DNA of 63,126 bases, counting the filler, from Hausera hauseri (lineage: Eukaryota), in the NCBI GenBank assembly GCA_046269625.1. It is 9 parts of 9 records of this genome, joined end to end, with 100 filler letters (N's around TTAATTAATTAA, not from the genome) between each part and the next. Parts side by side here need not be neighbours in the genome. Positions count along the whole stretch, not along the records: positions 12,942 to 20,118 come from JBJURY010033113.1; positions 20,219 to 24,537 come from JBJURY010637886.1; positions 24,638 to 30,379 come from JBJURY010196748.1; 6 more parts are not named here. The stretch is one strand, 5' to 3'. Made by a program: the position numbers and the translations under genes. Positions 1 to 63,126 of the stretch are shown here, in pieces (positions within the stretch are counted from its first letter, which is position 1; every line of letters begins with the position of its first letter). A model generated the notes under the pieces. That model saw nothing but the letters and a program-made list of their open reading frames with translations, was not told where the DNA came from and did not search any database.

Positions 1-37
1 TAAATTTGATATAAACTCAAAAATAGATAATTTTAAA

Positions 38-1768
38 TTGAGTGGTTTATTCACAGATCCACTTATGAAGAAAGCATTAAAAAATTTAAAAGCCGAAGTT
101 GAATCAGTTCAGAATGAAAGTAAAGGAGTTTTGAAAAAAAATTCATTTCAATATCTCCATATTTTGGAACTTATTATGGTCTTATTTTCCGTTAACCAAG
201 AAGTAAATTGTCTCAATAATTTTATGCTTAATAATTATTTTCAGCATTCTGAAGAATTTAAAACATTGAGAGTATATCAAATAATTTCAAAATTAAGTGG
301 AAATACTGATAAGTTGAATTTATCGAAGGCTTGTGAAGCTTTCTTTCATTTTCTACACGGCACGAAAGATATTATTCCTGAAGAGTCCATAAATGAAACG
401 GAAAAAATTATTCAAGATTCTGAAAAGAAAATGTTCAATCGTATGAATTTCACCATAGATTTAGCAAAAGTTCTTTTTAAGTCTAAAAATAAAGTTGTAA
501 ATGCACGTAAGATTTACTGTTGTATTTGTATGTTTATTGTTTTCAGGTAAAGACCATATTATCCGAACTACAGAAATTGAAAGCCACGTACACGTCATTT
601 TTTGAAAAGGGTAATATCGAAGCATTCATCACAACAGCCCATCTCGATTTATGTAAATATACGTTATTAATGAAGGCATCAAAATCACGTATCTATAATG
701 AAAATTTCAATGAATACGAAACCGGTTATCGAATGAGAAAAATTGGATTGAAACTTCTTAGTTTTGTCCAGAGAACTAATGCTCAATTGTACAGTGAATT
801 GTATGAAACTTTGTATTATGTCTGGACTGGAATCAACATTCTCATAAATGGTTTGCATCTCACTGCTGAGGTATCAACATTTATGAAGGTTGGTCGAAGT
901 TCGCTCATAAACCAGCTGGAATATTTGAGAGATTTCAATGTTTATTGTGTATCTTCAAGGGTGAAACTGGCTCTACAAATGGTGATGCACAACAATTTCG
1001 TGTGTCAGCGGATTGCCGAATTGGAATTACGAGATTCCCAGTTGTATTCGGTTGAACACGAAGCCAACAGTACATTCGATTCATTGGCTAATAATCTCAA
1101 TGCCATAAACTCGGACGCTGAACATGATGACTATTCACCGAATCCTTTCATTCTAGACAATCTTACGGATAGTCCAAAAAAATAACAAAAATTCTCTGCA
1201 TACCGTCACAATTAATACGACCAATAACGGCAAAAAGTGTTACTTTAAAAACGATTTCCTGAATGTTACCTCCGTTGTTCGATCGTATATCTGGAAAAGT
1301 TTCAAACTTGATAATCAATATTCTTACAATTCCGATTGGGAGAACTTGCTTATTTCACCACAGGATGATCAATTGACGTTAACTAAAGAAGAATCTGAAA
1401 GTATTTTACAAATTACAACACCGGAAAATTCTCCGCCTAAAATCATTAGCCCTTTACATAAACAAATACTAGCGCCTGTTAAACAATTAAACAAACGTTG
1501 TCGCTATCGTTACACAGATTCGATGAAAAACATTTGGGAATATTTTCCAGATATCATCGCTGTCAAGCAATTAGTTTTCAATTCCTGTCTCAAAGATATC
1601 AACAATGAGTCGAGGAATAATTTGCGGAATATATTTATCCTGTTGTCACCTAATGACTTTTATGCGAGGATACGCAACAAACTTTACAGTCGCGTTGTTC
1701 ACTCTGTGAGAACATATACTTCATCAATACATGTCAATATGCCGCGTGCTCACAACCTCCTTGTATAA
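38..1768 (+). CDS. Partial host gene, helical-repeat protein with weak resemblance to the separase N-terminal region
   Basis: ORFs 38-550, 520-1185 and 1346-1768 lie on one strand. A ~50-nt GT..AG intron (GTAAAT at 497 to TTTCAG at 546) would join the first two in frame. The separase resemblance (W..I..L, C..R..ELEL) is weak and recalled from memory. Confidence 0.3.
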
Positions 1769-1809
1769 GAAATGATAAATGCCAGAGTAACCTACGAAGA
1801 AACACTACA

Positions 1810-4800
1810 TGTGGGGATTTCGGTTACTCCGAAATTTTAGACCCACCGCGGCGCGGCTGAGGTCCCAGCCGCACACCCCGCACTATTGCATCAGACAGCA
1901 CTCTTCGCTGCCGCCCCACAGCACGCCCCCGGACACACGACCTCTCCGTACTTCATTTTCCTTTTTTTAAATAACCAACACATTCACACAAATACAGTAA
2001 CACACTTACACACTGCGGCTATTTACAACTTCACCTCTACCTTACTTCACTCCTCTAACTTCCATATCACACATAATGGATCTCTAGTACCCCTCGCTGG
2101 AACTCTACAATCCTCCTCAACTCATTTGTTTACACATTCACCTCCGCATCCGTGGTGGCATAAATTCATCTCCCACTATTGAAACCACGGACAAACCCAC
2201 CAAACCACCGATCTCTGTCATTTACCCAAACAAAGTGCTTCAAAAACCCCCACATAGCACACACTCCCCACTCATTCACCCTGCACAGAATACTTCTCAA
2301 CATCCAAAATTCTATCAAAACGTGGTGAAATCTTCATAAATTCTGGCTCCAATCACAAAACGTCGTCGACCCCTTATCCAAAACCAACAGACTGTTTTTT
2401 CATTTACCTGCTTCCATAAAAACAAAAATCACAAACATCATCGACATCCTTCAGCACACCGATCAATATGCTCAACTTTATAATTCCGTTTTTAAGCTCA
2501 CTAAGCCGTCAATCGACTCCATCATTCAAAGATTCATCAAAGACAACACCATGGGCCTTCAAAAGCCTTCTGAATTCTTGTGCACACCGTTGTCTCACCT
2601 CAATACCCTTGGCGTAACATCTGAGCATAGTCCAGTACTTCTTCGTCGTTACTTTTTAAATGCATTGCCCCTTCAAATAAGGGCCTTGCTAACTGTGGTC
2701 GAAGACTCCACGGCGCTGAAAAAGCTAGCCGAACTGGCGGATAAAGCATATGAAGTGTTGCACTCACACACAACACCAAGTGTCTCTGCGGAATTAACAA
2801 CAAACCACCAACAACAAAACGCAATGCTGCAGCAACAAATTGCGCAATTACGCACAGAAAATGGAATGTTGCAAAAGCAAATAACAACATAAACGAGAAA
2901 TTGAATGAGTTAACGCTGCCTCGAAGGGGTTTTCTAGGGCTGCTTCCCCTAATGTATTTAATCAACGTCAAAGACGGTCGCCTTCGCCCGCGCGGACGTC
3001 TATTTGCTACTACCATAACAAATTTGGTAATAATGCTCAGAAATGCTGCATCGGTTGTAAATTTTACTCCCCCAATTTTAATACAAGCAACATCGTTTGC
3101 ATTTATCACTCAAAATTTGGAACAAAAGCACAAAAATGCATACCTGGCTGTAACTACAACACGCACAATAAAATCAACACTATTAAACCCGCACAAAATA
3201 GTAGGCCAAACTCACTAGCTACAAAAAACTGATTTCGCCGCTAGGACATACGGCAAGTTCTAGCAAAGGCAACAACCTACAAATCGATAGCGGACACATT
3301 TCTTTTGCTGTATTCACGTTGGAAGCGGCAGTTGTCACTGCAATGAAGCAAAACATAAATTTTCTCATAGACACCGGCGCAGCAATCTCTTTACTACCAC
3401 CAACACAGCATATCCAAAACAATTTCACTTAAAAAACAGCTGTTCACTGCGTCCGGTAAACCTTTACAAACTTTTGGTGTTACTAAATTAACTTTCACAC
3501 TTCCCAGTTTCCCAAACACATTTACATGGAAATTTACAGTAGCCAATATACTTACACCTATATTGGGTTCAGACTTTCTGTCCCACTACAATTTACTTGT
3601 AGACTGCAAACGATGTTCCTTAAAGAAAGGAAATAATCTCAATCAAATTAGCAGCATTTCGGTGACCACCCGGGCGATTGCTTCCAGCAAGTCAATACTA
3701 AAGGAAACGACTTCCGATTTAAATTATTTTTATAATCATTCATTATACAGAAATGTTTATTACGGTAACAAACACGATATTGCCAACTGCATGGCACCTA
3801 TTACTAATAGTACAGCTGCAAACACCATCTTCGACACGAACATCCTGCACCAAATACCACATTGTCATAACACCTTGTCTACACCTCATACCTCAACTGC
3901 ATCCAGTCACGATGCATCGACACCGCCTGATAACTTTTCATCGTTGCCATCTGACTTACGGCAATATATTTCGTCTTCCTGCACGCGTCTTTTGCAAAAG
4001 GACAAATCATTCATACCACCTCAATCCACCTTCCGTCACATAGTAACAGCACATCAAAGACCAATACGTCAAAAGATCCGCCCATTATCGCCGCGCCGCA
4101 GACAGGCAGTGGAGGCTGAGTTTCTCAAACTGGAAAGATCAGGAATAATCAGAAGATCCAAATACCCGTGGTCTTTACAACTGCATGTGGTTCCAAAAAA
4201 GATAGTACCTTTAGCCCATGAGGTGATTACCGCCAACTTAACATCACAACAACAATGGATGCCTACCCTCTACCATTAATCAACGATATTCTTCACAGGC
4301 TCCATGGTTCGACACCTTTTCCTTTATTGATTTACACAAAGCGTACAACCAAATTTCAGTGGCCCCAGCAGACATTCCTAAAACGGCTGTCATTACACCT
4401 TTCGGCCTTTTCGAATACCTCTTTATGCCTTTTGGACTTCGTAGCGCTTCTCAGAACTTCCAAAAGAATACTGACGCAGTTCTCAGGTTTAGACTTTGCT
4501 TATCCATATATTAATGATATCCTAATTGCATCATCTTCCTCAAAACAACTCTCTGAACACTTACGTCTAATCTTCGAGCGCTTGCACCAAAACAATTTGC
4601 AAATTAATTTCGCCAAATGCTCTTTCTTTAACATAAGGTCAACTTCCTAGGACATGTCATTCGCTTCTCCGGACATTCACCTTAGCCAGAGCGCATCATA
4701 GCTCAAAAACATTTAACTGCTACGTACGTCAACAGAGATGCGTTCTTTTTTCGGAACCTTGCACTTTATTCACAAGCACGTTCCACACTGCTCCACTCTA

Positions 4801-7420
4801 ACCACTCCATTTCCATCACTAAGCTCTGGCAAGAAAAACAGACTGTTCAATGGACCGCCAAGCTAGTCAGCACTTTTGATCACCTTAAAGATAATCTAAA
4901 AACCGTGGAAATTTTGGTCTATCCCGACTCCCATGCAGAACTCTTCTTAACCACGGATGCATCCACAACAGCTGCAGGTGCTGTCCTCCATCAAGTCAAA
5001 AATGGATCCCATGAGCCATTAGAAATCTTCGCTCGAAAATTCACGGTACAAGAGCAAAAATATTCCACCTTTGACTGATAGTTGCTTGCAATGGTCCTTG
5101 CCGTAAAACACTTTAAGCATCTGCTAAATGCACGAACTTTTACAATGCAAACGGAACACGAGCACTTGCTTCAAATTCTCACCATGAAATTGCCTTCTCT
5201 CCGTCAGAAGAGGCAAATATCGTATTTGTCCACATTTACTTTTGAAATTAAGCACCTAAACGGAGTCAACAATTTAGTAGCTGATTGATTTCACACAAAT
5301 TTTCCCTCAATCTAATCTTCAGCAAAACTAAACAACGCATGACATCCTTAAACCTTTTAAATCGCGCAAAACCATTGACGGTTTGGCCTTTGACACCTCC
5401 AAACCTAATAATCCTAATGTCATCCTTTATGAATCGCTTCAAAAAGAAGCATTCAACAACATCCATTCGCTGCACCATCCTGGTGCCAAGGCCACTTTTC
5501 GTCTCTTACAACGCCAAGTAGTATGGCCGTCGATGCGCTCTAACGTGCATGCATGGGTTAGACAGTGTGTGGCATGCCAAAAATACAAAGCTACTAAGTA
5601 CCTAAAGCCACTACTATATCATTTTCCTTGCACGTCTCGTTTTGAATCTGTTCACATTGACCTTGTAGGCTTATTACCCTTAGACAACGGCTATCAGTTC
5701 ATCCTCACTATGATGGACCGTTCCGCTCGATGGCCAGAGGACGTCCCGCTTCGGAGCACCAGCACAGAAACAATCGCAGACGTTTTCATCCGCACTTGGA
5801 TCAGCATGTTTGGATCACCTCGCTACATCATTTCGGGCCAAGGTCCACAATTTGAATCCAACCTGTTTAAAGTTCTTTTCAATCGATTGGGAATTAACCG
5901 CATTCACACACCACCATATCATCCCCAATCAAATGGCCTTCTCGAACGCTTGCATCGAACGATGAAAACGTGTCTCAAAATCCTTGCGAAGTCCAATCGC
6001 AGTTGGACTACGCTCCTTCCGTACGTTCTGCTTGGACCGCAGAACACACCATCTACTTCTACAGGCTGTTCACCTGCAGAAGCATTATTTGGCACCTCTA
6101 TCAGACCATTATTCGAGCTGGCTGAGCTGGACAATATTCCTACAGACAAAATCATTCAAGAGGCACAGAGGCACTTCGTTGCAATCAGCAAAAACTCATT
6201 TTGTAGACTATTACACAGAAATAAATCTTACATATCCGACGATTTATATATTACCAAGTTCGTATGGCTAAAGAATCAGACGTTATGTGGTTTTCAACCT
6301 TACTATATCGGCCATTACAAAGTAATGCGCTTACACTCTCACAACATCATCATCCTCAAAGACGACAAAGAAGTAACAGTCCACATGAACAACGCTAAAC
6401 CGGTTTTCTTCATTGACGACATGTCTCTCATCGAAACCACTTCGCCACCAACATCTTTACACGACGCGCAGCAATCCAACAATTCACATTCCATCTCAGC
6501 TCAACCCTTTAACCCACTTTTATCTACGTTTTATCCCAAGACTTCGGCTTCAATTTCTTCTGACAATTCAGCCTCATCTTCTCCATCTGATTTTGCACCT
6601 TGAAGCCTTCTTATACCTCTTTCATCCCATGATAACAACCTTCTTTCTCCTCTTACAATACCTCCTCTATTAAACACTACTTCGAATTCACCAATCTCTC
6701 CATCTACCCCTTTTATCATTCCAACCACTTGCACACCACTTTCCAAATACTTTCCTTCGCCTTCTCCACCTTCTTGCTCTCTTCCATCTTGTCCCTCTTC
6801 GCCGTCTTCTCTCTCTCTTTCTTCTTCCATACCTTCCTCATCTTCGGCGCTTTCTTTCTCCCTTTCTCCTCAAACATCGCCTTTTGACCCTTTCATTTTT
6901 GCTTCGCAACTTCCTCCTCTCTTAACTTCTACCCCTATCTCTCTTCCTCTCTCCACCACTATCTGTCTTTTATCTTCCACTTCCATTCTTTCACCCAATT
7001 CAATTTCAACTTCTACAACAACATTTTTCTCTATTCCTTATTCGCCTTCTTTTTCTCTTCATTCAGACTCGTCTTCGAACAACACTACACACAACAAAAT
7101 CTGACAATTTTTCCCCAACTTCAAACCCTGCAAGCAAACACATCGCATAAAGACAGAACACGCAAAGTCACATTTAGCAAGTATAGCAGTGAAAAATCAG
7201 TAGAAGGCACCAAAAGTCTTGTTCACACTAAGACCGACTGACACATACACTTTTTCGTTTAGCGCTTTTTTTCGTCTGTTTTAATCTTTATAGTTTTCAC
7301 TTTGCCATGGGGGGTGATGTGGTGCCCACAGCTGCCGGTGCCCTTTGACCCATTTGGTTGGGCACGGCCGGGCGTTCGCTGCCGCCACGTCGGGCCCATA
7401 GGCGGGCCCAATCTTGCACC
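1810..7420 (+). mobile_element. Decayed Ty3/Gypsy LTR retrotransposon (family A, copy 1)
   Basis: Gag fragments with two CxYHxxFG..C...C knuckles (~3000-3160); protease FLIDTGA (~3360) and LGSDFL; RT (DAYPLP, YIND replacing YIDD); RNase H TTDAS; integrase HH-CC, HIDLVG, YHPQSNGLLER; purine tract GGGGGGTGA then TGTGG at 7318. Many stops and frameshifts. LTR boundaries uncertain. Confidence 0.93.
5383..6603 (+). pseudogene. Gypsy integrase with Ser/Pro-rich tail
   Basis: HSLHHPG..CVAC zinc finger, HIDLVG, ISGQG (second catalytic D mutated), YHPQSNGLLERLHR, PYYIGHYKV. Confidence 0.93.
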
Positions 7421-7572
7421 TCGAAAATTTATTCCAACCTAACATTCACGACAGAAATCAACAACACAACACCATCGGAAATTCGTACTAATCCCCAGTT
7501 GTCGTTTCTTTAACCGTGCGTTGACAATTGTTAGCAATCGAATTGCGGTAGTCAATTCGTCATTAACTTTAG

Positions 7573-7720
7573 CATCATTCTACCATTGACCGGAGGCGGA
7601 TTGACGCACTTCAGTCCGCATCAGCAGAATCTACAGTGCGATTCATACACGAGTGGCAGCGGTTCCGGTATGCCGTTTCTATTACAGCGAACAATCGCCA
7701 GACAAGTTCAGCTAATCAGT
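7573..7720 (+). pseudogene. Isolated exon fragment of a TGF-beta/BMP type I receptor (GS box)
   Basis: TSGSGSGMPFLLQRTIARQVQL is the canonical GS domain. TTTAG acceptor at 7572. No GxGxxG kinase sequence follows. Confidence 0.85.
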
Positions 7721-8529
7721 GCAAACAGCGCCAACGAAGCGCATCCTCAAATATTGATTTTATTTGTAGTCTTGATTTTCAAAGAAAAAAATTTCCGTGT
7801 TGATTATGAAACAATTCAATGTTTTCAGTTTTAAACCGATCATGTTGCTTTCACTTTATATCAGTAATTAAAGCAATTACAAATAAATGAAGAATTTAAA
7901 ATACCAGTACAAATACTCTCAAAAATATGCAACAAAAGTCTGCCGAAATAACTGACGAATGTGATGAATCTGATAGAGACAAGCTTAATGCAACAGTCAG
8001 AAATTAGCAAAAAATTTGGAAATTATATTCGAAGCATTCTCCAATATGCAGTACAGTAATCGTTATGTAATGTTAATAGATGACTTCGATGATTTTGCAA
8101 TAAACAACGAAAGATAATCACAAAATTCATACTGGTTGACAGAGGCACACAAATAACTTTTGATGCGGAAATGAAAGATAGCTTCTTTTATGTCAATGGA
8201 TATATGAAATGCAATCAAACAATCAAATCGTGGCTCGTTTTCAACGAAAAATCGCATTTAGATCTGAATCCGAAAGACCAAACTCACTGTGTAATCAACA
8301 AGACTTTTCTGTGAACAATCGAGATATTGATGGTTATTTTGATAAAATCCAAAATTTCGTCCATCGTACGCAGCAAAATTTGTTAAATGCATCAATTAAA
8401 AAATATTATCAACTTCATAGAATCTCAAAATTACAAAGGATTGCAAAATGAGCTGAAAGTCCAAATCAAAATGGACCATCAAAAAGCCACAGTCAGGAAT
8501 AAGTCAAGAAAAAACTTTAACGAATGATC

Positions 8530-8629
8530 NNNNNNNNNNNNNNNNNNNNNNNNNNNNNNNNNNNNNNNNNNNNTTAATTAATTAANNNNNNNNNNNNNNN
8601 NNNNNNNNNNNNNNNNNNNNNNNNNNNNN
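8530..8629. other. Artificial contig spacer (also at 12842-12941, 20119-20218, 24538-24637, 30380-30479, 38134-38233, 42916-43015, 59030-59129)
   Basis: Identical 44N-TTAATTAATTAA-44N blocks; the linker places stops in all six frames. Confidence 0.99.
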
Positions 8630-9000
8630 GGCTGTCATTGGCTTCACGGTTCAGCTTCGTGTGCTCTTCATGCAGCCATTCAGCTATATTTGTGTTTTCC
8701 AATATTGGTCTATTTTTGGTCTTGAAGGCCCTATTTGATTTTTCAGCATCGACATTGACGTATGTGGCCTCAGGTTTCATATTAACCGTAAGAGCCTTGA
8801 TCTCAGTCATATTGTCCTGCAGGAACCCCTCTGTTTCTCCCTTTGTATATTCCAGGAACTCCTTGATGGTTCTTTGTCCAGTTGCATCAATGACATATTT
8901 GCGGACATTTTTCTTTAATGCAGCGGCATCAACTGGCCGCTGTCTTTGGCTTTTTGATGGAGCCGCTACGCCTGTTGAGCCTGAGGCATCTGATGGGCTT
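8630..9000 (-). pseudogene. Polinton/Maverick-type DNA polymerase B, N-terminal region fragment
   Basis: Open minus frame AALKKNVRKYVID..IKEFLE..VNMKPEATY..RAFKTKNRPILENTNIAEW resembles the region just upstream of the conserved GSGW motif of Polinton pPolB. Cut by the contig end. Confidence 0.6.
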
Positions 9001-9070
9001 GATTAGCTTTTAATCCTGCGAATTGTACTGCGCACTGTACTGCGGACCATATTTCGGACTGTGTAACTGG

Positions 9071-9604
9071 TCAGTGCTCATTAAATATAATCTTCTTGGA
9101 CTTTGATGCAAAGTCAGTCAAATGATGCTTGTGATCTTCATGAAACTATATGTATTGTCCATCACATACAGTCTCACATCATGGGCAAATATAATAGAGG
9201 ATCCTATTGTATTTGTGGCCATAATAGCTCCTCATGGTATTGTGACTATTCTCGGGGCTATGTATTGTACATGTGCTATACATATATGAACTGCACCTTT
9301 GGTTTTTTGACACAATAGACGTTCTTGGCATATTGTTATAGAATATTTCTTTTTTCTGTTTGACGGAGGAAATCAAGTGATGTTTATGGACATTGTAGAA
9401 TTCCTCATACCCTCTCCTGCACAATACCTCACATGTAGGGCATATATAATATTGGATACTGTTGAACATGTGGCCATTGTATTTAACCATAGTACTATGG
9501 CAGGTTTCCGGCTCATGCGTTGGAGCCAAGCATTCTTTGTAAAGTTGACCCATCTAAAACAAAGCAATTCTTTGATGAACACAAATAAGTAAAAAACTTA
9601 CCAT
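9071..9604 (-). pseudogene. Cys/His-rich gene with two tandem B-box-like zinc-binding repeats
   Basis: Repeat 1 YYICPTCEVLC..HKHHL; repeat 2 YYICP*CETVC..HKHHL after in-frame stops. ATG at 9604 is followed by a 48-nt GTAAGT..TTTTAG intron (9554-9601). Confidence 0.55.
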
Positions 9605-9849
9605 TCGCGGAAGTGAATTTTGAAAATAATGAAAAATATAGCTATGTCAGCGTGCACTGTCTAATTTTGATAATTGATGAAGTAAAACACATGTAAGGAG
9701 ATAATTTTAAATGGTGGGGGTAAATTTTGCACTGCATGCGTTTGTTTTAATTCATCAAATGAATGAACTTGTCACGTAATTATGCCATTTCTTGTCAAAA
9801 TCATGCGTTTGTTTTAATGCATCAAGTGATTTACATATCTGGTGGCGCC

Positions 9850-11120
9850 ATATTCGAATAGGCTTTGACCATGGGGAATCGATTAAAGCTATCTGATTTT
9901 TCGAGTAATGCAGGCTACACTAAATATTCTAGTTTGAATCGATATTTCATCGAGTTTGAATCGATATTTCTTCGAGTTCGAATAATGTTTTCGATCATCT
10001 GACACCAGATTCAGATTCGCCATATATGCTTTCCTCTCTATGCATGCTTAAAGATTTACCAATTTCAATGTGCTTCACCTTCAAGATTACCTCAACTGCT
10101 TAATCATAATAAAAATGACTTTGCATTTAACAAGAACTTTTAACATATTTGAAAAACCTTGTTTTTATACACCAATATGCACTGCACCGCACTAATCTTG
10201 ATCGCCATATAGGTTTTCGACCATGGGTAATCAAACGCCGTCATTAGATTCTTCGAATAATGCTCGCATGACCGAATATTTGAGTTCGAATAGCCAAGTA
10301 TTTGACTTTAAGTTCGATTTCGATTACCTTATGTCATATTGCGATTTAGCATACATGACTTCCTATCAGCCCGGCTATTATATTTATCGATTTCCGCTTC
10401 ACTGCGCTTCAGATGCACATTTTGCTTAATTCAAAATATTGATTTTATTCCTATATAGTACATTTTCATGGAATAATTTTTATGTACAAGGGGGCATTCA
10501 TATACGAGGAATTGATTCCCACTGTTTGATTTTTCGAATAGTTCGAACTTCCATTTTAGATCTGGAAAAATTTCGAATTTCGAGTTTTCGACTCTAGATT
10601 CGAGTTTGCCATAGCCGATTTCCTATCTGTCTCCGCTCAATATTGTATCGAATTTTGCTTCTCTAAGCTTAAAAAACTATTGAAAATATGGACATTTTTC
10701 ACTTTTGATCGATATTAATCGATAACTAGCCGATAAGTTTAAATTCTAACTACACATTCATATACTACACTATGTTTCCTTTCGATTGCACCAGGTTACA
10801 TGCCCTAAGCATCTATATTGGATTTATCGGAAATCCGACATTATTGATTTCTGGACACTTGCACACATGTTTTTGTACTGCACTCCATATATCAAGGTGC
10901 ATCTCGATATGCTCTATCCACCTGCACTTGACCCCGGTCAATTCTATCACTGTTACGCTGCACATACGCAAAAATGTGAAAAGTTAAAACGTGAACTGGC
11001 AACCGTATTTAAGAGCACACCAATATCGAGCACTGCACTGAACAATACTACATCAAGTGCTGCACCTGCCTGTATAGCGCCATATTGATATTATTGATTT
11101 AAAATTTATAGCGGAAAGGC
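9850..11120. repeat. Array of diverged 300-430 bp repeats rich in TCGA/TGCA palindromes
   Basis: Recurrent GACCATGGG(G/T)AATC (~9867, ~10219); TTCCT(A/C)TC blocks (~10031, ~10360, ~10620); TTTAAATTCTAACTRCACATTCA (~10738, ~11171). Confidence 0.55.
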
Positions 11121-11123
11121 ATG

Positions 11124-11529
11124 TGGCGGTTCGGTCCCACTTGCGAATTATTCGAAAACCAATCAATCGATTTAAATTCTAACTGCACATTCACATAGCC
11201 CTTATGTGTGCTACCGATTTCACCCGGTTGCAAGTGCTAATAATCAATATTAGATTTATCGGAAATACGATATTATTGATTTTTGCACACTTGCACATGT
11301 GCTGCACACTTGGAAAGTGCACCAATCGATGCGCCCCGATGTGCACTATCGATTAGCACTTTGTCCCGATCGATTCGATTAATACTGCACTGTTCAGCGA
11401 TCGATTTGTCAAATGTGCAAAAGTACCGTTGCCTAACACTCCATATATCGATACTGCTCCGGGTGCACTATCGATTGGCAAATGTGCAATATCGATTCGC
11501 ACACCCCGGGAGGTGGGACCGACCCACCA
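11124..11529. mobile_element. Putative MITE bounded by 17-bp imperfect inverted repeats
   Basis: TGGCGGTTCGGTCCCAC (11124-11140) versus GTGGGACCGACCCACCA (11513-11529), 15/17 complementary. Confidence 0.45.
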
Positions 11530-12941
11530 TTTTCCTCCTACTTGAATTACATTGTTGTCTTTAATAAAATTAAACAAATTGCCATTCAAAATATCTTATG
11601 TCTTTGCATCCAGTTTTCTTTGTAATAAATGTGATTTTGGATGGCACTATATCATAACTCTGATTCCTGAAGAATGTCATTTTTAAACATGTTAAATGTG
11701 TCAGAAAATGTTGACTATCCAGATGAAATGTTGTAACATTATATTGTAAGACGAAAAAATTTTGAACTTGATTGAATAATTGATAACATATATGGATTGT
11801 TCTTTATGGAGGCCATATTTTAACAAAATGGCATTCTTTGGGCGACAGAGTTATGTTTTGGAGTGTCATTTTGTGCGACCCAAAGTCAGATTTATTCATC
11901 ACAAAGAAAACTGGATGCAAGGACTTATAAGATATTTTGAGTTGCAATTTGTTGAATTTTATTCAAGACAACAATTAAATTCAATAATATAATCTTAAAT
12001 GACACAGCAACAAAGAATCAAAGCTCGTTTGAAGACCATAATATCAAAGTTTTTGTTATGGTTGATGAAGCCTCGATACATTAACATAACTGAAAATGTT
12101 TTGGCTGTTATACCACGTAATGTTAACAAAAATAGATGACAGTATTCAACCAAAAAAGAATAACAAGCTCCCATTTTGTGTATATGGAAATTGATTGACA
12201 ATGGAATAAATCCCATCACGTCTTGAGGAATGTTTAACCAATAAAGGACGTTTAACATCATATTAAATGTATAAATCAATATTTAGAACGAATTTTACTT
12301 ATCAAATAAATGGTTTTGGTTGAGCTGTACTTTTTTGCCGCTTATTTGATTGAGAGAAATGGGATGCATGCATAAAAATGCGTTAAATTTTTACAACAAA
12401 ACAGATTGAGTCATTTTTTAAGAACTACCATTTGTACTTCTTGTTTAGTTTATCATACAATTATTTCTCAAATTGTGAACGGATATTTCATAATATTTGT
12501 GGGTTTTGTTGATAAAAATGCGATTGCACTTTTATGGTCAGTCTGCACTTAATGAATTCAATTTGAACAGTTGGCGTTTGGTTAACAAATAAAACAGTGA
12601 CATTTTCCACAGTGCGGCTACACGAATATTTCTACTTTACAGTGCACTTACTCATGATTTTTCTCCCATAATTTTCCGCAGTATATTATTGCATTTACAA
12701 TCATGTATGTGTGTGTGTGTGTGGATAAAAGCAGACAAAATAAATTTTTAAAAGATAAAAATTCATTTATATTTAAAAAAAATATTGTAAAACAATAAGG
12801 TTACTATTGATATTGATTTTTGGTACTAAAGATCAGAACCANNNNNNNNNNNNNNNNNNNNNNNNNNNNNNNNNNNNNNNNNNNNTTAATTAATTAANNN
12901 NNNNNNNNNNNNNNNNNNNNNNNNNNNNNNNNNNNNNNNNN

Positions 12942-13520
12942 TGGTTTTCGGTATACGTTTTCGTAATACTATGGAACATCATCTTTTGGTTCCTCATTTC
13001 TGTTTCGTAGAAATCGACTACTACTATTCCCGATTCTCTTCCTTTTCCGGTATCATATTCACCTCCTTTACAGTATCCAGCGTGCATATCCTGTTTTCCA
13101 ATAGCTACTTTATATACTCGAATTATCTTTCCTAGCTGGGCCTCCAGCTCCATTCCATCTCATCTCAATCTTCCGGTTTCTTTAGCCTGTTTACACTGTT
13201 GTCGATGTAAATCCATAGGTAATAGCGGTGTCGTCGGTTTTACTATCGACGAGTGTCCGTGTATGTTTCCACAGTGGAAAATACTTCGGGATCGTCGCAA
13301 CATGCAGTCCATTCCGTCTGTTGCAATTAGTTCGCGCTGTTGATATAAAAAGTACCTTTTTTCAATCGTTACTAACTTGTGAGGTCTGGCATCTTCGCAT
13401 AGTTCCAAATCCATTAAGGAATATCTTTGTCCAACCTTAAACTTATCGCAGTCATATACTGTGATTGCACCGAGCTGTCTAATTAGCATCATAAGCGTTA
13501 TCAGTTTAATCATCCAATTT
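12942..13520 (-). pseudogene. Chuvirus-like fusion glycoprotein N-terminus with internal signal peptide
   Basis: WMIKLITLMMLIRQLGA hydrophobic signal, then VYDC..YSLMDLELC..C..IFHCGNIHGHSSIV..C..ETG, matching the chuviral G pattern (YDC..SLLD..EC..CGMHSHxSIV). One in-frame stop at 13160. Confidence 0.82.
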
Positions 13521-14019
13521 GATTCATTATCTCGCATTGAGCTAGTTGGTATTAAATTTCTTACCACATCTTCAATTCGAGTGGTCGGTCTGTTTCCATC
13601 TTCGTCATCGAATATCTTGGACCAGTTTATCTCTCTAGGTACCTTGCTAGCAGCTTTTCGTATCAATCCAATGGTTCTATTAAACTCATTTTCCTTTAAA
13701 GGGTTGGTTTTGATTGCCAAGTACAATATTACTTTCCTTAATTCTTCCTTAGTATTCTCTACCATAACTTTCTCAATTAGAACTTCGTCGGATAAGTCGC
13801 TTTTATTCATTTTCAACCGAAAGGTTCTCATAATCTTCGCAGCATCATATATCGCTTTTTCTTTTTCGTCTAACATCTCGTTTCTCGGTCCTGAGTAGTT
13901 CACTATTTTGATAATGTATCTCAGCAACTCGTTTAACTCCTCGCTAAGTTGATCGCGGGCATGGATAGTTGCCTTAATTCTCGAATTAGAACTGCGCTTT
14001 GGTCAATATCATCTCTTAT

Positions 14020-14454
14020 TTTTCTTGGCCTTCCAACTGGTCGTTTCTGTTTCGGTGCCGTTGATATCATTTCACTCATCGGCACTAGATTCTTATCGTA
14101 TTGTTCCTTATCTTCTTCACTCTGCAGGTAGTCGAAGTACATGACGGGGTCTCTGACTCCCATAATGCGTCCTACGCAATGTTCATCCCGCGCTTTTCTC
14201 GTGGCCTCATCTTTTGTCTGTTCGTCGGTAATTATCGCCACTATACGGTTTGTTTCTTCTGGAATAATCCCAACATCTATTAGTAGTTCGGGGTCGTCCA
14301 GTATTCTACCTCGGAAATATAACCGATAATTTACGTCATCTTTTCCACCGTTTCGTACTATCCATTGTTTTACTGCTCTAACCGATGTCGTCGTTGTGCA
14401 TTCAATTTCTTTTTCCTCCATCCATTCCGTTGATATTTTTACATTAACCGTCGT
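14020..14454 (-). CDS. Ubiquitin-like domain followed by an AT-hook, within ORF 13933-14850
   Basis: TTVNVKIS..TTSVRAVKQWI..YRLYFRGRILDDPELLIDVGI matches the ubiquitin fold pattern; KRPVGRPRK is an AT-hook. Confidence 0.75.
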
Positions 14455-15037
14455 CTCGGGTTTAGCTTTTAAGAAATCAGCGTATTTCTTTATCAGTAGT
14501 CTGGGCACTGAGCTATAAACAGTATTTTCGCTTGATAGTTTTGTCAATGTAGGGATCAATTGTCTCAATTTGCACTCCGTCATGTTGACGTTAATCTGCT
14601 CAATTAATTCTTTCTCAGCTAGTGCAGGATCTAATATCATTTCCACGTTAAATCGTCGATCGATGGGAAGAATGTCTGTTGGTTGAAGTTGGATGGGCGT
14701 CTTCGGATTTTGGTTATATAACTCTTCTAGGTAAGCATCCCATCCTGAGTCATCTGTGACATCTGGAATTCCACAATCTAGATCTGCCATCGGCATGCTT
14801 CGTGCATTTTTACGAATTTCATTTAGTCTTGGCTGTATTTCCTTCATCAAGTTAGTTCGAAACTCTGTTCCATTTCCACACGCAATTTGTATCGTTTTTA
14901 ATGTCGGTCCTAGTTCATTTGTAGGGAATAATCATTTCCTTTCGTAATCCGTTAATTCAGTCGTCACATCCGTTAACCATCTTTGTACGAATTCTCTTTT
15001 ATTCAATAATTCCGATTGCGTGATCTTATATTTATTC

Positions 15038-17013
15038 TTATAAGTCTCCAACTCTGCCTAATTCATCTAGCTTCGTAGCTCTCTGTTTGGTACGAATTCT
15101 CCATTCTTCTATGTCTTTAACTTGTGCTGTCAATTGTCGTGTCGTATCGTCATCTATTTCTGCCATTGACGATAATAATGAAATTATTTTGTGCATTTCT
15201 TTTAGAGTTTTTGAATCTGGATCTATTTCTTCCATCAGTCTCTTTACGAATCTGGCTTCGTCTAGTGTGAGGCGATGATCTTTGGTTATTTCTATTAATT
15301 CCGCGTGACAATTCTGGTCGGTATCCGATGCCCACTCAATAGGACGATGTAGATATTTTAGTACTTCTTCTATCGCTTTACGATGCTTGGGATACATATC
15401 CAACGTCGATAGATCATCTGTGGATATTTCATCTATAGGCCTTGTTATCAATTGTCGTACACCTTCCAGGCGGACATCTTTTAGTCTCATCGATAAGGAG
15501 GAGATCTTTTCTTGTTTCGACGATAATTCCATCTCTTCGATCGTGGTATACAATTCTTCAGTAAGTTTCATTTCTTGATTGTTACTCATAATTCTTAGTC
15601 TCAATAACGCGTTAAATTCAACTCGTAATTTTGCCTCTATTTTGTAAACATTTAGGTTACGCAGTATTTCTTTTAGCTGTTGCTTTAATATGGGTTCACG
15701 TTCTGAGTATTTCCTTAGGCGATATCCCGTTACACCCATTAATCTATCTATTAAATTGATCCATTCTTTAAGTTGGTTGTCAATTATAGGCTTCGCGCAT
15801 ATCACATTATCTAGCCTTTCATAAGCGTCGTTCAATTTATCATCTGGACCTTTTATATAGTCCATTATTCCTTTTACGTAGTTAATTTCCTTCTTATATT
15901 CGTCCAGTTCTAAAATACATTTTTCCGTTATACTTTGTACTTCTTGGTTTTCCGCATACGTTATTTTAGTCTTACATCTGTAGATCTCGGAGCGCCTTTT
16001 ATCTTGCTCGGCTATGCGAATTCCTATATTCGCATATTCCTTTGGTGCGTTGAACGCGATCTTACACATCTCAATTATAAGGGGAATGTCTACAGGTTCT
16101 ATGCCTAGTATTGAAAGTTCATTTTCATCCAATTCATATATTGGTTTATTTTTAAGATGATAGATTACTGCGCTCTCTATTTCTACCATCACCTTCGCTA
16201 AATTTCGTTTTGTTAGTTTCTGGTTCGGGTGTTTCCAGCGTCTTTAGTAATGCTTGGGCGGTCGCCATTTTATTCTTAATTTCTATTTCTTGGTTATTCC
16301 ACGTCTCTATGAAATCAACTCCGCTTTTTATCCACGAATCTAGCTGTGTCTTCCATTCTTCAATTGACTTTTCCGTAATTTCGTACTTTTGCTCTGGTTC
16401 TTTCTCTTGGTTCAGGTCCTTCTCGAGGAACTGTTTAAATTCTTTGTACATTCTTTCGGCGAATTGCTGTTCATTTCCTGACACATCTACTTGAGTTTTT
16501 ATACGCCTTAATTCTTCCAGATTGTGACGTATTGTTTCCGTATCTGTTGGTGCCATTCTAATCTCTTAATTTATCAGCATTTTTCCAGTACTTTCTAATC
16601 CTCCATACCTTCCCATCTAGCTTTTTGATTTGTTCCGTGCTATCGCTTTCGCTCTCAAGTAGTGGACATATCTCGTTTATCTCACTGTTCGCGTCTCCTG
16701 CTGTTACGCTAGTGCTTGGAATTTCAGTAAGCTCCACACCTGGAGTGTTTAGGCTCGGAATGTCCTCTATGTCCACATCTCGGACTTGAATTATTTCTGC
16801 ATTATCTCTTTTTATTGGCGATCTTGATCGACCCTTCGACTTCCTTTTTAGTGATGGACTACGACCTCTATTTTTCGTTATCTTAAGGACTAATGGGGCT
16901 ATATATTCGCTTTCGATTTCGTCAGCCACATTTTGACGTCCTTCTGTCAGGTTTTCGGATCCTGCGTCCAACTCTACGTTGGACGATGTCGTCGTTACCC
17001 CGACTTCGGTCAC
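15038..17013 (-). pseudogene. Long acidic/helical region of unknown function following gag
   Basis: ORFs 16558-17013, 16152-16556 and 15038-16192. The first is in frame with gag across a single TGA. E/K/I/L-rich, with an RS/SP basic patch (RGRSPSLKRKSKGRSRSP). Confidence 0.6.
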
Positions 17014-17022
17014 TTCTTTTAT

Positions 17023-18372
17023 TCATATAGGCTTTTCAGGCACACTCTTTTTACGAATCATATTACTATTGTCTGGCGCTATCAAATATTCATATTTCGT
17101 TCGAGGTTCAACTAGTCCGTGGTATACTTCTAATATTCGTAAGTTATCTTTATATTCTTTTCGAGCCTTTAGGATTTGCGGATTATTTGTTTCATGTTGA
17201 CTTTTCAAATATCGACGGGAATCTTGAATGTCTAAGATTGCGTCTATGTCACCTCTGGGACCGTATTTCGCCTCTAAATCTTCTTGCGTCTTAATCATAC
17301 TTGCTTTAGTCGGTTCAGTAAATGAAACACTTCGCGGATTTGGACATGATCTAGCTATGTGACCTTCCTTGCCACATGTATAACATATTAAATTTCCATT
17401 CCTACCAACCCGCTGTCGACCGTCCTCGTTTACGGGCGATTTTGTACGACTGTCGTTTTTTGAGGATTCCATCCTACTACTTCCGTCGTATCTGTTTTCA
17501 TTGTTTCTGAAATCGTTGTATCTGTTTCCGTCCTTATATTTAAAACCTTTGCTAGTACTCTTATAACCATCTTGGTTGCTGTTCGGCTTTAAATTCCGAT
17601 TATTATCATCAAAGCTTTTGTTTCCATAACGTGGATTCCTATCCATCCTATTATCAAAATTTCTGTTTCGGTTAGGTTCATGGAATCGTCCACTATTTCT
17701 GTTTCTATCGCTGCGCTCATTGCGTTCATTTCGCTCAACGTTCCTATCGTGTCTTTCATTTTGCCTAGCATATCTGTCTAACGCCATCTCCAGGTCCTGT
17801 GCCAATTGTAATGTTCTCTCAAAATTCTCTGGTCTTGCTAAAATCAATTGTTTCACTAGGTCTCTTGACCAAATGCCGTTGATTAATTGTGTTGTCATCA
17901 TTACATCCAAATCTGACGGAACTGCCTTTTCTGCGGCTTTACGTTCGGCGTCATCTTTTGCCTTAGCCATATTTGAGATTCTTAAAGTACTGATATAACT
18001 ATTTGCTAACTTCTTTAAGGCAAACGCAAACTGGGTGACCGATTCGCCCTTCTGTTGCGTCCTATTTTGAAATGCCATCAACTTTTGTTGTGGAGTTACC
18101 GTCGGTAGTAATTTTCTATTTAATGCGCCTACTAATGACGACCAATCCTTCTTTTCTTCGTCCGTTAACTCGGCGTAGGCATCTGCGGCCAAATTCTTCA
18201 AATAAAGCGACAACCGTTTAATCATCTGCTGAGGTTCTAACCCTATGCCTTCAGCGTGAAGTTTATAAGTCCTTAAAAATTCGTTCAGACCTTCGGGATC
18301 GCCGTCATATGCCGGTAAATTTAACGATTCATACGTAAAAATGTCTAACTTCCGTCAAGCCGTATCTGTCAT
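17023..18372 (-). CDS. gag: Gag (capsid plus CCHC nucleocapsid) of the family B element
   Basis: LPAYDGDPEGLNEFL..; RTQQKGESVTQFAFALKKLA major-homology-like motif; CYTCGKEGHIARSC knuckle. In-frame ATG at 18372 with one early stop. Confidence 0.9.
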
Positions 18373-18744
18373 TTTATTCGTATTTGCGTTTGTTTCTTTT
18401 TCTACCTTACGTCGATCGATTACTTCAGCCGGAACTTTAAAATTTGTTTCTAATAACTCTGTTAGATTTTCTCTGGACTTGGACAATGTACGCTTTTCGA
18501 CTGGACTCGTTCGTACTCTACTACGGGTTCGTCTAATGTTTAAATTTTCCTTACCGTTTAGGTTTAAATAGTCTGTTCTATTATGTCTGTCAATATTTGC
18601 GTTTTAGATTCCCTTTATTTAATACCGGACCTTATATCCCAATTTTATATAACCTATTCGTTACAATTAATTGGTGTGATGCGCTAATCGCTGGGTATGT
18701 CGTTTTAATTAACTCTGAAGTAACAGTCTAGCGAGGCATAAACT

Positions 18745-18762
18745 GTCTTGCTAGGGTCGCCA
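18745..18762 (-). promoter_or_regulatory. Primer binding site (possibly tRNA-Arg type)
   Basis: TGGCGACCCTAGCAAGAC starts 2 nt after the LTR end ..TCTAACA on the minus strand. Confidence 0.75.
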
Positions 18763-18764
18763 AA

Positions 18765-19575
18765 TGTTAGATTTTGGGTTGAGCCCTAACTTCTCCCACT
18801 ATCTAACAATAGTTTTTAATATTTTTGTAGTGCAGGTTAGGTTTACCGTTATCGGTAAATCAGGATGTGCCTTACTAATTAATATACTGTGCCGGTACTG
18901 CGTGTGAAATCCTGTGCGGAATTTTTAAGAATTCTCTCCTAACTATATAAGTTACACTGAATTTTATAACATTAAGGTAGTCCAATCACCCTTAAGGGGC
19001 AAAGAAAAACTATAAGAGAATTTTAGAAAAGAAAATATATTTTACCAAATAACAATTACGTTCTAACGTTCAGTATCGAATACAACTTTCAAAACTGTCT
19101 GCAATATCTGCGATAACGATGCTACAATAACTCGTCAAATTATTCGGATTCAGGACACTTCTCCTTCAAATATCGAATATCGTTAAGGATCTAATTCCGA
19201 AATCTTCTAGAATACTGTATTCGTAACAACAACAATTCTTCGGAAATTCTCTCTGGAATCGGAATCACTTGTTTTGTCAACAACTCGCAAGTCAACAACG
19301 ACTGACTGACTGTAAAATCCATCGGCTTATATACTAACTAATTTGCCGATTACATAATTTCCGTTTGATTTAATATCGATTAAATTCCATTTTCTTCGAT
19401 TTCAGATGATTATTTTGATTGCTAAGTGGTGTTGCACATTTTTTGCATTTCGTAATTCATTTAAAATTCCGATAACCATTAAGTATTTCACATAAATTGA
19501 TTTACATGTACTAATTACATAATAATTCGATCTCATGCTACTACTGGCTATCAATAATATGTACATACTATAACA
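18765..19575 (-). repeat. 5' LTR (~811 bp) of the family B element
   Basis: Begins TGTTA, ends TAACA. TATATAAG at ~19330 with TCAGT initiator-like repeats ~25 nt downstream. Abuts the PBS on one side and unrelated capsid sequence on the other. Confidence 0.8.
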
Positions 19576-20118
19576 CAATGTATTGGATGGGGAAAGAAAG
19601 CAGATCCCAAGAAATGGACTGAGAAATTCAGTATTATTTCTCTATGTGGTCCATTAAATTTTGATTTCTTCAATCAACCGAAGTATTTGATTCCAGGTGT
19701 TAATGTCGATATAAAATTAACAAGAAATCCATGTGATGTAATTTTAAAATGTGTTGCACCAACTGGTACTGATGCTGCTTCGAAGACGATAAAACCGGAA
19801 ATATATTTTCAAGAAATCAAATTATTAGTTTGACGTGTAAAGGTGGAACAGTCAGTTTTAGTTGGACATCTATTGGAACTTGAAAAGCAGAATTCAATTT
19901 ATCCAATTATGAAATCGAAAATTTGTCACATATTCAATAGGAAAGGGTTCAGTGTATGAATATAAGGACAATTTATTTTCTGATGAAAGACTTCCAAAAT
20001 TTGTCTTAATAACATTTATGGAAACATCACAAATCAATGGTGATTACTCAAAATATTGTTCGGCTTTTGTTCACAAAAATGTAAAGTCTATAACATTAAG
20101 TCGACAAATGGACTATCG
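19576..20118 (+). pseudogene. Polinton/Maverick major capsid protein fragment
   Basis: LCGPLNFDFFNQPKYLIPGVNVDIKLTRN..IKLLV*RVKV..IYPI..DNLFSDERLPKFVLITF..GDY..F.HKNVKSITL, the typical Polinton double-jelly-roll capsid motifs. One stop and one frameshift. Confidence 0.85.
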
Positions 20119-20578
20119 NNNNNNNNNNNNNNNNNNNNNNNNNNNNNNNNNNNNNNNNNNNNTTAATTAATTAANNNNNNNNNNNNNNNNNNNNNNNNNN
20201 NNNNNNNNNNNNNNNNNNCGAAAGAAGAGTAAACTCAGTACACCCAAGAGTGGCCCCAGAACACCTGCAACAGAACCAGAGGAAAACCAACCTGTGAAAG
20301 TTTTTGACGAAACCATATTAGAACAAGTGATGCGAGACACGGGTGTAGATCTGGACGAGGAAGATGACATTGTTCAATCAGTAATGACAATCGATCCTAA
20401 AAACTTAGTTGACGACGACAGAACAACTACTACGATATTTAAGTTAATCGATAACAAAATATCGACACAGAAACTGGATGAGATTTTGTTTCAACTATTA
20501 CTACTTGCCCATGATACGAGTCCAGTGAGAGAAATAACACGCACAGTGCTAGCTAAAGTCACCGAAGATGAAAAATGA

Positions 20579-20953
20579 ATAAATATAACGGTAAGGATAA
20601 CCTTGAGATAAGGAAATCAAGAGATGAGAGTCATCAGGATGAATAAAACAGATGATATACTAACATTACGGGAAAAGATCGGAGAACTAGAGCCCTCCTA
20701 TAAAGAGAAGACATATAGGCTGAGTTTCTATGGCAGAACATTATATAGTTACGATAATCCATTAAGAGTGGGATGTAGAAGTGAGAAATATAACCCAATT
20801 AGGATAACAGAAATACATGCGGATACAAGAGCTGAAGAAACAATAGGAAATATAATAAGGGAAATTCAACCCCAAGACATAGAAGAGCACACTATAGGTG
20901 ATATACAGAATGTCACAGTACAGATGGAGGTTAGAAGAAAGGGAAGACCCAAA
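20579..20953 (+). pseudogene. Ubiquitin-like domain plus AT-hook-like motif
   Basis: INITVRIT..DDILTLREKI..YRLSFYGRTL..LRVG..NPIRIT; RRKGRPK. Confidence 0.65.
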
Positions 20954-21130
20954 GAAACGAAGATAAGTGACATCCGGAATAAACGGGATAGAAATAAAGA
21001 AATAGTACGGCGATTGCCATTGGCAGGAACTGACTCATTACCGGAATCCACAGATATAGATCCATTGTTATGAACGTTGTTAGAAAAATTACACATATCA
21101 TTTGCATCCTTCGATATGCAAGTTATGATC

Positions 21131-21440
21131 CCTAAGGAACTGTTTCAAACATTACGAAACAACATGTTAAGAATTAGTAGGCAATTTTACGAAAATATTG
21201 ACGAAGAACAAATCAACGAATTACATGAGCAAGACATATTAGAAAAGATGTTCGCGGCAGGAATTACGCGAGAAAAAGTACAAACAGCTGTAGCCTACTT
21301 ATTATATAAAGTGATTGCTATCAATCACCAGACCCAAAACTTAGAAGAAATTGAGCGAAATATTAAAGCAGCGGTTAAGGTTCTAAAAGACACATTAGAA
21401 AATTGGGTCCAATGTAGAGGTGGATGGGTGACAAGTCTAA
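21131..21440 (+). CDS. Bcl-2-like domain
   Basis: BH1-like EKMFAAGITREKVQTAVAY and BH2-like LENWVQCRGGW at Bcl-2-like spacing, preceded by a BH3-position helix LRNNMLRISRQFY. Confidence 0.65.
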
Positions 21441-21547
21441 TGAGTAACGTAAGAAGACCAGAAGGATATGGAGGACTAGCAGAAACGCCAACCGCCGCAC
21501 AGTCAAACCTACACACGCCAAGACAAGGCGTAATGGGAATGACAATC

Positions 21548-23549
21548 ATGGAGATTTTTCTGTTAATTTTAATAACGTCGTTGTTGATGCCAAAGGCCAT
21601 GGGAATTGTAGCATACAATTGTTCAAAACCTAAAGAAGGTCGGAAGTACTCCTTAGTTGATCTAGAAAAATGCCCTAAAGCTGATCCAGAACAATTGACG
21701 ACGACCAGAGGCCATAGATATTGGATTTACCAGGAGTCTGAATTTGTAAAAGTCAAGATTAGGGAATGTTGTGTAAATAAATCTTTCTTCCTGTTTAATT
21801 GCGCATACTATTCTGGAAATTCTGCAATAATTGAACCAACAACACAGTTCGAACCAATAATAATATCGCGTGCCGAATGCCAAGATGCTTTTAAAGTCGG
21901 AGTAATAACGATACAGAATGCACAGATACCAGCAGTACGAAATAAGACAAAATACACTCGAATCTTTAGAGCTGGAAAAATAGATAAAACGAGGGAAGGC
22001 ACGTGTAAAGAAGTAGATTACGATGTTGGAGGAACGATAGCACCAAGATCAGTTGCAATAGAAGATTACCAAGTTCAATTAAAGGAATACGAAGGATTAT
22101 TCGACTCCCAGACTAAACTCATGACGACAATGTGCGAGTGCGAATACGAAAGCGGCGAATGTGATACCGGCGAATCTAAAATGACTTGGGAAGTAACTTC
22201 AAATAGATGTCATTTAACCCTGCTGAAAGAAGAAAAATTTAATAAAACAGTCGAAAAAATAACCGAAAAGGAAACAACAACATATAAGGAAGGGATCAAA
22301 AAAGTAAAAATGACGGAAGTCGCAACGATAGTATACTCAGAAAATCCTGAAGAGATGATGCGATTTAAAATTATAGGAACAATAAATAAATGCGATGAAG
22401 AAATATCCAAAACTAACTATAAAGGCATTTATCTTTCACTTAAGGAAATAGCCCAAGCAAAGACTAAGATAAACAAAAGGGTTATAAAGTAAACGCAGTA
22501 TTTTGATAATAAGATTGAATTTTTAATCAACTATGTTAGAAAAGAGATTAGAAGTCTATATATAGAAATAATAATGAACGAATGCAAGCTAAACTATGAA
22601 ATCGTACGGAATAAAATAGCTTTAGTAATAAAAAAAACCCCGATATGGTAGCACCAGTAAGGCCATTCGGTGATGGAGTTATTGAAAGAGTAATGGTATG
22701 AAGTACTAATAATTATTGAATGTAAAAAGGTGGAAGTTATGATAAGACCAACGGACGAATGTACGTCGGAGTTACCCGTGATTTACCACAGAGCCTAGAT
22801 ACGTTATGCCCGTAACTAGGATATTGCTAGACGTTAATGTAAAACCCATTCGGCTGGATAACTGTACCTTTAACATGGCACCTATGTTTAAACTAGATAA
22901 GAAGACATGGATCAGGATGCCTAAAAGAGAAACAGTACCGAAACCAGAAATGTTAAGTTTGATAAATTTACAAAGGAATCAGAAATTTGAACCACTTACG
23001 GGAATATCTCAAGGAGAAATTTATACACAACAAAATTTGGAAGATTACCGACGGATTCTGTTATTTCCTCAACAGAGACAAAGAGTAATAACGGAATTAA
23101 CAAGAAGGGTGATGTGGGACGGTGAAGGCTCACCACAATAGAAAAACCTGATGGGAAAAGATTATTTAAAGAAAGTTACACGGAATATCATGGAAAAGAT
23201 GTGGGGAAAGTTCTTGTATTTTGGCCAAGCAGCCTCAGGATTTCTTGCTATATCTTTTATCATTATAGCACTAAGAACGATATTCACCACCCTCAGTAAG
23301 GCTTATGGCATACATGCAGCAGTAGGCTGTTCTTGTAAGATTTTAATAGCAGTAATACAGGCCGTAGCTAGTTGTTTTCTAGCGAAACATGATGCTCAAT
23401 GGAAAAAGAAAATGTTTAAAGAAAGAAATGAAAGGAATTCCTTATATAGTAATATAAATGACAAAAACGATGATGATGATGACCCTGAGGTTAAGCCAAA
23501 AAGCGATAAATATATAAAGAGATGGAGACGTCTTTCATTAAAATCATGA
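21548..23549 (+). pseudogene. env: Essentially full-length chuvirus-like envelope glycoprotein
   Basis: Signal MEIFLLILITSLLMPKAMG; AYNC..YSLVDLEKC; CEYESGEC..W; TNYKGIY; YFDNKIEF..LY..NECKLN; EVLIIIECKKVEV..CTSELPV; GEIYT..LEDYRRILLFP; hydrophobic WGKFLYFGQAASGFLAISFIIIAL and second hydrophobic segment. Confidence 0.88.
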
Positions 23550-23675
23550 AAACAGAAATACAAACAGAGATTGGTAACAGATTTATCGCAACTAGACTTA
23601 GCAGAGGACGGACGAGTCTATAACGAGCAAGTGATGGCGAATCCATGAGCTCCTCAGTATTAGATACACGGAGGA

Positions 23676-24523
23676 ATGTATCCCATGTATCAGATACTAC
23701 AAATAAAAAAGGGTTATGACGATAACATTAGACCATATAACCATGAACCGACCTGCAAAACAACGAACAAAAACGAACCACAATCACCTCTAAGGCCAGA
23801 GATAAATATAGAAGTAAACGGATATTCACTAACGGCCTTGATGGATACAGGATACACAACCACAATCATGGAAGAAGATCAGCTACCTAAAGAATTAAGA
23901 AGAAAGCTAAGAAAACCGAACACAACACTAATTAATGTGGGAGCATTTGGTACAGAAGAAGAAATAAGGATGGTCCTAGATGCGGAAATAAAAATTTGCA
24001 ATCAAATAATAAGTCTCACTATCAGAGTGGCTAAGAATTTGACCAGCGATATAATAATCGGATGCGACATATTAAACCACTTAGGGAATGCCTATATCGA
24101 CTTAAAGACGGGTCAATTAAAAACCTTTAACAAGGATCAACATGAAGGATCAGCTTCATTAATACAGGATGTCGTAATCCCCCACGTTCCGAAATAATAG
24201 TGCCTGGTTGAATAGAAAGTAAACTACTTGCCACGTACATACACTTCGAACCATTCTCACGAACCATGGAGAATTACGATATCATCATCGCTCCACACGT
24301 AGACAAAGTGAGAAATGGAAAGATTCACCTACAAATTTGCAACACTGGAAACAAGGAAAAACGATTAAAAAGAAATACAAGTTTGGGACAAGTAACGGAG
24401 ATCGAAGAAACACTAAGAGAAGAAACTAATTCAGTCATATCAGATGTAGATAAGATAGAAGTAGGAGGAAAGGAGGAGTTGGCCCCAAACCCCCCCCCCC
24501 CCTCAGGGAAGGAAGGAAGCTAA
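23676..24523 (+). pseudogene. Retroviral-type aspartic protease and the following beta-rich region (start of pol)
   Basis: IEVNG..ALMDTGYTTT..IIIGCDIL; followed by VVIP..LQICNTG..L.RNTSLGQV, a segment common after Gypsy proteases. Confidence 0.88.
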
Positions 24524-24796
24524 TGGGAGGAGAACACNNNNNNNNNNNNNNNNNNNNNNNNNNNNNNNNNNNNNNNNNNNNTTAATTAATTAANNNNNNN
24601 NNNNNNNNNNNNNNNNNNNNNNNNNNNNNNNNNNNNNCATTTAACAGCAAACTGATTTCAATACAATTTTGATATTTCATCTCATTTCCATCTGACAACG
24701 CTACACTTGATATTCTGAGATTACACTTGATATTTACATGGTGAGCAAAATCCTCCAACCGATACGCTAAGCCCTCCAGCGTGACCACACCTTAAG

Positions 24797-27700
24797 CACT
24801 ACATCACACCCCCGTGACAAGATGAGGACTATGAAGAAAAAAATAAATGAAAATTATAGTAGGAAAAGGAGAACTTGTATCTATTCGGTTTTGGTACGTA
24901 TAAGACGTTAGATTCCATCTATGAACTTCTCCCTGCTGTAAGTACTAAATGTCACTTGGCGTGAGTTGTTAGATGCTACTGGTGCTTGTGCAGGTGTTTG
25001 AGGGAGAGATACTGTTAATTGTGTGGTGTTTTGGGAGGATTCTTCATGAAGAAATAAAAGTGAAAAAGAAGCTGAAAAGGAAAAAAATTATGCGAAGAAA
25101 ACGAAACTGGAGATGGCAGCGAATCGTGCGATGAAGGTGAAATGAGTAATGGATGTGCAGGCGAAGACGGAGAAGAAAATGGTGAAGGAGCAGTGGATGA
25201 TGACGGAAGTGATGAGAACTGATTGTGACGCGAGAGTGAATGCTGCGGAAGATTAAAATCATCAAGGAAATTAGATGATTGCTCGAGGGTAGAGAAGTTA
25301 GAGTTGGGATTTGAAACAATGCTGCTGTCGTGGTCATCTTTAACAAAGAAGGCTGGCTTAAGATTAGAGATGTGTACGTTGTAAGGTCTGTGCTTGCGTA
25401 AAATAATGGCGATATGCGAAGAAGGGTTTAGTAGTTTGTAAGGGCCAACGTATTTGGGCCGAAAACCAGAAGGTGGCGGATCCTTCAGCCATACAAACTT
25501 GGCTGAATATAAGTCTTCGGGAATATAGGATTTGCCATTATTTATGAGGCGTCAAAATGCGTTTGAGTTGATATCTACAAAGTGTGACTGTCGCGCACGA
25601 ATAACTTCATCTGACGGGCTTTTATAGAGATTGGAGAGCTCAACTAGGGCACGAATTTGTGACCCAAAAAGAGCTTCAGCTGGAGCACAGCCTGTGGTGG
25701 TGGATGGCCAACCTATTAGGACAAGAGGAAGAATTGAGGTCCAGTTATGATTGTTGTTTGCTAGTATTTTTAAGGAAATCTTCATGGTGCGATGAAATCT
25801 CTCGAAAAAAACATTTGCTTTGGGATGATACGGCGTCGTATGGAGATGGGCTATCTCCAAGTGCCTTACAAGATATTTGAAAAAATCAGCTTCAAATTGC
25901 GGACCCTGGTCCGTTATGATATGACGTGGTGAGTCAAAACGGCTGACCCATATCTTGGTAAATGCATCTGCGACTGAGTCTGTGTTGGTTGCTAGAAGCG
26001 GAACGGCTTCAGGCCAGTAGAAAGCACGATCCATTATGGATAAGATATTTTGATAATCATTGTCGGAAGGTAGAGGACCCACAAGATCCAAATGCACGGT
26101 TTCAAAACAAGAAGTGCAAAGGAGGTGGTAAAGTGGTGGTTTGAGTTGTTTGTGGATTTTATATTTCTGACATGCTACACATCTCTTGACCCAGATCTGT
26201 ACTTCGGTACGCATAGTTGCCCATAAAACATGGCGTTGCAATAGACGAAATGTGGCTTTTGAACCCGAATGATGAAGAAAGTGAAAACGAGTGAAAGCTG
26301 TCTTTTGTAACGATGGAGCCAGAATGATTTTCTTGTTGGTCGAGTTGGAAGGTTTGCCATCAATAATTTCAAAAGATTTAAAAGCTGGGAGAATAACAGA
26401 CGATGGTTCATTACTTCTCAGGATTTCAGATGAAAAAATTGGCTGAAATGTAATTGAGTTGACCGACCGCGACCGAAAGTCTGCTATTAAATTTTCGGTG
26501 CCGGAAATGTATTTCATAGAAAATCTAAATGTCGACAGGTATGATATCTGTAGCTCCTGTCTGGGTGATGGCTGTTTTAACGTCATGATATAAATTAGAG
26601 ACTTGTGATCGGTCTGGATGGTAAACTGACGAGATAGAAGCAAATGCTTGAAATGCTTTACCGCTAAAACTACGGTCAGGAGTTCACGATCGAATGTTGA
26701 GTATCGGCTTTCCTGTTGCGTGAGCTTTCGGGAATAAAATTCCAATGGTTCGTCAACATCATTGTATATTTGGTGTAATATTGCACGAGTGGATGTGGTT
26801 GTGGCATCGGTAGTTAATATCAGTTCCGAGTTTGGATTTGGAAAAGCCAAGATTTCAGCGGTTTTTAAACCTTCACGAAGGCGATCAAATTGATTTACTA
26901 TATCGGGAGTCCAATGGATTAATTGTCTTTTCGTGCTGGGTGAGAGGTGTGCGAAAGGTGCAGTTAGCTCGGAGCAATGTGGAACGTATTTTTGTACGAA
27001 ATTCAATGTCCCTAGAAAACTCCTCATATGGTAGTCGTAGTTGGTATTGTCACATTTTTTAATTGTTGTAAGCGATCAGGCTGGGGCGAATGCCCTTCGA
27101 GAGTAATTATGTGGCCTAAGAAGTTGACGCGTTTCCGGAAGAAAGAACATTTGGCGAAATTTATTTGCAGGTTGCTTTAATGCAATCTATGGAAAATAAT
27201 TCTGAGGTTATGATGATGTTGTTTGATGGAGCTGGAAACGACTAATATGTCACCTATGTATGGGTAAGCAAAATAAAGACCTGAGAGGACGGTTTCAATG
27301 TGGCGCTGAAAGGTGTGAGATGCACTACGTAGGCCGAAAGGCACGAAGATGTATTCGTAAGGCCAAATGTTGTGATGACAGCAGTTTTTAAAATGTCATC
27401 AGGAGCGACAGGAATTTGATGGCAGGCCTTGTGCAGATCAATGGTAGAATAGGCATTGGTGTTGTTGAGTCTATGAAGAATATCTTTAATGAGTGGTAGT
27501 GGATAGGCATCTGTAATAGTTAGATTGTTTAATTGTAATTAGTCGCCACATGGCCTATAGGTATCATCTTTCTTTACCACTAGAAGAAGAGGAGAAGCCC
27601 ATGGTGAATTCGATCGCCGAATGATGCCAGACCTTTCCAGTTCCTGCTTAATTGACATCCGTATTTGCAAGTGACCAATAGATCATGTGCAACAAGAAAA

Positions 27701-29380
27701 TCTGAGCCTATTATGAGTGATTTAATGTTGGCCACGTGGAACTTCCAAATAAATTTATCTGGCAAGTTGGCGAATGTGAAAGTCAATTCCGTGGTTCCTG
27801 CAACGTGCAACGGTTGACCACTGGCAGTGAAAAGCGGTGGACAGGAAATTATAGTCGACGTAGGAACGAAGGACAAGGAAAGGAGCGAAAAGGCAGCTCC
27901 TGAGTCTATAAGGAAGTCGATATATGAAGTGTCTCTGCATGACAGTACAGCTTTCAACAGAAAGACTGTAGAGGCGGTGTTGAAACGGCCAGAAGGTTGA
28001 GCGATATTGCCTGCGCAAGAATGTGTCGTAAAATTTGGCGGCGTTATTAGTTTTTCGAAGGTTTTGGAGAAAAGGAAGAAAATGAAGAATTGCGAGGAGA
28101 TTTATCGTTGTAATGTTTACAACCAGGCACACATAATCTAGCCCATGACTGAAACTTATTGTAATAGACGCAAATGGGGTTGTCCACAGCATACCGTTCG
28201 CTGTAGAACCGACAACCAAAAAAACATTTCCGAGCATCCCTTCGAAATAGCGTGTGATAAAAGCAAATCATGCGTCCGCCAGGTAAAATGGATCGAGCAG
28301 AATATCTGGAAATGCTTCTCTCCTTTGAAGGTCTGGTTTCACTTTATCGAAGCCCATTAAGATTATTTAGTTGGGTAGTAATGGCCAAAATCGACTGCTG
28401 CAACTCGTCAAACTGTTGCTGCATCATTTGCAATTGTTGTGAAGTGTTATCTGTGTCTGAAGGTGTGAGCGGTTGCTGCCGCTACTGGTTGGTGACTATT
28501 AGATTGCAAAATGTCAAAGCTTTTGTCTGCCAATAAGGCGAGATTTTTAAGGACCGTTGAGAAGTCTACTACAGTGAGCCGTGCTCCGATGAAGGTCGGC
28601 AAGGATGAAAGAAACTACCGACGAAAAATATCGGCATTGTTTATAAGAGTGATGCCTAACGAACTAAGTTGAGATATTGTAGTTTTAAGGAAATCCGATG
28701 GTTTTTGATTTCCGATGGCATGTTCATTAAAGTATTTCTGAATTATGATGTCAATGGAAGGGTCGGTAATGTGCAGAACTGATTCATAAAGCATATCATA
28801 TGGATTTGAAGAAGTTAGTATGTCGGTCAGATTATTGATTTGCTGCTTGATATTAGCTGGAAGTAGTAACAACAAACTGTTCGCCCGCAAGAAGGAATGT
28901 GATATGATTAGCCTTAAGTTATTGCAAATGGAAATGTAAGCAGGTACGATTCGAATTCGTCTTATCGAGAAAAATCTGTACAGGGGAGATTTGGAGATGT
29001 AGATGGTGTGGGGTCGGCAGGACGACGACCAGATCTGGTCTTAGTGGGGTTTTCCACATAGGAAGGATCGGGGTCCGATCCACCCCGTAAGCGAAAGTGA
29101 AGAGTGAGGTGGATAATTTTGGAAGAAAATGCAGAAAGTTGGTCATTGAGATTGAGTATAGAACCATGATGTGAGATAAAAGTCTGACAAGTTGAGGAGA
29201 GAGGATAGATGTGCGTGAAGGTGATGAGAGGTATACGTGTGTGGCACATAGAAGGTATGGAGGTGTGTATTATTGAGGAATATAAATAGGGAAAAGGGAC
29301 GCGGCGCAGTGGGGGCGGTCACGCTCGATTTCTCACCAAAATCATTGATAGTTCTGTCTTGATCCGGGCTAGCATAGCTC
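24797..29380 (-). mobile_element. Decayed Ty3/Gypsy retrotransposon (family A, copy 2)
   Basis: Gag (28047-28890) with double knuckle; FLIDSGA protease; RT YPYIGD; RNase H LTTDAT; integrase HLDLVGP, ITDQG; purine tract GGGGGTGTGA plus TGTAGTG at 24803. Collinear with 1810-7420. Confidence 0.93.
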
Positions 29381-29814
29381 TGAGATGACATATTGCACTC
29401 CTTAACCAGTTAAATGATGGAATGTCGATTCGCAAATGTTTATCATAACTACCTTTTGATAAAGGTGACTCGGGCAATCCTATTTGGCGTTTTTGCTTCA
29501 ACGTAACTGATCGCACTGATCCTTGAACAGTATTGACAATTTATTTTTTATGGTCCATATCTGCCAACATTTCATGGAAATTTGTGGCATTCGGGAAAAC
29601 CGTTTTAGCTTGAGATGTACGTGTAAGGACACTTTTGCTAAATAAATGCGGTTCAGGATCTCTCCCAGTTATGCATTTTCTACATGTCAATTGATATACA
29701 TATATTACTCCAAATATATCGTGAATAATGAACAGGATGTTATCCGGCCAACATCCCCTTGCACATATGTTGATAACATAATCATTTTTTTGTTATTGGA
29801 GCTTTATCAATATA

Positions 29815-29991
29815 TTTCCGCAACAAAGACCCATGTTGCCAAATTACGAAGCTGTCTGAGTATTGTGAAAGACGAAATTGAGCCCGATTGAACAAACCCG
29901 ATGGTAAATATTCGAACTGGTATAGTAAATTTGATACTTTAACATCAACTGGCAGCAAGCAAGGAACATAATTGAACGATGCTCCTGGTAC
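29815..29991 (-). pseudogene. Roco-family COR domain fragment
   Basis: VPCLLP..YQFEYLPSGLFNRAQFRLSQYSD..IWQHGSLL. Confidence 0.65.
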
Positions 29992-30150
29992 AGTTGGACC
30001 GATACACATTACCTGTTTTTTATTAAAAAGCAACTGTTCGGTAATTTGAATAAATCGAACAATATCGATTGTTGGAACAATTATATCGGAAAATTTTGTT
30101 TCAGGTTTAATAATAAATTCAGGCATATTTTCTATCCAGTGAACCAATTT
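29992..30150 (-). pseudogene. Axonemal dynein heavy chain fragment (just before the AAA3 P-loop)
   Basis: W....PEF...PETKFSDIIVPTIDIVR....EQLLFNKKQVMCIGPT, truncated inside the GPTGTGK motif. Confidence 0.8.
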
Positions 30151-30799
30151 CATTTTCTTGTCCTTTTTAGCTTCTCCTTCTTGTTTATTACTTTCGGCTG
30201 AATTAAAAGAACTAATTATTATTTTGAAAAGACTTTCAAGGTTCTCCTGTTCGGATGACTTTGAAGAATTACTATCAGTAGCCAAGCCATCAACTTGACC
30301 CAAATTTGGAGTGGTTCCCATAATGGACTGAGTCTCCTGATTGTACTCACTATCCATATCATCATCACCATTGTTCATANNNNNNNNNNNNNNNNNNNNN
30401 NNNNNNNNNNNNNNNNNNNNNNNTTAATTAATTAANNNNNNNNNNNNNNNNNNNNNNNNNNNNNNNNNNNNNNNNNNNNTACTAGGGATGCACTCTATAT
30501 CTACATTAACATCTGCATTGGCTGCTGTAATATTTTCACATGTCTGTATCAGTCTGATAAGTAACATTGGGCTGATGGTAATATATGTTGTTTATTTCCA
30601 TCTTATTGCTGTTCATGTTTGGGTTTCTGGGGGCAGAAGGGATTGGTCATGTGGTATTTGTTTTCTCAAGTAAAATTGATACTGATGCAGGACAGGTGTG
30701 TGTGATGTTTACCTGAAGTAAAGAAGCAATGCCAGAAGTGTACTCATTTTTTCAGACTTGAAAGGGTATGGAAATATATGTATAACTTAAATACATATC

Positions 30800-31610
30800 A
30801 GTTGCTGCAACTTACATCAGGTTCTTCTGTGGTTCCTGATTGTTCACCTTGCAATCCATGAGGATTAAAATCGTAGTAGGCTCCTTGCTGTAAAACAAAA
30901 ATGTATCAGATAAAATCCTAATACATGGGAAAAGTTCAATAAACTGAGACAAGTAATAAAGCCTTGGTTTTAATACAAAAAAGGGATAATAAAGTATAAA
31001 AACAAAACCATCTAATTTGACTCCTTAAAATTTCAGCTAAATTAAAAACACATGTGAATTAAAATTAATTATATGAATTTTCTTTGACTTTGACTAACTA
31101 TTATAGTAAAATCACACAAGAAAAATGTATCATGCTGTGTTTCTGTGTCATGTTTTTTTAAATACTAAAAAGTCAGTGCTTACTGATTCCTCAAAAGCTG
31201 TACCACTATCAGTGTTGTTGACCTCAGTACAAGTTTTTCTGTAAAAAAAAATGGAACATGACATTAAACAGCTTCACTCCAAAAAAAAATGTCAGTAACC
31301 TTTTATCAATAAACTGTTAAAGAAATTTTTTAATTAAGTCACCTAGTCTAACCTTAGCTTATAACATATTTATTATATTAGGTTTTCACAAATTTTAAAA
31401 CCAAACAGTATCAAGTGGTATTGGAAGTTTTAACTTTGTAACTGATTGACATATAAAGCCTTTAGTTATTTCACTCTATACGTTTACCATTGCATGGAAG
31501 GCTTGTATGTCAAGAAATATATTAAGCTGGTAAAAAAAGTCACTAATGCTTCCTACAAAAAACAATACAAATAAGCATGCGCAAAAATAACCTACCTTTT
31601 CTTCCATCGT
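30800..31610 (-). CDS. 5' exons of a gene divergent from the BEN gene
   Basis: ATGGAAGAAAAG|GTAGG near 31607, plus small exons with GTAAG donors near 31180 and 30815. Confidence 0.35.
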
Positions 31611-31759
31611 TTTGTTCTTGCTGGAACTTCTGTATTTTCAGCACCAGAAAAAGTGTATTTTCTTTTTAATCGGTTCATTTTTCCATCAATACATTTTTTT
31701 AAATACTGCGCGCCTAAACTTTTATAATGAGCAGCAATTGGTCCACCAAGTCAAATCCT

Positions 31760-31835
31760 TTGACAGACAGTGGATTGGAGCCAATCATTCAACAGGTCAT
31801 GATCCAATCAAACACAAAGGGGGCGGGACTACTTG
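31760..31835. promoter_or_regulatory. Bidirectional promoter-like segment
   Basis: ATTGG/CCAAT boxes (~31773-31785, ~31804) and GGGGCGGG GC-box between two divergent ATGs. Confidence 0.4.
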
Positions 31836-31908
31836 TACCGGTCAAGACGAAAAAAAAACCAGAAGACCCTCGACACAAGTTTCTGCAAGGAGTTCAAAGT
31901 TCGTTAAA

Positions 31909-34900
31909 ATGTCAAAGTTACGGTATGCGCTTGTTTCTTGGACAAAAGGTTGCGATAAAGATGCTGTCAGCATTGTCCCAACGAAGTGGATTGTAGACTT
32001 TGACTCTGAAGATACCTCCAGAGATTACCTGGTGGAGTGCCGATCTGCTAACACCAAAAAGCCTGTGAATGGCTGGCCAGTGGAACATGCCGTGGTGCTT
32101 CAGCTAGCAGGTGAGTTAACAGTTTTTATCGTGTACACTGTGTTATAAACATTTAACTATAATAAGTTACGCTGATATTGTTATCAGTTAAGGTTATATA
32201 TATATTCTATAACTATTTTGTGCGTGGTTCAGTCAGAAAAAAAATCGACAGACATGGGAGCTAGACCAATTAATCAATGATTTGAGTATTGAATGAACTA
32301 AACACATTTTTCTCCATTATATTTAGCTGTTCCGTGCAGAAATGTACAGTTAATATTTATTTCACTTGGTTTATGCAGAAGAATAGCATGGATTGTTCAA
32401 TTTTATAAATAAGTCTGTCCTAAACATAATTAAAGTTAGTTTAGGGCCTCATATTTGCTCTTAAGTGCAGAAGTACTGTATTTTTATTCATCATGAGTTT
32501 GTTTTAATGTATAATATGAGTGAGGTATCTTCAATACAAGTAAATGTCGTGCCATCATACCTTAAATTAAACTGATTGTTTTACAAAGAACATGCTCCTG
32601 CTAAAATACTGATTGAAAGAAATAATTACTTCTGTCACTGGTCTAAATGATGGTTAGTACTTGACCATTTGAAAGCTTTTTGTGTTTTTAACCAGAAAAA
32701 CATCTAAAATAATTATACAAGAGTTTAAAAAGTTTTTTTCGTCAGGGAGTTTTGGCTGCAATGAATTTAATTAAATGTTATTTTGCCTATGTCATTGCAG
32801 AGAAAGAATCAACGCTAAAAATTGCTGAGAAAACTCTACTTAAAGTGGACACACCAAAAGAGAATAAGGAAGCCTAAACGATTATTCTCTGAAGAAAACT
32901 CAACCGTCAGTGGAGATGAAACAAATCGTGACATCCCAAGAAAGGTACATGACTATTTCTAATAAACACATGAGAAAAATGTTCTTGTAAGGACAACTTT
33001 TAGAGGCATTATTGTTTGAGTACTTTGGATTTTTCTACACAAAAATACTATTTATGTGAACATTGTTAACTTCTCAGAAAGCAGCCAAACATGCTGCAAT
33101 GAAACAAGTGGAGGAAGAAATTCTTTTCCAAGAGAGGCCGCTTTCACCAGTATTCCGCAGTCCAGGTGAATCTCCCAGCGAAGAAAATGCTGCCAAAGTC
33201 AGAGACCTTCAGAACCAGGTTAAGGCTCTTCAGAAGGAAAATTCCCGTCTGCGCAACTTGGTCATAAATGGTAAGAATCACTTTTAGAACATATATTTAT
33301 AGACCTCTCCATATTTTTCGACAATAATTGCCACAGTGCAAAGAAAGGCATTATCTTCAACTTTTTGACTTATTTTCCAGTAGCCATTTTGACAGGAAAA
33401 AAGAGCCCAGTTGGAGAAGTGCTGCTTTATTACACTTCTTCTCTGTGTTTGGAAAAATAAAAGGTCTATAAAGTAAATTTGTTAGAGTATTGTTATTCCC
33501 TAAAAGATTGAAGAACTTTTAAAATCAAATCTTTTACAGCTAGAAGCACTCGGCGAGTGCAAACCTCCACCAATGCCAATTTCCCCCATCCAGCAACAGA
33601 GTTAATGTGCAAAACAAGAGATGGGAACAAATTTGCTGCAGTTCTGACGTAGCAAACATTTAAGCAGGCATTGGGATTAGTTCCCAGTTGAGTCCAATGT
33701 GAAAAAGAGTCAGAGACTCGTCACCCAACGTAATTCATCCACAAACTCCTCATGAGGACCCAGCCCAGCTGGGCCGCGTGGGCCACAACCTCCCTGGGCC
33801 AGGTAGGCTGCCCTAAACTGCTCTGAAATGAGACGGTCTACCCTGCGCCTGACATCGGCTTCACGTGGGTCTGGGTGACCACGTCCTCCCCCGTTACCAT
33901 AGTGATCAGTTTCATGACGGACTTAAAATATGTCGGTACGGTTATTTACATGTCTTTTTACTGGAAGAGTAACTTCACAGTTAAAATTTACATGTAAATA
34001 AATAATAAAAACATTAATGATTCTGGTTTAGCTCCAGTATCTATGACAGATTTTTTTATTATCATGACAATAAAGTCATAATATTATGAGAATAAAGTTG
34101 TGATATTACAAGAGAAAAAAAATCATATTCTTTCATGACGTGTTTATTTCCTCCTTATTTTCTCCACACCGTCTGTGTGTGTGTGTTTATAAAGTAGTCT
34201 GACTGTTCACTGTAAGATTACCGGTAATATGCTTCACTGCATGCGTTTTCCTGTAAAGGCTAGAATATGACTTTATTCTCATAAAATTATGACTTTATTC
34301 TCTTAATATTGACCTTGTTTTTATATGACGTTAATGTAATATTATGAGTTTACTGTCGTAATTTTAAAAAGTATAAAAGTCTTTTTATGTGGCCATAATA
34401 AAGTATCACCGTTGCATTTTTATATTTAACATGTTACTGCAGCATAAATTTTATCAGGAAAGTTGCTCAACTCACTTTTAAAAACAATTCCTTCAGTCTG
34501 TGGTGAATTTCCAAACGCCGACTCGTTGAAAAGATAAAAACTCCACCATCTTCGAGTTTATTTTGCTGCCTGTGCATTGAATTCTGGGATAGCCTCGGCC
34601 GGTGAGCATACATGGATGCATCCTTGGATTTTGAGAGTTTGTTGGGCGCATTCCTTGGCCGCATGGTGAGGAGTCTTCGGATTGGGACAGTCCTCCGCGC
34701 GGGGCAGTGATGTATGCAGCCGACAAATGTGCACTCATGAGGACCCCGCCCGTGAATTAAGACACAGCCCAAAAGTAGCACGGAAAAAAGTACCATGTCT
34801 TGTATTTATAGAAAGTTAAGAATTTTGTCTAAGAACGCCAAATAAAACATTTCTATGTCCACCAGATACAGTAGGAAATTCAAGAAAGCCCCTTGGGGCT

Positions 34901-37134
34901 TAAGAGGTAACTAAAAATGCTGAAATTAGTAAAATTAGTGTTGACTAAAAATATTGACTTTAAAAAATTTATTTTAGTTGATGTAATTGATTACATCTTC
35001 AAATCACAGCATCCCCAACAAAATCATTAATTTTTATTCTCTGTCTACAATTCTAGAGATTCCTGCACTGTTGGCTGATGTGAGAAAAGTTCTTCCCAAG
35101 GATATTGCTAAAGAGGTTGGCATGCTTAAGAGTCCCAGTGAGGAAGAAGCTGTGTCTTTCAAACCAGCTGATGTATGTATATAATTGTATTTCATTAAGT
35201 ATTTTTAGATACATATACATTTACACTCTGTTGTTTATGGTAATGTCTCTTTTTTTCCATTTTACAAGGTCAAATTGGGGAGTGATGGAATCACTATCTC
35301 AAGTCACTGTTGGGACACAGCAAAATCCCAAAAAACTGCTAATGCGATGGCTCGAGTGTTGCTGATGGGTCTGTTCAGTGTTGACGTTCTCATAAAATCG
35401 AACCTGACTGGAGGGATGAATAAAGTGGATCCTGCTGCAGAACGTCGCCAGGCTCTTGATGGGAAAAGGCTCCAAGTTTTACTTGGTAAATACCATTGAC
35501 AATCACTACACACACATACACACAGTGTTTCACATTACAATACTCCTGACAAATATCTAGATTTATTAAATGTTTAAATACTTCAGCAAATCTAGGATGA
35601 GTACTACAGGGCAATTTTCAAATAGGTTAAGCACATTTGTGAGGTTTAATGTTATCGTTTTTTTATCCAAGTTCTGTGTTTGGGGTCATTGACATGTTGG
35701 AACACATGTTCATGTTTCACCCATCTAGCTGTTCATACTAAATCAAGTAAAAAAAATTTGAGGTTCATCGCAGAATGTTCCATAGTTGATACTGCTATCA
35801 TGGTTTCAAGATCTTTATTGCCTCAACAGATTTCTGTCATTTTGAATGTGGCCAGAATGGATTTCTGTCATCTGTACAAAATAGATGGGGATAGAATCTG
35901 GATGTTTTTTGTTGCTGTCTGGCTAAGGCCACCCAGTGTAATGATACAAGATTAAAAGGAACCCCAGAACCATAGTTTTATCCAATTAGAGCAGAGCATG
36001 GTGGGTCTTACTGATGTCGGTAAGGCCAGGTGAAGCACATAGTCTGCAGGTTAAAGCAATTAGTCATTACTGAATTAGCAGACCCCTCCTGTCACACTAT
36101 GCTGCTGAGATACCCAAACTTTTGGTATCTAAAATCTAATTGTATTAAATGTTTGTGTTCGAAGCTTTGTTAGGTAACAAATAAATCCAACCTTACACAC
36201 GACTAAACTCAAGATGCTCACTCCTTGTGAGCAAGGACTGCCAATGGAGCACGACGGCTGAGTGTCTGAAAGATTTGCAGTTTCAGTTTTTTTTTAATAA
36301 ACTATAGCCTCTTTCATAAGACAGCTCAGTCTGGGTTTAGCGCATGTTCTGTCCTCCGATAAACATTCAGAAAAACACGAAGGCAGGTAGGCTAGTAAAA
36401 TCAGTCTGCCTCTGAGCCAGGCCAGGAGGTAGTATCAGATGCGACTCCAGTGACTTGGGAAAGAGCAACCCTCTGATCTGCGCTCAGAAAATATTAATGA
36501 GCTGATGACAACAGTGAGCAACCGCAGCATCTAACCAACAAACAGATTTATTATCGAGGGAATATTAAACATGGCACAGAACAACAATTTTATAGTAGTT
36601 TAAAAAATATCAAATCACAAAATTACTAAATTAAGGTGATTCTGTTTGACACGAAGATGCAGATGTCCGTCCCACAATAAACATATCGCGGTTCGGGATG
36701 CAAACAATTCATCAATTTACAATTAATTGTTGATTGATGGTTTATTAGATTAAAGTTTCTTCCATTCGATTAATTGAAAACATCTCTTTAAACCTTATTT
36801 CAGTGTTCATAGATTCAGTCGACCCTGGATGAAATATGTGAAATAGATCTTTAATAACCCAAAATAAGTGGTAGTTAAACTGGAAATTGTATTTTAGACA
36901 ACCACATTAATCGAGTTGCCTAAAACATTCCTTGAACTTACAAAGTTACAAAGTTAATTTTACAAATTATAAACATGTGTTTATTATTTGTTTCTTTTTT
37001 CCAAAGATGCGGTTGTAGACCACTATCCTGGGACGAAGATTTCTGACATCAGAAAAGCAATTAATGCAAGAATATGTGAGTTGAGGCATCAAGTAAAGCG
37101 AAAGAAAATTAATAATGAAACTGAGCAGATTTAA
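31909..37134 (+). CDS. Six-exon BEN-domain protein gene (one apparent frameshift in exon 2)
   Basis: Exons 31909-32110, 32801-32944, 33078-33270, 35057-35172, 35269-35485, 37007-37134 with GT-AG sites and compatible phases. Coiled coil, then MARVLLMGLFSVDVLIKSNLTG..ALD..L|DAV..IRKAINARICELR (BEN). Confidence 0.8.
33538..33600 (+). mobile_element. End of a teleost non-autonomous element inside an intron
   Basis: CTAGAAGCACTCGGCGAGTGCAAACCTCCACCAA resembles, from memory, termini of common fish Helentron-like short elements. Confidence 0.3.
34040..34400. repeat. MITE-like inverted minisatellite arms
   Basis: GAGAATAAAGT/CAATAAAGTCAT units on the left; complementary ATGACTTTATTCTC units on the right. 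Confidence 0.5.
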
Positions 37135-37539
37135 CAAACTACTAGTTACTAGTTTATTTCCTATTTACTAGTTGGGGCTGTTCAAATGCAAGCACAAATG
37201 TTACAATGTTTGAAATGTTAAAAAAAGAAATATCTTTGTTTTGTTTTACTGTATCCCTGACTAAATGTGAAAGTTAATGCAAAAATATTGTTATAAAATT
37301 TTGCAATTTTGTCTTTTATTTTGGTTATAAATCACATCTGCTTTTCTGTCTTGCTCATGTTTACATGATTCACATTGTGTGTCATTGTTGGGAACTAGTG
37401 CACTTGTTAAAAATTTTTTGTGTAAAGGAATAAAAGTGAAGTTCCACTTTAAAATCTGTATCCTGGTATTTAATCTATTGTTAAAATGTTTAACTGTTCC
37501 AACGCATGTGTGAAATGTCAATCCTTTGACATAGAGAAT

Positions 37540-38126
37540 AATATATTTGAACATATATGTACCAGTAAATATATTTGAAAATATATAAAAAGTCAGATAT
37601 TCTATATATGCTAAAATATATTGTCAAATATACCAATGTAATATATAATACATTATATAATATGTAAGGAATTGCCACATTTACATATTAAAAAATATAT
37701 GCCAGAATATATTATTAAAATATATTTAGATATATTAGTTAATATAATATAAAATATATTAAATTTATATATTTTACAATATATTTTAAATATATTGTGT
37801 GACATATTGTTCATTATATTTTGGCATATATGTGTAAATGTATATTCTCATATATTTTTGAATATATGAAAAGCGGCAATTCCTTATATATTATTACATA
37901 TATTACAATATATTGCATTGATATATTTTTCAATATATTTTACAACATATATTTAATGCTGTAATTTTTATTTTATTTTAGTGTATTATAATCTATATCA
38001 ACTGATAAAAACAGCAATAACATTAATCTTGTCAAATACTTTCAAACAACCCAAAAATCCAAACATTATGAAATACAATATATTGTTGAAAAATATATGA
38101 TAAAATATATTTTTCTTGCGTAAGGG
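37540..38126. mobile_element. AT-rich subterminal region and possible terminus of a CACTA/EnSpm-like DNA transposon
   Basis: Dense AATATAT/ATATATT units; inverted pair TAAGGAATTGCC (~37666) / GGCAATTCCTTA (~37875); ends TTTTCTTGCGTAAGGG. Partner TIR not in the contig. Confidence 0.4.
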
Positions 38127-38233
38127 TAACCATNNNNNNNNNNNNNNNNNNNNNNNNNNNNNNNNNNNNNNNNNNNNTTAATTAATTAANNNNNNNNNNN
38201 NNNNNNNNNNNNNNNNNNNNNNNNNNNNNNNNN

Positions 38234-38480
38234 ATGCCTTACATGTGAGGTAGTGTGCCAAATCAATTATGAAGACTTTTACAATGTCCATAAACAGCAC
38301 TTGATTTCCTTCACTAAGTCGATAAAACAAATATTCAGTACCAATATGCCAATAACGATTTCGTGCCAAAGGAAAATCGAGGGTACAGTTCATATGTGTA
38401 TTGCTCATGTGCAATACACAACTCTCAGAATTGCCACTATACCATGAGGAGCTACTATGGGCACAAATTCAATAGGTGAG
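38234..38480 (+). pseudogene. Paralog of the Cys/His-rich gene at 9071-9604
   Basis: CLTCEVVC..YEDFYNVHKQHLIS..NMP.T..TMRSYYGHKFNR aligns directly with the ORF at 9179-9553. Confidence 0.85.
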
Positions 38481-38831
38481 ATGCAATAGATGAACCGATC
38501 GGCATAGATGACTTCCTATCCAGCCCCGCTACCTACATTTGGGATAACCCTAGAATAGGAAAATAATGCACGCCAATTTTTCAATTGAAAAGAAACGGCA
38601 GTTAACAGTGCCAGTAGACAAGCAAATGAAAGCTTTGTTGAAGAAGCAGTATCAGAAGTATCAAAACCTACTACAGTTATACACTGGAAACAACTTCCAG
38701 AGAAAATCAGATAAATAGGGACTCAGAAACGAGCTTAAATCGATGAATAAACCTCCTGAGGCAACCACGTTATGGCGTCACCTCTCCTGATGCAATACGC
38801 ACATCCGAAGATGCCGCTCAGGGAGGATAAA

Positions 38832-39743
38832 TGTTGTAAAAGCATTCGAAATTGTAAATATTGATAGAAATAGTATAGTGTAAATAATTATTATTATATG
38901 ACATTTTCCCATTATTGTACAAACTTAGGAATTTGTACAAATATAGAGAAGGAATTTAGTAATAATTTGTTATTTTTAGAATTTTTGGAAAAGGCGTTGA
39001 ATTTGTTATGAAAGAAGGATTCATGATAAATGTTATTTAAAAACTAATTGTTTGTTGAAATTAAAATGATTTCGTTGTAAATAGCTCATGATTAATTAGA
39101 TTTGTCTAATCGAAGAAATGTAAATATGAATTGTGGTATAGCTTGGAAAATAACATCTGGTTGATTAATGAATTAAAATTGAAAAACAATATTGTACAAA
39201 TGAATGAAAACGTTAATAATCCAGAGAAACACCTGCGTTGGAAAATTGGTAACTGTATATAAGGACAGTGTTAAAATAGCAGGGATCATTACTTCTTCGA
39301 CTGTAGCGTCGATTAGCCAAGAATTTACTTCGACTTTAGAGTTGATTAATGTTAAAAGGCAGAATTCAGAAATTCGGTATCAGTCATATACGAATCAGCG
39401 TTATAGACATTTATTGAAAACGTTGTGATCCTTCTTGTGGTGGTCATTATATTGGTATATTTATTGTTTTCTTTTAAAATCCCTTTATAATTTCCATCGG
39501 CCCTTAAGACTGATTTGAGTATCATTAAGTGCTAAAATTTACTGTAAATTATATAAGTGAGGAGGATCATTTAAATTGTACACAGGATGTGCATACATTA
39601 CATTTGCATAAACGTAATATTGACATAGCAGGCACACTCGTTTAACGATAACGTTAAACCGAGTCTGCATATAAATAATTAAATTCTAGTGTAAATCACG
39701 TTATATAAGGGGAGAGAGTTAAGGGCCACCCTAATATATAACA
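38832..39743 (+). repeat. 3' or solo LTR related to the family B LTR
   Basis: Preceded by purine tract AGGGAGGATAAA; TGTTG..TAACA ends; TATATAAG at ~39256. Region 39490-39743 is collinear with the reverse complement of 18765-19000. No PBS follows. Confidence 0.7.
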
Positions 39744-40299
39744 TATCTATATGTCGTTCTCTCCAGGGAATTCCAATATTTCTTTATATTGCTATTTGTC
39801 GTTTTATAATGGAACCATTTGCGTCTGTCAAAAGTCTAGTTTCGAGCAGTTCTCTTGGTCTTAATTACACCAGAGATCTGAGTGATCACCTTTTATTCAG
39901 TTTATTTACAATTGCCCAGCCATGAAACCCCATTACAACACTTCGATCCAATATATTTCAATTTATTCAATTTGCTTCTTACATTTTCTCTTTGTACCTG
40001 AACTATGCAAAGAAATGCATTCACTTATACAAATATTGGAGGATCACAGGCATCAAGTTAACATCAACAATACAGCTTCTTTTGGAAACATGGCCATTCG
40101 TTCTCAAGCTCTGACAAAATTGTTAAAAACAAACTCTGAACAGCCTTTTATCTCAAAGCTGTGGCGATGCCGCGTACATGGAAAAGGCGGGAAATTTCTT
40201 GGTAAAGAAAGGAAAACAAAAAAAACACAAAGTCAAATTCAAAGCAATTTTACGACAGGATATTTTTCTACATTTACGGCGCATTCGATAAACTGTATA

Positions 40300-41570
40300 G
40301 CTGAGGGACCGAGCATGCCCGCCCCGTTGCACTGCATCTCCTTTCTCTTCTTATTTTTTCCAATAATAAACATGTGTACACATTGAGGGTTGCATACAAA
40401 CATACGTCACACATCCTTTATTCTGCATTGTCTTCCTTTTTCGACCCGTCCGATTTTTATTCCATCCACAATAGCCTAACTTGTTACCTTCCGACTCTCT
40501 GTCATCTTTTGCATCCGGGAAGCATTCAATGATTCTTACTATCCATTTTCTTATCCGTGGTGGATCAGACCCTGACCTTCTGCCAAAAACTTAACCAAAA
40601 CCAAATCTAGTCGTCGTCTTGCCGACTCCACACCAAATACATCCCCAAATCTCTCTTGCACGCATTTTTTTCTCGACAAGACTAATTCGAGTCGTACATG
40701 GTTACAATTTCACTTGCAATGGCTTAAAGCCAATCATATCACAGACTCCTTTTTGAGGGCGAACAGCTTGCTGCTACTACTTCCAGCAAATATTAAGCAG
40801 CAAATTAATAATCTGGCCGACATACTAACCTCTGTAAATCCACAAGGGTCAGTTCTGCATATCACTGACCCTTTCATTGACAGCATAATTCAGAAATACT
40901 TTAATGGACATGCCATCGGAAATCAAATACCGTCGGATTTCCTTAAAACTGCAATCTTGCAACTGAGCTCCTTAGGCGCCACTCCTATAAACAATGTTGA
41001 TCTTCTTCGTCGGTATTTTCTTTCACCATGCCAACCTCCATCAGAGCACTGCTAACGGTAGTAGACAACTCAACGGCCCTTGAAAAGCTCACCTTATTGG
41101 CAGACAAAAGTTTTAACATTTTGCAATCTAATAGTTCACAGACAGTAGCCATAGCAACCGCTCATACACCGTCACACGCAGATAACACTCTATTTTTACA
41201 ACAACTGCATATGATGCAGAAGCAATTCGACACACTCCAACAGGCAATTTCTGCAATCACAGCCAAACTCAGTGACTTTCCTGTGCCTCGAGGAAGCGAA
41301 AACCGTGTTTCGCGCAATCGTAGCTTTTCCAGGCACTCTTTTCGGTCCAAATCTAGAGATGGTAGAATAATTTGTTTCTATCACAACAAATTCGGTAAAA
41401 AAGTAATAAAATGTGTTTTAGGCTGTCGATTTTACGATGAACGCTATGCAGTAGACAACCCAATATGCATCTATCACACAAAGTATCAATCCAAGGCTAT
41501 GTCGTGTGTGCCAGGATGCAAAAAGTATAAAAAGAATTCTAGTTTTTCTCCATCGTTGTCTCCTCGTACT
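40300..41570 (+). mobile_element. gag: Family A Gypsy copy 3: leader plus gag only, 3'-truncated
   Basis: LRANSLLLLLPANIKQQINNL nearly identical to 28615-28890; double knuckle CFYHNKFG..CIYHTKY. Confidence 0.9.
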
Positions 41571-42419
41571 CATTGTAAGGAGGAATTTAAACAAATATTA
41601 ATATTTAAATTCAATTCAAAGTTAAATCAATGAACAGCCAATACAAAGTCAGGATATTCAAAAAAGGATGAAAAGAAGAATCATTTAATGAGTGAAGGAG
41701 ATAATTGTTATACAAAACTTTTATAATAAATTTCTTACGCAGAATTCAATCTTACAATCATCGAGTGACGTTGAGGTCGGAATGGTAGAAACGCGATCTA
41801 CTAACAAATACACCATCAAAATTTGGTTGGTTCTTGCAATTGAAAATTTTGACTTTCCGTTTATAAAACTCAAAAGTGTACATAACGTATTATAGACAGA
41901 TTGACTACCATGATGTTGTCAAATATATCGAGTTAATTCATAGTTGGGCAGTCAATGCGTTATATGATTAGAATACTAAATGGAATTATTCAAAATTCAC
42001 CTGAAGTAACACTCGTTTAAGACGTACAGTTTATTGCTAGTATGGTATACATGAAAAGAATTTTGCTAAGATTAATAAACATCTGACAGGAGAATATCAC
42101 TTGATGTAACTGAAGTCTAATGATAAAATTATGATAAATCGAAAGCGAAGTCAAATGGTGCAATTTATGGATTCACCATTTGACAAACACGTACTTAGCA
42201 GAATAAATTCGAAATTATTTTGTTTAAATATACGTAATTAATCAAAAGTTTAAAAATGCCATCTACCACGATGCATAAAAACTCACCGAGCAATATAACG
42301 ATTCTCGGTTTTGATTTGATATGGTTGGCGAGTTATTCCACTACGCTGTCTCACGAAGGTATTTTAACAGGTGCCATGCGTGGTCCTTTTCTTTAAATAC
42401 AAGGAATGTTATATAGATA

Positions 42420-42790
42420 AATATCTGACATTATTAAATTGATTGCATGAAAACATTATGTTCACGGTAGAACTTGAAAACAATAACATTCTACCGTTTT
42501 TAGATATTGCAATCCAACGTGTTGAAGGAAAATATGAAACATCAACATATTATAAACCGACTGACACAGCACTTTATACTACATCAAAGAGTTTCAGTGA
42601 AAACCGGTATAAAAAGGATTATTGTCCTGTTTGTTTAATCGAGCATGGCGTCTAGCTTCGAATTTTCATAACGCTACAAAGGACATAAATGCCCTAATAC
42701 ATGGATTAAAGGTAAATGGGTATCATGATGATTTTATTATGAAAATTCTGAACAAAACCATCAAGTTCCACCGAGAAAACGAGTGTAAAG
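42420..42790 (+). mobile_element. Penelope-like element, RT C-terminal fragment
   Basis: HENIMFTVELENNNILPFLDI..YYKPT..RAWRLAS..L..NGY. Confidence 0.85.
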
Positions 42791-44265
42791 GAGATACAGA
42801 AAATATTAAAAATGAAAATTCTCCCGAAATAAGTCCACCGAAGAATTTAATTAATGGAAGAATTAGGTCCACTTATACACTCTCATATTCTTAAAAACAA
42901 AATTAAGAACTTGATNNNNNNNNNNNNNNNNNNNNNNNNNNNNNNNNNNNNNNNNNNNNTTAATTAATTAANNNNNNNNNNNNNNNNNNNNNNNNNNNNN
43001 NNNNNNNNNNNNNNNAACACGTAGTATTTGGTATTATTGACTGCTTTTGGCGGGCACTGTACAGTCATGGGATTTGGAAAATTTTGTCTATTTATATACA
43101 TTTTAATTTCTCATTAAACATTATTGTATATTATTTTTAATTTATTGTATATTGTATGTTACATTTTATTGCATGAATTTTAATTTATTTTATATCGAAA
43201 TTGCATTTGTTTGGAATTCTAATTATTATTGAGAAAGACAATTTCAATAAGTGCATAATAAAAATTATTGGACAAAAATAATTTGATAAACTATTCAGTT
43301 ATCCACATATATTTTACCTTTGCATCTAGTTCACGAAATATGTCGAGACCCGACTGTTTAGTTGGGTAATCCGGAGTATATGAGAAATAATATAAATGAA
43401 ACATTATGTACATAATTTGGAAAGAATATTGAGTCCTTTTTATGTTGTTATAAATATTGAGTGTGTGTGGTATATGTCTGTATGCGTGTATACATATTTT
43501 ATAAAATGTAAAAAATGCTTTTCTTAATTCTAATGCCTTTAGTGGCTCATTTTTATTCTTCCGATTTACAGTTGGATTTTTCAGATAGCCACCATGTAGC
43601 TCGGTATATCACCCATGATTCACGGCTTGTGGTAAGTGGGTTTTTAGGTAGATTAGTCATTCGGTTGTCATGGGGGATTTGAAAGGTCATAGACTGTGTG
43701 GATATTTGAGTTTTTTGGCTGTTGGGAGATTTTGCTGTGACAATAAGGGCTATGTGGGAATTTCGGGTTTACTAAATTGCCAAGTTTTTGTCAGTTTTGG
43801 AATTTTCAAATTTGCGATGACTAATTAGTCATCGATGTATTTAAATAATTTTCTGTAAGTATTTTTAGTCAACCTAAAAATCCAGTAAAATGTTACACAG
43901 CAATTCAGAGCATTCAGTGTCTGTAACTTGCGGAGCCCGTCCAGTGACATGGAATAAGAAAAAAATATCACGTGGCCCCGAGACAGTAACGCATGCACAT
44001 GCGATAAGTATGTTGTTGTCATTTACGTTCAGCCTATTTGTTGTTTACATGGACAAGTCTGACTTAAACTAATTTATTATGTTGGGTATGAAGTAGCTAT
44101 TTCTTAGCTTTACGTGTTGCAGCCAGGGGTGAAAGTAGTTTTGAGTTCTTGCCAGTGCTATAGCATAAAATGACATTAACTGTCCACCCCTGAAGAAGGT
44201 AGTGTTCTGATGGCCGGTCGTTTACAACAGCGGCTCGTGAGACAGGTGGGGCGGACAGAGGATGG

Positions 44266-45986
44266 CAGGGTATCTGCAGGTTTTAGCAAGTCAAATTTAA
44301 GACTTTTTAAGACCTTTTTAAGACCACCTTGAATGAAATTTAAGACCGAAAATACAGGTGATGTGTCGCTCAATAAAAACATGTTGAATATAAAGATATT
44401 CAGTGCTCTCTGGTTAAATTAGCTGTATTTTAAAAGTGCAGAGTTTGGTTGGAAACAGCTAGTATAAAACGCATCTAGTACATATATTCATGGTATTAAA
44501 CTTGTGTTTTAACCACCAGTTTTGCCTTTATACAAAAATAAATCATCCAGCCAACTGTCAATAAACATGCATTTTAACCTGCAGCATCACTATCTAACAA
44601 ATGTCTGAAGGAAGAGGTTTTAACAACTTTTCTGTAATTTATTTTTATGTAATATCAGTGTTTTGAATTGAGGGACTCAGATAAATTTGAAAAAGTATAG
44701 CACATAAAGTCCTTTATATAGATAAGTTCTTTTTTATTTTTTTAATTTATTTATTGTGTTTGACAGATTCCTCCCCTAAAAATTCAAAGGATATATTTAC
44801 AGGATTATAGCTCATGTAATCATACTGATTGATGATTTGGGATCCTTCTAGAAGGCAACCTGTAACCTGTTATGGTCAAAGGTTTTCTGTTACTAGTGAC
44901 CAATGTGTGCTCAACTCCTGTAGGAGGTGGATACACTGGATAGTCATGCTATTTATTTTTCATATTTGATCATTTATGAATCACAGTTTATCACAGTTCA
45001 TCAGTATAGTTGTAAAGATAATAAAAGTTTATCACATCCAAACAGACAAAATCCCTCATTATTGTTAAAACATTTTGTAGAATTAGCTTGTTCTTCATGA
45101 ATTAGATGGAAAATTAATTAATGTCTCTGTTGTGATCTGGAGTCTACAAATATTTATTTTTTAGCGTTAATATTGTTTAATAACTGAAGCAGCAGCTACA
45201 ACTCATCTCTCACCATGAGAGAAACAGGATGAGCGCGCTCCCGCTGTGACCCGGTTTCTTTGTCGGATCCGAAGTTTGGTCACGCGCGTAAGTTGCACAT
45301 GTTGTTTATGTATCAAAGTAACGTGAAATGTTCACGTGTATTTGGCCCGGTGCGCTTTCTATAGTGAAATAACCACAACGCTCCGTACACACACACATTT
45401 AACACGAAGTTAGACTTTAGGTACAAAAGACCGGGCAGGTCTCGGTTCTGGAAGATGGTTGTAGTAACAGTGATTCAGCTCAGGTGTCTCCTCGGCTGCA
45501 GCAAACTTTTCACACGCGAACACATACGTTTAATACTTAGACGTTTAATGATTTATTACATAACTTTACCTTCATGCAAGGCGGGAGGTTCTGGTAGCGG
45601 GTCGAGGTGTCTTTGGAAAAAAGTTTGATCAACTCCGATTAGTTTACCTGCAGTTCTGATTCGGCTCTGAGACTAAAGGACCCGCACTGCTCTGCTCTGA
45701 TTGGCTAAAACTGTGAATCTGGTTCTTTTCATTGGTTGAAAGCAGCGTCAGTTAATCCATCACAACACAATTTTTTTTCTTTTTTCAGCAGGAAATGCGC
45801 TGCAGAGAGACGGCTGGGGGAGACGAAGAACTTAATCGCTTCTGCCCGACAAAATTTAAGACCTGAGTAACAAATTTAAGACCAACTTGCACACTTTTTA
45901 ACAAATTTAAGACTTTATAAGGCCTTAATTTTAGATATGTGAATTTAAGACTTTTTAAGACTTTTTAAGGACCCGCGGACACCCTG
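44266..45986. mobile_element. Non-autonomous hAT-like DNA transposon
   Basis: TIRs CAGGGTATCTGCAGG / CCCGCGGACACCCTG with multiple TTTAAGAC subterminal repeats at both ends; no TSD seen. Confidence 0.7.
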
Positions 45987-46130
45987 TAGCTTTTGTGTTA
46001 GCCCCGATGCTATCATATATGTATTAGCTTTAGTGTTAGCCCCGATCCTATCACCATATATATGTATTAGCTTTAGTGTTAGCCCCGATGCTATCACCAT
46101 ATATATGTATTAGCTTTAGTGTATTAGCTC
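45987..46130. repeat. ~43-bp minisatellite, about three copies
   Basis: TAGCTTTAGTGTTAGCCCCGATGCTATCACCATATATATGTAT repeated. Confidence 0.9.
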
Positions 46131-49100
46131 AGCGCTACACATTCTCCTCTCATCACTGAGGTCCTCCATCCACATGGTTATTTCATGTTCAATCTTCTAT
46201 GTTCTTTGTTATTAGCAGATATAACAAAGTAATGGCATAAAAAGTACCACCTTGGCATGTAAAGAGTTTGCATTTCTGCATTAATAAACAAGGAGTACTT
46301 AAGATAGCCAAAATCAGTGCCTGGAGACTGCTTTTGATGATGTAATGGGTAGAAACTATCAGCTTGAGTCTGCGGACCCAAGGTGGAAGAGGCTGACGGA
46401 GTTGTGAACTGAATGGAGCTTATTACAAGTCTATCAACTTATGTCTTGCAGTTATTACTCTGTCTTCCAACACTGTATTTTGTTTTCTTACAGTACTATT
46501 TAAATTTTAAGTGTCAACTCTGTTCTGCTTAGGTTAAGCTCCAAAAATGTCTATTATGTTGTTGACATTTCTTGTATTTGTTGTAATCATGTGTGCTACT
46601 ACATATTATTTCTGATGTATTGGTCTATATTCATCAAACAATAAAGAATAAAGGCGGTGGAACAAAATGATCAATTTTGTCAATACAAATATGATTTTAC
46701 TGTCTATGCCTTTGATGTGAAAATCAGTGAACAAAGAAAAGTCATTTACAAAATTTTAGTGTGATCTCAATAGTTTTTAGATGTCTTTGTTTGATCAGTG
46801 CCGTATAGTCATACGAAATAGCCATTCAGAACAAAGGGTGTCTGCAATCGCAAAGTGTGAGTTTCTTTTCTGTCGGCAGAGTTTGCGTAAGAACCTATTT
46901 AATGTATAGACAGAAAATAATCAATGTTGAGAACAATTTATTTTAAATGTAAAAACAGTTTATTGACTCCAGTATGAAATATGAAAAAGTTACTAATATT
47001 CGAAGAATGCAAAATATCGATGTCAAATTAGGTCCAGAAATCATCTTAATTTCTGTATTTTTAAAAACTGATTTTTACACAAATTGATTATATATGTTAT
47101 CAAGCATGACTGTTGTCAAAACGTATGGTGTTCACCTGTGTGCACCTCCCTGTCTCAAGTAATTGCATTAAATTAGAACAGAATTTGAAATCTGATTAAT
47201 CGCACTTTCCTGCTGCCTTTCTTACACCTTTGCAGACTTGTCTTTCCATCCAGTCACGGCATGAACAAACACCCTGTAAACTTCAATCAAACCAATCAAT
47301 GTTTACTGCCATGGTGCGCAAATGTGGTCATTGTGAGCCAATATCCTGTGTTAAATTTGTTTTGATGCCCTGGCACACCTGGTTGAAAGCAATTATTTTC
47401 TAGCTTTTGCAGAACACATTTGAGGAAATAACTATGTTGTCATGAAATTACTTGAAAAAAGTCTCCTCTAAGAATACTTTTGCTGAAAGCTAAAAAAGTA
47501 TCGCATTTTTTGTAATAAATTTTAAAAAGTAAATTGATCACATAAAATTTACATGAGTATTAAAAGTTGAAGTATTGAACTATTTTTCTATATTACAACT
47601 CTGCTCACGTTTGGGTAGTCTGACGCCGCTGTCATTGAAACTGAACCCTAACCGTGTTGATGTTGACAATATTTTTTAATTTTGTGGGGCCCACCGCAGG
47701 CAAACCAAATACAGTCAGTGGAACATCATGTGAGTTTCTGCTAACCCTGAGATTGACATATTAATAAATCAACCATATAGCTCAAGTATATAAAATGGTT
47801 ATCCACAAACTGTCTCATCTAACCGTCCAACCAAAACCCCAACAGCATCATGCTGGAATACTAGGGTTAGGGATACAACGTTACAGCCAGTCCATTTCAT
47901 CTTTTATCCGTGCTCTATATCCCACCAAATGCGATGACAGGAAACTTTGACCCTGCAGCAACAGCGAATGAGAAGTTGTGAACTTAACTATGTTGGACCC
48001 CCCAAAAACCCTATTTCTGAACATATTTTGTGTTTTTACACATTTGAACATGCACATACATGCACATAATTCTCATAGTCACACCTGCATGAGCCCAGAC
48101 AGGGCTGATTCGAATTTGGTTTCTCTAGGCCTTAGGTGTCTCAAGTTCAGGGTGTTTTTATTAGTCGCTTATTTTTGTCCTTGTCTTTGCAAGTTCTTTT
48201 GGGGGTCTTAACATGCATGTAGAGCATTCATAATCATAACATTTAATTATCAGCACCCCATGTAGCTGTTTCTATAGTTTGGGGCATGTACATGCTTACT
48301 GTCAGCAGTGGCGGCTGCATGACAGTATCCACGGTAATCAATAGAAGAAAAAGCAACATGGAGTCCACCAAAGGCCATTTCACCAACTCTTGCTCTTCAG
48401 GCAGCCAAATGGGCATGTAGAAGCTACCAAACTGTTAACAAGAATCTGCACAAGTCCCACTTTGAAAAAGACAAGGTGTGACATATTCATTTCCAGGAAA
48501 GTTGGCAACATTAGTGTGAACAATAGCGTTCTTCCTGTTTTTGACATAGGCCTGCTGCTTTAGGAAAGCTCTAGGATGCACTTACTGGCAACACATGTGC
48601 ATTACATGTAATTATATTATTCTGCTTTAATTTATCTCTTGGTAAATGTTACTTGTAACTTTGTATGTGCTTGGAGAGCCGAGTTACGCATGCAAAAGTG
48701 ACATTTTGTCCGCAGTGGTTAAGATTAGACTGGAAAGGGATGAGGGGGTGGTGCATAAACTGTCTGACAGAGGGAGAAAACTGACCAACATGCTAAAATT
48801 TAAACCATTTCGGTGCATTGCTTTGATACTAGTGAGCTTAAAATGCTTGCTTTTGAAGCAGATGAGGAACTGTAGTACCCAGAACTACCCCCAGTTCCTG
48901 GATGTTTATTTTCACTCACAACGGCACAGTTCTGCTACAGCCAACCATCTGACACCTCAGGCTTACCTAAAGAAGTACAGAATGGATTTGTAGGAAACTT
49001 TCATGGAAATTTTATTTCTTACAGAGCTATTGCTGACAGAAATCAGGGAAAAATTGCATGATAGGTTTTAGTTAGAATTTGTTTTTACCAATTTAAAAAT

Positions 49101-50935
49101 ATGCCCCTGCTGACGTCAAATAAAGTCAACACGAAGACATGAAATTTTCAGCAAATGTTTATCAAACGAAAAACAGTAGAAATAATTGTGTAGACAGCAT
49201 CAGGTGTGCTAACAGTATTGGATGCTGTGTGTGGTGCATCTGTAATAACACTTTGTACACCTTGGATTCATCAATGCGTAACTGAAGCAGCTATCCAGCT
49301 CAGCCACATCTGTTTGCACATTGGCAAACATTGTCCATCATCAGGGTTATTTCAGTGAAAATACATAGGTGTACCACCACCTGCACTGGTTAGAGGGGGC
49401 ATCACATTATTGAGCTGGTCTTCCTGATGAGCTCATAACCACTTTTTACAAGCTGTGGAGATAAGCTGTTGCTCCAACTTACACTATAGAAGATGGCTGA
49501 TAGCACATCCGCGTCACAAAAAGTTCTTCCTGAGCCTCCCTTGTACTCGTAAAAACCTAAGCCACTTCATTAAATATCATCAGCAATGACCCTTCCTGTG
49601 AAGAGTGTCAGTGTTGTGAGTTCAGCCTGTTCAACTTCTCGTTCAGGTGAACAGTAGTCATAAGATGAGAAGATAAGCTTATTTCTCTATGTTGTGATTA
49701 AATCTTCACAAAATATATTTGAGCATAACCATCCATATCCAAACCCAAATAGTTATTAATCTAAATATATCATTTGTTGGAATTGTTTAACATTTTCCCG
49801 AATATTATATTTTCAAAGGTATATATGATATGTTATTTTTAACAGTGAGAGTAACATTCGCTATTTGTGAAAAAAATTAAATTAAAATTTTAAAAATGTG
49901 TGAATTTTTATTATTTGTTAAATTTGTGGTGACATTTCAAAACAAGTCCACATAAACCCTGAAACATTAGAACACGCACAATCAACACACATACACTTCT
50001 TACTCACTGGCTGAATTAACAGCCTAAACACGGGCTTAACAACTTTGCCGGTTCAGTGACTCAACATGAATCAGACAAAATATAGACATAATATACATAG
50101 ATTTTCTAACATTTTGTAGTAAGCTCCTTTTTTTGGCAAATGTAGAACACTTTAATGGGACAACTATGAAGCCAGTAAGTTTAGAAAAAGTGTAAATATT
50201 GTCTACTGCTTGTATAACAATGTAAATCAGCTGTCCCCTCAATCACAACAAACAGCAATAAATGTACAAACCTGTAGCAACAGAAGTGAGTGAATACCAA
50301 CTTTTGTGTTAAATTATATTTCACAGTCTGCACTCACTCCTTTCAAAAGAAAGACAGAAAATGCATTGTGGCAATAACAAGTTCAATATAAAACTACATT
50401 TTAAACATGAAAACCCTGAGAAATGCCACTTGGAACTATGTAGCATAAACGCATCCGACATCATAGTAAGTCTTGATCGCAGGATGAAGGAGTTTGAAGT
50501 CCTTGACTGGCGTAGTGTTCTGTAAATGTCCTTGCAGGTTCCCACGTGTCATCCCATACTTTCCCACTAAAAAAATGACAAACAATATTCTAATCAGGTT
50601 ATGGATTTATTGAAGGACAAGAAACTTGATCACAGTGTTGTAATTTAATATACACATGTATGCTTTATTACTGCTGTATTGCATACATGTAATTGGAGAG
50701 GTAACTTCTGAATCATATCCACAAAAGGTCCAACAACTTTGCACTCCATCAAACAGCACTTGTATGAATAGAAAACTAAGTTTTTTGTATTTATCTTTAA
50801 GATGCATAAGTGTTTTTAAAGAATTCTGTGGTTATCAGTTGCATGCTACGAATAGATTATCAATAATTTTATTTTCTGAGTAATTCTGGTACAATTATTA
50901 GAAATTTACAGTTCTAACACAATCTTAAGGCTATA

Positions 50936-51130
50936 GAACGGGCATCGACAATTACAGGCCTAGAGGGGCCACAGCCCTGCATGTTTTACTTGTTTCTCTA
51001 CTCCAACACCCCTGAATTGAATGAATGGATGATTATCAGGCTTCTGCTGAACTTAGTGGAGGTAATTATCTGACTGAATCAGGTGTGTTAGAGAAGGGAC
51101 TAAAGTAAAACATGCAGGGCTCCAGACCTG
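50936..51130. mobile_element. Teleost-type MITE (diverged)
   Basis: GCCCTGCATGTTTTACTT .. AAGTAAAACATGCAGGGC inverted arms. Confidence 0.7.
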
Positions 51131-51582
51131 ATGATGATGGGTGCTATAGATTCAGCAGCCAAAACTAATTAAAAATTCTGTCAGACATGAACATATGCTT
51201 GCTTCTTTGTCACTCACAACACTGATTTTAGATCATGTCTTGATTGTGCAGCTCTTATGTGACAATTACGGTCCAGCAGAAATAAATTAAAATACTGCAT
51301 GTAGTTTAATTTCTAAGATTACACATCGAAAGATTATTTTACATAACAATGTATGTTTTGCCGATCTTGTGAAAATGTCAACAAAGAAACAAAAAAGCCC
51401 CACTACTTTTGTACTTTAGTTACTACGCAGGCATAATATGAAACAGAAATTTAGCATTTTCTATACAAGCAAAACTAACAACTTACCACGCAGAGCACGG
51501 AAACCAATGTACTTTGACTTCTTCTTGTCCCTACACATTACACAAAAAAAAGTAAATATTAGATCTGAAAGCATTCATTCGT

Positions 51583-51765
51583 GCAGTGGTTTTCAATTCC
51601 GGTCCTCGTGACCCACTATCCTGCATGTTTTAGTTGTTTCCCTGCTTTGGCACACCTAATTTAAATGAACAAGAGATTGTCAGGCTTCTGCAGAACCTAA
51701 AGCATGGGAAGCATCTAAAACATGCAGGATAGTGGGTCCCGAGGACCGGAATTGAAAACCAATGC
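51583..51765. mobile_element. hAT-like MITE with ~50-bp near-perfect TIRs
   Basis: GCAGTGGTTTTCAATTCCGGTCCTCGTGACCCACTATCCTGCATGTTTTAG versus its complement ending at 51765. Confidence 0.9.
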
Positions 51766-52694
51766 ATTAGACAGCAAATCAATTGTGCCTTTACAATGAA
51801 CAAAGTAGTTTAGAAATATTAAGGACAACAAATGTTGACTCTATTCCCATTAGTGCTTCAACGTAACTATTTTCAAAACGCAGTAATTAGCGTACCACAT
51901 ACTACTAATAAAAGCTGCACGGTGGACAAAAAAACATTACAGTTTATAGCCATTTTGTAACATTAGAAAAGTGTTTACATGAGTTACAATGTGTATGTTT
52001 AAGGTTTTCTTTCATTTAAGACTTCATACACTATACTCAGTAAATTTCAATGTTACAGTAAACGAAAAATCATTCGAACAAAGTTGCCACATGAAACCAA
52101 TAGAAGGATATTTTCATTTGACTGAAGTCACACAGAATGCAGGACAGTTCATTGACTGGATCTTTGCATTTATTATCCTTTATTGTACTGAAGAGAGAAA
52201 ATTCGTTCTCTGCATTTTACCCATCGCACATGTGAACACACATGTGGAGCAGTGGGCTTTCAATTACAGAACCCGGGGAGCAGGTGAGAGGTTTAGGGGC
52301 ATTGAAGAATGGACCAAAGGGGTTGGTTTGGGGAGTTGAACCGTCAGTGACTCTTCTCTAACCTATACACCACCACTCCCAAAAAGTCCTGACAAAATCT
52401 GTAAGGCGAGAGAATGATAAGAATCTCTAAAAAGTTATAAAAACTAATGATGACTGGTGACATTAACGTATGTTTTTGAGGGCTTATCTATGTGAATCTC
52501 CTGTCACCGTACGTTAGATAATTTTACGCTAGCTTATTAAAAAAGGTGTCTAAAAATTTGATCAGATATACAGTTCTTTTCCTCTGAATGTTTTACGTAC
52601 CTGCAAAATTTTACATTGAAAATCAATTAAAAATATATACACAAAATTATACAATAATTTTATATTTTTGCCTACGCCAAGGTTAAATTTTGTG

Positions 52695-52935
52695 TTATTG
52701 AAAATGGTAATTTCAGCCGATGATGTCACCATCTTATAGCACAAATGAAAATTTTAACGGCACAAACCAGCACAAACGTAGCACTAGAAAAGTAGACCAC
52801 TTTTGTTTGTTTTGGAGCAGGATGGGGTGGTGGTGACGTCATCGGCTGAAATTATAATTTTCAATAACTCAGAAACAAAAGCAGCACAAACAAAACTTTT
52901 TATGGCACAAACCAGCACAAACGTAGCACTAACCA
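52695..52935. repeat. Local inverted plus direct duplication
   Basis: AATTTCAGCCGATGATGTCACC / GGTGACGTCATCGGCTGAAATT inverted; GGCACAAACCAGCACAAACGTAGCACTA twice direct. Confidence 0.8.
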
Positions 52936-55629
52936 TTCAGTCTATTTGCTGTAATTTTTAACGTGGGTGGGGTGTCAGCTTCACACAGCTTATTATTGCT
53001 GGTTTTGGTAGCCGTGGCTTCGTATAAAGTTGTACAGATCGTCTGTGGAGTAATGGATTTTCATTCATTTCGCATACAGACCTATAGGACTGTCTTATCT
53101 TTTTTTTTTAATTTATAAGCTATTAAGTTTCAGAGATGCTAGCATCTCCCCTGCTCTTTTGGCCGCTGCGGACTTTGCTATCTATGCGGCCGGCAGCACC
53201 ACCCCCCAGCACACATCTACGCATTTGTCAGGTCCGTCCTATCACAATTGAAGCCATGGGTGTAAAATGCACAGCAAGCCACTGTCTAACATGCCTATTC
53301 ACCAAGTAATAGCTAAGGAAATTATTGGTTTTATTGGATATTTTACTAACCCTTGGGAAAAGACATTTATTAGATGACAAGAAACAATTAAAACAGCGCT
53401 AAGTCTTACAGCGTTTGTCCTGCTTCCTGTGATTGCTTCAAACTGGAACACCTTCTGCCTACTACATTTTCGGCAACCTAAAAAAGAGGACAAAACAAGC
53501 AAATATTTTATACACAAAGTAAGAAAATAAATAAGCGAAAAAATACAGAGCCCTATTACACGAATCTAGGATATGGGATTAAGATGGGATTTTGGTGTAA
53601 ACCTGAATAAATTAAGCTTTGAATCAGCTGCATGGGAGGCGAAGAACTTGTGCTCTGAAACTAACCTGGTCCTGATGTGGTTTAAAGTGAAGTTTATTTA
53701 ATCTGTTTATGTTTCTGACCAGTAGATAGTCAATTTACTGCAAAACAGTTGATCTAACAAAACTTTACAATCTTAAATCAACTAAAAAGTATTTTTGATC
53801 TTGTTTTCAGACCGATATACTAAACAAGATCAGAGTATGTTTGTTTATTGGTATTTGGCTTGAACTTAAATAGCGCCTTATCTGTCAACTTGTAACCCAA
53901 GGCTCTTTAAACTTCAGGCATTCAAACAATAGTGGTTTTTATAGGGGTTATAATTATTAATTTGAAAAGATTCAGTATAATCCAATAGTTGAAATTATTT
54001 TGTGTTGGTTAATTTCTGCAATGTCTGATCAGAATTAAGTGTAATATAGTTAATATTTTTTACTTTACATCACCATATTTGTCAATATATTCGTTTGTTC
54101 ATGAGATTACATGTGAAAATAAATGACAAAAGTTAATATCAACCTCAGATTCCTTCAATAATCTAAGTGTAATAACAATCTGTCATGCCATTATGCCAAG
54201 TCCACCCCTTCTTTTTAAAGAAGAGTAATTTCAGTGTTTGGAGATTGACGTCAGAGACCCATTAAAGATAATCTGTCATTTTTAGCCCTGTTATCAGTCG
54301 TGGAATTAAAACACCTACTAAAGCCAAGAAATGGAAAGAATAAAATGGCAGCAATGCCGTGCCACCAGTGGGTTGCTACAGTTAGTGACTGTATGACCAC
54401 AGGAGACATAAATATAAATAAATTAACTTCAATCAACCACCTTCCAACCAGTACTACAACTGTTCTGATGCTACAAATAAGTTATCAACTTTTCTCTGTC
54501 CTGCTTTGCACTGCAAGCACTGTTATCTACAGTCTGCCTGCAACCTCATTGACCTCATGAGTAAAAAGCATTTTAGTAAAAATGATGGATTTCTGAGTGT
54601 GACAGGTGTAAGTTTGAAGTGTTTACATGATTCACCTAAAGAAAATGTTTGATATGAAAAAGGCCTCAAAAAACATCTTGCCTTTGCAATTAATTAATAA
54701 TTTCTGTTGATTCGTAGTTTAAGGTCTTTTAACTTTTATTGTAGTGTTATACAACAGCATTCATTACCAAAGTAAATTAACTCATTTGGGCGCATTAATA
54801 CATTTAGAAATAAAATTCAAATTGTAGAGTCAAACAGAGTAATGTCAACATAATTACGAATTCTGATTAATTTTCAACTGAAAATGTATACAAACTAATG
54901 CAATGTAAAGTTATGATTGAAGAAAACCAGTCTTGAGACTGACTGCAGACTGACTGTACATAAAATTTACGACAGGTCTGGGTGCAAAGTAGCCCATGGT
55001 AAAATTATTTTCACAAACTAAAACTTTCCTTGTTAATATCGCTGGAATATTGCCATCTAAAATAAAAATAAATAATAATTACATTAAACAATACATCTCT
55101 GTTCTTTATGACTGTTCTAAAAACAGCAAAACCATCCTGTGAAGAAGTGGGCGGAGTCTCTGCTTGGGTTACCAGGAGACCGGCTGGCCTCAGGTTGGGG
55201 TGGGCTGGAGTACAGTTTGTGACATCCTAAACGGTGGTGTTTGATAAAAATTTAATTTCAAGAGATAAAAAAATAAAAATACTTATAGTATAACTACCTA
55301 TGAGTGCATTTTTTTGGTGCTTCGACTTTTTTATAAAGCATTACAGACAGAAGTAAAAAATAAAAAAGTGAATTTTGCATATTAGGTCCCTTTTAAGAAC
55401 AAATCTGTTTGTACCAACAGTTTTTGCATGATGCTCAATGAGATTTACCTTAAGTAATTTTGAGGGGATAGGCAAATACAGTAAAACAAGTAGAGAAAAA
55501 AATATGGTGCAGTGGTTCAAAAGTTCTCATATAAGGCATAAACAAGCATAAATGTATGACATTGAGTCAATGTGTCAATGTGAAAGAAAGTTAATGAGTT
55601 AATTGAAAGGGTATGGAAAAAATAACTTA

Positions 55630-57120
55630 CCCTTAATTTTTACTTTTTCAAGAGGGCCTCTCTGACTCAAACACTGAGTGATGGCATGGTCAGCTGGTGG
55701 AGATGTTTTTTGAGCAGCTTTAACTTGTTTTTTCTTTTTCCGTAAAGGCTGGGGGGATGGAAATACTGAAGGAGAAATAGGAAAAAGATCAAGCACCAAC
55801 AAACTTTCTTTCTGATTGTCTGGCTGGATCTTCAGAGGCTCATCAGTAAGCATCTTATGATGCGTCTCAGACTGGTCCTCAGAAAGCATCTCATGATGCT
55901 TCTCAGGCTGGGCCACAGCAAGCATGTCATGCTGTGTCTCGGCCTGGTCCTCAGTAACCATGTCATGCTGTGTCTCGGGCTGGTCCTCGGTAACCATCTC
56001 AGGCTGTGTCTCGGGCTGGTCCTCAGTAACCATCTCATGCTGTGTCTCGGGCTGGTCCTCGGTAACCATCTCAGGCTGTGTCTCGGGCTGGTCCTCGGTA
56101 ACCATCTCAGGCTGTTGAACACATTCTTCACTGGATGGAACAAACTGCTGTTCGGTGGAGTTTTGGGGTTGCACTGATACAGAAGTTTATAGTAAACATG
56201 TAGTTTCACACAAAGCACACATACATATTGAGATATCTATATACTAAACATATATATAGTGTGTGATTTTATATACAGTATAATTCTTTGTTTTAACATA
56301 TTTGGGCAATTTTTTTATGGTTGCAAGCTGCGCAGCCCACATAGTAAGCTCTACTGCTCTTCACAATCCAAGTAACAATACTTTTTCAAACAGTCAAAGA
56401 CGTTAAACATTGTTAAAAAATACAATTTTCTACATATGTACAAATTTAACACTTACCTTGACACAACAGAAATTCATAGGATTTTTGCATTTTGTCCAGG
56501 AAGTCTTTTGTTGTAGAACTGGGTTCCAAATATGTGATAGTGTCTGCTACCCACTGGTTATTTTGACCTTTTGCTTTTTTGCCAATAAATAAAATTGGCT
56601 TGTAGCCGATTGCATCAAGTTTTCGAACCTGAAATTGATAAAAACAAAAGAAACAAATAATTTAAAACCACCATGTCATTAGCTGCCTGAAACTATTGTT
56701 TATCTTCAGAAAACAATTGTAAACATTGTTTTATGTTGCCTAAATTACATATTCTACAGTGTGTTATCATGGGAAACTCTTAATATAATCATCTGTATTG
56801 TCTAAGTTAGAAAGTAAAAATAAAAGGACATGTGTAGATCACAGATTATACTGTCCTCAATTATAAGAAGGATCAAATAAAACAAACAGGTTTTCAGTCA
56901 TATAAATTCATACTTACAGCAATACGGGCATAATCCATGATTCGGCCAGTGTTTCTGTGTTTCAAAACAGATTGCCCCCATTGGCTATTCAGTGACTGAA
57001 CTTTTTTATTTACTTTTTCTTTGGTGGACAGACTTCCAAAACACACATAGCAAGTCTTTCGATTTGCCTGATTGGGGGTCTTGCACGCTTGACAGGGACT
57101 GAATTTTGGGCGTGTCATGT
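55630..57120 (-). pseudogene. Multi-exon gene: N-terminal C4 zinc ribbon plus acidic 12-aa repeats
   Basis: MTRPKFSPCQACKTPNQANRKTCYVC exon with GTAAGT donor; next exon (~56456-56630) has a stop; exon with the EMVTEDQPETQ(P/H) repeats. Confidence 0.6.
55850..56115 (-). repeat. 36-bp coding tandem repeat (~7 copies)
   Basis: GCTGTGTCTCGGGCTGGTCCTCRGTAACCATCTCA units. Confidence 0.95.
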
Positions 57121-58739
57121 TACCCCCCAAAAAAACAACAAAAAAACAAAAATCTGTGAACAAGACAAAAAAACGTCTTTGGGAGACTTAAAAAAACTAA
57201 TGGGTGCAGATCAATGAAGAACCTGTAGAGAAAAAGCGGAAAGTGTTCAGAATTCAGGCAGAAATCGGTCAGAATCAAAACCATTTTTTTCTCCAACCAC
57301 TGTACGGTCACTAGAGCAGATCAGTAACTTATATCTATAAGTACACACATTGTTTGTATTGTTGTTTGCTCTGACACAGAGATGTGAGCATGTCATGGTG
57401 TACGAGAAGAAAATTCCACCAATTTACTGTGTGTTCATTCATAAATGAATCTAAATTCAGATATACTTACTACACAGTAATAGAAAACATACACAAGTGG
57501 AGAGGACTTTGCTCAGCTAATGGATGTTAGACATGCTTTTAAATGTACAGTACATCAGAGCAATAACAATACATTAAATTTTCAGTGATTTGATGTCAGT
57601 ACGTTTAATCTTTGATCTGATTTAAGGCTATAATGCAGTTGAACCTCCAACCTAAGCACACTGAAGCTTTCTGCAACACTTACACTTTAAAAAGTGGGGG
57701 AAAAAGTAAGAGTATACACTTCTTTGTGACTTTAACATGGATAATTGCGGCCTAAATACAGACAAAGTTGAACGTGTTTGGCTAACAGCTGCTAGCTTAA
57801 CGCACATTTGTAAAAACATGCATCTAAATGCCTTTCATCATTCACTATTCCACTGACCTGTAACTACATGTAACAAACTGTTGAAAAACAATACTTTGAA
57901 TTATTGTGCTTTAGTACAACCATAAAGAAAGTTTATTTTACTCACGCGTGTGCAGTGGTCGCTGGTGGTCGCTTGAAATGACGTCAAGAGAGGGGGAGGA
58001 GAGGCGGAGCATTTTACGCGGCTTCCGGATGTTTACTCTGTTTCCTTGACAACGAGCTGGTTTCGCCAAAGCTAGCTAAACATCTCATGTTTATAAGATA
58101 AAAAAAGTACCAAAAAATTGTTAAAAAAGACATAAAGGAAACGATTATCACATTTACGTACAGTTTGAAAGATTTCGGAAGAAATTTTTAAAAGTTCACG
58201 CCAATCAGAAGACTAATAATAATTTTAACATTCAAATTTTGCGATCTTATTAGAGGAGCTTTTGGGATAATCCGACCAAGCCGAATTGATAGTCATCGCA
58301 CTAAACGCCGAGGGTTCAAATAATGTGCAGCTGAGACCTTCCTGACTTGAGATATAAATGAATTTATTTTGTAGGCTACCAAAACAATAGGTTAACAAAT
58401 AGTCCAGGAATACACTTGCACCATATAAAACTGTGAACTCAACATCTGCAAAAAAAACCTTCTCATGGAGAGGTAAGTCATAGGCTGCCAATTATAATGT
58501 ATTACTGCGTAAAAAGCATTAAAAATAGCGTAAATCTTTTTTTCATTGACAGCCCCATTTCGTCAAATAATGACGAGATGGGGCGCCCTTAAGCGGCACA
58601 ATGTGACGCCGAGGGTACCCTTGCAAAGCGTCAAACATATGACGGGTAGGGAGTGAGAACGTGTTGCTCCTGCACCAGGGAGATAAAATGAGGAGATCCA
58701 GTCAGCAGGAATCTCCTTTCACTAATCAGCACCCAATTT

Positions 58740-58740
58740 T

Positions 58741-58815
<75 letters not shown>

Positions 58816-58816
58816 T
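58740..58816. repeat. (TTTA)n microsatellite
   Basis: Direct reading. Confidence 0.98.
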
Positions 58817-59133
58817 CAATTTTTTTTATTAAAAAAAAAGCACCCAATTTTTTAGAGAGGTTCTGCTGGACAAACTCCTGGTATATTGAGCTTCTGCTGC
58901 TGGATTTTCCTGTAAAAATGTATGAATTTGCACAAAAATACAAATTCTCCTGCATCAGGGAGATGATGATGCCGACTAAGGTGTGAGTGACATCATAATG
59001 ATTGCTGACTAAGGTGTGAGTGACATCATNNNNNNNNNNNNNNNNNNNNNNNNNNNNNNNNNNNNNNNNNNNNTTAATTAATTAANNNNNNNNNNNNNNN
59101 NNNNNNNNNNNNNNNNNNNNNNNNNNNNNTTTT

Positions 59134-59430
59134 TCAGTTAGTACGATAAATTCGACGGGGGAAGAAGAAAATTTGCCCGAATTTTACCGACTGTTTGAAA
59201 GAGCGCGAAAGATTGTTTTTCCTGAGGCTATTTGGTATCTGAGCCCGTCGGGTACGAATATTTCTCCATCTACGAGAATTTCTTCTTCGATTTCTATTTT
59301 TATTTTGCGCTGACATGTTTCCCGCGGTCTTTTTAGGACCTGGTCGGATGCCATATCTTCGTTGATGATTTCGTCTTCCCATCNNNNNNNNNNCTCCGAC
59401 TATCATTTTGTCGTTTAAAATTTCGGCCAC
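59134..59430 (-). CDS. Arg/Asn-rich basic ORF (contains a 10-N gap)
   Basis: MSAQNKNRNRRRNSRRWRNIRTRRAQ. Confidence 0.4.
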   Translation of the reverse strand: MAEILNDKMIVGXXXXMGRRNHQRRYGIRPGPKKTAGNMSAQNKNRNRRRNSRRWRNIRTRRAQIPNSLRKNNLSRSFKQSVKFGQIFFFPRRIYRTN

Positions 59431-59592
59431 TTTCTGTTAGAAAATATTCGAGTCTATTTGATTATTTATATTTACTTCGGATAATCCTGTAAGGTGGGTG
59501 TCGTAATTATTGATTCGTTGTCTGGGCGTGACAAGCGTGTAGAATAGGGTATCTCCGAGTAGATTTGTTATTGTACATTCTAGAGGGGTCAA

Positions 59593-60235
59593 TTAATTTT
59601 GTTGATCATAAGTCAGATTGGAAGCCACGATGACTATTTCTTTATTGGATACGGTCGGGTTATATCTGTAGGATTTTGTGGCGTATTTCAAATAGTCGGG
59701 TTCGACTAAATAAAACATTTTTCCTGGTGGTGGGATTATCCAAACGGCCTCAGATTTTATCACGTCCACTCCAAACATAATTCTGTTCGTAAGGGAGCGA
59801 ACTTTAATTGAATTCCTTTTGTGAACTGTTATTCCAAATTGATAGCATGATTCGGATCCCGGTTAACTAGATCGCCCTGTTGATGCGGTCTAGTATATAT
59901 ATATTGATACTGAGAAATTTGTCTGGGAAATTTATGAGATCCTCCAAGAAGAAGGAGGTCGCCTTAGTCATCTGGATGTAAGCCAGGACTTTATTGCTTT
60001 GAGAGTACCTCTTTAGATTATTGGGGATTTGTTGGACTGAGGAGTAGTTTAGGCTATAAGTATCATTGTTAATGATGACGTGATATTGAATCGTCGAACT
60101 GGCATTAAGCAAATGTGTCTTTGCGTTTTCGAACCAGTTCTTGCTGCAAATTATCGACTGTATTTCTGAGGACACTGCAACGAAATCAGTTAATAGATCA
60201 TATAGACAACTTATCATTAACACAACGGTTGTCAA
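59593..60235 (-). pseudogene. Orphan ORF(s) downstream of the membrane protein gene
   Basis: ORFs 59867-60235 and 59593-59778 (open upstream to ~59862) on the element's sense strand; possibly one frameshifted gene. Confidence 0.35.
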
Positions 60236-60351
60236 ATGTACATTATGAGTAATCGTTGTGCTTCCTTTTTATTACACAGCGGGGTAACTAGATAACGTCT
60301 AGTTATCCTTATTCGTTGAATCGCCTTATTGACGATTCTAAGTAGTAATTG

Positions 60352-61779
60352 TCAGCTTGGATTATCTGTATCCAAGACATTCGGTACACGTCGCATATCT
60401 ATCCTAATCCAGTTTGGTCTGTGACGTTTTCGTATATGATCGGTTATCTTTATTGCGAGTGCTAATACAATTAATAAGATTATAGGACATACAGTACCTA
60501 TTATTTTTAGTTCTATTCGGGAAGGGGTATAACTCGCTTTTGGTAGCTGTGAAATTTTGCTCGAGCTTATATTCATTTTTCTATTTATTACTTTTTGCTG
60601 TATTCTGGCTTTCGTCGAAGCAGCTAGTGACTTGGTAGAAATCATTGTGTTGTCATCACCATATAATTGTAATATGACCGTATATTTCGTATTTGGACTT
60701 AAATCGGCACATGGTACTACTGTATCGTCTGGTGTGATTATACCTTTCGCTATTATCTTTTGCCCTAGCTTACAGATGAGTTTAATTTTATAGAAGTTTA
60801 AATCAGGTTGGCTAGCTATAACTAAAGAGGTGAGTGTGGAGATTATTGTGACATTTTCTAAGACAGAACGTTTCTGACGATACGGTAAAGCGTAAGGTCG
60901 GATATGAACTGTCATTTCTCCGATATTTATCTTTGTTTTATTAGACTGTCGAGGGTTCGCAAGAGGTGCCATGACACTTGGTTGCTGGTCGTCATCATAT
61001 TCAATGGCATTTTTGAGTCGAACGTATGTTCTGGGCCCTTCCAGGGTTAGAGTCTTGGCGATCCCTGAATCCTTTCGTACTAACACAAATTCTAAATCGT
61101 AAGTTTTGCCTCGTAGGATATTACAGCAGACTCTGAGGTGTTCGTCAGTTAGCCGGCATTTTAACGTTACCCTTTGCTTCTTTTGTACACCCGCAAGTCT
61201 TATATTTACTGCTCTGTTCTCTTCCAGCTCTATCATTGTTTTAATTTCGATACAACTTCGTCCGCTTTTAAATCCTATTGGTTTAACGGTGAGTTGGGTT
61301 ATTATTATTTCATCTAATTTGATTGCGTTCATTGTTCGTCTATTGGGAACCTGGATAATGCCTCGGCACTTGGTATATTGCCACTGATAGGGGTTTTTAT
61401 GTCTTTTGATCAGAGTATAGTATATAATATAATTTCCAGAGTCATTTATTATACACTCCGTTGTGTTCTTCCAATAAGTAATGCCGCGATCATACTTTCG
61501 TTGTTTCGGGCTTCGTTCATAATCATGCTCGTGGATTGCCCGAATTCCTATCATATACCGATTGGGTAGCCTTTCAAATGCCATGAACTTTATACATTTT
61601 TGGCCTTTCCTTGTATAGGTTATCTTGTGATAAATATATTTCACCAGGCTACTTTCCCATGTTTCATTTGAAGGATATGTTCTCATCCATGGATCAAACG
61701 GTTTTGTCGACCGGGCCAACAGGCCTGGTGCCCCTATAAGGACCAATAGAGAGAAATATTTCAATATTTCGTAATCCAA
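60352..61779 (-). CDS. Env-position type-I membrane protein with FN3-like domain
   Basis: Signal YFSLLVLIGAPGLLA; RQKR|S furin-like site; DLSPNTKYTVILQLYG FN3 signature; TM IIGTVCPIILLIVLALAI followed by a basic tail. Intact 475 codons. Confidence 0.75.
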   Translation of the reverse strand: MDYEILKYFSLLVLIGAPGLLARSTKPFDPWMRTYPSNETWESSLVKYIYHKITYTRKGQKCIKFMAFERLPNRYMIGIRAIHEHDYERSPKQRKYDRGITYWKNTTECIINDSGNYIIYYTLIKRHKNPYQWQYTKCRGIIQVPNRRTMNAIKLDEIIITQLTVKPIGFKSGRSCIEIKTMIELEENRAVNIRLAGVQKKQRVTLKCRLTDEHLRVCCNILRGKTYDLEFVLVRKDSGIAKTLTLEGPRTYVRLKNAIEYDDDQQPSVMAPLANPRQSNKTKINIGEMTVHIRPYALPYRQKRSVLENVTIISTLTSLVIASQPDLNFYKIKLICKLGQKIIAKGIITPDDTVVPCADLSPNTKYTVILQLYGDDNTMISTKSLAASTKARIQQKVINRKMNISSSKISQLPKASYTPSRIELKIIGTVCPIILLIVLALAIKITDHIRKRHRPNWIRIDMRRVPNVLDTDNPS

Positions 61780-61818
61780 ACTTTTCTTTTTATGGCTGAT
61801 GGCTCTTACAAATTCTTG

Positions 61819-63126
61819 TTAATCTGCTCTTAATTTACTTTCTTTAGGGGCAGGTTTATACCTGTTGACATGTACTTTAATTCTGACGTTATTTTTCTTT
61901 AGACATACATTGGGTAGGTCCACTTTTTCTATTTCGTACGGTCCCTTATAAGGTCTATCCAACTTGGATGTTTTGCCTTTCTTATTTAATGGTGTATATA
62001 ACATCATTTTATCTTCAACTTTAATTTTGGGTTGCTTACTTTTCTCGTCGTAGTGTTTCTTGTAGGTCAACTTATACTCTTTCTGAATGTCTTTCACTAT
62101 CTTATAGTCTAGTTGTAGACGTTCTTGCTTCAGCTGTTTGTATTCGTCTACTTCCATAAGATGAGAAATGGGTCATACATTAAAATCCAGATCGATGGGT
62201 ACCCTGGCGTCTCTCAAAAACGTGAAGTAGAACGGTGTTTCTTTTGTAGCTTTGTGCACCGATGTCCGATTTACAAACACGCAGGCATTAATATATTCGT
62301 ACCAATAGTCTTGTCTGGTACTAACAACTGTTTGTAATTTATTTTTTAAGTCACCAATGTACCTTTCGACCATTCCATTATTTTCTTGGTGGCCTGGAGT
62401 TGATCGTAACTTTAATATGCGCATTATACCATAAATAGCTTCCATTACGTTCCCAGTTAAATTCGAGGCTTGATCTGTCAATAAAATTTTTAGAGATCCA
62501 TAATTAATTACAATATTTTCTACAAATTTTTCGGCGATTGTATCAGCTTTCATGTCCGGCATAGGTAATGCCACGACCCATCGTGTGAAGTAGTCTATAA
62601 AGACCAAGATGTATTTATTTCCATTTCTTGTTAATGGTAATGGTTTTATTATATCCATGGCGGTAAATTCAAACGGAGCAGGAGGATTCTCCCATACTTT
62701 GAGGGGAGCTTTGAACTTTGATCCAGTATTTTTGCGTGTGGCACAGTTTGCAACTATCATACCATTCGTGAACATCTTTCGTCATAGTCGGCCAAAAGTA
62801 TTTTCTTTTCAATTTACTTATGGTTTTTCGAGTCGATTCATGTCCACCGAGAAGTCCATCATGGTATTGAGTCAATAGTACTGTTCTGTTCTTTTTAGGT
62901 ATAACTAACGCTGGTACATCTTGGTGTATATAATACAAAAGTCCTTCCTTCTCCTTGTACGCATGGCTAAATCGAGCCAGGTAGGGGGCTAACTCCCCCT
63001 TTTTTTCATCTTCACCCTTTTGTGATAACACCATGCCGACTCCATAGTCGCTTGCGTCTGTCGCTAATATGAAGGGTTTAATCATATCTGGGTAGACTAA
63101 AATTGGGGCGTTTAATAATTTTTGTT
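61819..63126 (-). mobile_element. pol: Gypsy pol 3' part: RNase H start (internally deleted) plus integrase
   Basis: KPFILATDASDYGVGMVLSQ; HDGLLGGH..YFWP..CKLC; AMDI, IDYFTRW, LTDQ, HQENNGMVER; YKGPYEI. Confidence 0.93.

Follow-up and report, generated by a model that had tools for sequence, protein, structure and literature searches.

Two contigs of the Hausera hauseri assembly, here called A and B, are very probably decayed copies of two related Ty3/Gypsy families in which env is placed between gag and the protease (PR), an arrangement that intact relatives hold in one frame and would likely express as a single polyprotein. This gag-env-pol architecture is already in print, and A and B are two further decayed families displaying it. 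The window, that is, the whole stretch of 63,126 nt that was analysed, is a chain of contigs in which neighbours are separated by spacers of the form N44-TTAATTAATTAA-N44. Contig A occupies 12942-20118 (7.2 kb) and contig B 20219-24537 (4.3 kb); both are interrupted by in-frame stops and frame changes, reverse transcriptase (RT) is missing from both, and no contig of the window holds a whole element. The two env segments are 31% identical over 193 aa (blastp), no blastn match was found between the contigs, and, judging from sequence divergence, A and B are separate families. The following features were assigned to contig A:

18751..18769, minus strand, candidate 3′ end of a 5′ LTR (TAACA), 2-nt spacer and TGG-initiated PBS-like motif (from the sequence)
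17026..18354, minus strand, gag (zf-CCHC E 9e-7; gag profile iE 1.6e-27)
16155..17022, minus strand, low-complexity ORF and 137-aa helical ORF (no family above cut-off)
15041..16243, minus strand, 401-aa accessory region (no Pfam family above cut-off; no usable Atlas match)
14230..14586, minus strand, helical plus ubiquitin-like (Ubl) domain (55 bits, profile of six relatives)
14020..14043, minus strand, AT-hook-like GRP motif (a sequence motif)
13532..14002, minus strand, helical region upstream of env, possibly a degenerate Bcl-2-like domain
12942..13516, minus strand, signal-like segment and N-terminal part of a PF24664 glycoprotein (E 2.5e-14)

The candidate LTR end and PBS-like motif lie ~160 nt upstream of the opening of the gag frame, and since TAACA-N0-3-TGG occurs nine times in the window, the weight of this assignment is on its position and not on its rarity. 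The gag frame opens at 18603, is interrupted by a stop at 18357, and includes a capsid region (18327-17997) and a single CCHC knuckle (17385-17344). The low-complexity ORF continues in the gag frame past a stop at 17025, and the 137-aa helical ORF is found in the next frame; this stop, placed directly after gag, counts against a one-frame polyprotein in A. The 401-aa accessory region gave a 9.1-bit match to a Bcl-2 profile and an E of 0.01 to the relative P0028, which were judged to be helical noise. The helical-Ubl module is conserved throughout the lineage, and none of 200 shuffles of the contig A segment reached its 55 bits (best shuffle 4.7); its match to Pfam ubiquitin had an E of 0.0011, below the cut-off. 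The env segment covers positions 5-173 of the 653 of the PF24664 profile before being cut by the contig end, and carries a stop at 13162.

An earlier note on this DNA had described gag as running through accessory domains directly into a signal peptide and glycoprotein, with no protease or RT in between. The profiles confirmed this order, and protease and RT/RNase H (RH) profiles found nothing in the six frames of contig A (best RT iE 2.9), so that gag and the glycoprotein have no pol gene between them; the passage is not direct, as it is broken by four frame changes and by stops at 18357, 17025, 14934 and 13162. Contig B begins further downstream in the element and reaches the protease:

20381..20809, plus strand, helical plus ubiquitin-like domain (52.7 bits, a score reached by none of 200 shuffles)
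20933..20953, plus strand, AT-hook-like GRP motif (a sequence motif)
21074..21445, plus strand, Bcl-2-like domain (alignment profile, low-confidence model)
21539..23357, plus strand, PF24664 glycoprotein (E 4e-24 and 4.6e-33)
23796..24105, plus strand, aspartyl protease, DTG at 23844 (RVP E 4.9e-10; relatives' profile iE 1.6e-20)
24239..24428, plus strand, PR-to-RT linker (relatives' profile iE 2.3e-8)

The helical-Ubl region of contig B contains stops at 20576 and 20609. Its env presents an internal signal-like segment at 21539, a Cys-rich ectodomain and a TM segment at 23211-23267, followed by a weaker hydrophobic helix at 23301 (KD19 1.71). The glycoprotein had been considered complete; the PF24664 match and the TM segment were recovered, but the frame is broken by stops at 22490 and 23139 and by three frame changes at ~22635-22790. 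As had been noticed earlier, the protease shares its frame with the env TM; the interval 23550-23675 does amount to 42 codons, and stops occur at 23547, 23646 and 23661. The PR-RT linker is homologous to that of full-length relatives, in which it also follows the protease, and matched no Pfam family, dUTPase included. Contig B represents a repeat family in the read run X1, where 12,275 contigs matched it and covered 30 of 30 bins, and the differences among these contigs were mostly transitions. B-family reads were found in two runs, with no RNA run among those listed, and neither counts as independent support: X1 is possibly the source sample itself, and the share in X2 is small (0.06).

The order that neither contig holds in full is found in natural relatives, of which 26 were scanned with Pfam (three plus 23 picked from 101 matches). 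PF24664 was followed by the protease in one ORF in 13 of them, seven held PF24664, protease and RT in one ORF, and four (P0002, P0003, P0017 and P0022) presented the Zn-knuckle, env, PR, RT, RH and integrase (IN) in a single unbroken ORF; in none of the 26 was RT found upstream of env. The reconstructed gag-to-IN order is therefore real. Full-length relatives reach 3,771 aa, and P0001, 46% identical to B, is one ORF of 1130 aa with gag, CCHC, helical-Ubl, GRP, Bcl-2-like and env segments. The PR-RT-RH-IN order was found in P0002, P0003, P0007, P0015, P0017 and P0022, with no BEL/Pao-type Pfam family among the matches listed for these six. One CCHC knuckle each was found in contig A, P0001, P0002 and P0003, and three in P0008. 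In a quick env tree, built after removal of the 30 rows, out of 105, that covered fewer than 150 positions, the A and B envs fell into one group of 23 rows (SH-aLRT 93) that holds most polyprotein-embedded envs; the contig A env sits there on a long branch, without a strongly supported placement. The ancestral polyprotein that had been proposed, running from gag through Ubl and Bcl-2-like domains to Env, PR, RT, RH and IN, is thus upheld by the four unbroken relatives and, from gag to env, by P0001, except that its Bcl-2-like domain is patchy.

The shared accessory order claimed for A and B stands for the helical-Ubl module and the GRP motif; of the two contigs, the Bcl-2 domain is supported in B only, by profile comparison and by a predicted model. 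There, the domain shows a BH2-type W-x4-GGW motif and a degenerate BH1, matches Pfam Bcl-2 with an E of 6.6e-4 (below the cut-off), and, as an alignment profile, matches Bcl-xL of the PDB with an E of 2.7e-5. Its model is of low confidence (mean pLDDT 52.6); all the Foldseek matches listed for it belong to the Bcl-2 family, the best with an E of 8.6e-3 and none at E 0.001, and a single-sequence PDB search with the contig B ORF gave at best an E of 0.1 (BOK). Contig A scored 3.0 bits against the Bcl-2 profile, a weak match that 13 of 200 shuffles equalled, and its helical region showed a weak similarity to the B domain (28% over 71 aa, E 0.10). The profile did not detect the domain in P0002, P0003 and P0008, and Ubl followed by a Bcl-2-like domain upstream of env was found in contig B and P0001; by these profile comparisons, the domain is patchy in the lineage.

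Instead of a single polyprotein, expression could be staged, at least in the A family, with Gag made alone and an accessory-Env-Pol product made by read-through, frameshifting or from a spliced RNA. Equimolar amounts of Gag, Env and Pol are unusual in retroelements, which counts for this alternative, as do the contig A stop at 17025, 120 codons past the knuckle, and the frame change near 16560. However, conserved domains of contig A are themselves interrupted by stops and frame changes, so that the stop and frame change near the gag end are explained by decay; the segment from knuckle to env is free of stops in eight relatives (P0001, P0002, P0003, P0008, P0016, P0017, P0022 and P0029); and ORF1 of the planarian Burro element is one 4,873-aa frame, according to the text of PMC6431247. 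Staged expression is accordingly considered improbable. It is far less probable still that the contig B protease came from an independently nested or recombined element, making its adjacency to env accidental: three stops separate TM and protease, and no X1 contig among those listed spans the whole B stretch, but env and protease share one ORF in half of the relatives scanned, the reading frame is maintained from one to the other, the repeats listed (for inverted repeats, the best 25 of 58) include none at the junction, and read-run depth continues across it. Equally remote is the insertion into gypsy debris of an independent, endogenised mononegavirus or chuvirus gene, since, although PF24664 is the Monjiviricetes fusion protein family, the nine matches with E up to 1e-30 were led by retroelement polyproteins (31-46% identity), env-sized matches (~600-750 aa, not Pfam-scanned) reached 21-26%, and env is found at the same position in both families of the window, divergent as they are.

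The organisation had been taken as undescribed, a claim that does not survive, as it was published for Burro (PMC6431247) and for GAG-ENV-POL elements (PMC13524379). As given in the text of PMC6431247, which cites Grohme 2018 and Jurka 2007, Burro and GYPSM1 are Gypsy elements of Dugesiidae planarians, with an in-frame Gag-Ubl-BCL2-Env-PR-dUTPase-like-RT-RH-IN order, a Gag with CCHC, Ubi2/SUMO-like and BCL2-like regions, an env matching mononegavirus fusion glycoproteins, an ORF of 4,873-5,140 aa and an element of more than 30 kb; decayed copies with stops and frameshifts are described there from Dugesia japonica. The families described here resemble Burro, as presented in that text, in having env in frame between gag and pol, unbroken in the four relatives named above and in decayed frames in A and B. 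In contrast, the same text gives Burro two to three knuckles and MATH, BIR, ankyrin, Smc or midasin-like regions, whereas contig A has one knuckle, and contig B holds the relatives' linker (iE 2.3e-8) in the PR-RT slot of the dUTPase-like region. No MATH, BIR or ankyrin family was found at E 0.05 in the A and B pieces or in P0001-P0003, a result to be read with the 3′ portions of both elements lying beyond the contig ends and with divergent copies possibly escaping Pfam. With one knuckle and no MATH, BIR or ankyrin match, the present families would not belong to Burro in the strict sense.

A likeness is also seen to the GAG-ENV-POL Ty3/gypsy elements of nematodes, bryozoans and flatworms, such as Smed_errantivirus_1 and _2, which carry an HSV/gB-type ENV (PMC13524379). 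Those errantiviruses share with the present families the gag-env-pol order, a chuvirus-related env and, probably, a Ty3/gypsy pol: gag lies upstream of env with no pol between them in contig A and P0001, env lies upstream of the protease and pol in contig B and in 13 of 26 relatives, and the PF24664 matches (E 4.6e-33, 4e-24 and 2.5e-14) point to an env of the chuvirus/Monjiviricetes (gB-like) class. By eye, all eight cysteines of domain I-II of Smed_errantivirus_1 (PMC13524379 supplement) were matched in the B env, and the motifs YQES, GTC, TGES, MRF and TNYxGxY were common to both. Mosquito BEL/Pao elements keep env downstream of pol. They carry a chuvirus glycoprotein (Dezordi 2020, as cited in PMC13524379), so that, as far as that citation goes, the same broad glycoprotein class is found on an LTR retroelement of another superfamily; a gypsy element with flipped env/pol order was reported among nematode endogenous retroviruses (Sacco et al. 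2022, as cited in the same paper). The main text of PMC13524379 makes no mention of Bcl-2, ubiquitin, Burro, fibronectin or 'single ORF'.

In the single polyprotein, Gag and the accessory domains would stay cytosolic. An internal signal sequence would direct the glycoprotein across the ER membrane, its N-terminus being released in the lumen by signal peptidase, and the C-terminal TM of env would bring the polypeptide back to the cytosolic side, after which the element protease would liberate PR, RT-RH and IN. Host ubiquitin and cell-death pathways may be the targets of the Ubl and Bcl-2-like modules, as was proposed for Burro. This cytosolic and lumenal topology is predicted from hydropathy; if the second helix after the env TM (KD19 1.71) spanned the membrane, PR would be placed in the lumen, against a cytosolic protease.

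A second membrane protein was found downstream of pol. In all five relatives whose ORF extends past the integrase, the ORF terminates in a second signal-ectodomain-TM protein, and another contig of the window (C) presents a comparable arrangement:

61842..63124, minus strand, RNase H and integrase (45% identical to the P0002 integrase over 306 aa)
60352..61818, minus strand, ORF of 488 codons downstream of a stop at 61821, in frame with the integrase (signal-like segment, ectodomain, TM, short tail)

The ORF of contig C includes a modelled FN3-fold unit (60885-60595) and a TM at 60507. A single-sequence PDB search with it gave a best E of 1.9, to an unrelated protein, none of 2,728 candidates was a long protein related to the contig C tail, and profiles built singly from the P0007, P0017 and P0015 tails did not place it among the best eight matches listed. 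A motif-selected FN3 profile is partly circular, the motif having been written after viewing all tails, and the unselected test was relied on. In such relatives, a second internal signal would export the FN3-type ectodomain with its own TM, which fits a cytosolic pol. The protein is likely surface-exposed, and might serve in attachment or in host modulation.

It may tentatively be proposed, at well under even chances, that the lineage consists of two-glycoprotein retroelements, with the post-integrase type-I FN3 protein, a part of the same polyprotein, as attachment partner of the gB-class fusogen, and with contig C as the 3′ terminus of one of them. The feature would be one undescribed so far, and would resemble the way in which enveloped viruses divide fusion and attachment between separate components. 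No description of an FN3 membrane protein in such elements was found in the literature searched, which covered titles and abstract starts, so that its absence from print is weakly shown; the text of PMC6431247 names none after the Burro integrase.

The two decayed families extend a published architecture, in itself a modest gain. More useful are the unbroken natural polyproteins that hold the full order, the patchy occurrence of the Bcl-2-like domain and, in the lineage, an FN3-type membrane protein downstream of the integrase. If the latter is a component of the particle surface, it would be a candidate for the choice of target cell by gB-class retroelements.

The window is composed of unrelated contigs, 63 kb in all, separated by spacers of the form N44-TTAATTAATTAA-N44. 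Stops in broken frames were read as X, and pieces lying in differing frames were handled separately. On contig A (12942-20118) the following features were found, in order of the element.

18769-18760: TAACA-TT-TGG motif, resembling an LTR end and primer-binding site
18354-17026, minus: gag frame with one zinc knuckle (E 9e-7)
Downstream of gag, minus: low-complexity ORF
Past two helical ORFs, minus: helix-plus-ubiquitin-like (helix-Ubl) module (55 bits; score reached by 0 of 200 shuffles)
After this module, minus: GRP motif, then a helical region, then a signal-like segment
Glycoprotein, minus: first quarter of the PF24664 Monjiviricetes fusion glycoprotein (E 2.5e-14), the rest truncated by the contig end

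The gag of contig A matched a gag profile built from six relatives (iE 1.6e-27). The helical ORFs, of 137 and 401 aa, follow the low-complexity ORF, and no family was found for them in Pfam or, for the 401-aa ORF, among usable Atlas matches. The path from gag to the glycoprotein (env) is crossed by four frame changes and by stops at 18357, 17025, 14934 and 13162. Protease and RT/RH profiles were silent in every frame of contig A, in agreement with the earlier note, which had gag running into the glycoprotein with neither protease nor RT in between. The TAACA/TGG-type pattern occurs nine times across the window, and a second LTR is absent from the contig. At 19300-20118 (plus), a decayed ORF without a Pfam match points away from gag; it presumably resembles a Polinton/Maverick capsid gene, and it leaves about 530 nt at most for the LTR, unless the ORF was inserted into the LTR itself.

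Contig B (20219-24537) carries the following, all on the plus strand.

Helix-Ubl module, the same as that of contig A (52.7 bits)
After this module: Bcl-2-like domain (Pfam E 6.6e-4, under the curated cut-off)
Signal-like segment, then two PF24664 matches (E 4e-24 and 4.6e-33), one after the other, then a TM segment
Protease (RVP E 4.9e-10) in the frame of the env TM
After the protease: PR-RT linker as in relatives (iE 2.3e-8)

A profile from a nine-sequence alignment of the Bcl-2-like domain matched a solved Bcl-xL (E 2.7e-5). The structural model of this domain on contig B is of low confidence (mean pLDDT 52.6), and the Foldseek matches listed for it comprised the Bcl-2 family only, the best at E 8.6e-3 and none at 0.001. 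The glycoprotein frame shifts three times and contains two stops. A further three stops precede the protease, whose frame shared with the TM had been read correctly at the outset. In the sequencing run X1, possibly the source sample, 12,275 contigs matched contig B, 656 of them at 99% or more identity and 5,014 under 90%, filling 30 of 30 bins, with differences that were mostly transitions; summed depth in X1 does not equal copy number. An old, abundant repeat family would show this pattern. Among the 40 difference rows listed, out of about 1,200, are two in-frame stops of contig B at which nearly all X1 depth differs from the contig, so that at least some breaks are private to this copy.

The env sequences of contigs A and B share 31% identity over 193 aa, and blastn gives no match between the contigs, which places them in different families. 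In the slot where contig B has its Bcl-2-like domain, contig A may have a degenerate counterpart, which scores 3.0 bits with the Bcl-2 profile, a level reached by 13 of 200 shuffles. The order joined across them was borne out by natural relatives from a sequence-library search. P0002 (3,761 aa) and P0003 (3,771 aa) run from gag through env, PR, RT and RH to IN without a break, and P0001, a single 1130-aa ORF with 46% identity to the longest ORF of contig B, covers gag, knuckle, helix-Ubl, GRP, the Bcl-2-like domain and the first half of env. The whole-library search returned 101 hits, 23 of which were scanned with Pfam after selection by length or Bcl-2-region coverage, with 26 relatives scanned overall. 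Among these 26, env leads to protease in 13, in 7 with RT as well, and in 4 also with an upstream knuckle and integrase; RT upstream of env was seen in none. Bcl-2-like matches were obtained by Pfam, motif or alignment in P0001, P0004, P0005, P0018, P0028, P0031, P0033 and P0035, and profile comparison detected no such domain in P0002, P0003 or P0008. In a quick env tree including 75 of 105 rows, both contigs fell within a 23-row group (SH-aLRT 93) containing most polyprotein-embedded envs; contig B paired with P0001 (support 98), and contig A lay on a long branch. Judged from these sequences, the gag-env-PR-RT-RH-IN order is real. As side observations, D[TS]G protease-like motifs number three each in P0002, P0003 and P0007 (one of them past integrase), four downstream of env in P0008, two each in P0006 and P0029, and one in contig B; in P0081, a C-type lectin domain (E 2.6e-5) is fused ahead of the PF24664 glycoprotein.

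Gene order and single-frame coding are seen directly in the relatives; the topology proposed here draws on hydropathy and general knowledge of viral polyproteins. Gag and the accessory domains would remain in the cytosol, an internal signal would direct the Cys-rich env ectodomain into the lumen, and the env TM would bring the chain back to the cytosol, where the element's own protease would process the polyprotein. A weaker hydrophobic helix past the env TM is read as lying along the membrane, which is the main uncertainty of this topology. The Ubl and Bcl-2-like domains may act on ubiquitin and cell-death pathways of the host.

Past the integrase C-terminal motif, the ORF continues in P0002, P0003, P0007, P0015 and P0017, and stops before it in P0022 and P0042. 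All five tails have a signal-like segment, an ectodomain and a hydrophobic C-terminal segment. They count as four lineages because P0003 is a close relative of P0002, and a motif of the type C-x2-L-x-[PG]-x-T-x-Y is common to four of the tails. In P0015, about 500 low-complexity residues precede the signal-like segment and an ectodomain without the FN3-type motif, and the slot may carry varied cargo. A similar arrangement was found on a third contig, C, which is separate and not joined to A or B.

59130-63126, minus: RH and IN, then a 488-codon ORF of the same signal-ectodomain-TM plan in the integrase frame

Its ectodomain has six N-glycosylation sequons and nine cysteines. The P0002/P0003 tail profile put this ORF at the top of the 681 ORFs of the window (E 0.0011; runner-up 0.25), and it was not among the best rows listed for profiles of the other three tails. 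One contig C unit, predicted together with four related stretches, was modelled as a seven-strand sandwich (pLDDT 75) resembling FN3 domains (Foldseek E 3e-4; VIA Z 9.8, rmsd 2.2 over 87 residues); the Atlas pointed to FN3 candidates at 0.86, under its 0.9 mark. Sharing this fold does not in itself establish a function. Integrase identity to the env-bearing P0002 is 45% for contig C and 27-30% for the window's two other gypsy elements. No ORF seen combined the Bcl-2-like domain with a post-integrase tail; long proteins related to the contig C tail were looked for and none was found. No description of a post-integrase FN3 membrane protein was found in searches of openly available papers, in the main text of PMC13524379 or in section 7 of PMC6431247. 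A retroelement with two glycoproteins, in which the FN3 protein would serve attachment beside env, is a tentative and rather doubtful reading of these findings.

Elsewhere in the window, decayed gypsy elements that lack env lie at 2329-7104 (plus), 25015-29040 (minus) and 40576-41633 (plus). They belong to a different lineage, which we take to be CsRn1-like, and 28463-28782 and 40849-41167 are 83-87% alike. Two 87-nt copies (50969-51055 and 51613-51699) are 75% alike and may resemble a teleost fish repeat; the contigs may come from more than one animal. At 29785-30378 (minus), a dynein heavy-chain fragment (AAA_7 E 3.5e-7) adjoins a COR-B match (E 4.8e-6), and at 55817-56140 six copies of a 36-nt-period repeat lie within open frames of both strands.

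The organisation had been thought undescribed, which was wrong, as GAG-ENV-POL architecture was already published: PMC13524379 reports this order, with gB-type env, in Ty3/gypsy elements of Nematoda, Bryozoa and Platyhelminthes, crediting Sacco 2022 for the nematode elements. Compared by eye, all eight cysteines in the Smed_errantivirus_1 env row of that source have counterparts in contig B. With the one zinc knuckle of contig A gag, the present elements depart from the strict knuckle number, two or three, of Burro, the planarian Gypsy element with in-frame Gag-Ubl-BCL2-Env-pol (PMC6431247). Contigs A and B hold a real feature whose order was rightly inferred and whose architecture is already in print; their elements probably function as Burro does and belong to the wider GAG-ENV-POL class.

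Follow-up and report, generated by a model that had tools for sequence, protein, structure and literature searches.

The window, by which we mean the whole 63,126-nucleotide stretch of DNA that was analysed, is made up of nine contigs with N spacers between them, and the segment of interest lies on the contig at positions 20219-24537. On its plus strand this contig carries, in order, a helical region, a ubiquitin-like domain, an AT-hook-like motif, a Bcl-2-like domain, a signal helix, a fusion glycoprotein and an aspartyl protease. The ubiquitin/SUMO-like domain (20633-20764) was recognized by PF00240 (E = 0.018), a family that also matched two related elements described below, P0001 (E = 0.031) and copy 1 (E = 0.00098); all three matches fall below the curated cut-off. 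Just before it, at 20282-20575 (plus strand), lies a helical domain that had no useful Pfam match and is 22-24% identical to P0001. The AT-hook-like motif, RRKGRPK (20933-20953), was recognized from its sequence between the ubiquitin-like and Bcl-2-like domains, and at the equivalent site of copy 1 PF02178 scored E = 0.19. The Bcl-2-like domain (21074-21436), with about six predicted helices, was delimited by its PF00452 match, its BOK match and its conservation in P0001; the Pfam-matched core covers nt 21146-21427. It is followed by a hydrophobic helix (21530-21586) and by Env (21605-23549), a class III (Monjiviricetes/gB-type) fusion glycoprotein matched by PF24664 on three successive pieces of 21074-23549 (E = 2.6e-19, 4.6e-13 and 2.1e-16), with C-terminal hydrophobic segments within 23142-23549. 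A retroviral-type aspartyl protease with a DTG motif (23664-24197; PF00077, E = 1.7e-10) lies downstream of Env on the same strand, which gives the order gag-env-pol; having a class III fusion glycoprotein ahead of the protease is a mark of GAG-ENV-POL gB-type Ty3/gypsy errantiviruses. The contig begins downstream of Gag and ends at 24537, with neither reverse transcriptase nor integrase on it, and the frame just before its end (24212-24523) had no dUTPase match in Pfam or PDB.

This copy is decayed. An in-frame stop where the Bcl-2-like region begins (21071-21073) was evident from the frame translation, at a place where P0001 is open; further stops occur at 20576, 20609, 22490 and beyond, and a frameshift lies near 22780 in Env. 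The stops and the frameshift mean that the copy at 20219-24537 is dead, and the stop at 21071-21073 that it cannot make the Bcl-2-like domain as part of a polyprotein. An earlier note on this DNA had placed the domain inside a retroelement polyprotein, which is correct for the open frame of P0001 but not for this interrupted copy. The element family is clearly highly repeated: 12,275 contigs of one run (X1) aligned to the stretch, most of them at less than 95% identity, and 1,425 contigs of a second run (X2). Contigs of X1 covered all 30 bins of the stretch, the Bcl-2-like region included, and no single contig among those listed spanned it. X1 may have been the source sample, and the summed depth does not translate into a copy number. 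The Bcl-2-like domain is a normal part of the element family.

Word-indexed protein searches and a HMMER search over 1.84 billion representatives returned a sole relative, P0001. This protein of 1,130 residues comprises, in one open frame, Gag, a CCHC knuckle, the ubiquitin-like and Bcl-2-like domains, the hydrophobic helix and the fusion glycoprotein; the knuckle lies at aa 197 and BH1 at aa 689, with about 490 residues in between. No locus of the element was found in IMG/VR, nor among JGI metagenome contigs, where none of 595 pattern matches was confirmed. Little can be read from these blanks, or from those of the protein searches, as such collections represent animal repeats poorly.

A more distant lineage, copy 1, is found in the window itself (12942-20118, minus strand), with Gag, a ubiquitin-like domain and an Env that is 31-35% identical. 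Its Gag (17023-18354, minus strand) has a CCHC knuckle (PF00098, E = 5.7e-7) and matches aa 21-218 of P0001 (E = 9e-17); a knuckle-bearing Gag is thus seen upstream in frame in P0001 and, with breaks, in copy 1. Between the ubiquitin-like domain and Env, position and hydropathy revealed a helical segment followed by a signal helix (13457-14002, minus strand). At 18754-19445 (minus strand) lies the probable 5' LTR of copy 1, which by eye runs from about 19434 to 18765 with TG...CA ends, was seen at one end only, and is directly followed by TGGCGACC, a primer-binding-site-like motif. The flank of copy 1 (19550-20118, plus strand) holds a broken frame that appears to resemble the major capsid protein of Polinton/Maverick elements but was matched neither in Pfam nor in PDB. 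In copy 1, more than 500 residues (15038-16565, minus strand) lying between Gag and the ubiquitin-like domain are predicted to be coiled or helical; this region had no confident Pfam match and may be the counterpart of the Smc-like region of the Burro elements discussed below.

The stop-to-stop frame 21074-22492 does contain both motifs that the earlier note had read in the segment. The first, EKMFAAGITREKVQTAVAY (aa 57-75, nt 21242-21298), contains the BH1-like FAAGITREKV (21251-21280), which in the alignment to BOK has a BOK-type AGIT start; the second, LENWVQCRGGW (aa 108-118, nt 21395-21427), aligns to BH2 of BOK and Bcl-xL and has the BH2 pattern L..W....GGW. Their order and approximate distance were correctly read, the measured gap being 32 residues where about 35 had been given, and the BH1-to-BH2 spacing equals that of BOK apart from one or two gaps of a single residue in the alignment. 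In the Pfam search that the earlier note had named as a check, the segment had PF00452 (Bcl-2) as its top-ranked family (E = 2.3e-5 to 3.5e-5) and the match spanned profile positions 8/9-100 of 100; the score nevertheless missed the curated cut-off (25.3 versus 31.4 bits), and copy 1 had no match. The segment is therefore classed as Bcl-2-like and not as a canonical Bcl-2-family member. Matches to PF00452 were obtained for 2 of 21 translations of the window, both from the region of the segment, and in a focused Pfam run for three of seven (the segment twice and P0001 once); two further sets, one of 20 translations (E up to 0.01) and one of 6, gave none. Over the same segment of P0001, PF00452 again ranked first (E = 0.0021, 19.0 bits).

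Searches against solved structures pointed in the same direction. Of the four best PDB sequence matches, two were to BOK (E = 0.013 and 0.14), one to Bcl-xL (0.14) and one, at 0.28, to an entry that bears the name "Bak protein". BOK again came first with a two-sequence profile of the segment and P0001, though adding P0001 made the match no stronger (E = 0.083 versus 0.013). The best solved match is BOK (Bcl-2-related ovarian killer; PDB 6ckv, 5wdd) over helices 3-8, with which the segment shares the AGIT of BH1, the GGW of BH2 and their spacing; it differs in that the match reaches only E = 0.013, in that the Trp-Gly of BH1 and the BH3 motif are absent, and in that its anchor would come from the Env signal. 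In an Atlas feature search, three Bcl-2-clan clusters ranked first (0.84-0.85), which we take as a lead only.

Structure prediction was less informative. As the earlier note had held, the segment is all-helical in both AlphaFold models, made alone and with P0001, whose mean pLDDT values of 49 and 59 are of low confidence. Foldseek found no match for these weak models at E = 0.001 or better among PDB entries and viral models. Bcl-2-family chains made up 28 of the 43 PDB rows listed, with TM of 0.39 or less and in a bank rich in such entries; the top viral row (E = 0.5), a BCL2-like protein from an iridovirus, was not counted as evidence. VIA-align placed unrelated helical bundles first (Z 8.3-8.7) and Bcl-2, Bcl-xL, NRZ and BAK at Z 5.3-6.5. 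The best superpositions of this group, on Bcl-2/Bcl-xL (Z 6.5, rmsd 4.7), are probably out of register because the identity is 2-6%.

It could be argued that an amphipathic helical bundle has come upon a GGW tripeptide by coincidence. Indeed, the Pfam scores lie under the curated cut-off and the fold searches were non-significant, and the second Pfam match of the segment, to Spo0A_C (E = 0.003), tells of helical noise. However, two lineages that are 45% identical both rank Bcl-2 first, over some 90 of 100 profile positions, BH1 and BH2 stand in the correct order and spacing, and a BCL2-like domain is annotated at exactly the same position in planarian elements in the available part of PMC6431247. 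Coincidence thus appears improbable. The several Bcl-2 tests agree with one another, though they are not mutually independent, and by sequence the likeness of the segment to Bcl-2 exceeds chance. With PF00452 as its top family and 45% of its residues kept in P0001, the segment is very probably a divergent Bcl-2 homologue in the polyprotein of an LTR retroelement, much as the earlier note had supposed.

We then compared the segment with P0001 residue by residue. Without any gap, 53 of 117 residues were identical (45%), with 11 of 20 in BH1/helix 5, 13 of 27 in helix 6 and 9 of 14 in BH2, where the W and CRGGW are unchanged. In 40-column windows, identity was 44-52% over the domain core, 35-62% over Env and 20-42% over the upstream and linker parts. 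That the core exceeds the upstream and linker parts suggests, as far as such a comparison can tell, that the domain was under selection during the active period of the family.

Copy 1 behaved differently. The part before its signal helix had no Pfam Bcl-2 match and no usable Atlas match. It showed weak in-register similarity to the Bcl-2-like copy, in a comparison where 10 of 1000 shuffles reached the score; against P0001, 102 of 1000 did so. This agrees with the earlier observation that copy 1 keeps only a helical pattern and one Trp in this region, and judged by these alignments the likeness of copy 1 to the Bcl-2-like segment is positional only. Since copy 1 lacks recognisable Bcl-2 motifs at this site, the signature appears dispensable in at least one lineage.

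The state of the BH motifs bears on what the domain may do. The start of BH1 reads FAAGITREKV here and FSAGITWGKV in BOK, whereas P0001 has MGTGISRNKI; at the core, TREK here and SRNK in P0001 correspond to TWGK in BOK, so that Trp and Gly are absent and the basic residue is kept. The NWGR signature with its Gly and Arg, which the earlier note had taken as the yardstick for BH1, is found neither in the segment nor in P0001, and BOK's FSAGITWGKV is the closer standard for FAAGITREKV. The BH3 motif has the pattern LxxxGD. By eye, no such motif was apparent in the alignments, and Pro stands at the expected Gly in both lineages. The Gly of BH1 is important for interactions of the Bcl-2 family (available part of PMC9027176), and because BH1 lacks Trp-Gly, classical BH3 binding by the segment is doubtful. 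In the same source, ORFV125, with SPGR in its BH1, can still bind a BH3 peptide, the binding being about 250-fold weaker. The captured Bcl-2 proteins treated there, KsBcl-2 and ORFV125, resemble our case in being a Bcl-2 fold within a parasite genome; they are, however, free-standing genes of DNA viruses that keep Gly-Arg, unlike the segment, a polyprotein domain without the Gly (PMC9027176).

These losses leave room for a Bcl-2-derived domain that has turned structural or otherwise non-apoptotic, acting as a matrix or budding adaptor at the end of Gag nearest the membrane, where the Env signal helix would tether it to the ER, or as a block to innate immunity. There are precedents for both: in foamy viruses the leader peptide of Env acts as a matrix/budding adaptor, and groove-less poxviral proteins of Bcl-2 fold block innate-immune pathways. 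Both lineages have lost Trp-Gly of BH1 and the BH3 but keep about 45% of the helical core; copy 1 has a helical segment of similar length with a Trp in register and no Bcl-2 signature; and three elements share the fixed place beside the signal helix. Yet no parts are better kept than the BH2 (W...GGW) and the beginning of BH1, as expected if a Bcl-2 surface matters, and related elements carry other apoptosis domains (PMC6431247, in the part available). We regard a structural or non-apoptotic role as the strongest alternative, though a rather unlikely one. The preference for BOK, an effector-type protein, as best PDB sequence match and the BOK-like start of BH1 raise a further alternative, namely a BOK/BAX-like effector that would permeabilise membranes for particle release or for the killing of element-silencing cells. 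Against such an effector, the BOK match is weak and a BH3 motif for self-activation was not seen. Helix 5 is also only moderately hydrophobic, with no peak above 1.0 in the frame 21074-22492 and one of 1.27 in P0001, and viral Bcl-2 homologues are described as pro-survival in the abstracts consulted. An effector therefore appears improbable.

By a modest preference, we favour a host-derived divergent Bcl-2-family domain, built into the Gag-Env-Pol polyprotein of a Ty3/gypsy errantivirus that is compact and Burro-like; the domain would be tethered to the ER and dampen cell death. Pro-survival activity of the domain, judged from its sequence, is in itself an even call, and such an effect would probably take a non-classical route because BH1 lacks Trp-Gly.

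The hydrophobic helix suggests how the domain could be tethered. In the Kyte-Doolittle profile, the helix at aa 153-171 (21530-21586) gives a peak of 2.29, the sole peak of the frame, with counterparts in P0001 and copy 1; we annotate it as the internal Env signal and a candidate membrane anchor. The earlier note had put the segment directly upstream of the env signal peptide; the two are indeed near but not immediately adjacent, the helix starting 34 residues past BH2. In two lineages, the Bcl-2-like copy and P0001, the distance is 34-36 residues, and the idea that the signal helix could also serve as a tail anchor fits this topology. By eye, signal cleavage would fall near nt 21604, where small residues precede the conserved Env start in three sequences. 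As an internal signal, the helix would thread Env into the ER lumen; a signal peptidase cut on the lumenal side, behind the helix, would then free Env. The helix would remain as a C-terminal anchor and the Bcl-2-like domain, whether or not the element's protease releases it from Gag, would be tethered on the cytosolic face of the ER, in the topology of cellular tail-anchored Bcl-2 proteins. In intact copies the anchored domain could dampen host cell death, and so keep the host cell alive while a fusogen-bearing element is expressed, which would agree with the apoptosis cargo that Burro carries. We consider it likely that the signal helix doubles as the anchor of the Bcl-2-like domain.

The closest known systems are the giant planarian Ty3/gypsy LTR retrotransposons Burro/GYPSM1, as described in the available part of PMC6431247. 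In these elements, as here, one polyprotein holds Gag with CCHC, ubiquitin/SUMO-like and BCL2-like domains, Env and protease; copy number is very high and decayed copies carry stops and frameshifts. In particular, Burro-2, -3 and -4 of Schmidtea mediterranea have a BCL2-like motif (PMC6431247, citing Grohme 2018), which leaves the earlier view that Bcl-2 mimics are not typical of LTR elements without support. A Ubi2/SUMO-like domain precedes the BCL2-like one, a mononegavirus-type Env stands in frame between the latter and the protease, and a dUTPase-like domain follows the protease, before the reverse transcriptase (PMC6431247). The order Ubi2/SUMO-like, BCL2-like, Env, protease is found in our element too, the ubiquitin-like match being weak (E = 0.001-0.03). 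In contrast, ORF1 of Burro measures 4,873-5,140 aa (PMC6431247) whereas some 490 residues separate knuckle and BH1 in P0001, and Burro has two or three knuckles where we see one. The giant ORF1 also carries BIR, RING, MATH and ankyrin cargo; none of these four was matched in the covered part of P0001, in copy 1 or in the part of the Bcl-2-like copy that lies on 20219-24537. The element is very probably of Burro type, and it is a compact relative rather than Burro itself.

Apoptosis control has been reported for another of these elements. According to a second-hand account (PMC13465017, available in part), Burro1 protects stem cells from apoptosis via a captured IAP. This B-IAP (Lee et al. 2026) and our case have in common a gypsy element, there planarian, with a captured module, there anti-apoptotic and aiding stem-cell survival; the module tested was, however, a RING plus BIR acting on caspases and not the BCL2-like domain (PMC13465017). 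Our literature search, with Grohme 2018 and Lee 2026 outside its reach, returned no functional test of a retrotransposon BCL2-like domain.

GAG-ENV-POL errantiviruses with a gB-type Env occur in flatworms, nematodes and bryozoans (PMC13524379, available in part). Smed_errantivirus_1 to _6 share with our element an Env of gB/class III type between gag and pol and the multi-copy state, and by eye their Env has the same cysteine and YQES/REC/GTC/TGES pattern; the S. mediterranea GAG-ENV-POL elements measure about 14.5-18 kb (PMC13524379). Flatworm errantiviruses were annotated there in 3 of 55 assemblies, all from free-living species, and in none of 50 cestode, monogenean and trematode assemblies; the available portion of that paper makes no mention of Bcl-2.

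The composition of the window bears on the host. The CpG o/e ratio was 0.49 on the contigs 30480-38133 and 43016-59029, and 0.88-1.29 on the other seven, which include all retroelement contigs; on those of the element itself it was 0.92-1.29. This split means that DNA from two or more organisms is combined in the window, and that the source of the element is one whose DNA is not CpG-depleted. Fish was considered as the origin of the element and ruled out by the same comparison (0.92-1.29 versus 0.49). The short repeats of the two CpG-depleted contigs look teleost-like, which would make their source a second organism mixed into the assembly. The host of the element is probably a flatworm. Rfam had no match anywhere in the window.

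Other parts of the window hold further mobile and chimeric sequences. Two ordinary Ty3/gypsy copies (1-8529 and 24638-30379) have pol regions about 55% identical, and no env was seen in them. The end of a third element, with RNase H and integrase and a similarly A-rich coding strand, lies at 59130-63126 (minus strand); the frame 60352-61818 (488 aa) starts in a signal-like manner, matches Fn3 weakly (E = 0.12) and has a hydrophobic segment at its C terminus, and looks like a second surface protein. At 29785-30378 (minus strand), an open intron-less frame joins a piece of a dynein heavy chain (PF12775, E = 3.5e-7) to Roc-COR (PF25497, E = 4.8e-6), and near this frame a repeat (28463-28782 and 40849-41167) is 83-87% shared between contigs.

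The domain and its position are already published for planarian Burro elements, so that the discovery value is modest; what we add is the compact, decayed relative. A broader and still doubtful proposal would be that compact Burro-like errantiviruses carry an ER-anchored, BOK-derived regulator as their only death-control module, with no IAP. This regulator would be independent of the BH1 Gly and use the Env signal as its tail anchor, in a family much expanded in a non-planarian flatworm, possibly a fish parasite, where it is unannotated. With a Bcl-2-like domain that is 45% kept across two lineages and no IAP match beside it, the compact element is a clean object for tests of function, and it equally suits testing whether one helix can be Env signal and Bcl-2 anchor at once. 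Should the host be a parasitic flatworm, the known range of such elements would be widened.

Follow-up and report, generated by a model that had tools for sequence, protein, structure and literature searches.

The planarian giant Ty3/gypsy elements Burro / GYPSM1 have a membrane glycoprotein in frame within a single polyprotein, plus captured cellular domains, and the section describing them places the env product, a fusion glycoprotein, between gag and protease and lists BCL2, BIR, and MATH among the domains directed at the host (PMC6431247). Atlas virus, a nematode member of the Belpaoviridae, is described with a glycoprotein that follows Pol in an uninterrupted Gag-Pol-Env polyprotein and ends in a transmembrane helix (PMC9094657). 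The main text of a metazoan survey of Env-carrying Ty3/gypsy errantiviruses reports F-type and HSV/gB-type Env only, gives the order GAG-ENV-POL for flatworm elements, and contains neither "fibronectin" nor "immunoglobulin", supplements aside (PMC13524379). In the soybean Sirevirus SIRE1, a copia-type element, one stop divides pol from an env-like frame, and readthrough is described (PMC2829016, PMC2194720). The literature searched (subscription papers, Repbase, and supplements aside) listed no account of an LTR retrotransposon that carries an FN3 protein.

We analyzed a window of 63,126 nucleotides from Hausera hauseri (GCA_046269625.1), made of parts joined by artificial spacers. Its last piece contains a 488-codon stop-to-stop ORF on the minus strand (60352-61818), in frame with the C-terminus of an upstream Ty3/gypsy integrase and separated from it by one stop only (61819-61821). 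When the 3.7-kb region was subjected to 1,000 mononucleotide shuffles, the longest ORF had a median of 99 and a maximum of 208 codons, versus the 488 observed. All features of this piece lie on the minus strand.

The upstream domains followed the order of Ty3/gypsy pol, with RT outside the window. An RNase H remnant, internally shortened and running off the window (62966-63124; Pfam RT_RNaseH_2, E 1e-12, profile positions 14-66 of 100), was followed by the integrase zinc-binding H2C2 domain (62729-62902; Pfam Integrase_H2C2, E 4.9e-19), the integrase core (62392-62679; Pfam rve, E 5.7e-10, with D,D-35-E read from the sequence), and an integrase C-terminal part (61822-62172) whose translation contains GPY, which we take to be the motif named GPY/F. 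The core matched foamy-virus integrase (E 2e-10) and Ty3 Gag-Pol (E 1.8e-5) in the PDB, and together with the rve match this identified a DDE integrase related to the Ty3 and retroviral integrases. Pol was damaged: RNase H was shortened, the reading frame changed on passing from the zinc-binding domain to the core, and an in-frame stop lay beyond the core (62173-62175). A second coding stretch of the same element family (59394-60268) was also broken, with a hydrophobic start and three sequons followed by stops and frame changes.

The ORF begins with a basic linker (codons 1-16; 61771-61818) in which neither the translation nor the listed copy differences provide an ATG. A predicted internal signal sequence follows (codons 17-36; 61711-61770), which is a helix in the low-confidence whole-length model (pLDDT 35) and reaches a Kyte-Doolittle 19-mer value of 1.61 over residues 17-35; from a by-eye reading, we place the putative cleavage close behind residue 36. 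No Met occurs before codon 45, which lies downstream of this segment. Beyond the N-terminal ectodomain (residues 37-270; 61009-61710), the translation shows a furin-type RQKR (residues 314-317; 60868-60879), which is the sole R-x-x-R in the ORF and a candidate cleavage site. A membrane-proximal FN3-like domain (residues 318-405; 60604-60867) precedes a predicted transmembrane helix (residues 438-456; 60451-60507; hydropathy 2.64), basic residues with a net charge of +4 across the 15 residues after the helix, and a short cytoplasmic tail of 32 residues with the stop (60352-60450). The translation also contains 6 N-glycosylation sequons and 10 Cys. An earlier note on this sequence had described a frame behind integrase with no leader ATG, a signal-like segment, a furin-like site, and a transmembrane helix next to a frameshifted and deleted Pol, and translation, hydropathy, and the pol lesions agreed with each of these points.

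Like Burro / GYPSM1, the locus belongs to a high-copy gypsy-like element with a predicted membrane glycoprotein in frame within the polyprotein; the Burro section (PMC6431247), by contrast, mentions neither an FN3 protein nor any fusion behind integrase. Other pieces of the window carry Gag-CCHC, ubiquitin-like, Bcl-2-like, gB-type env, and protease, and the trinucleotide r of the element piece was 0.80 and 0.88 versus these Burro-like pieces and 0.54 and 0.53 versus other gypsy pieces, a likeness in composition only, with the 5' half of the element lying outside the window. Within the window, the element piece has no gag, RT, LTR, or gB-type env linked to it. The element piece had no DNA similarity to the rest of the window, in which tblastn recovered distant integrases only and a tRNA search found none. 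As in Atlas virus, the predicted glycoprotein stands behind Pol and has a transmembrane helix at its end, but Atlas virus is one of the Belpaoviridae with a phlebovirus-like Gn/Gc class II fusogen, whereas here a Ty3/gypsy pol is joined to FN3-like cargo in which no fusion fold was found. The errantiviruses share with this locus a Ty3/gypsy pol and a signal-furin-TM glycoprotein gene at the env position; their Env is F-type or gB-type, whereas the protein here is FN3-like and lies behind integrase.

We then used one run (X1) of short contigs, possibly the source of the assembly, to compare copies of the element. Positions 59394-63126 were covered by 2,650 of the 15.5 million contigs of this run, with 30 of 30 bins filled, and 2,273 of the 2,650 were less than 95% alike to this copy, as in a dispersed multi-copy Ty3/gypsy family, here probably one of a flatworm. 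Summed contig depth, which is not equal to copy number, was 193 to 6,366 in ORF bins and 183 to 10,334 in pol bins, and 4.7 to 10.7 for exact-match contigs. Four of the eight pieces listed (with 52 more) bridged the integrase-ORF junction, extending 38 nt or more to either side of it, and these four differed from this copy at 12 to 19 letters. At the end of integrase the depth was about 1,270; over the signal segment it had dropped to about 50, with 44% of the latter continuing unlike this stretch, which suggested that many integrase-bearing copies are very diverged at the signal region or continue differently. The coverage by 2,650 contigs and the junction bridged by diverged copies support the view of the earlier note that the ORF belongs to the element: it is almost certainly encoded by the retrotransposon rather than a neighbouring host gene.

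The codon positions of copy differences were analyzed in the 40 best-supported differences (479 others), a subset biased towards invariant sites. Only 1 of 17 ORF differences (p 0.0096) and 2 of 13 integrase differences fell at the third codon position, which we take to mean that, in the ORF frame, the first and second codon positions do not vary within the family. Over the leader and signal, the synonymous excess was not significant (6 of 12, p 0.12). The intact frame itself, which had been taken as a sign of retention, did not bear that reading: a frame of 488 codons stays free of stops after 1-3% random substitution with a probability of 0.57 to 0.18, so its survival in this copy is no evidence of selection, and 16 of the 17 listed ORF differences private to this copy changed the amino acid. 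That these private differences mostly change amino acids, and that no LTR is visible in a piece bounded by an artificial spacer and the window edge, would fit a neutrally evolving passenger or a host gene, free of introns, that happens to lie against a dead element. However, the ORF is covered by thousands of diverged contigs and joined to integrase in independent copies, the codon-position bias suggests constraint at the level of the family, and the composition of the ORF matches that of pol (A-rich, with A 0.38 in each), which makes the passenger or host-gene reading barely credible.

How the ORF is translated depends on the stop between it and integrase. A sense codon replaced the stop in 18 contigs of other copies, with a depth of 82.6 out of 149.8 (55%). 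In the remaining 45% (67 units), about 10 units were this copy, and the others may be stop-bearing copies. The stop is therefore not fixed in the family, and in this copy it is unremarkable because the copy bears other disabling lesions. Since many copies have no stop at the junction, the protein is probably made as the C-terminal end of the Pol polyprotein, by Pol fusion, which is one of three routes that the earlier note had raised; the other two, readthrough and splicing, are not needed.

CARYYA is a readthrough motif, and the six bases after the stop of this copy do not match it. Programmed readthrough, in which a sub-lineage keeps the stop and makes less membrane protein than Pol, would nonetheless fit the single in-frame stop followed by CAA and a stop possibly retained in up to 45% of the placed depth, and it has a precedent in SIRE1 (PMC2829016, PMC2194720). 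SIRE1 likewise has a single stop (here in this copy) behind pol, with an env-like frame after it, but it is copia-type with readthrough, whereas here the stop is missing from more than half of the placed depth. With a sense codon in at least 55% of the depth, and RNA downstream of the stop that was not notable for structure (z -0.97; 28 of 200 shuffles fold equally well), readthrough appears improbable, and the copies with a sense codon do not need it.

Flatworm spliced leaders have an AUG at their end, and an in-phase AG ending at 61786 lies shortly before the signal segment. A spliced or trans-spliced subgenomic RNA could thus supply the start codon, as rotifer LTR-element ORF3s are said to come from spliced messages (PMC5408684). 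However, the AGs at 61786 and 61781 have purine-rich surroundings without a pyrimidine tract, and the acceptor that the earlier note proposed near 61782 was rejected, since the AG there has no such tract and is out of phase. The sole AG with a good tract (61734) lies inside the signal core and is also out of phase. Among the 12 differences listed for 61730-61812, none created an in-frame ATG. Splicing is unnecessary because the frame is open across the junction in other copies, and we consider it somewhat less probable even than readthrough. The Pol fusion thus stays the favoured route.

To what fold does the protein belong? Pfam returned 0 families for residues 318-405 at E up to 10, and the fn3 gathering threshold was not reached. 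In a PDB sequence search with phmmer, however, all five matches up to E 10 were fibronectin (E 0.026 to 0.16, with scores summed over repeats). The AlphaFold2 model of these residues is a beta-sandwich with a pLDDT of 73. In Foldseek, monobodies and fibronectin modules matched the model with TM-scores of about 0.6-0.7, and no match reached E 0.001. In the VIA comparison, 18 of the best 25 rows were fibronectin, tenascin, cytokine-receptor, CD45, or Tie2 chains; the FN3-bearing rows had Z 8.1-9.3 and rmsd 2.1-3.0, among them fibronectin 4gh7 (Z 9.2, rmsd 2.7 across 86 residues), and the two top rows were non-FN3 beta-sandwiches, tying with FN3 chains. ESM Atlas placed the domain at 0.90-0.91 to FNDC5, FNDC4, and IL11RA, with an ESM recognition of 1849, under the 2300 typical of known families. 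Residues 318-405 are thus modeled as a sandwich of about 90 residues that superposes on FN3 domains, and the element protein very probably has an FN3 fold, at least beside the membrane. This agreed with the FN3 signature of the earlier note.

For the N-terminal ectodomain, Pfam Fn3_Dep-1_3rd was found at E 0.03-0.14, under its cut-off, and ESM Atlas gave 0.80-0.81 to FN3-clan clusters for residues 37-270. Internal repeat similarity was not significant, as 46, 370, and 205 of 500 shuffles scored equally well. The whole-length AlphaFold2 model, built without an alignment, had a pLDDT of 35 and was left out of the fold searches. As a lead only, residues 37-270 may form two further FN3/Ig-like beta-sandwiches.

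The search for homologs was extended to several databases. The ORF had no match at E 0.01 among 7,998 candidate proteins of near length and none at E 10 among 911 shorter candidates. A HMMER scan of 1.84 billion representative proteins gave two matches, a Nematostella Fat4-like cadherin and an unnamed tandem-repeat protein; we rejected both as homologs because their scores are sums over repeats (6 in the first, 15 in the second), and no single stretch scored above 18.6 and 4.5 bits, respectively. By sequence, the whole ORF and its N-terminal part matched only CD1d in the PDB (E 1.9 and 0.89). PHROGs gave nothing, and NCBIfam gave one chance-level match. Viral and metagenome contigs contained no related locus for either the ORF or integrase, and a screen of 150 candidates gave no longer relative of integrase, although this is a weak indication.

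Pfam detected neither an F-type Env nor the gB-type (chuvirus-like) Env, class III fusion family PF24664, in the ORF, while with the same library 4 other ORFs in the window did match PF24664 (E 1e-11 to 3e-19). The segment after RQKR is an FN3-like sandwich in the model, not an F-type fusion peptide with a coiled coil. The protein is thus unlike F-type and chuviral envelopes, as had been noted. A new kind of fusogen, whose fusion peptide is exposed by the furin cut, would fit the env-like position and layout and the mild hydrophobicity (1.42) after RQKR. But that segment forms the first FN3 strands in the model and has a sequon at 322, the model is a beta-sandwich rather than a helical bundle, and fusion proteins were absent among the 50 BFVD matches listed. 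We consider a fusogen very improbable.

It was also considered that the protein resembles cellular receptors. FNDC4/FNDC5, class I cytokine receptors, and receptor phosphatase ectodomains share with it a signal, an FN3-like ectodomain, one transmembrane helix, and a short tail, and receptor phosphatases undergo furin cleavage inside their ectodomains. The differences are that the protein here has no significant sequence homology to them and no signalling domain and lies inside a retroelement frame. WSXWS, the motif of class I cytokine receptors, is absent from the ORF translation. Cytokine receptors and FNDC4/5 as ESM Atlas neighbours, and VIA rows that include gp130, IL-12Rb1, and CD45, would be consistent with a captured receptor-like ectodomain, delivered by the polyprotein route, that acts on the host by binding a ligand as a decoy or by modulating adhesion, whether shed by furin or displayed on the cells of the worm; host-directed BCL2, BIR, and MATH domains described in Burro polyproteins (PMC6431247) point the same way. 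On the other hand, sequence indicated no donor gene among the 1.84 billion representatives, the composition is entirely element-like, and the FN3 similarity is generic, in addition to the missing WSXWS. Such action on the host seems rather unlikely.

The explanation that we prefer, at about even chances, is a family-wide Ty3/gypsy module fused to integrase, which encodes an FN3 type-I glycoprotein released by signal peptidase and serving attachment or adhesion, not fusion. The internal hydrophobic segment would target the nascent chain to the ER while integrase stays cytosolic, and host signal peptidase would cut near residue 36. The ectodomain is predicted to be glycosylated, with the helix at residues 438-456 as the membrane anchor. 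Furin may cut RQKR, leaving the distal part shed or retained on a membrane-anchored FN3 stub. The protein, putatively carried by particles or displayed by the cell that makes it, could then bind a target cell, and by analogy with Burro-like elements, fusion might be supplied by a separate gB-type Env. The earlier suggestion of an atypical envelope, attachment protein, or receptor mimic is partly supported: a fusogenic envelope finds no support, an attachment or adhesion role is predicted at slightly below even chances, and an attachment protein and a receptor mimic both fit the data.

If the preferred explanation is true, Ty3/gypsy elements would have a third kind of surface protein beside the F-type and gB-type, both virus-derived fusogens in the survey text (PMC13524379). 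The FN3 glycoprotein is apparently of cellular design and probably non-fusogenic, and an LTR retrotransposon would thereby put a receptor-like molecule on membranes through a polyprotein processed by signal peptidase. A dedicated FN3 attachment factor was found described for no retroelement. More doubtful than the decoy is a two-part entry system within one giant-gypsy polyprotein, in which a gB-type fusogen stands before protease and surface proteins released by signal peptidase stand behind integrase, the first being a captured three-domain FN3 attachment factor; if so, that factor could contact cells of the worm or of its putative fish host. The protein offers a concrete case for asking by what means target cells are chosen by non-retroviral LTR elements, and whether the accessory genes of such elements act on the host. 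Should Hausera hauseri parasitize fish, as is suspected, the protein would be a high-copy candidate surface antigen.

Reading the minus strand of the last piece of the window, we found a shortened RNase H, followed by the zinc-binding domain, core and C-terminal part of a Ty3/gypsy integrase, one stop (61819 to 61821), and then an open frame of 488 codons (60352 to 61818; the ORF), compared with a longest ORF of at most 208 codons in shuffled sequence. The first Met of the ORF is codon 45. Numbered from the first codon, its product has hydrophobic segments at residues 17 to 35 and 438 to 456, an RQKR motif at 314 to 317, six sequons and ten cysteines. The pol of this copy is disrupted by a frame change and by another stop. 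Frame reading and domain search confirmed the anatomy described in the earlier note: an in-frame ORF with a signal-like segment, RQKR and a transmembrane helix behind a damaged Pol. The note had also contrasted the uninterrupted ORF with that damage. However, an open frame of this length would survive by chance with a probability of 0.57 to 0.18 at 1 to 3% substitution, so its intactness says little.

We then compared copies using the contigs of one public run (15.5 million contigs), from which the assembly may have been built. Positions 59394 to 63126 were matched by 2,650 contigs covering all 30 bins, and 2,273 of these were less than 95% alike to this copy. Summed depth, which is not copy number, was of the same order over the ORF (193 to 6,366) and pol (183 to 10,334), and it greatly exceeded the 4.7 to 10.7 of exact-match contigs. 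This shows that many diverged copies of the pol and ORF stretch exist. At least four contigs, among the 8 of 60 listed, bridge integrase and ORF while differing from this copy by 12 to 19 letters, and base composition is common to the ORF and pol. Because of the diverged copies, the bridging contigs and the common composition, the ORF is very probably not a host gene outside the element, the outcome that the note had named as fatal to its proposal. The last piece runs from 59130 to the window edge, so the LTRs and flanks of the element lie beyond what can be read. The integrase-linked ORF is real and family-wide.

Among the best 40 of 519 differences, in rows chosen for support, 16 of the 17 in the ORF fell at codon positions 1 or 2 and altered the encoded residue (P = 0.0096, with one third expected at position 3); at these 17 sites this copy stands against almost every other contig. 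In the integrase, 11 of 13 fell at positions 1 or 2. We read this support-selected pattern as probable family-level constraint in the ORF frame, together with neutral decay in this particular copy.

The stop is not fixed among copies, a point that the note had left to copy comparison. A sense codon replaces it in 18 contigs, with 82.6 of the 149.8 units of depth there; about 10 of the other ~67 units are this copy, and the rest may be either stop-bearing copies or contigs differing too near their ends to count. SIRE1-type readthrough failed its membership test, given that sense codon, and folding comparison revealed no unusual RNA structure downstream of the stop. The splice acceptor suggested near 61782 found no backing, since the AGs there lack a pyrimidine tract. 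None of the 12 differences listed in the leader and signal creates an in-frame ATG. The simplest reading of these sequences is that the family would have a continuous Pol-glycoprotein frame, interrupted by the stop in this copy. Depth is ~1,270 where the integrase ends but ~50 across the signal segment, and 44% of the matching depth there continues unlike this copy, which fits both a fast-changing signal region and subfamilies with different tails.

Whole-protein structure prediction without an alignment gave no fold. Residues 318 to 405, modeled separately, reached a pLDDT of 73 (best of five, 66 to 73). Foldseek matched this model to monobodies and fibronectin modules at a TM of about 0.6 to 0.7, none reaching an E value of 0.001. 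VIA-align gave Z of 8.1 to 9.3 over the best 25 rows, of which 18 are chains with FN3 domains; two bacterial sandwiches share the highest place. All five PDB sequence matches were fibronectin, and Pfam returned no family for these residues. In ESM Atlas, the whole protein lay nearest an unnamed 255-residue cluster (0.92), with FNDC5, FNDC4 and IL11RA at 0.90 to 0.91, and residues 37 to 313 had FN3-clan neighbors, at lead level only. Taken together, these results make one FN3-like domain (318 to 405) well supported as a model and two further ones plausible; the FN3 fold that the note proposed for checking by AlphaFold and Foldseek thus holds for the first, and its two extra repeats stay at lead level.

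A fusion peptide after the furin site is argued against, since that segment starts the FN3-like domain and carries a sequon, and fusion proteins were absent from the best 50 BFVD rows. Membership tests placed the ORF outside both F-type and gB-type Env, in line with the note's view that it is neither an F-type nor a chuviral envelope. The collections searched, including 1.84 billion representative proteins and viral and metagenome contigs, yielded no real homolog.

Behind the ORF, 59394 to 60268 (minus strand) is a second, broken coding stretch with a hydrophobic start (1.84), three sequons and a weak match to phrog_24552 (E = 1.8e-4, function unknown). Other family copies cover it as well, and near 60265 a length difference occurs in another contig. 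This stretch may be a second cassette, for a membrane or secreted protein, hinting that the element may carry more than one behind its integrase. One contig (depth 104.8) omits or replaces 205 bases directly behind the ORF stop (60146 to 60350), weakly, with 27 letters on its short side; judging by this contig, the tail or linker region varies among copies. Nearby, a strongly basic, Arg-rich open stretch without a Pfam match (59134 to 59436, minus strand) adjoins a 10-N gap at the piece end.

The window consists of nine unrelated pieces and eight spacers of 100 bases each, all the same (a short word of A and T only, flanked by runs of N; the first at 8530 to 8629), across which neighborhood is meaningless. 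CpG observed/expected is 1.09 in the last piece, 0.91 to 1.31 in six others and 0.49 in two (30480 to 38133 and 43016 to 59029), which are likely vertebrate DNA within the same assembly. This split suggests to us that DNA from an unmethylated, invertebrate-like source is mingled with vertebrate-like DNA. At 55817 to 56140, a 36-base tandem repeat lies in a 195-codon frame without a Pfam match. Three decayed pieces (2329 to 6603, plus; 25015 to 29040, minus; 40576 to 41633, plus) belong to a different, C-rich gypsy family, putatively CsRn1-like; two of them are inverted repeats of each other (83 to 87%). A single frame at 29782 to 30378 (minus) joins fragments of axonemal dynein AAA_7 (E = 3.5e-7) and COR-B (E = 4.8e-6) and has the look of host-gene scraps patched together beside a retroelement.

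Domain search of the window also identified two pieces resembling Burro, the giant Ty3/gypsy elements of planarians (12942 to 18354, minus; 20219 to 24537, plus). Together they encode Gag with CCHC, ubiquitin-like, Bcl-2-like and gB-type env (PF24664) domains, then protease; the Bcl-2-like domain, a signal segment and the env share one reading frame. The available text on planarian Burro describes this same domain set (PMC6431247). Our element would resemble Burro in domain capture and Atlas virus in expression as a Pol-fused glycoprotein (PMC9094657). The available text of Rodriguez et al. cautions that signal, furin and transmembrane features by themselves are insufficient for env (PMC5408684), which applies to this ORF too. 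Outside supplements, Repbase and subscription papers, the literature searched yielded no LTR retrotransposon with FN3 cargo.

Anatomy and general cell biology predict that pol translation would continue into the linker, the internal signal would put the chain into the ER, and signal peptidase would release a glycosylated type-I protein, which furin may cut ahead of the membrane-proximal FN3. The main rival for its role is a host-directed decoy. Flatworm gypsy elements place a gB-type env between gag and pol, in the available text of two reports (PMC13524379; PMC6431247), and the last piece resembles the Burro-like pieces, a likeness that is compositional between pieces separate in the window. 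For these two reasons we favor an attachment or adhesion role, in which the FN3 glycoprotein would act beside a separate gB-type fusogen.
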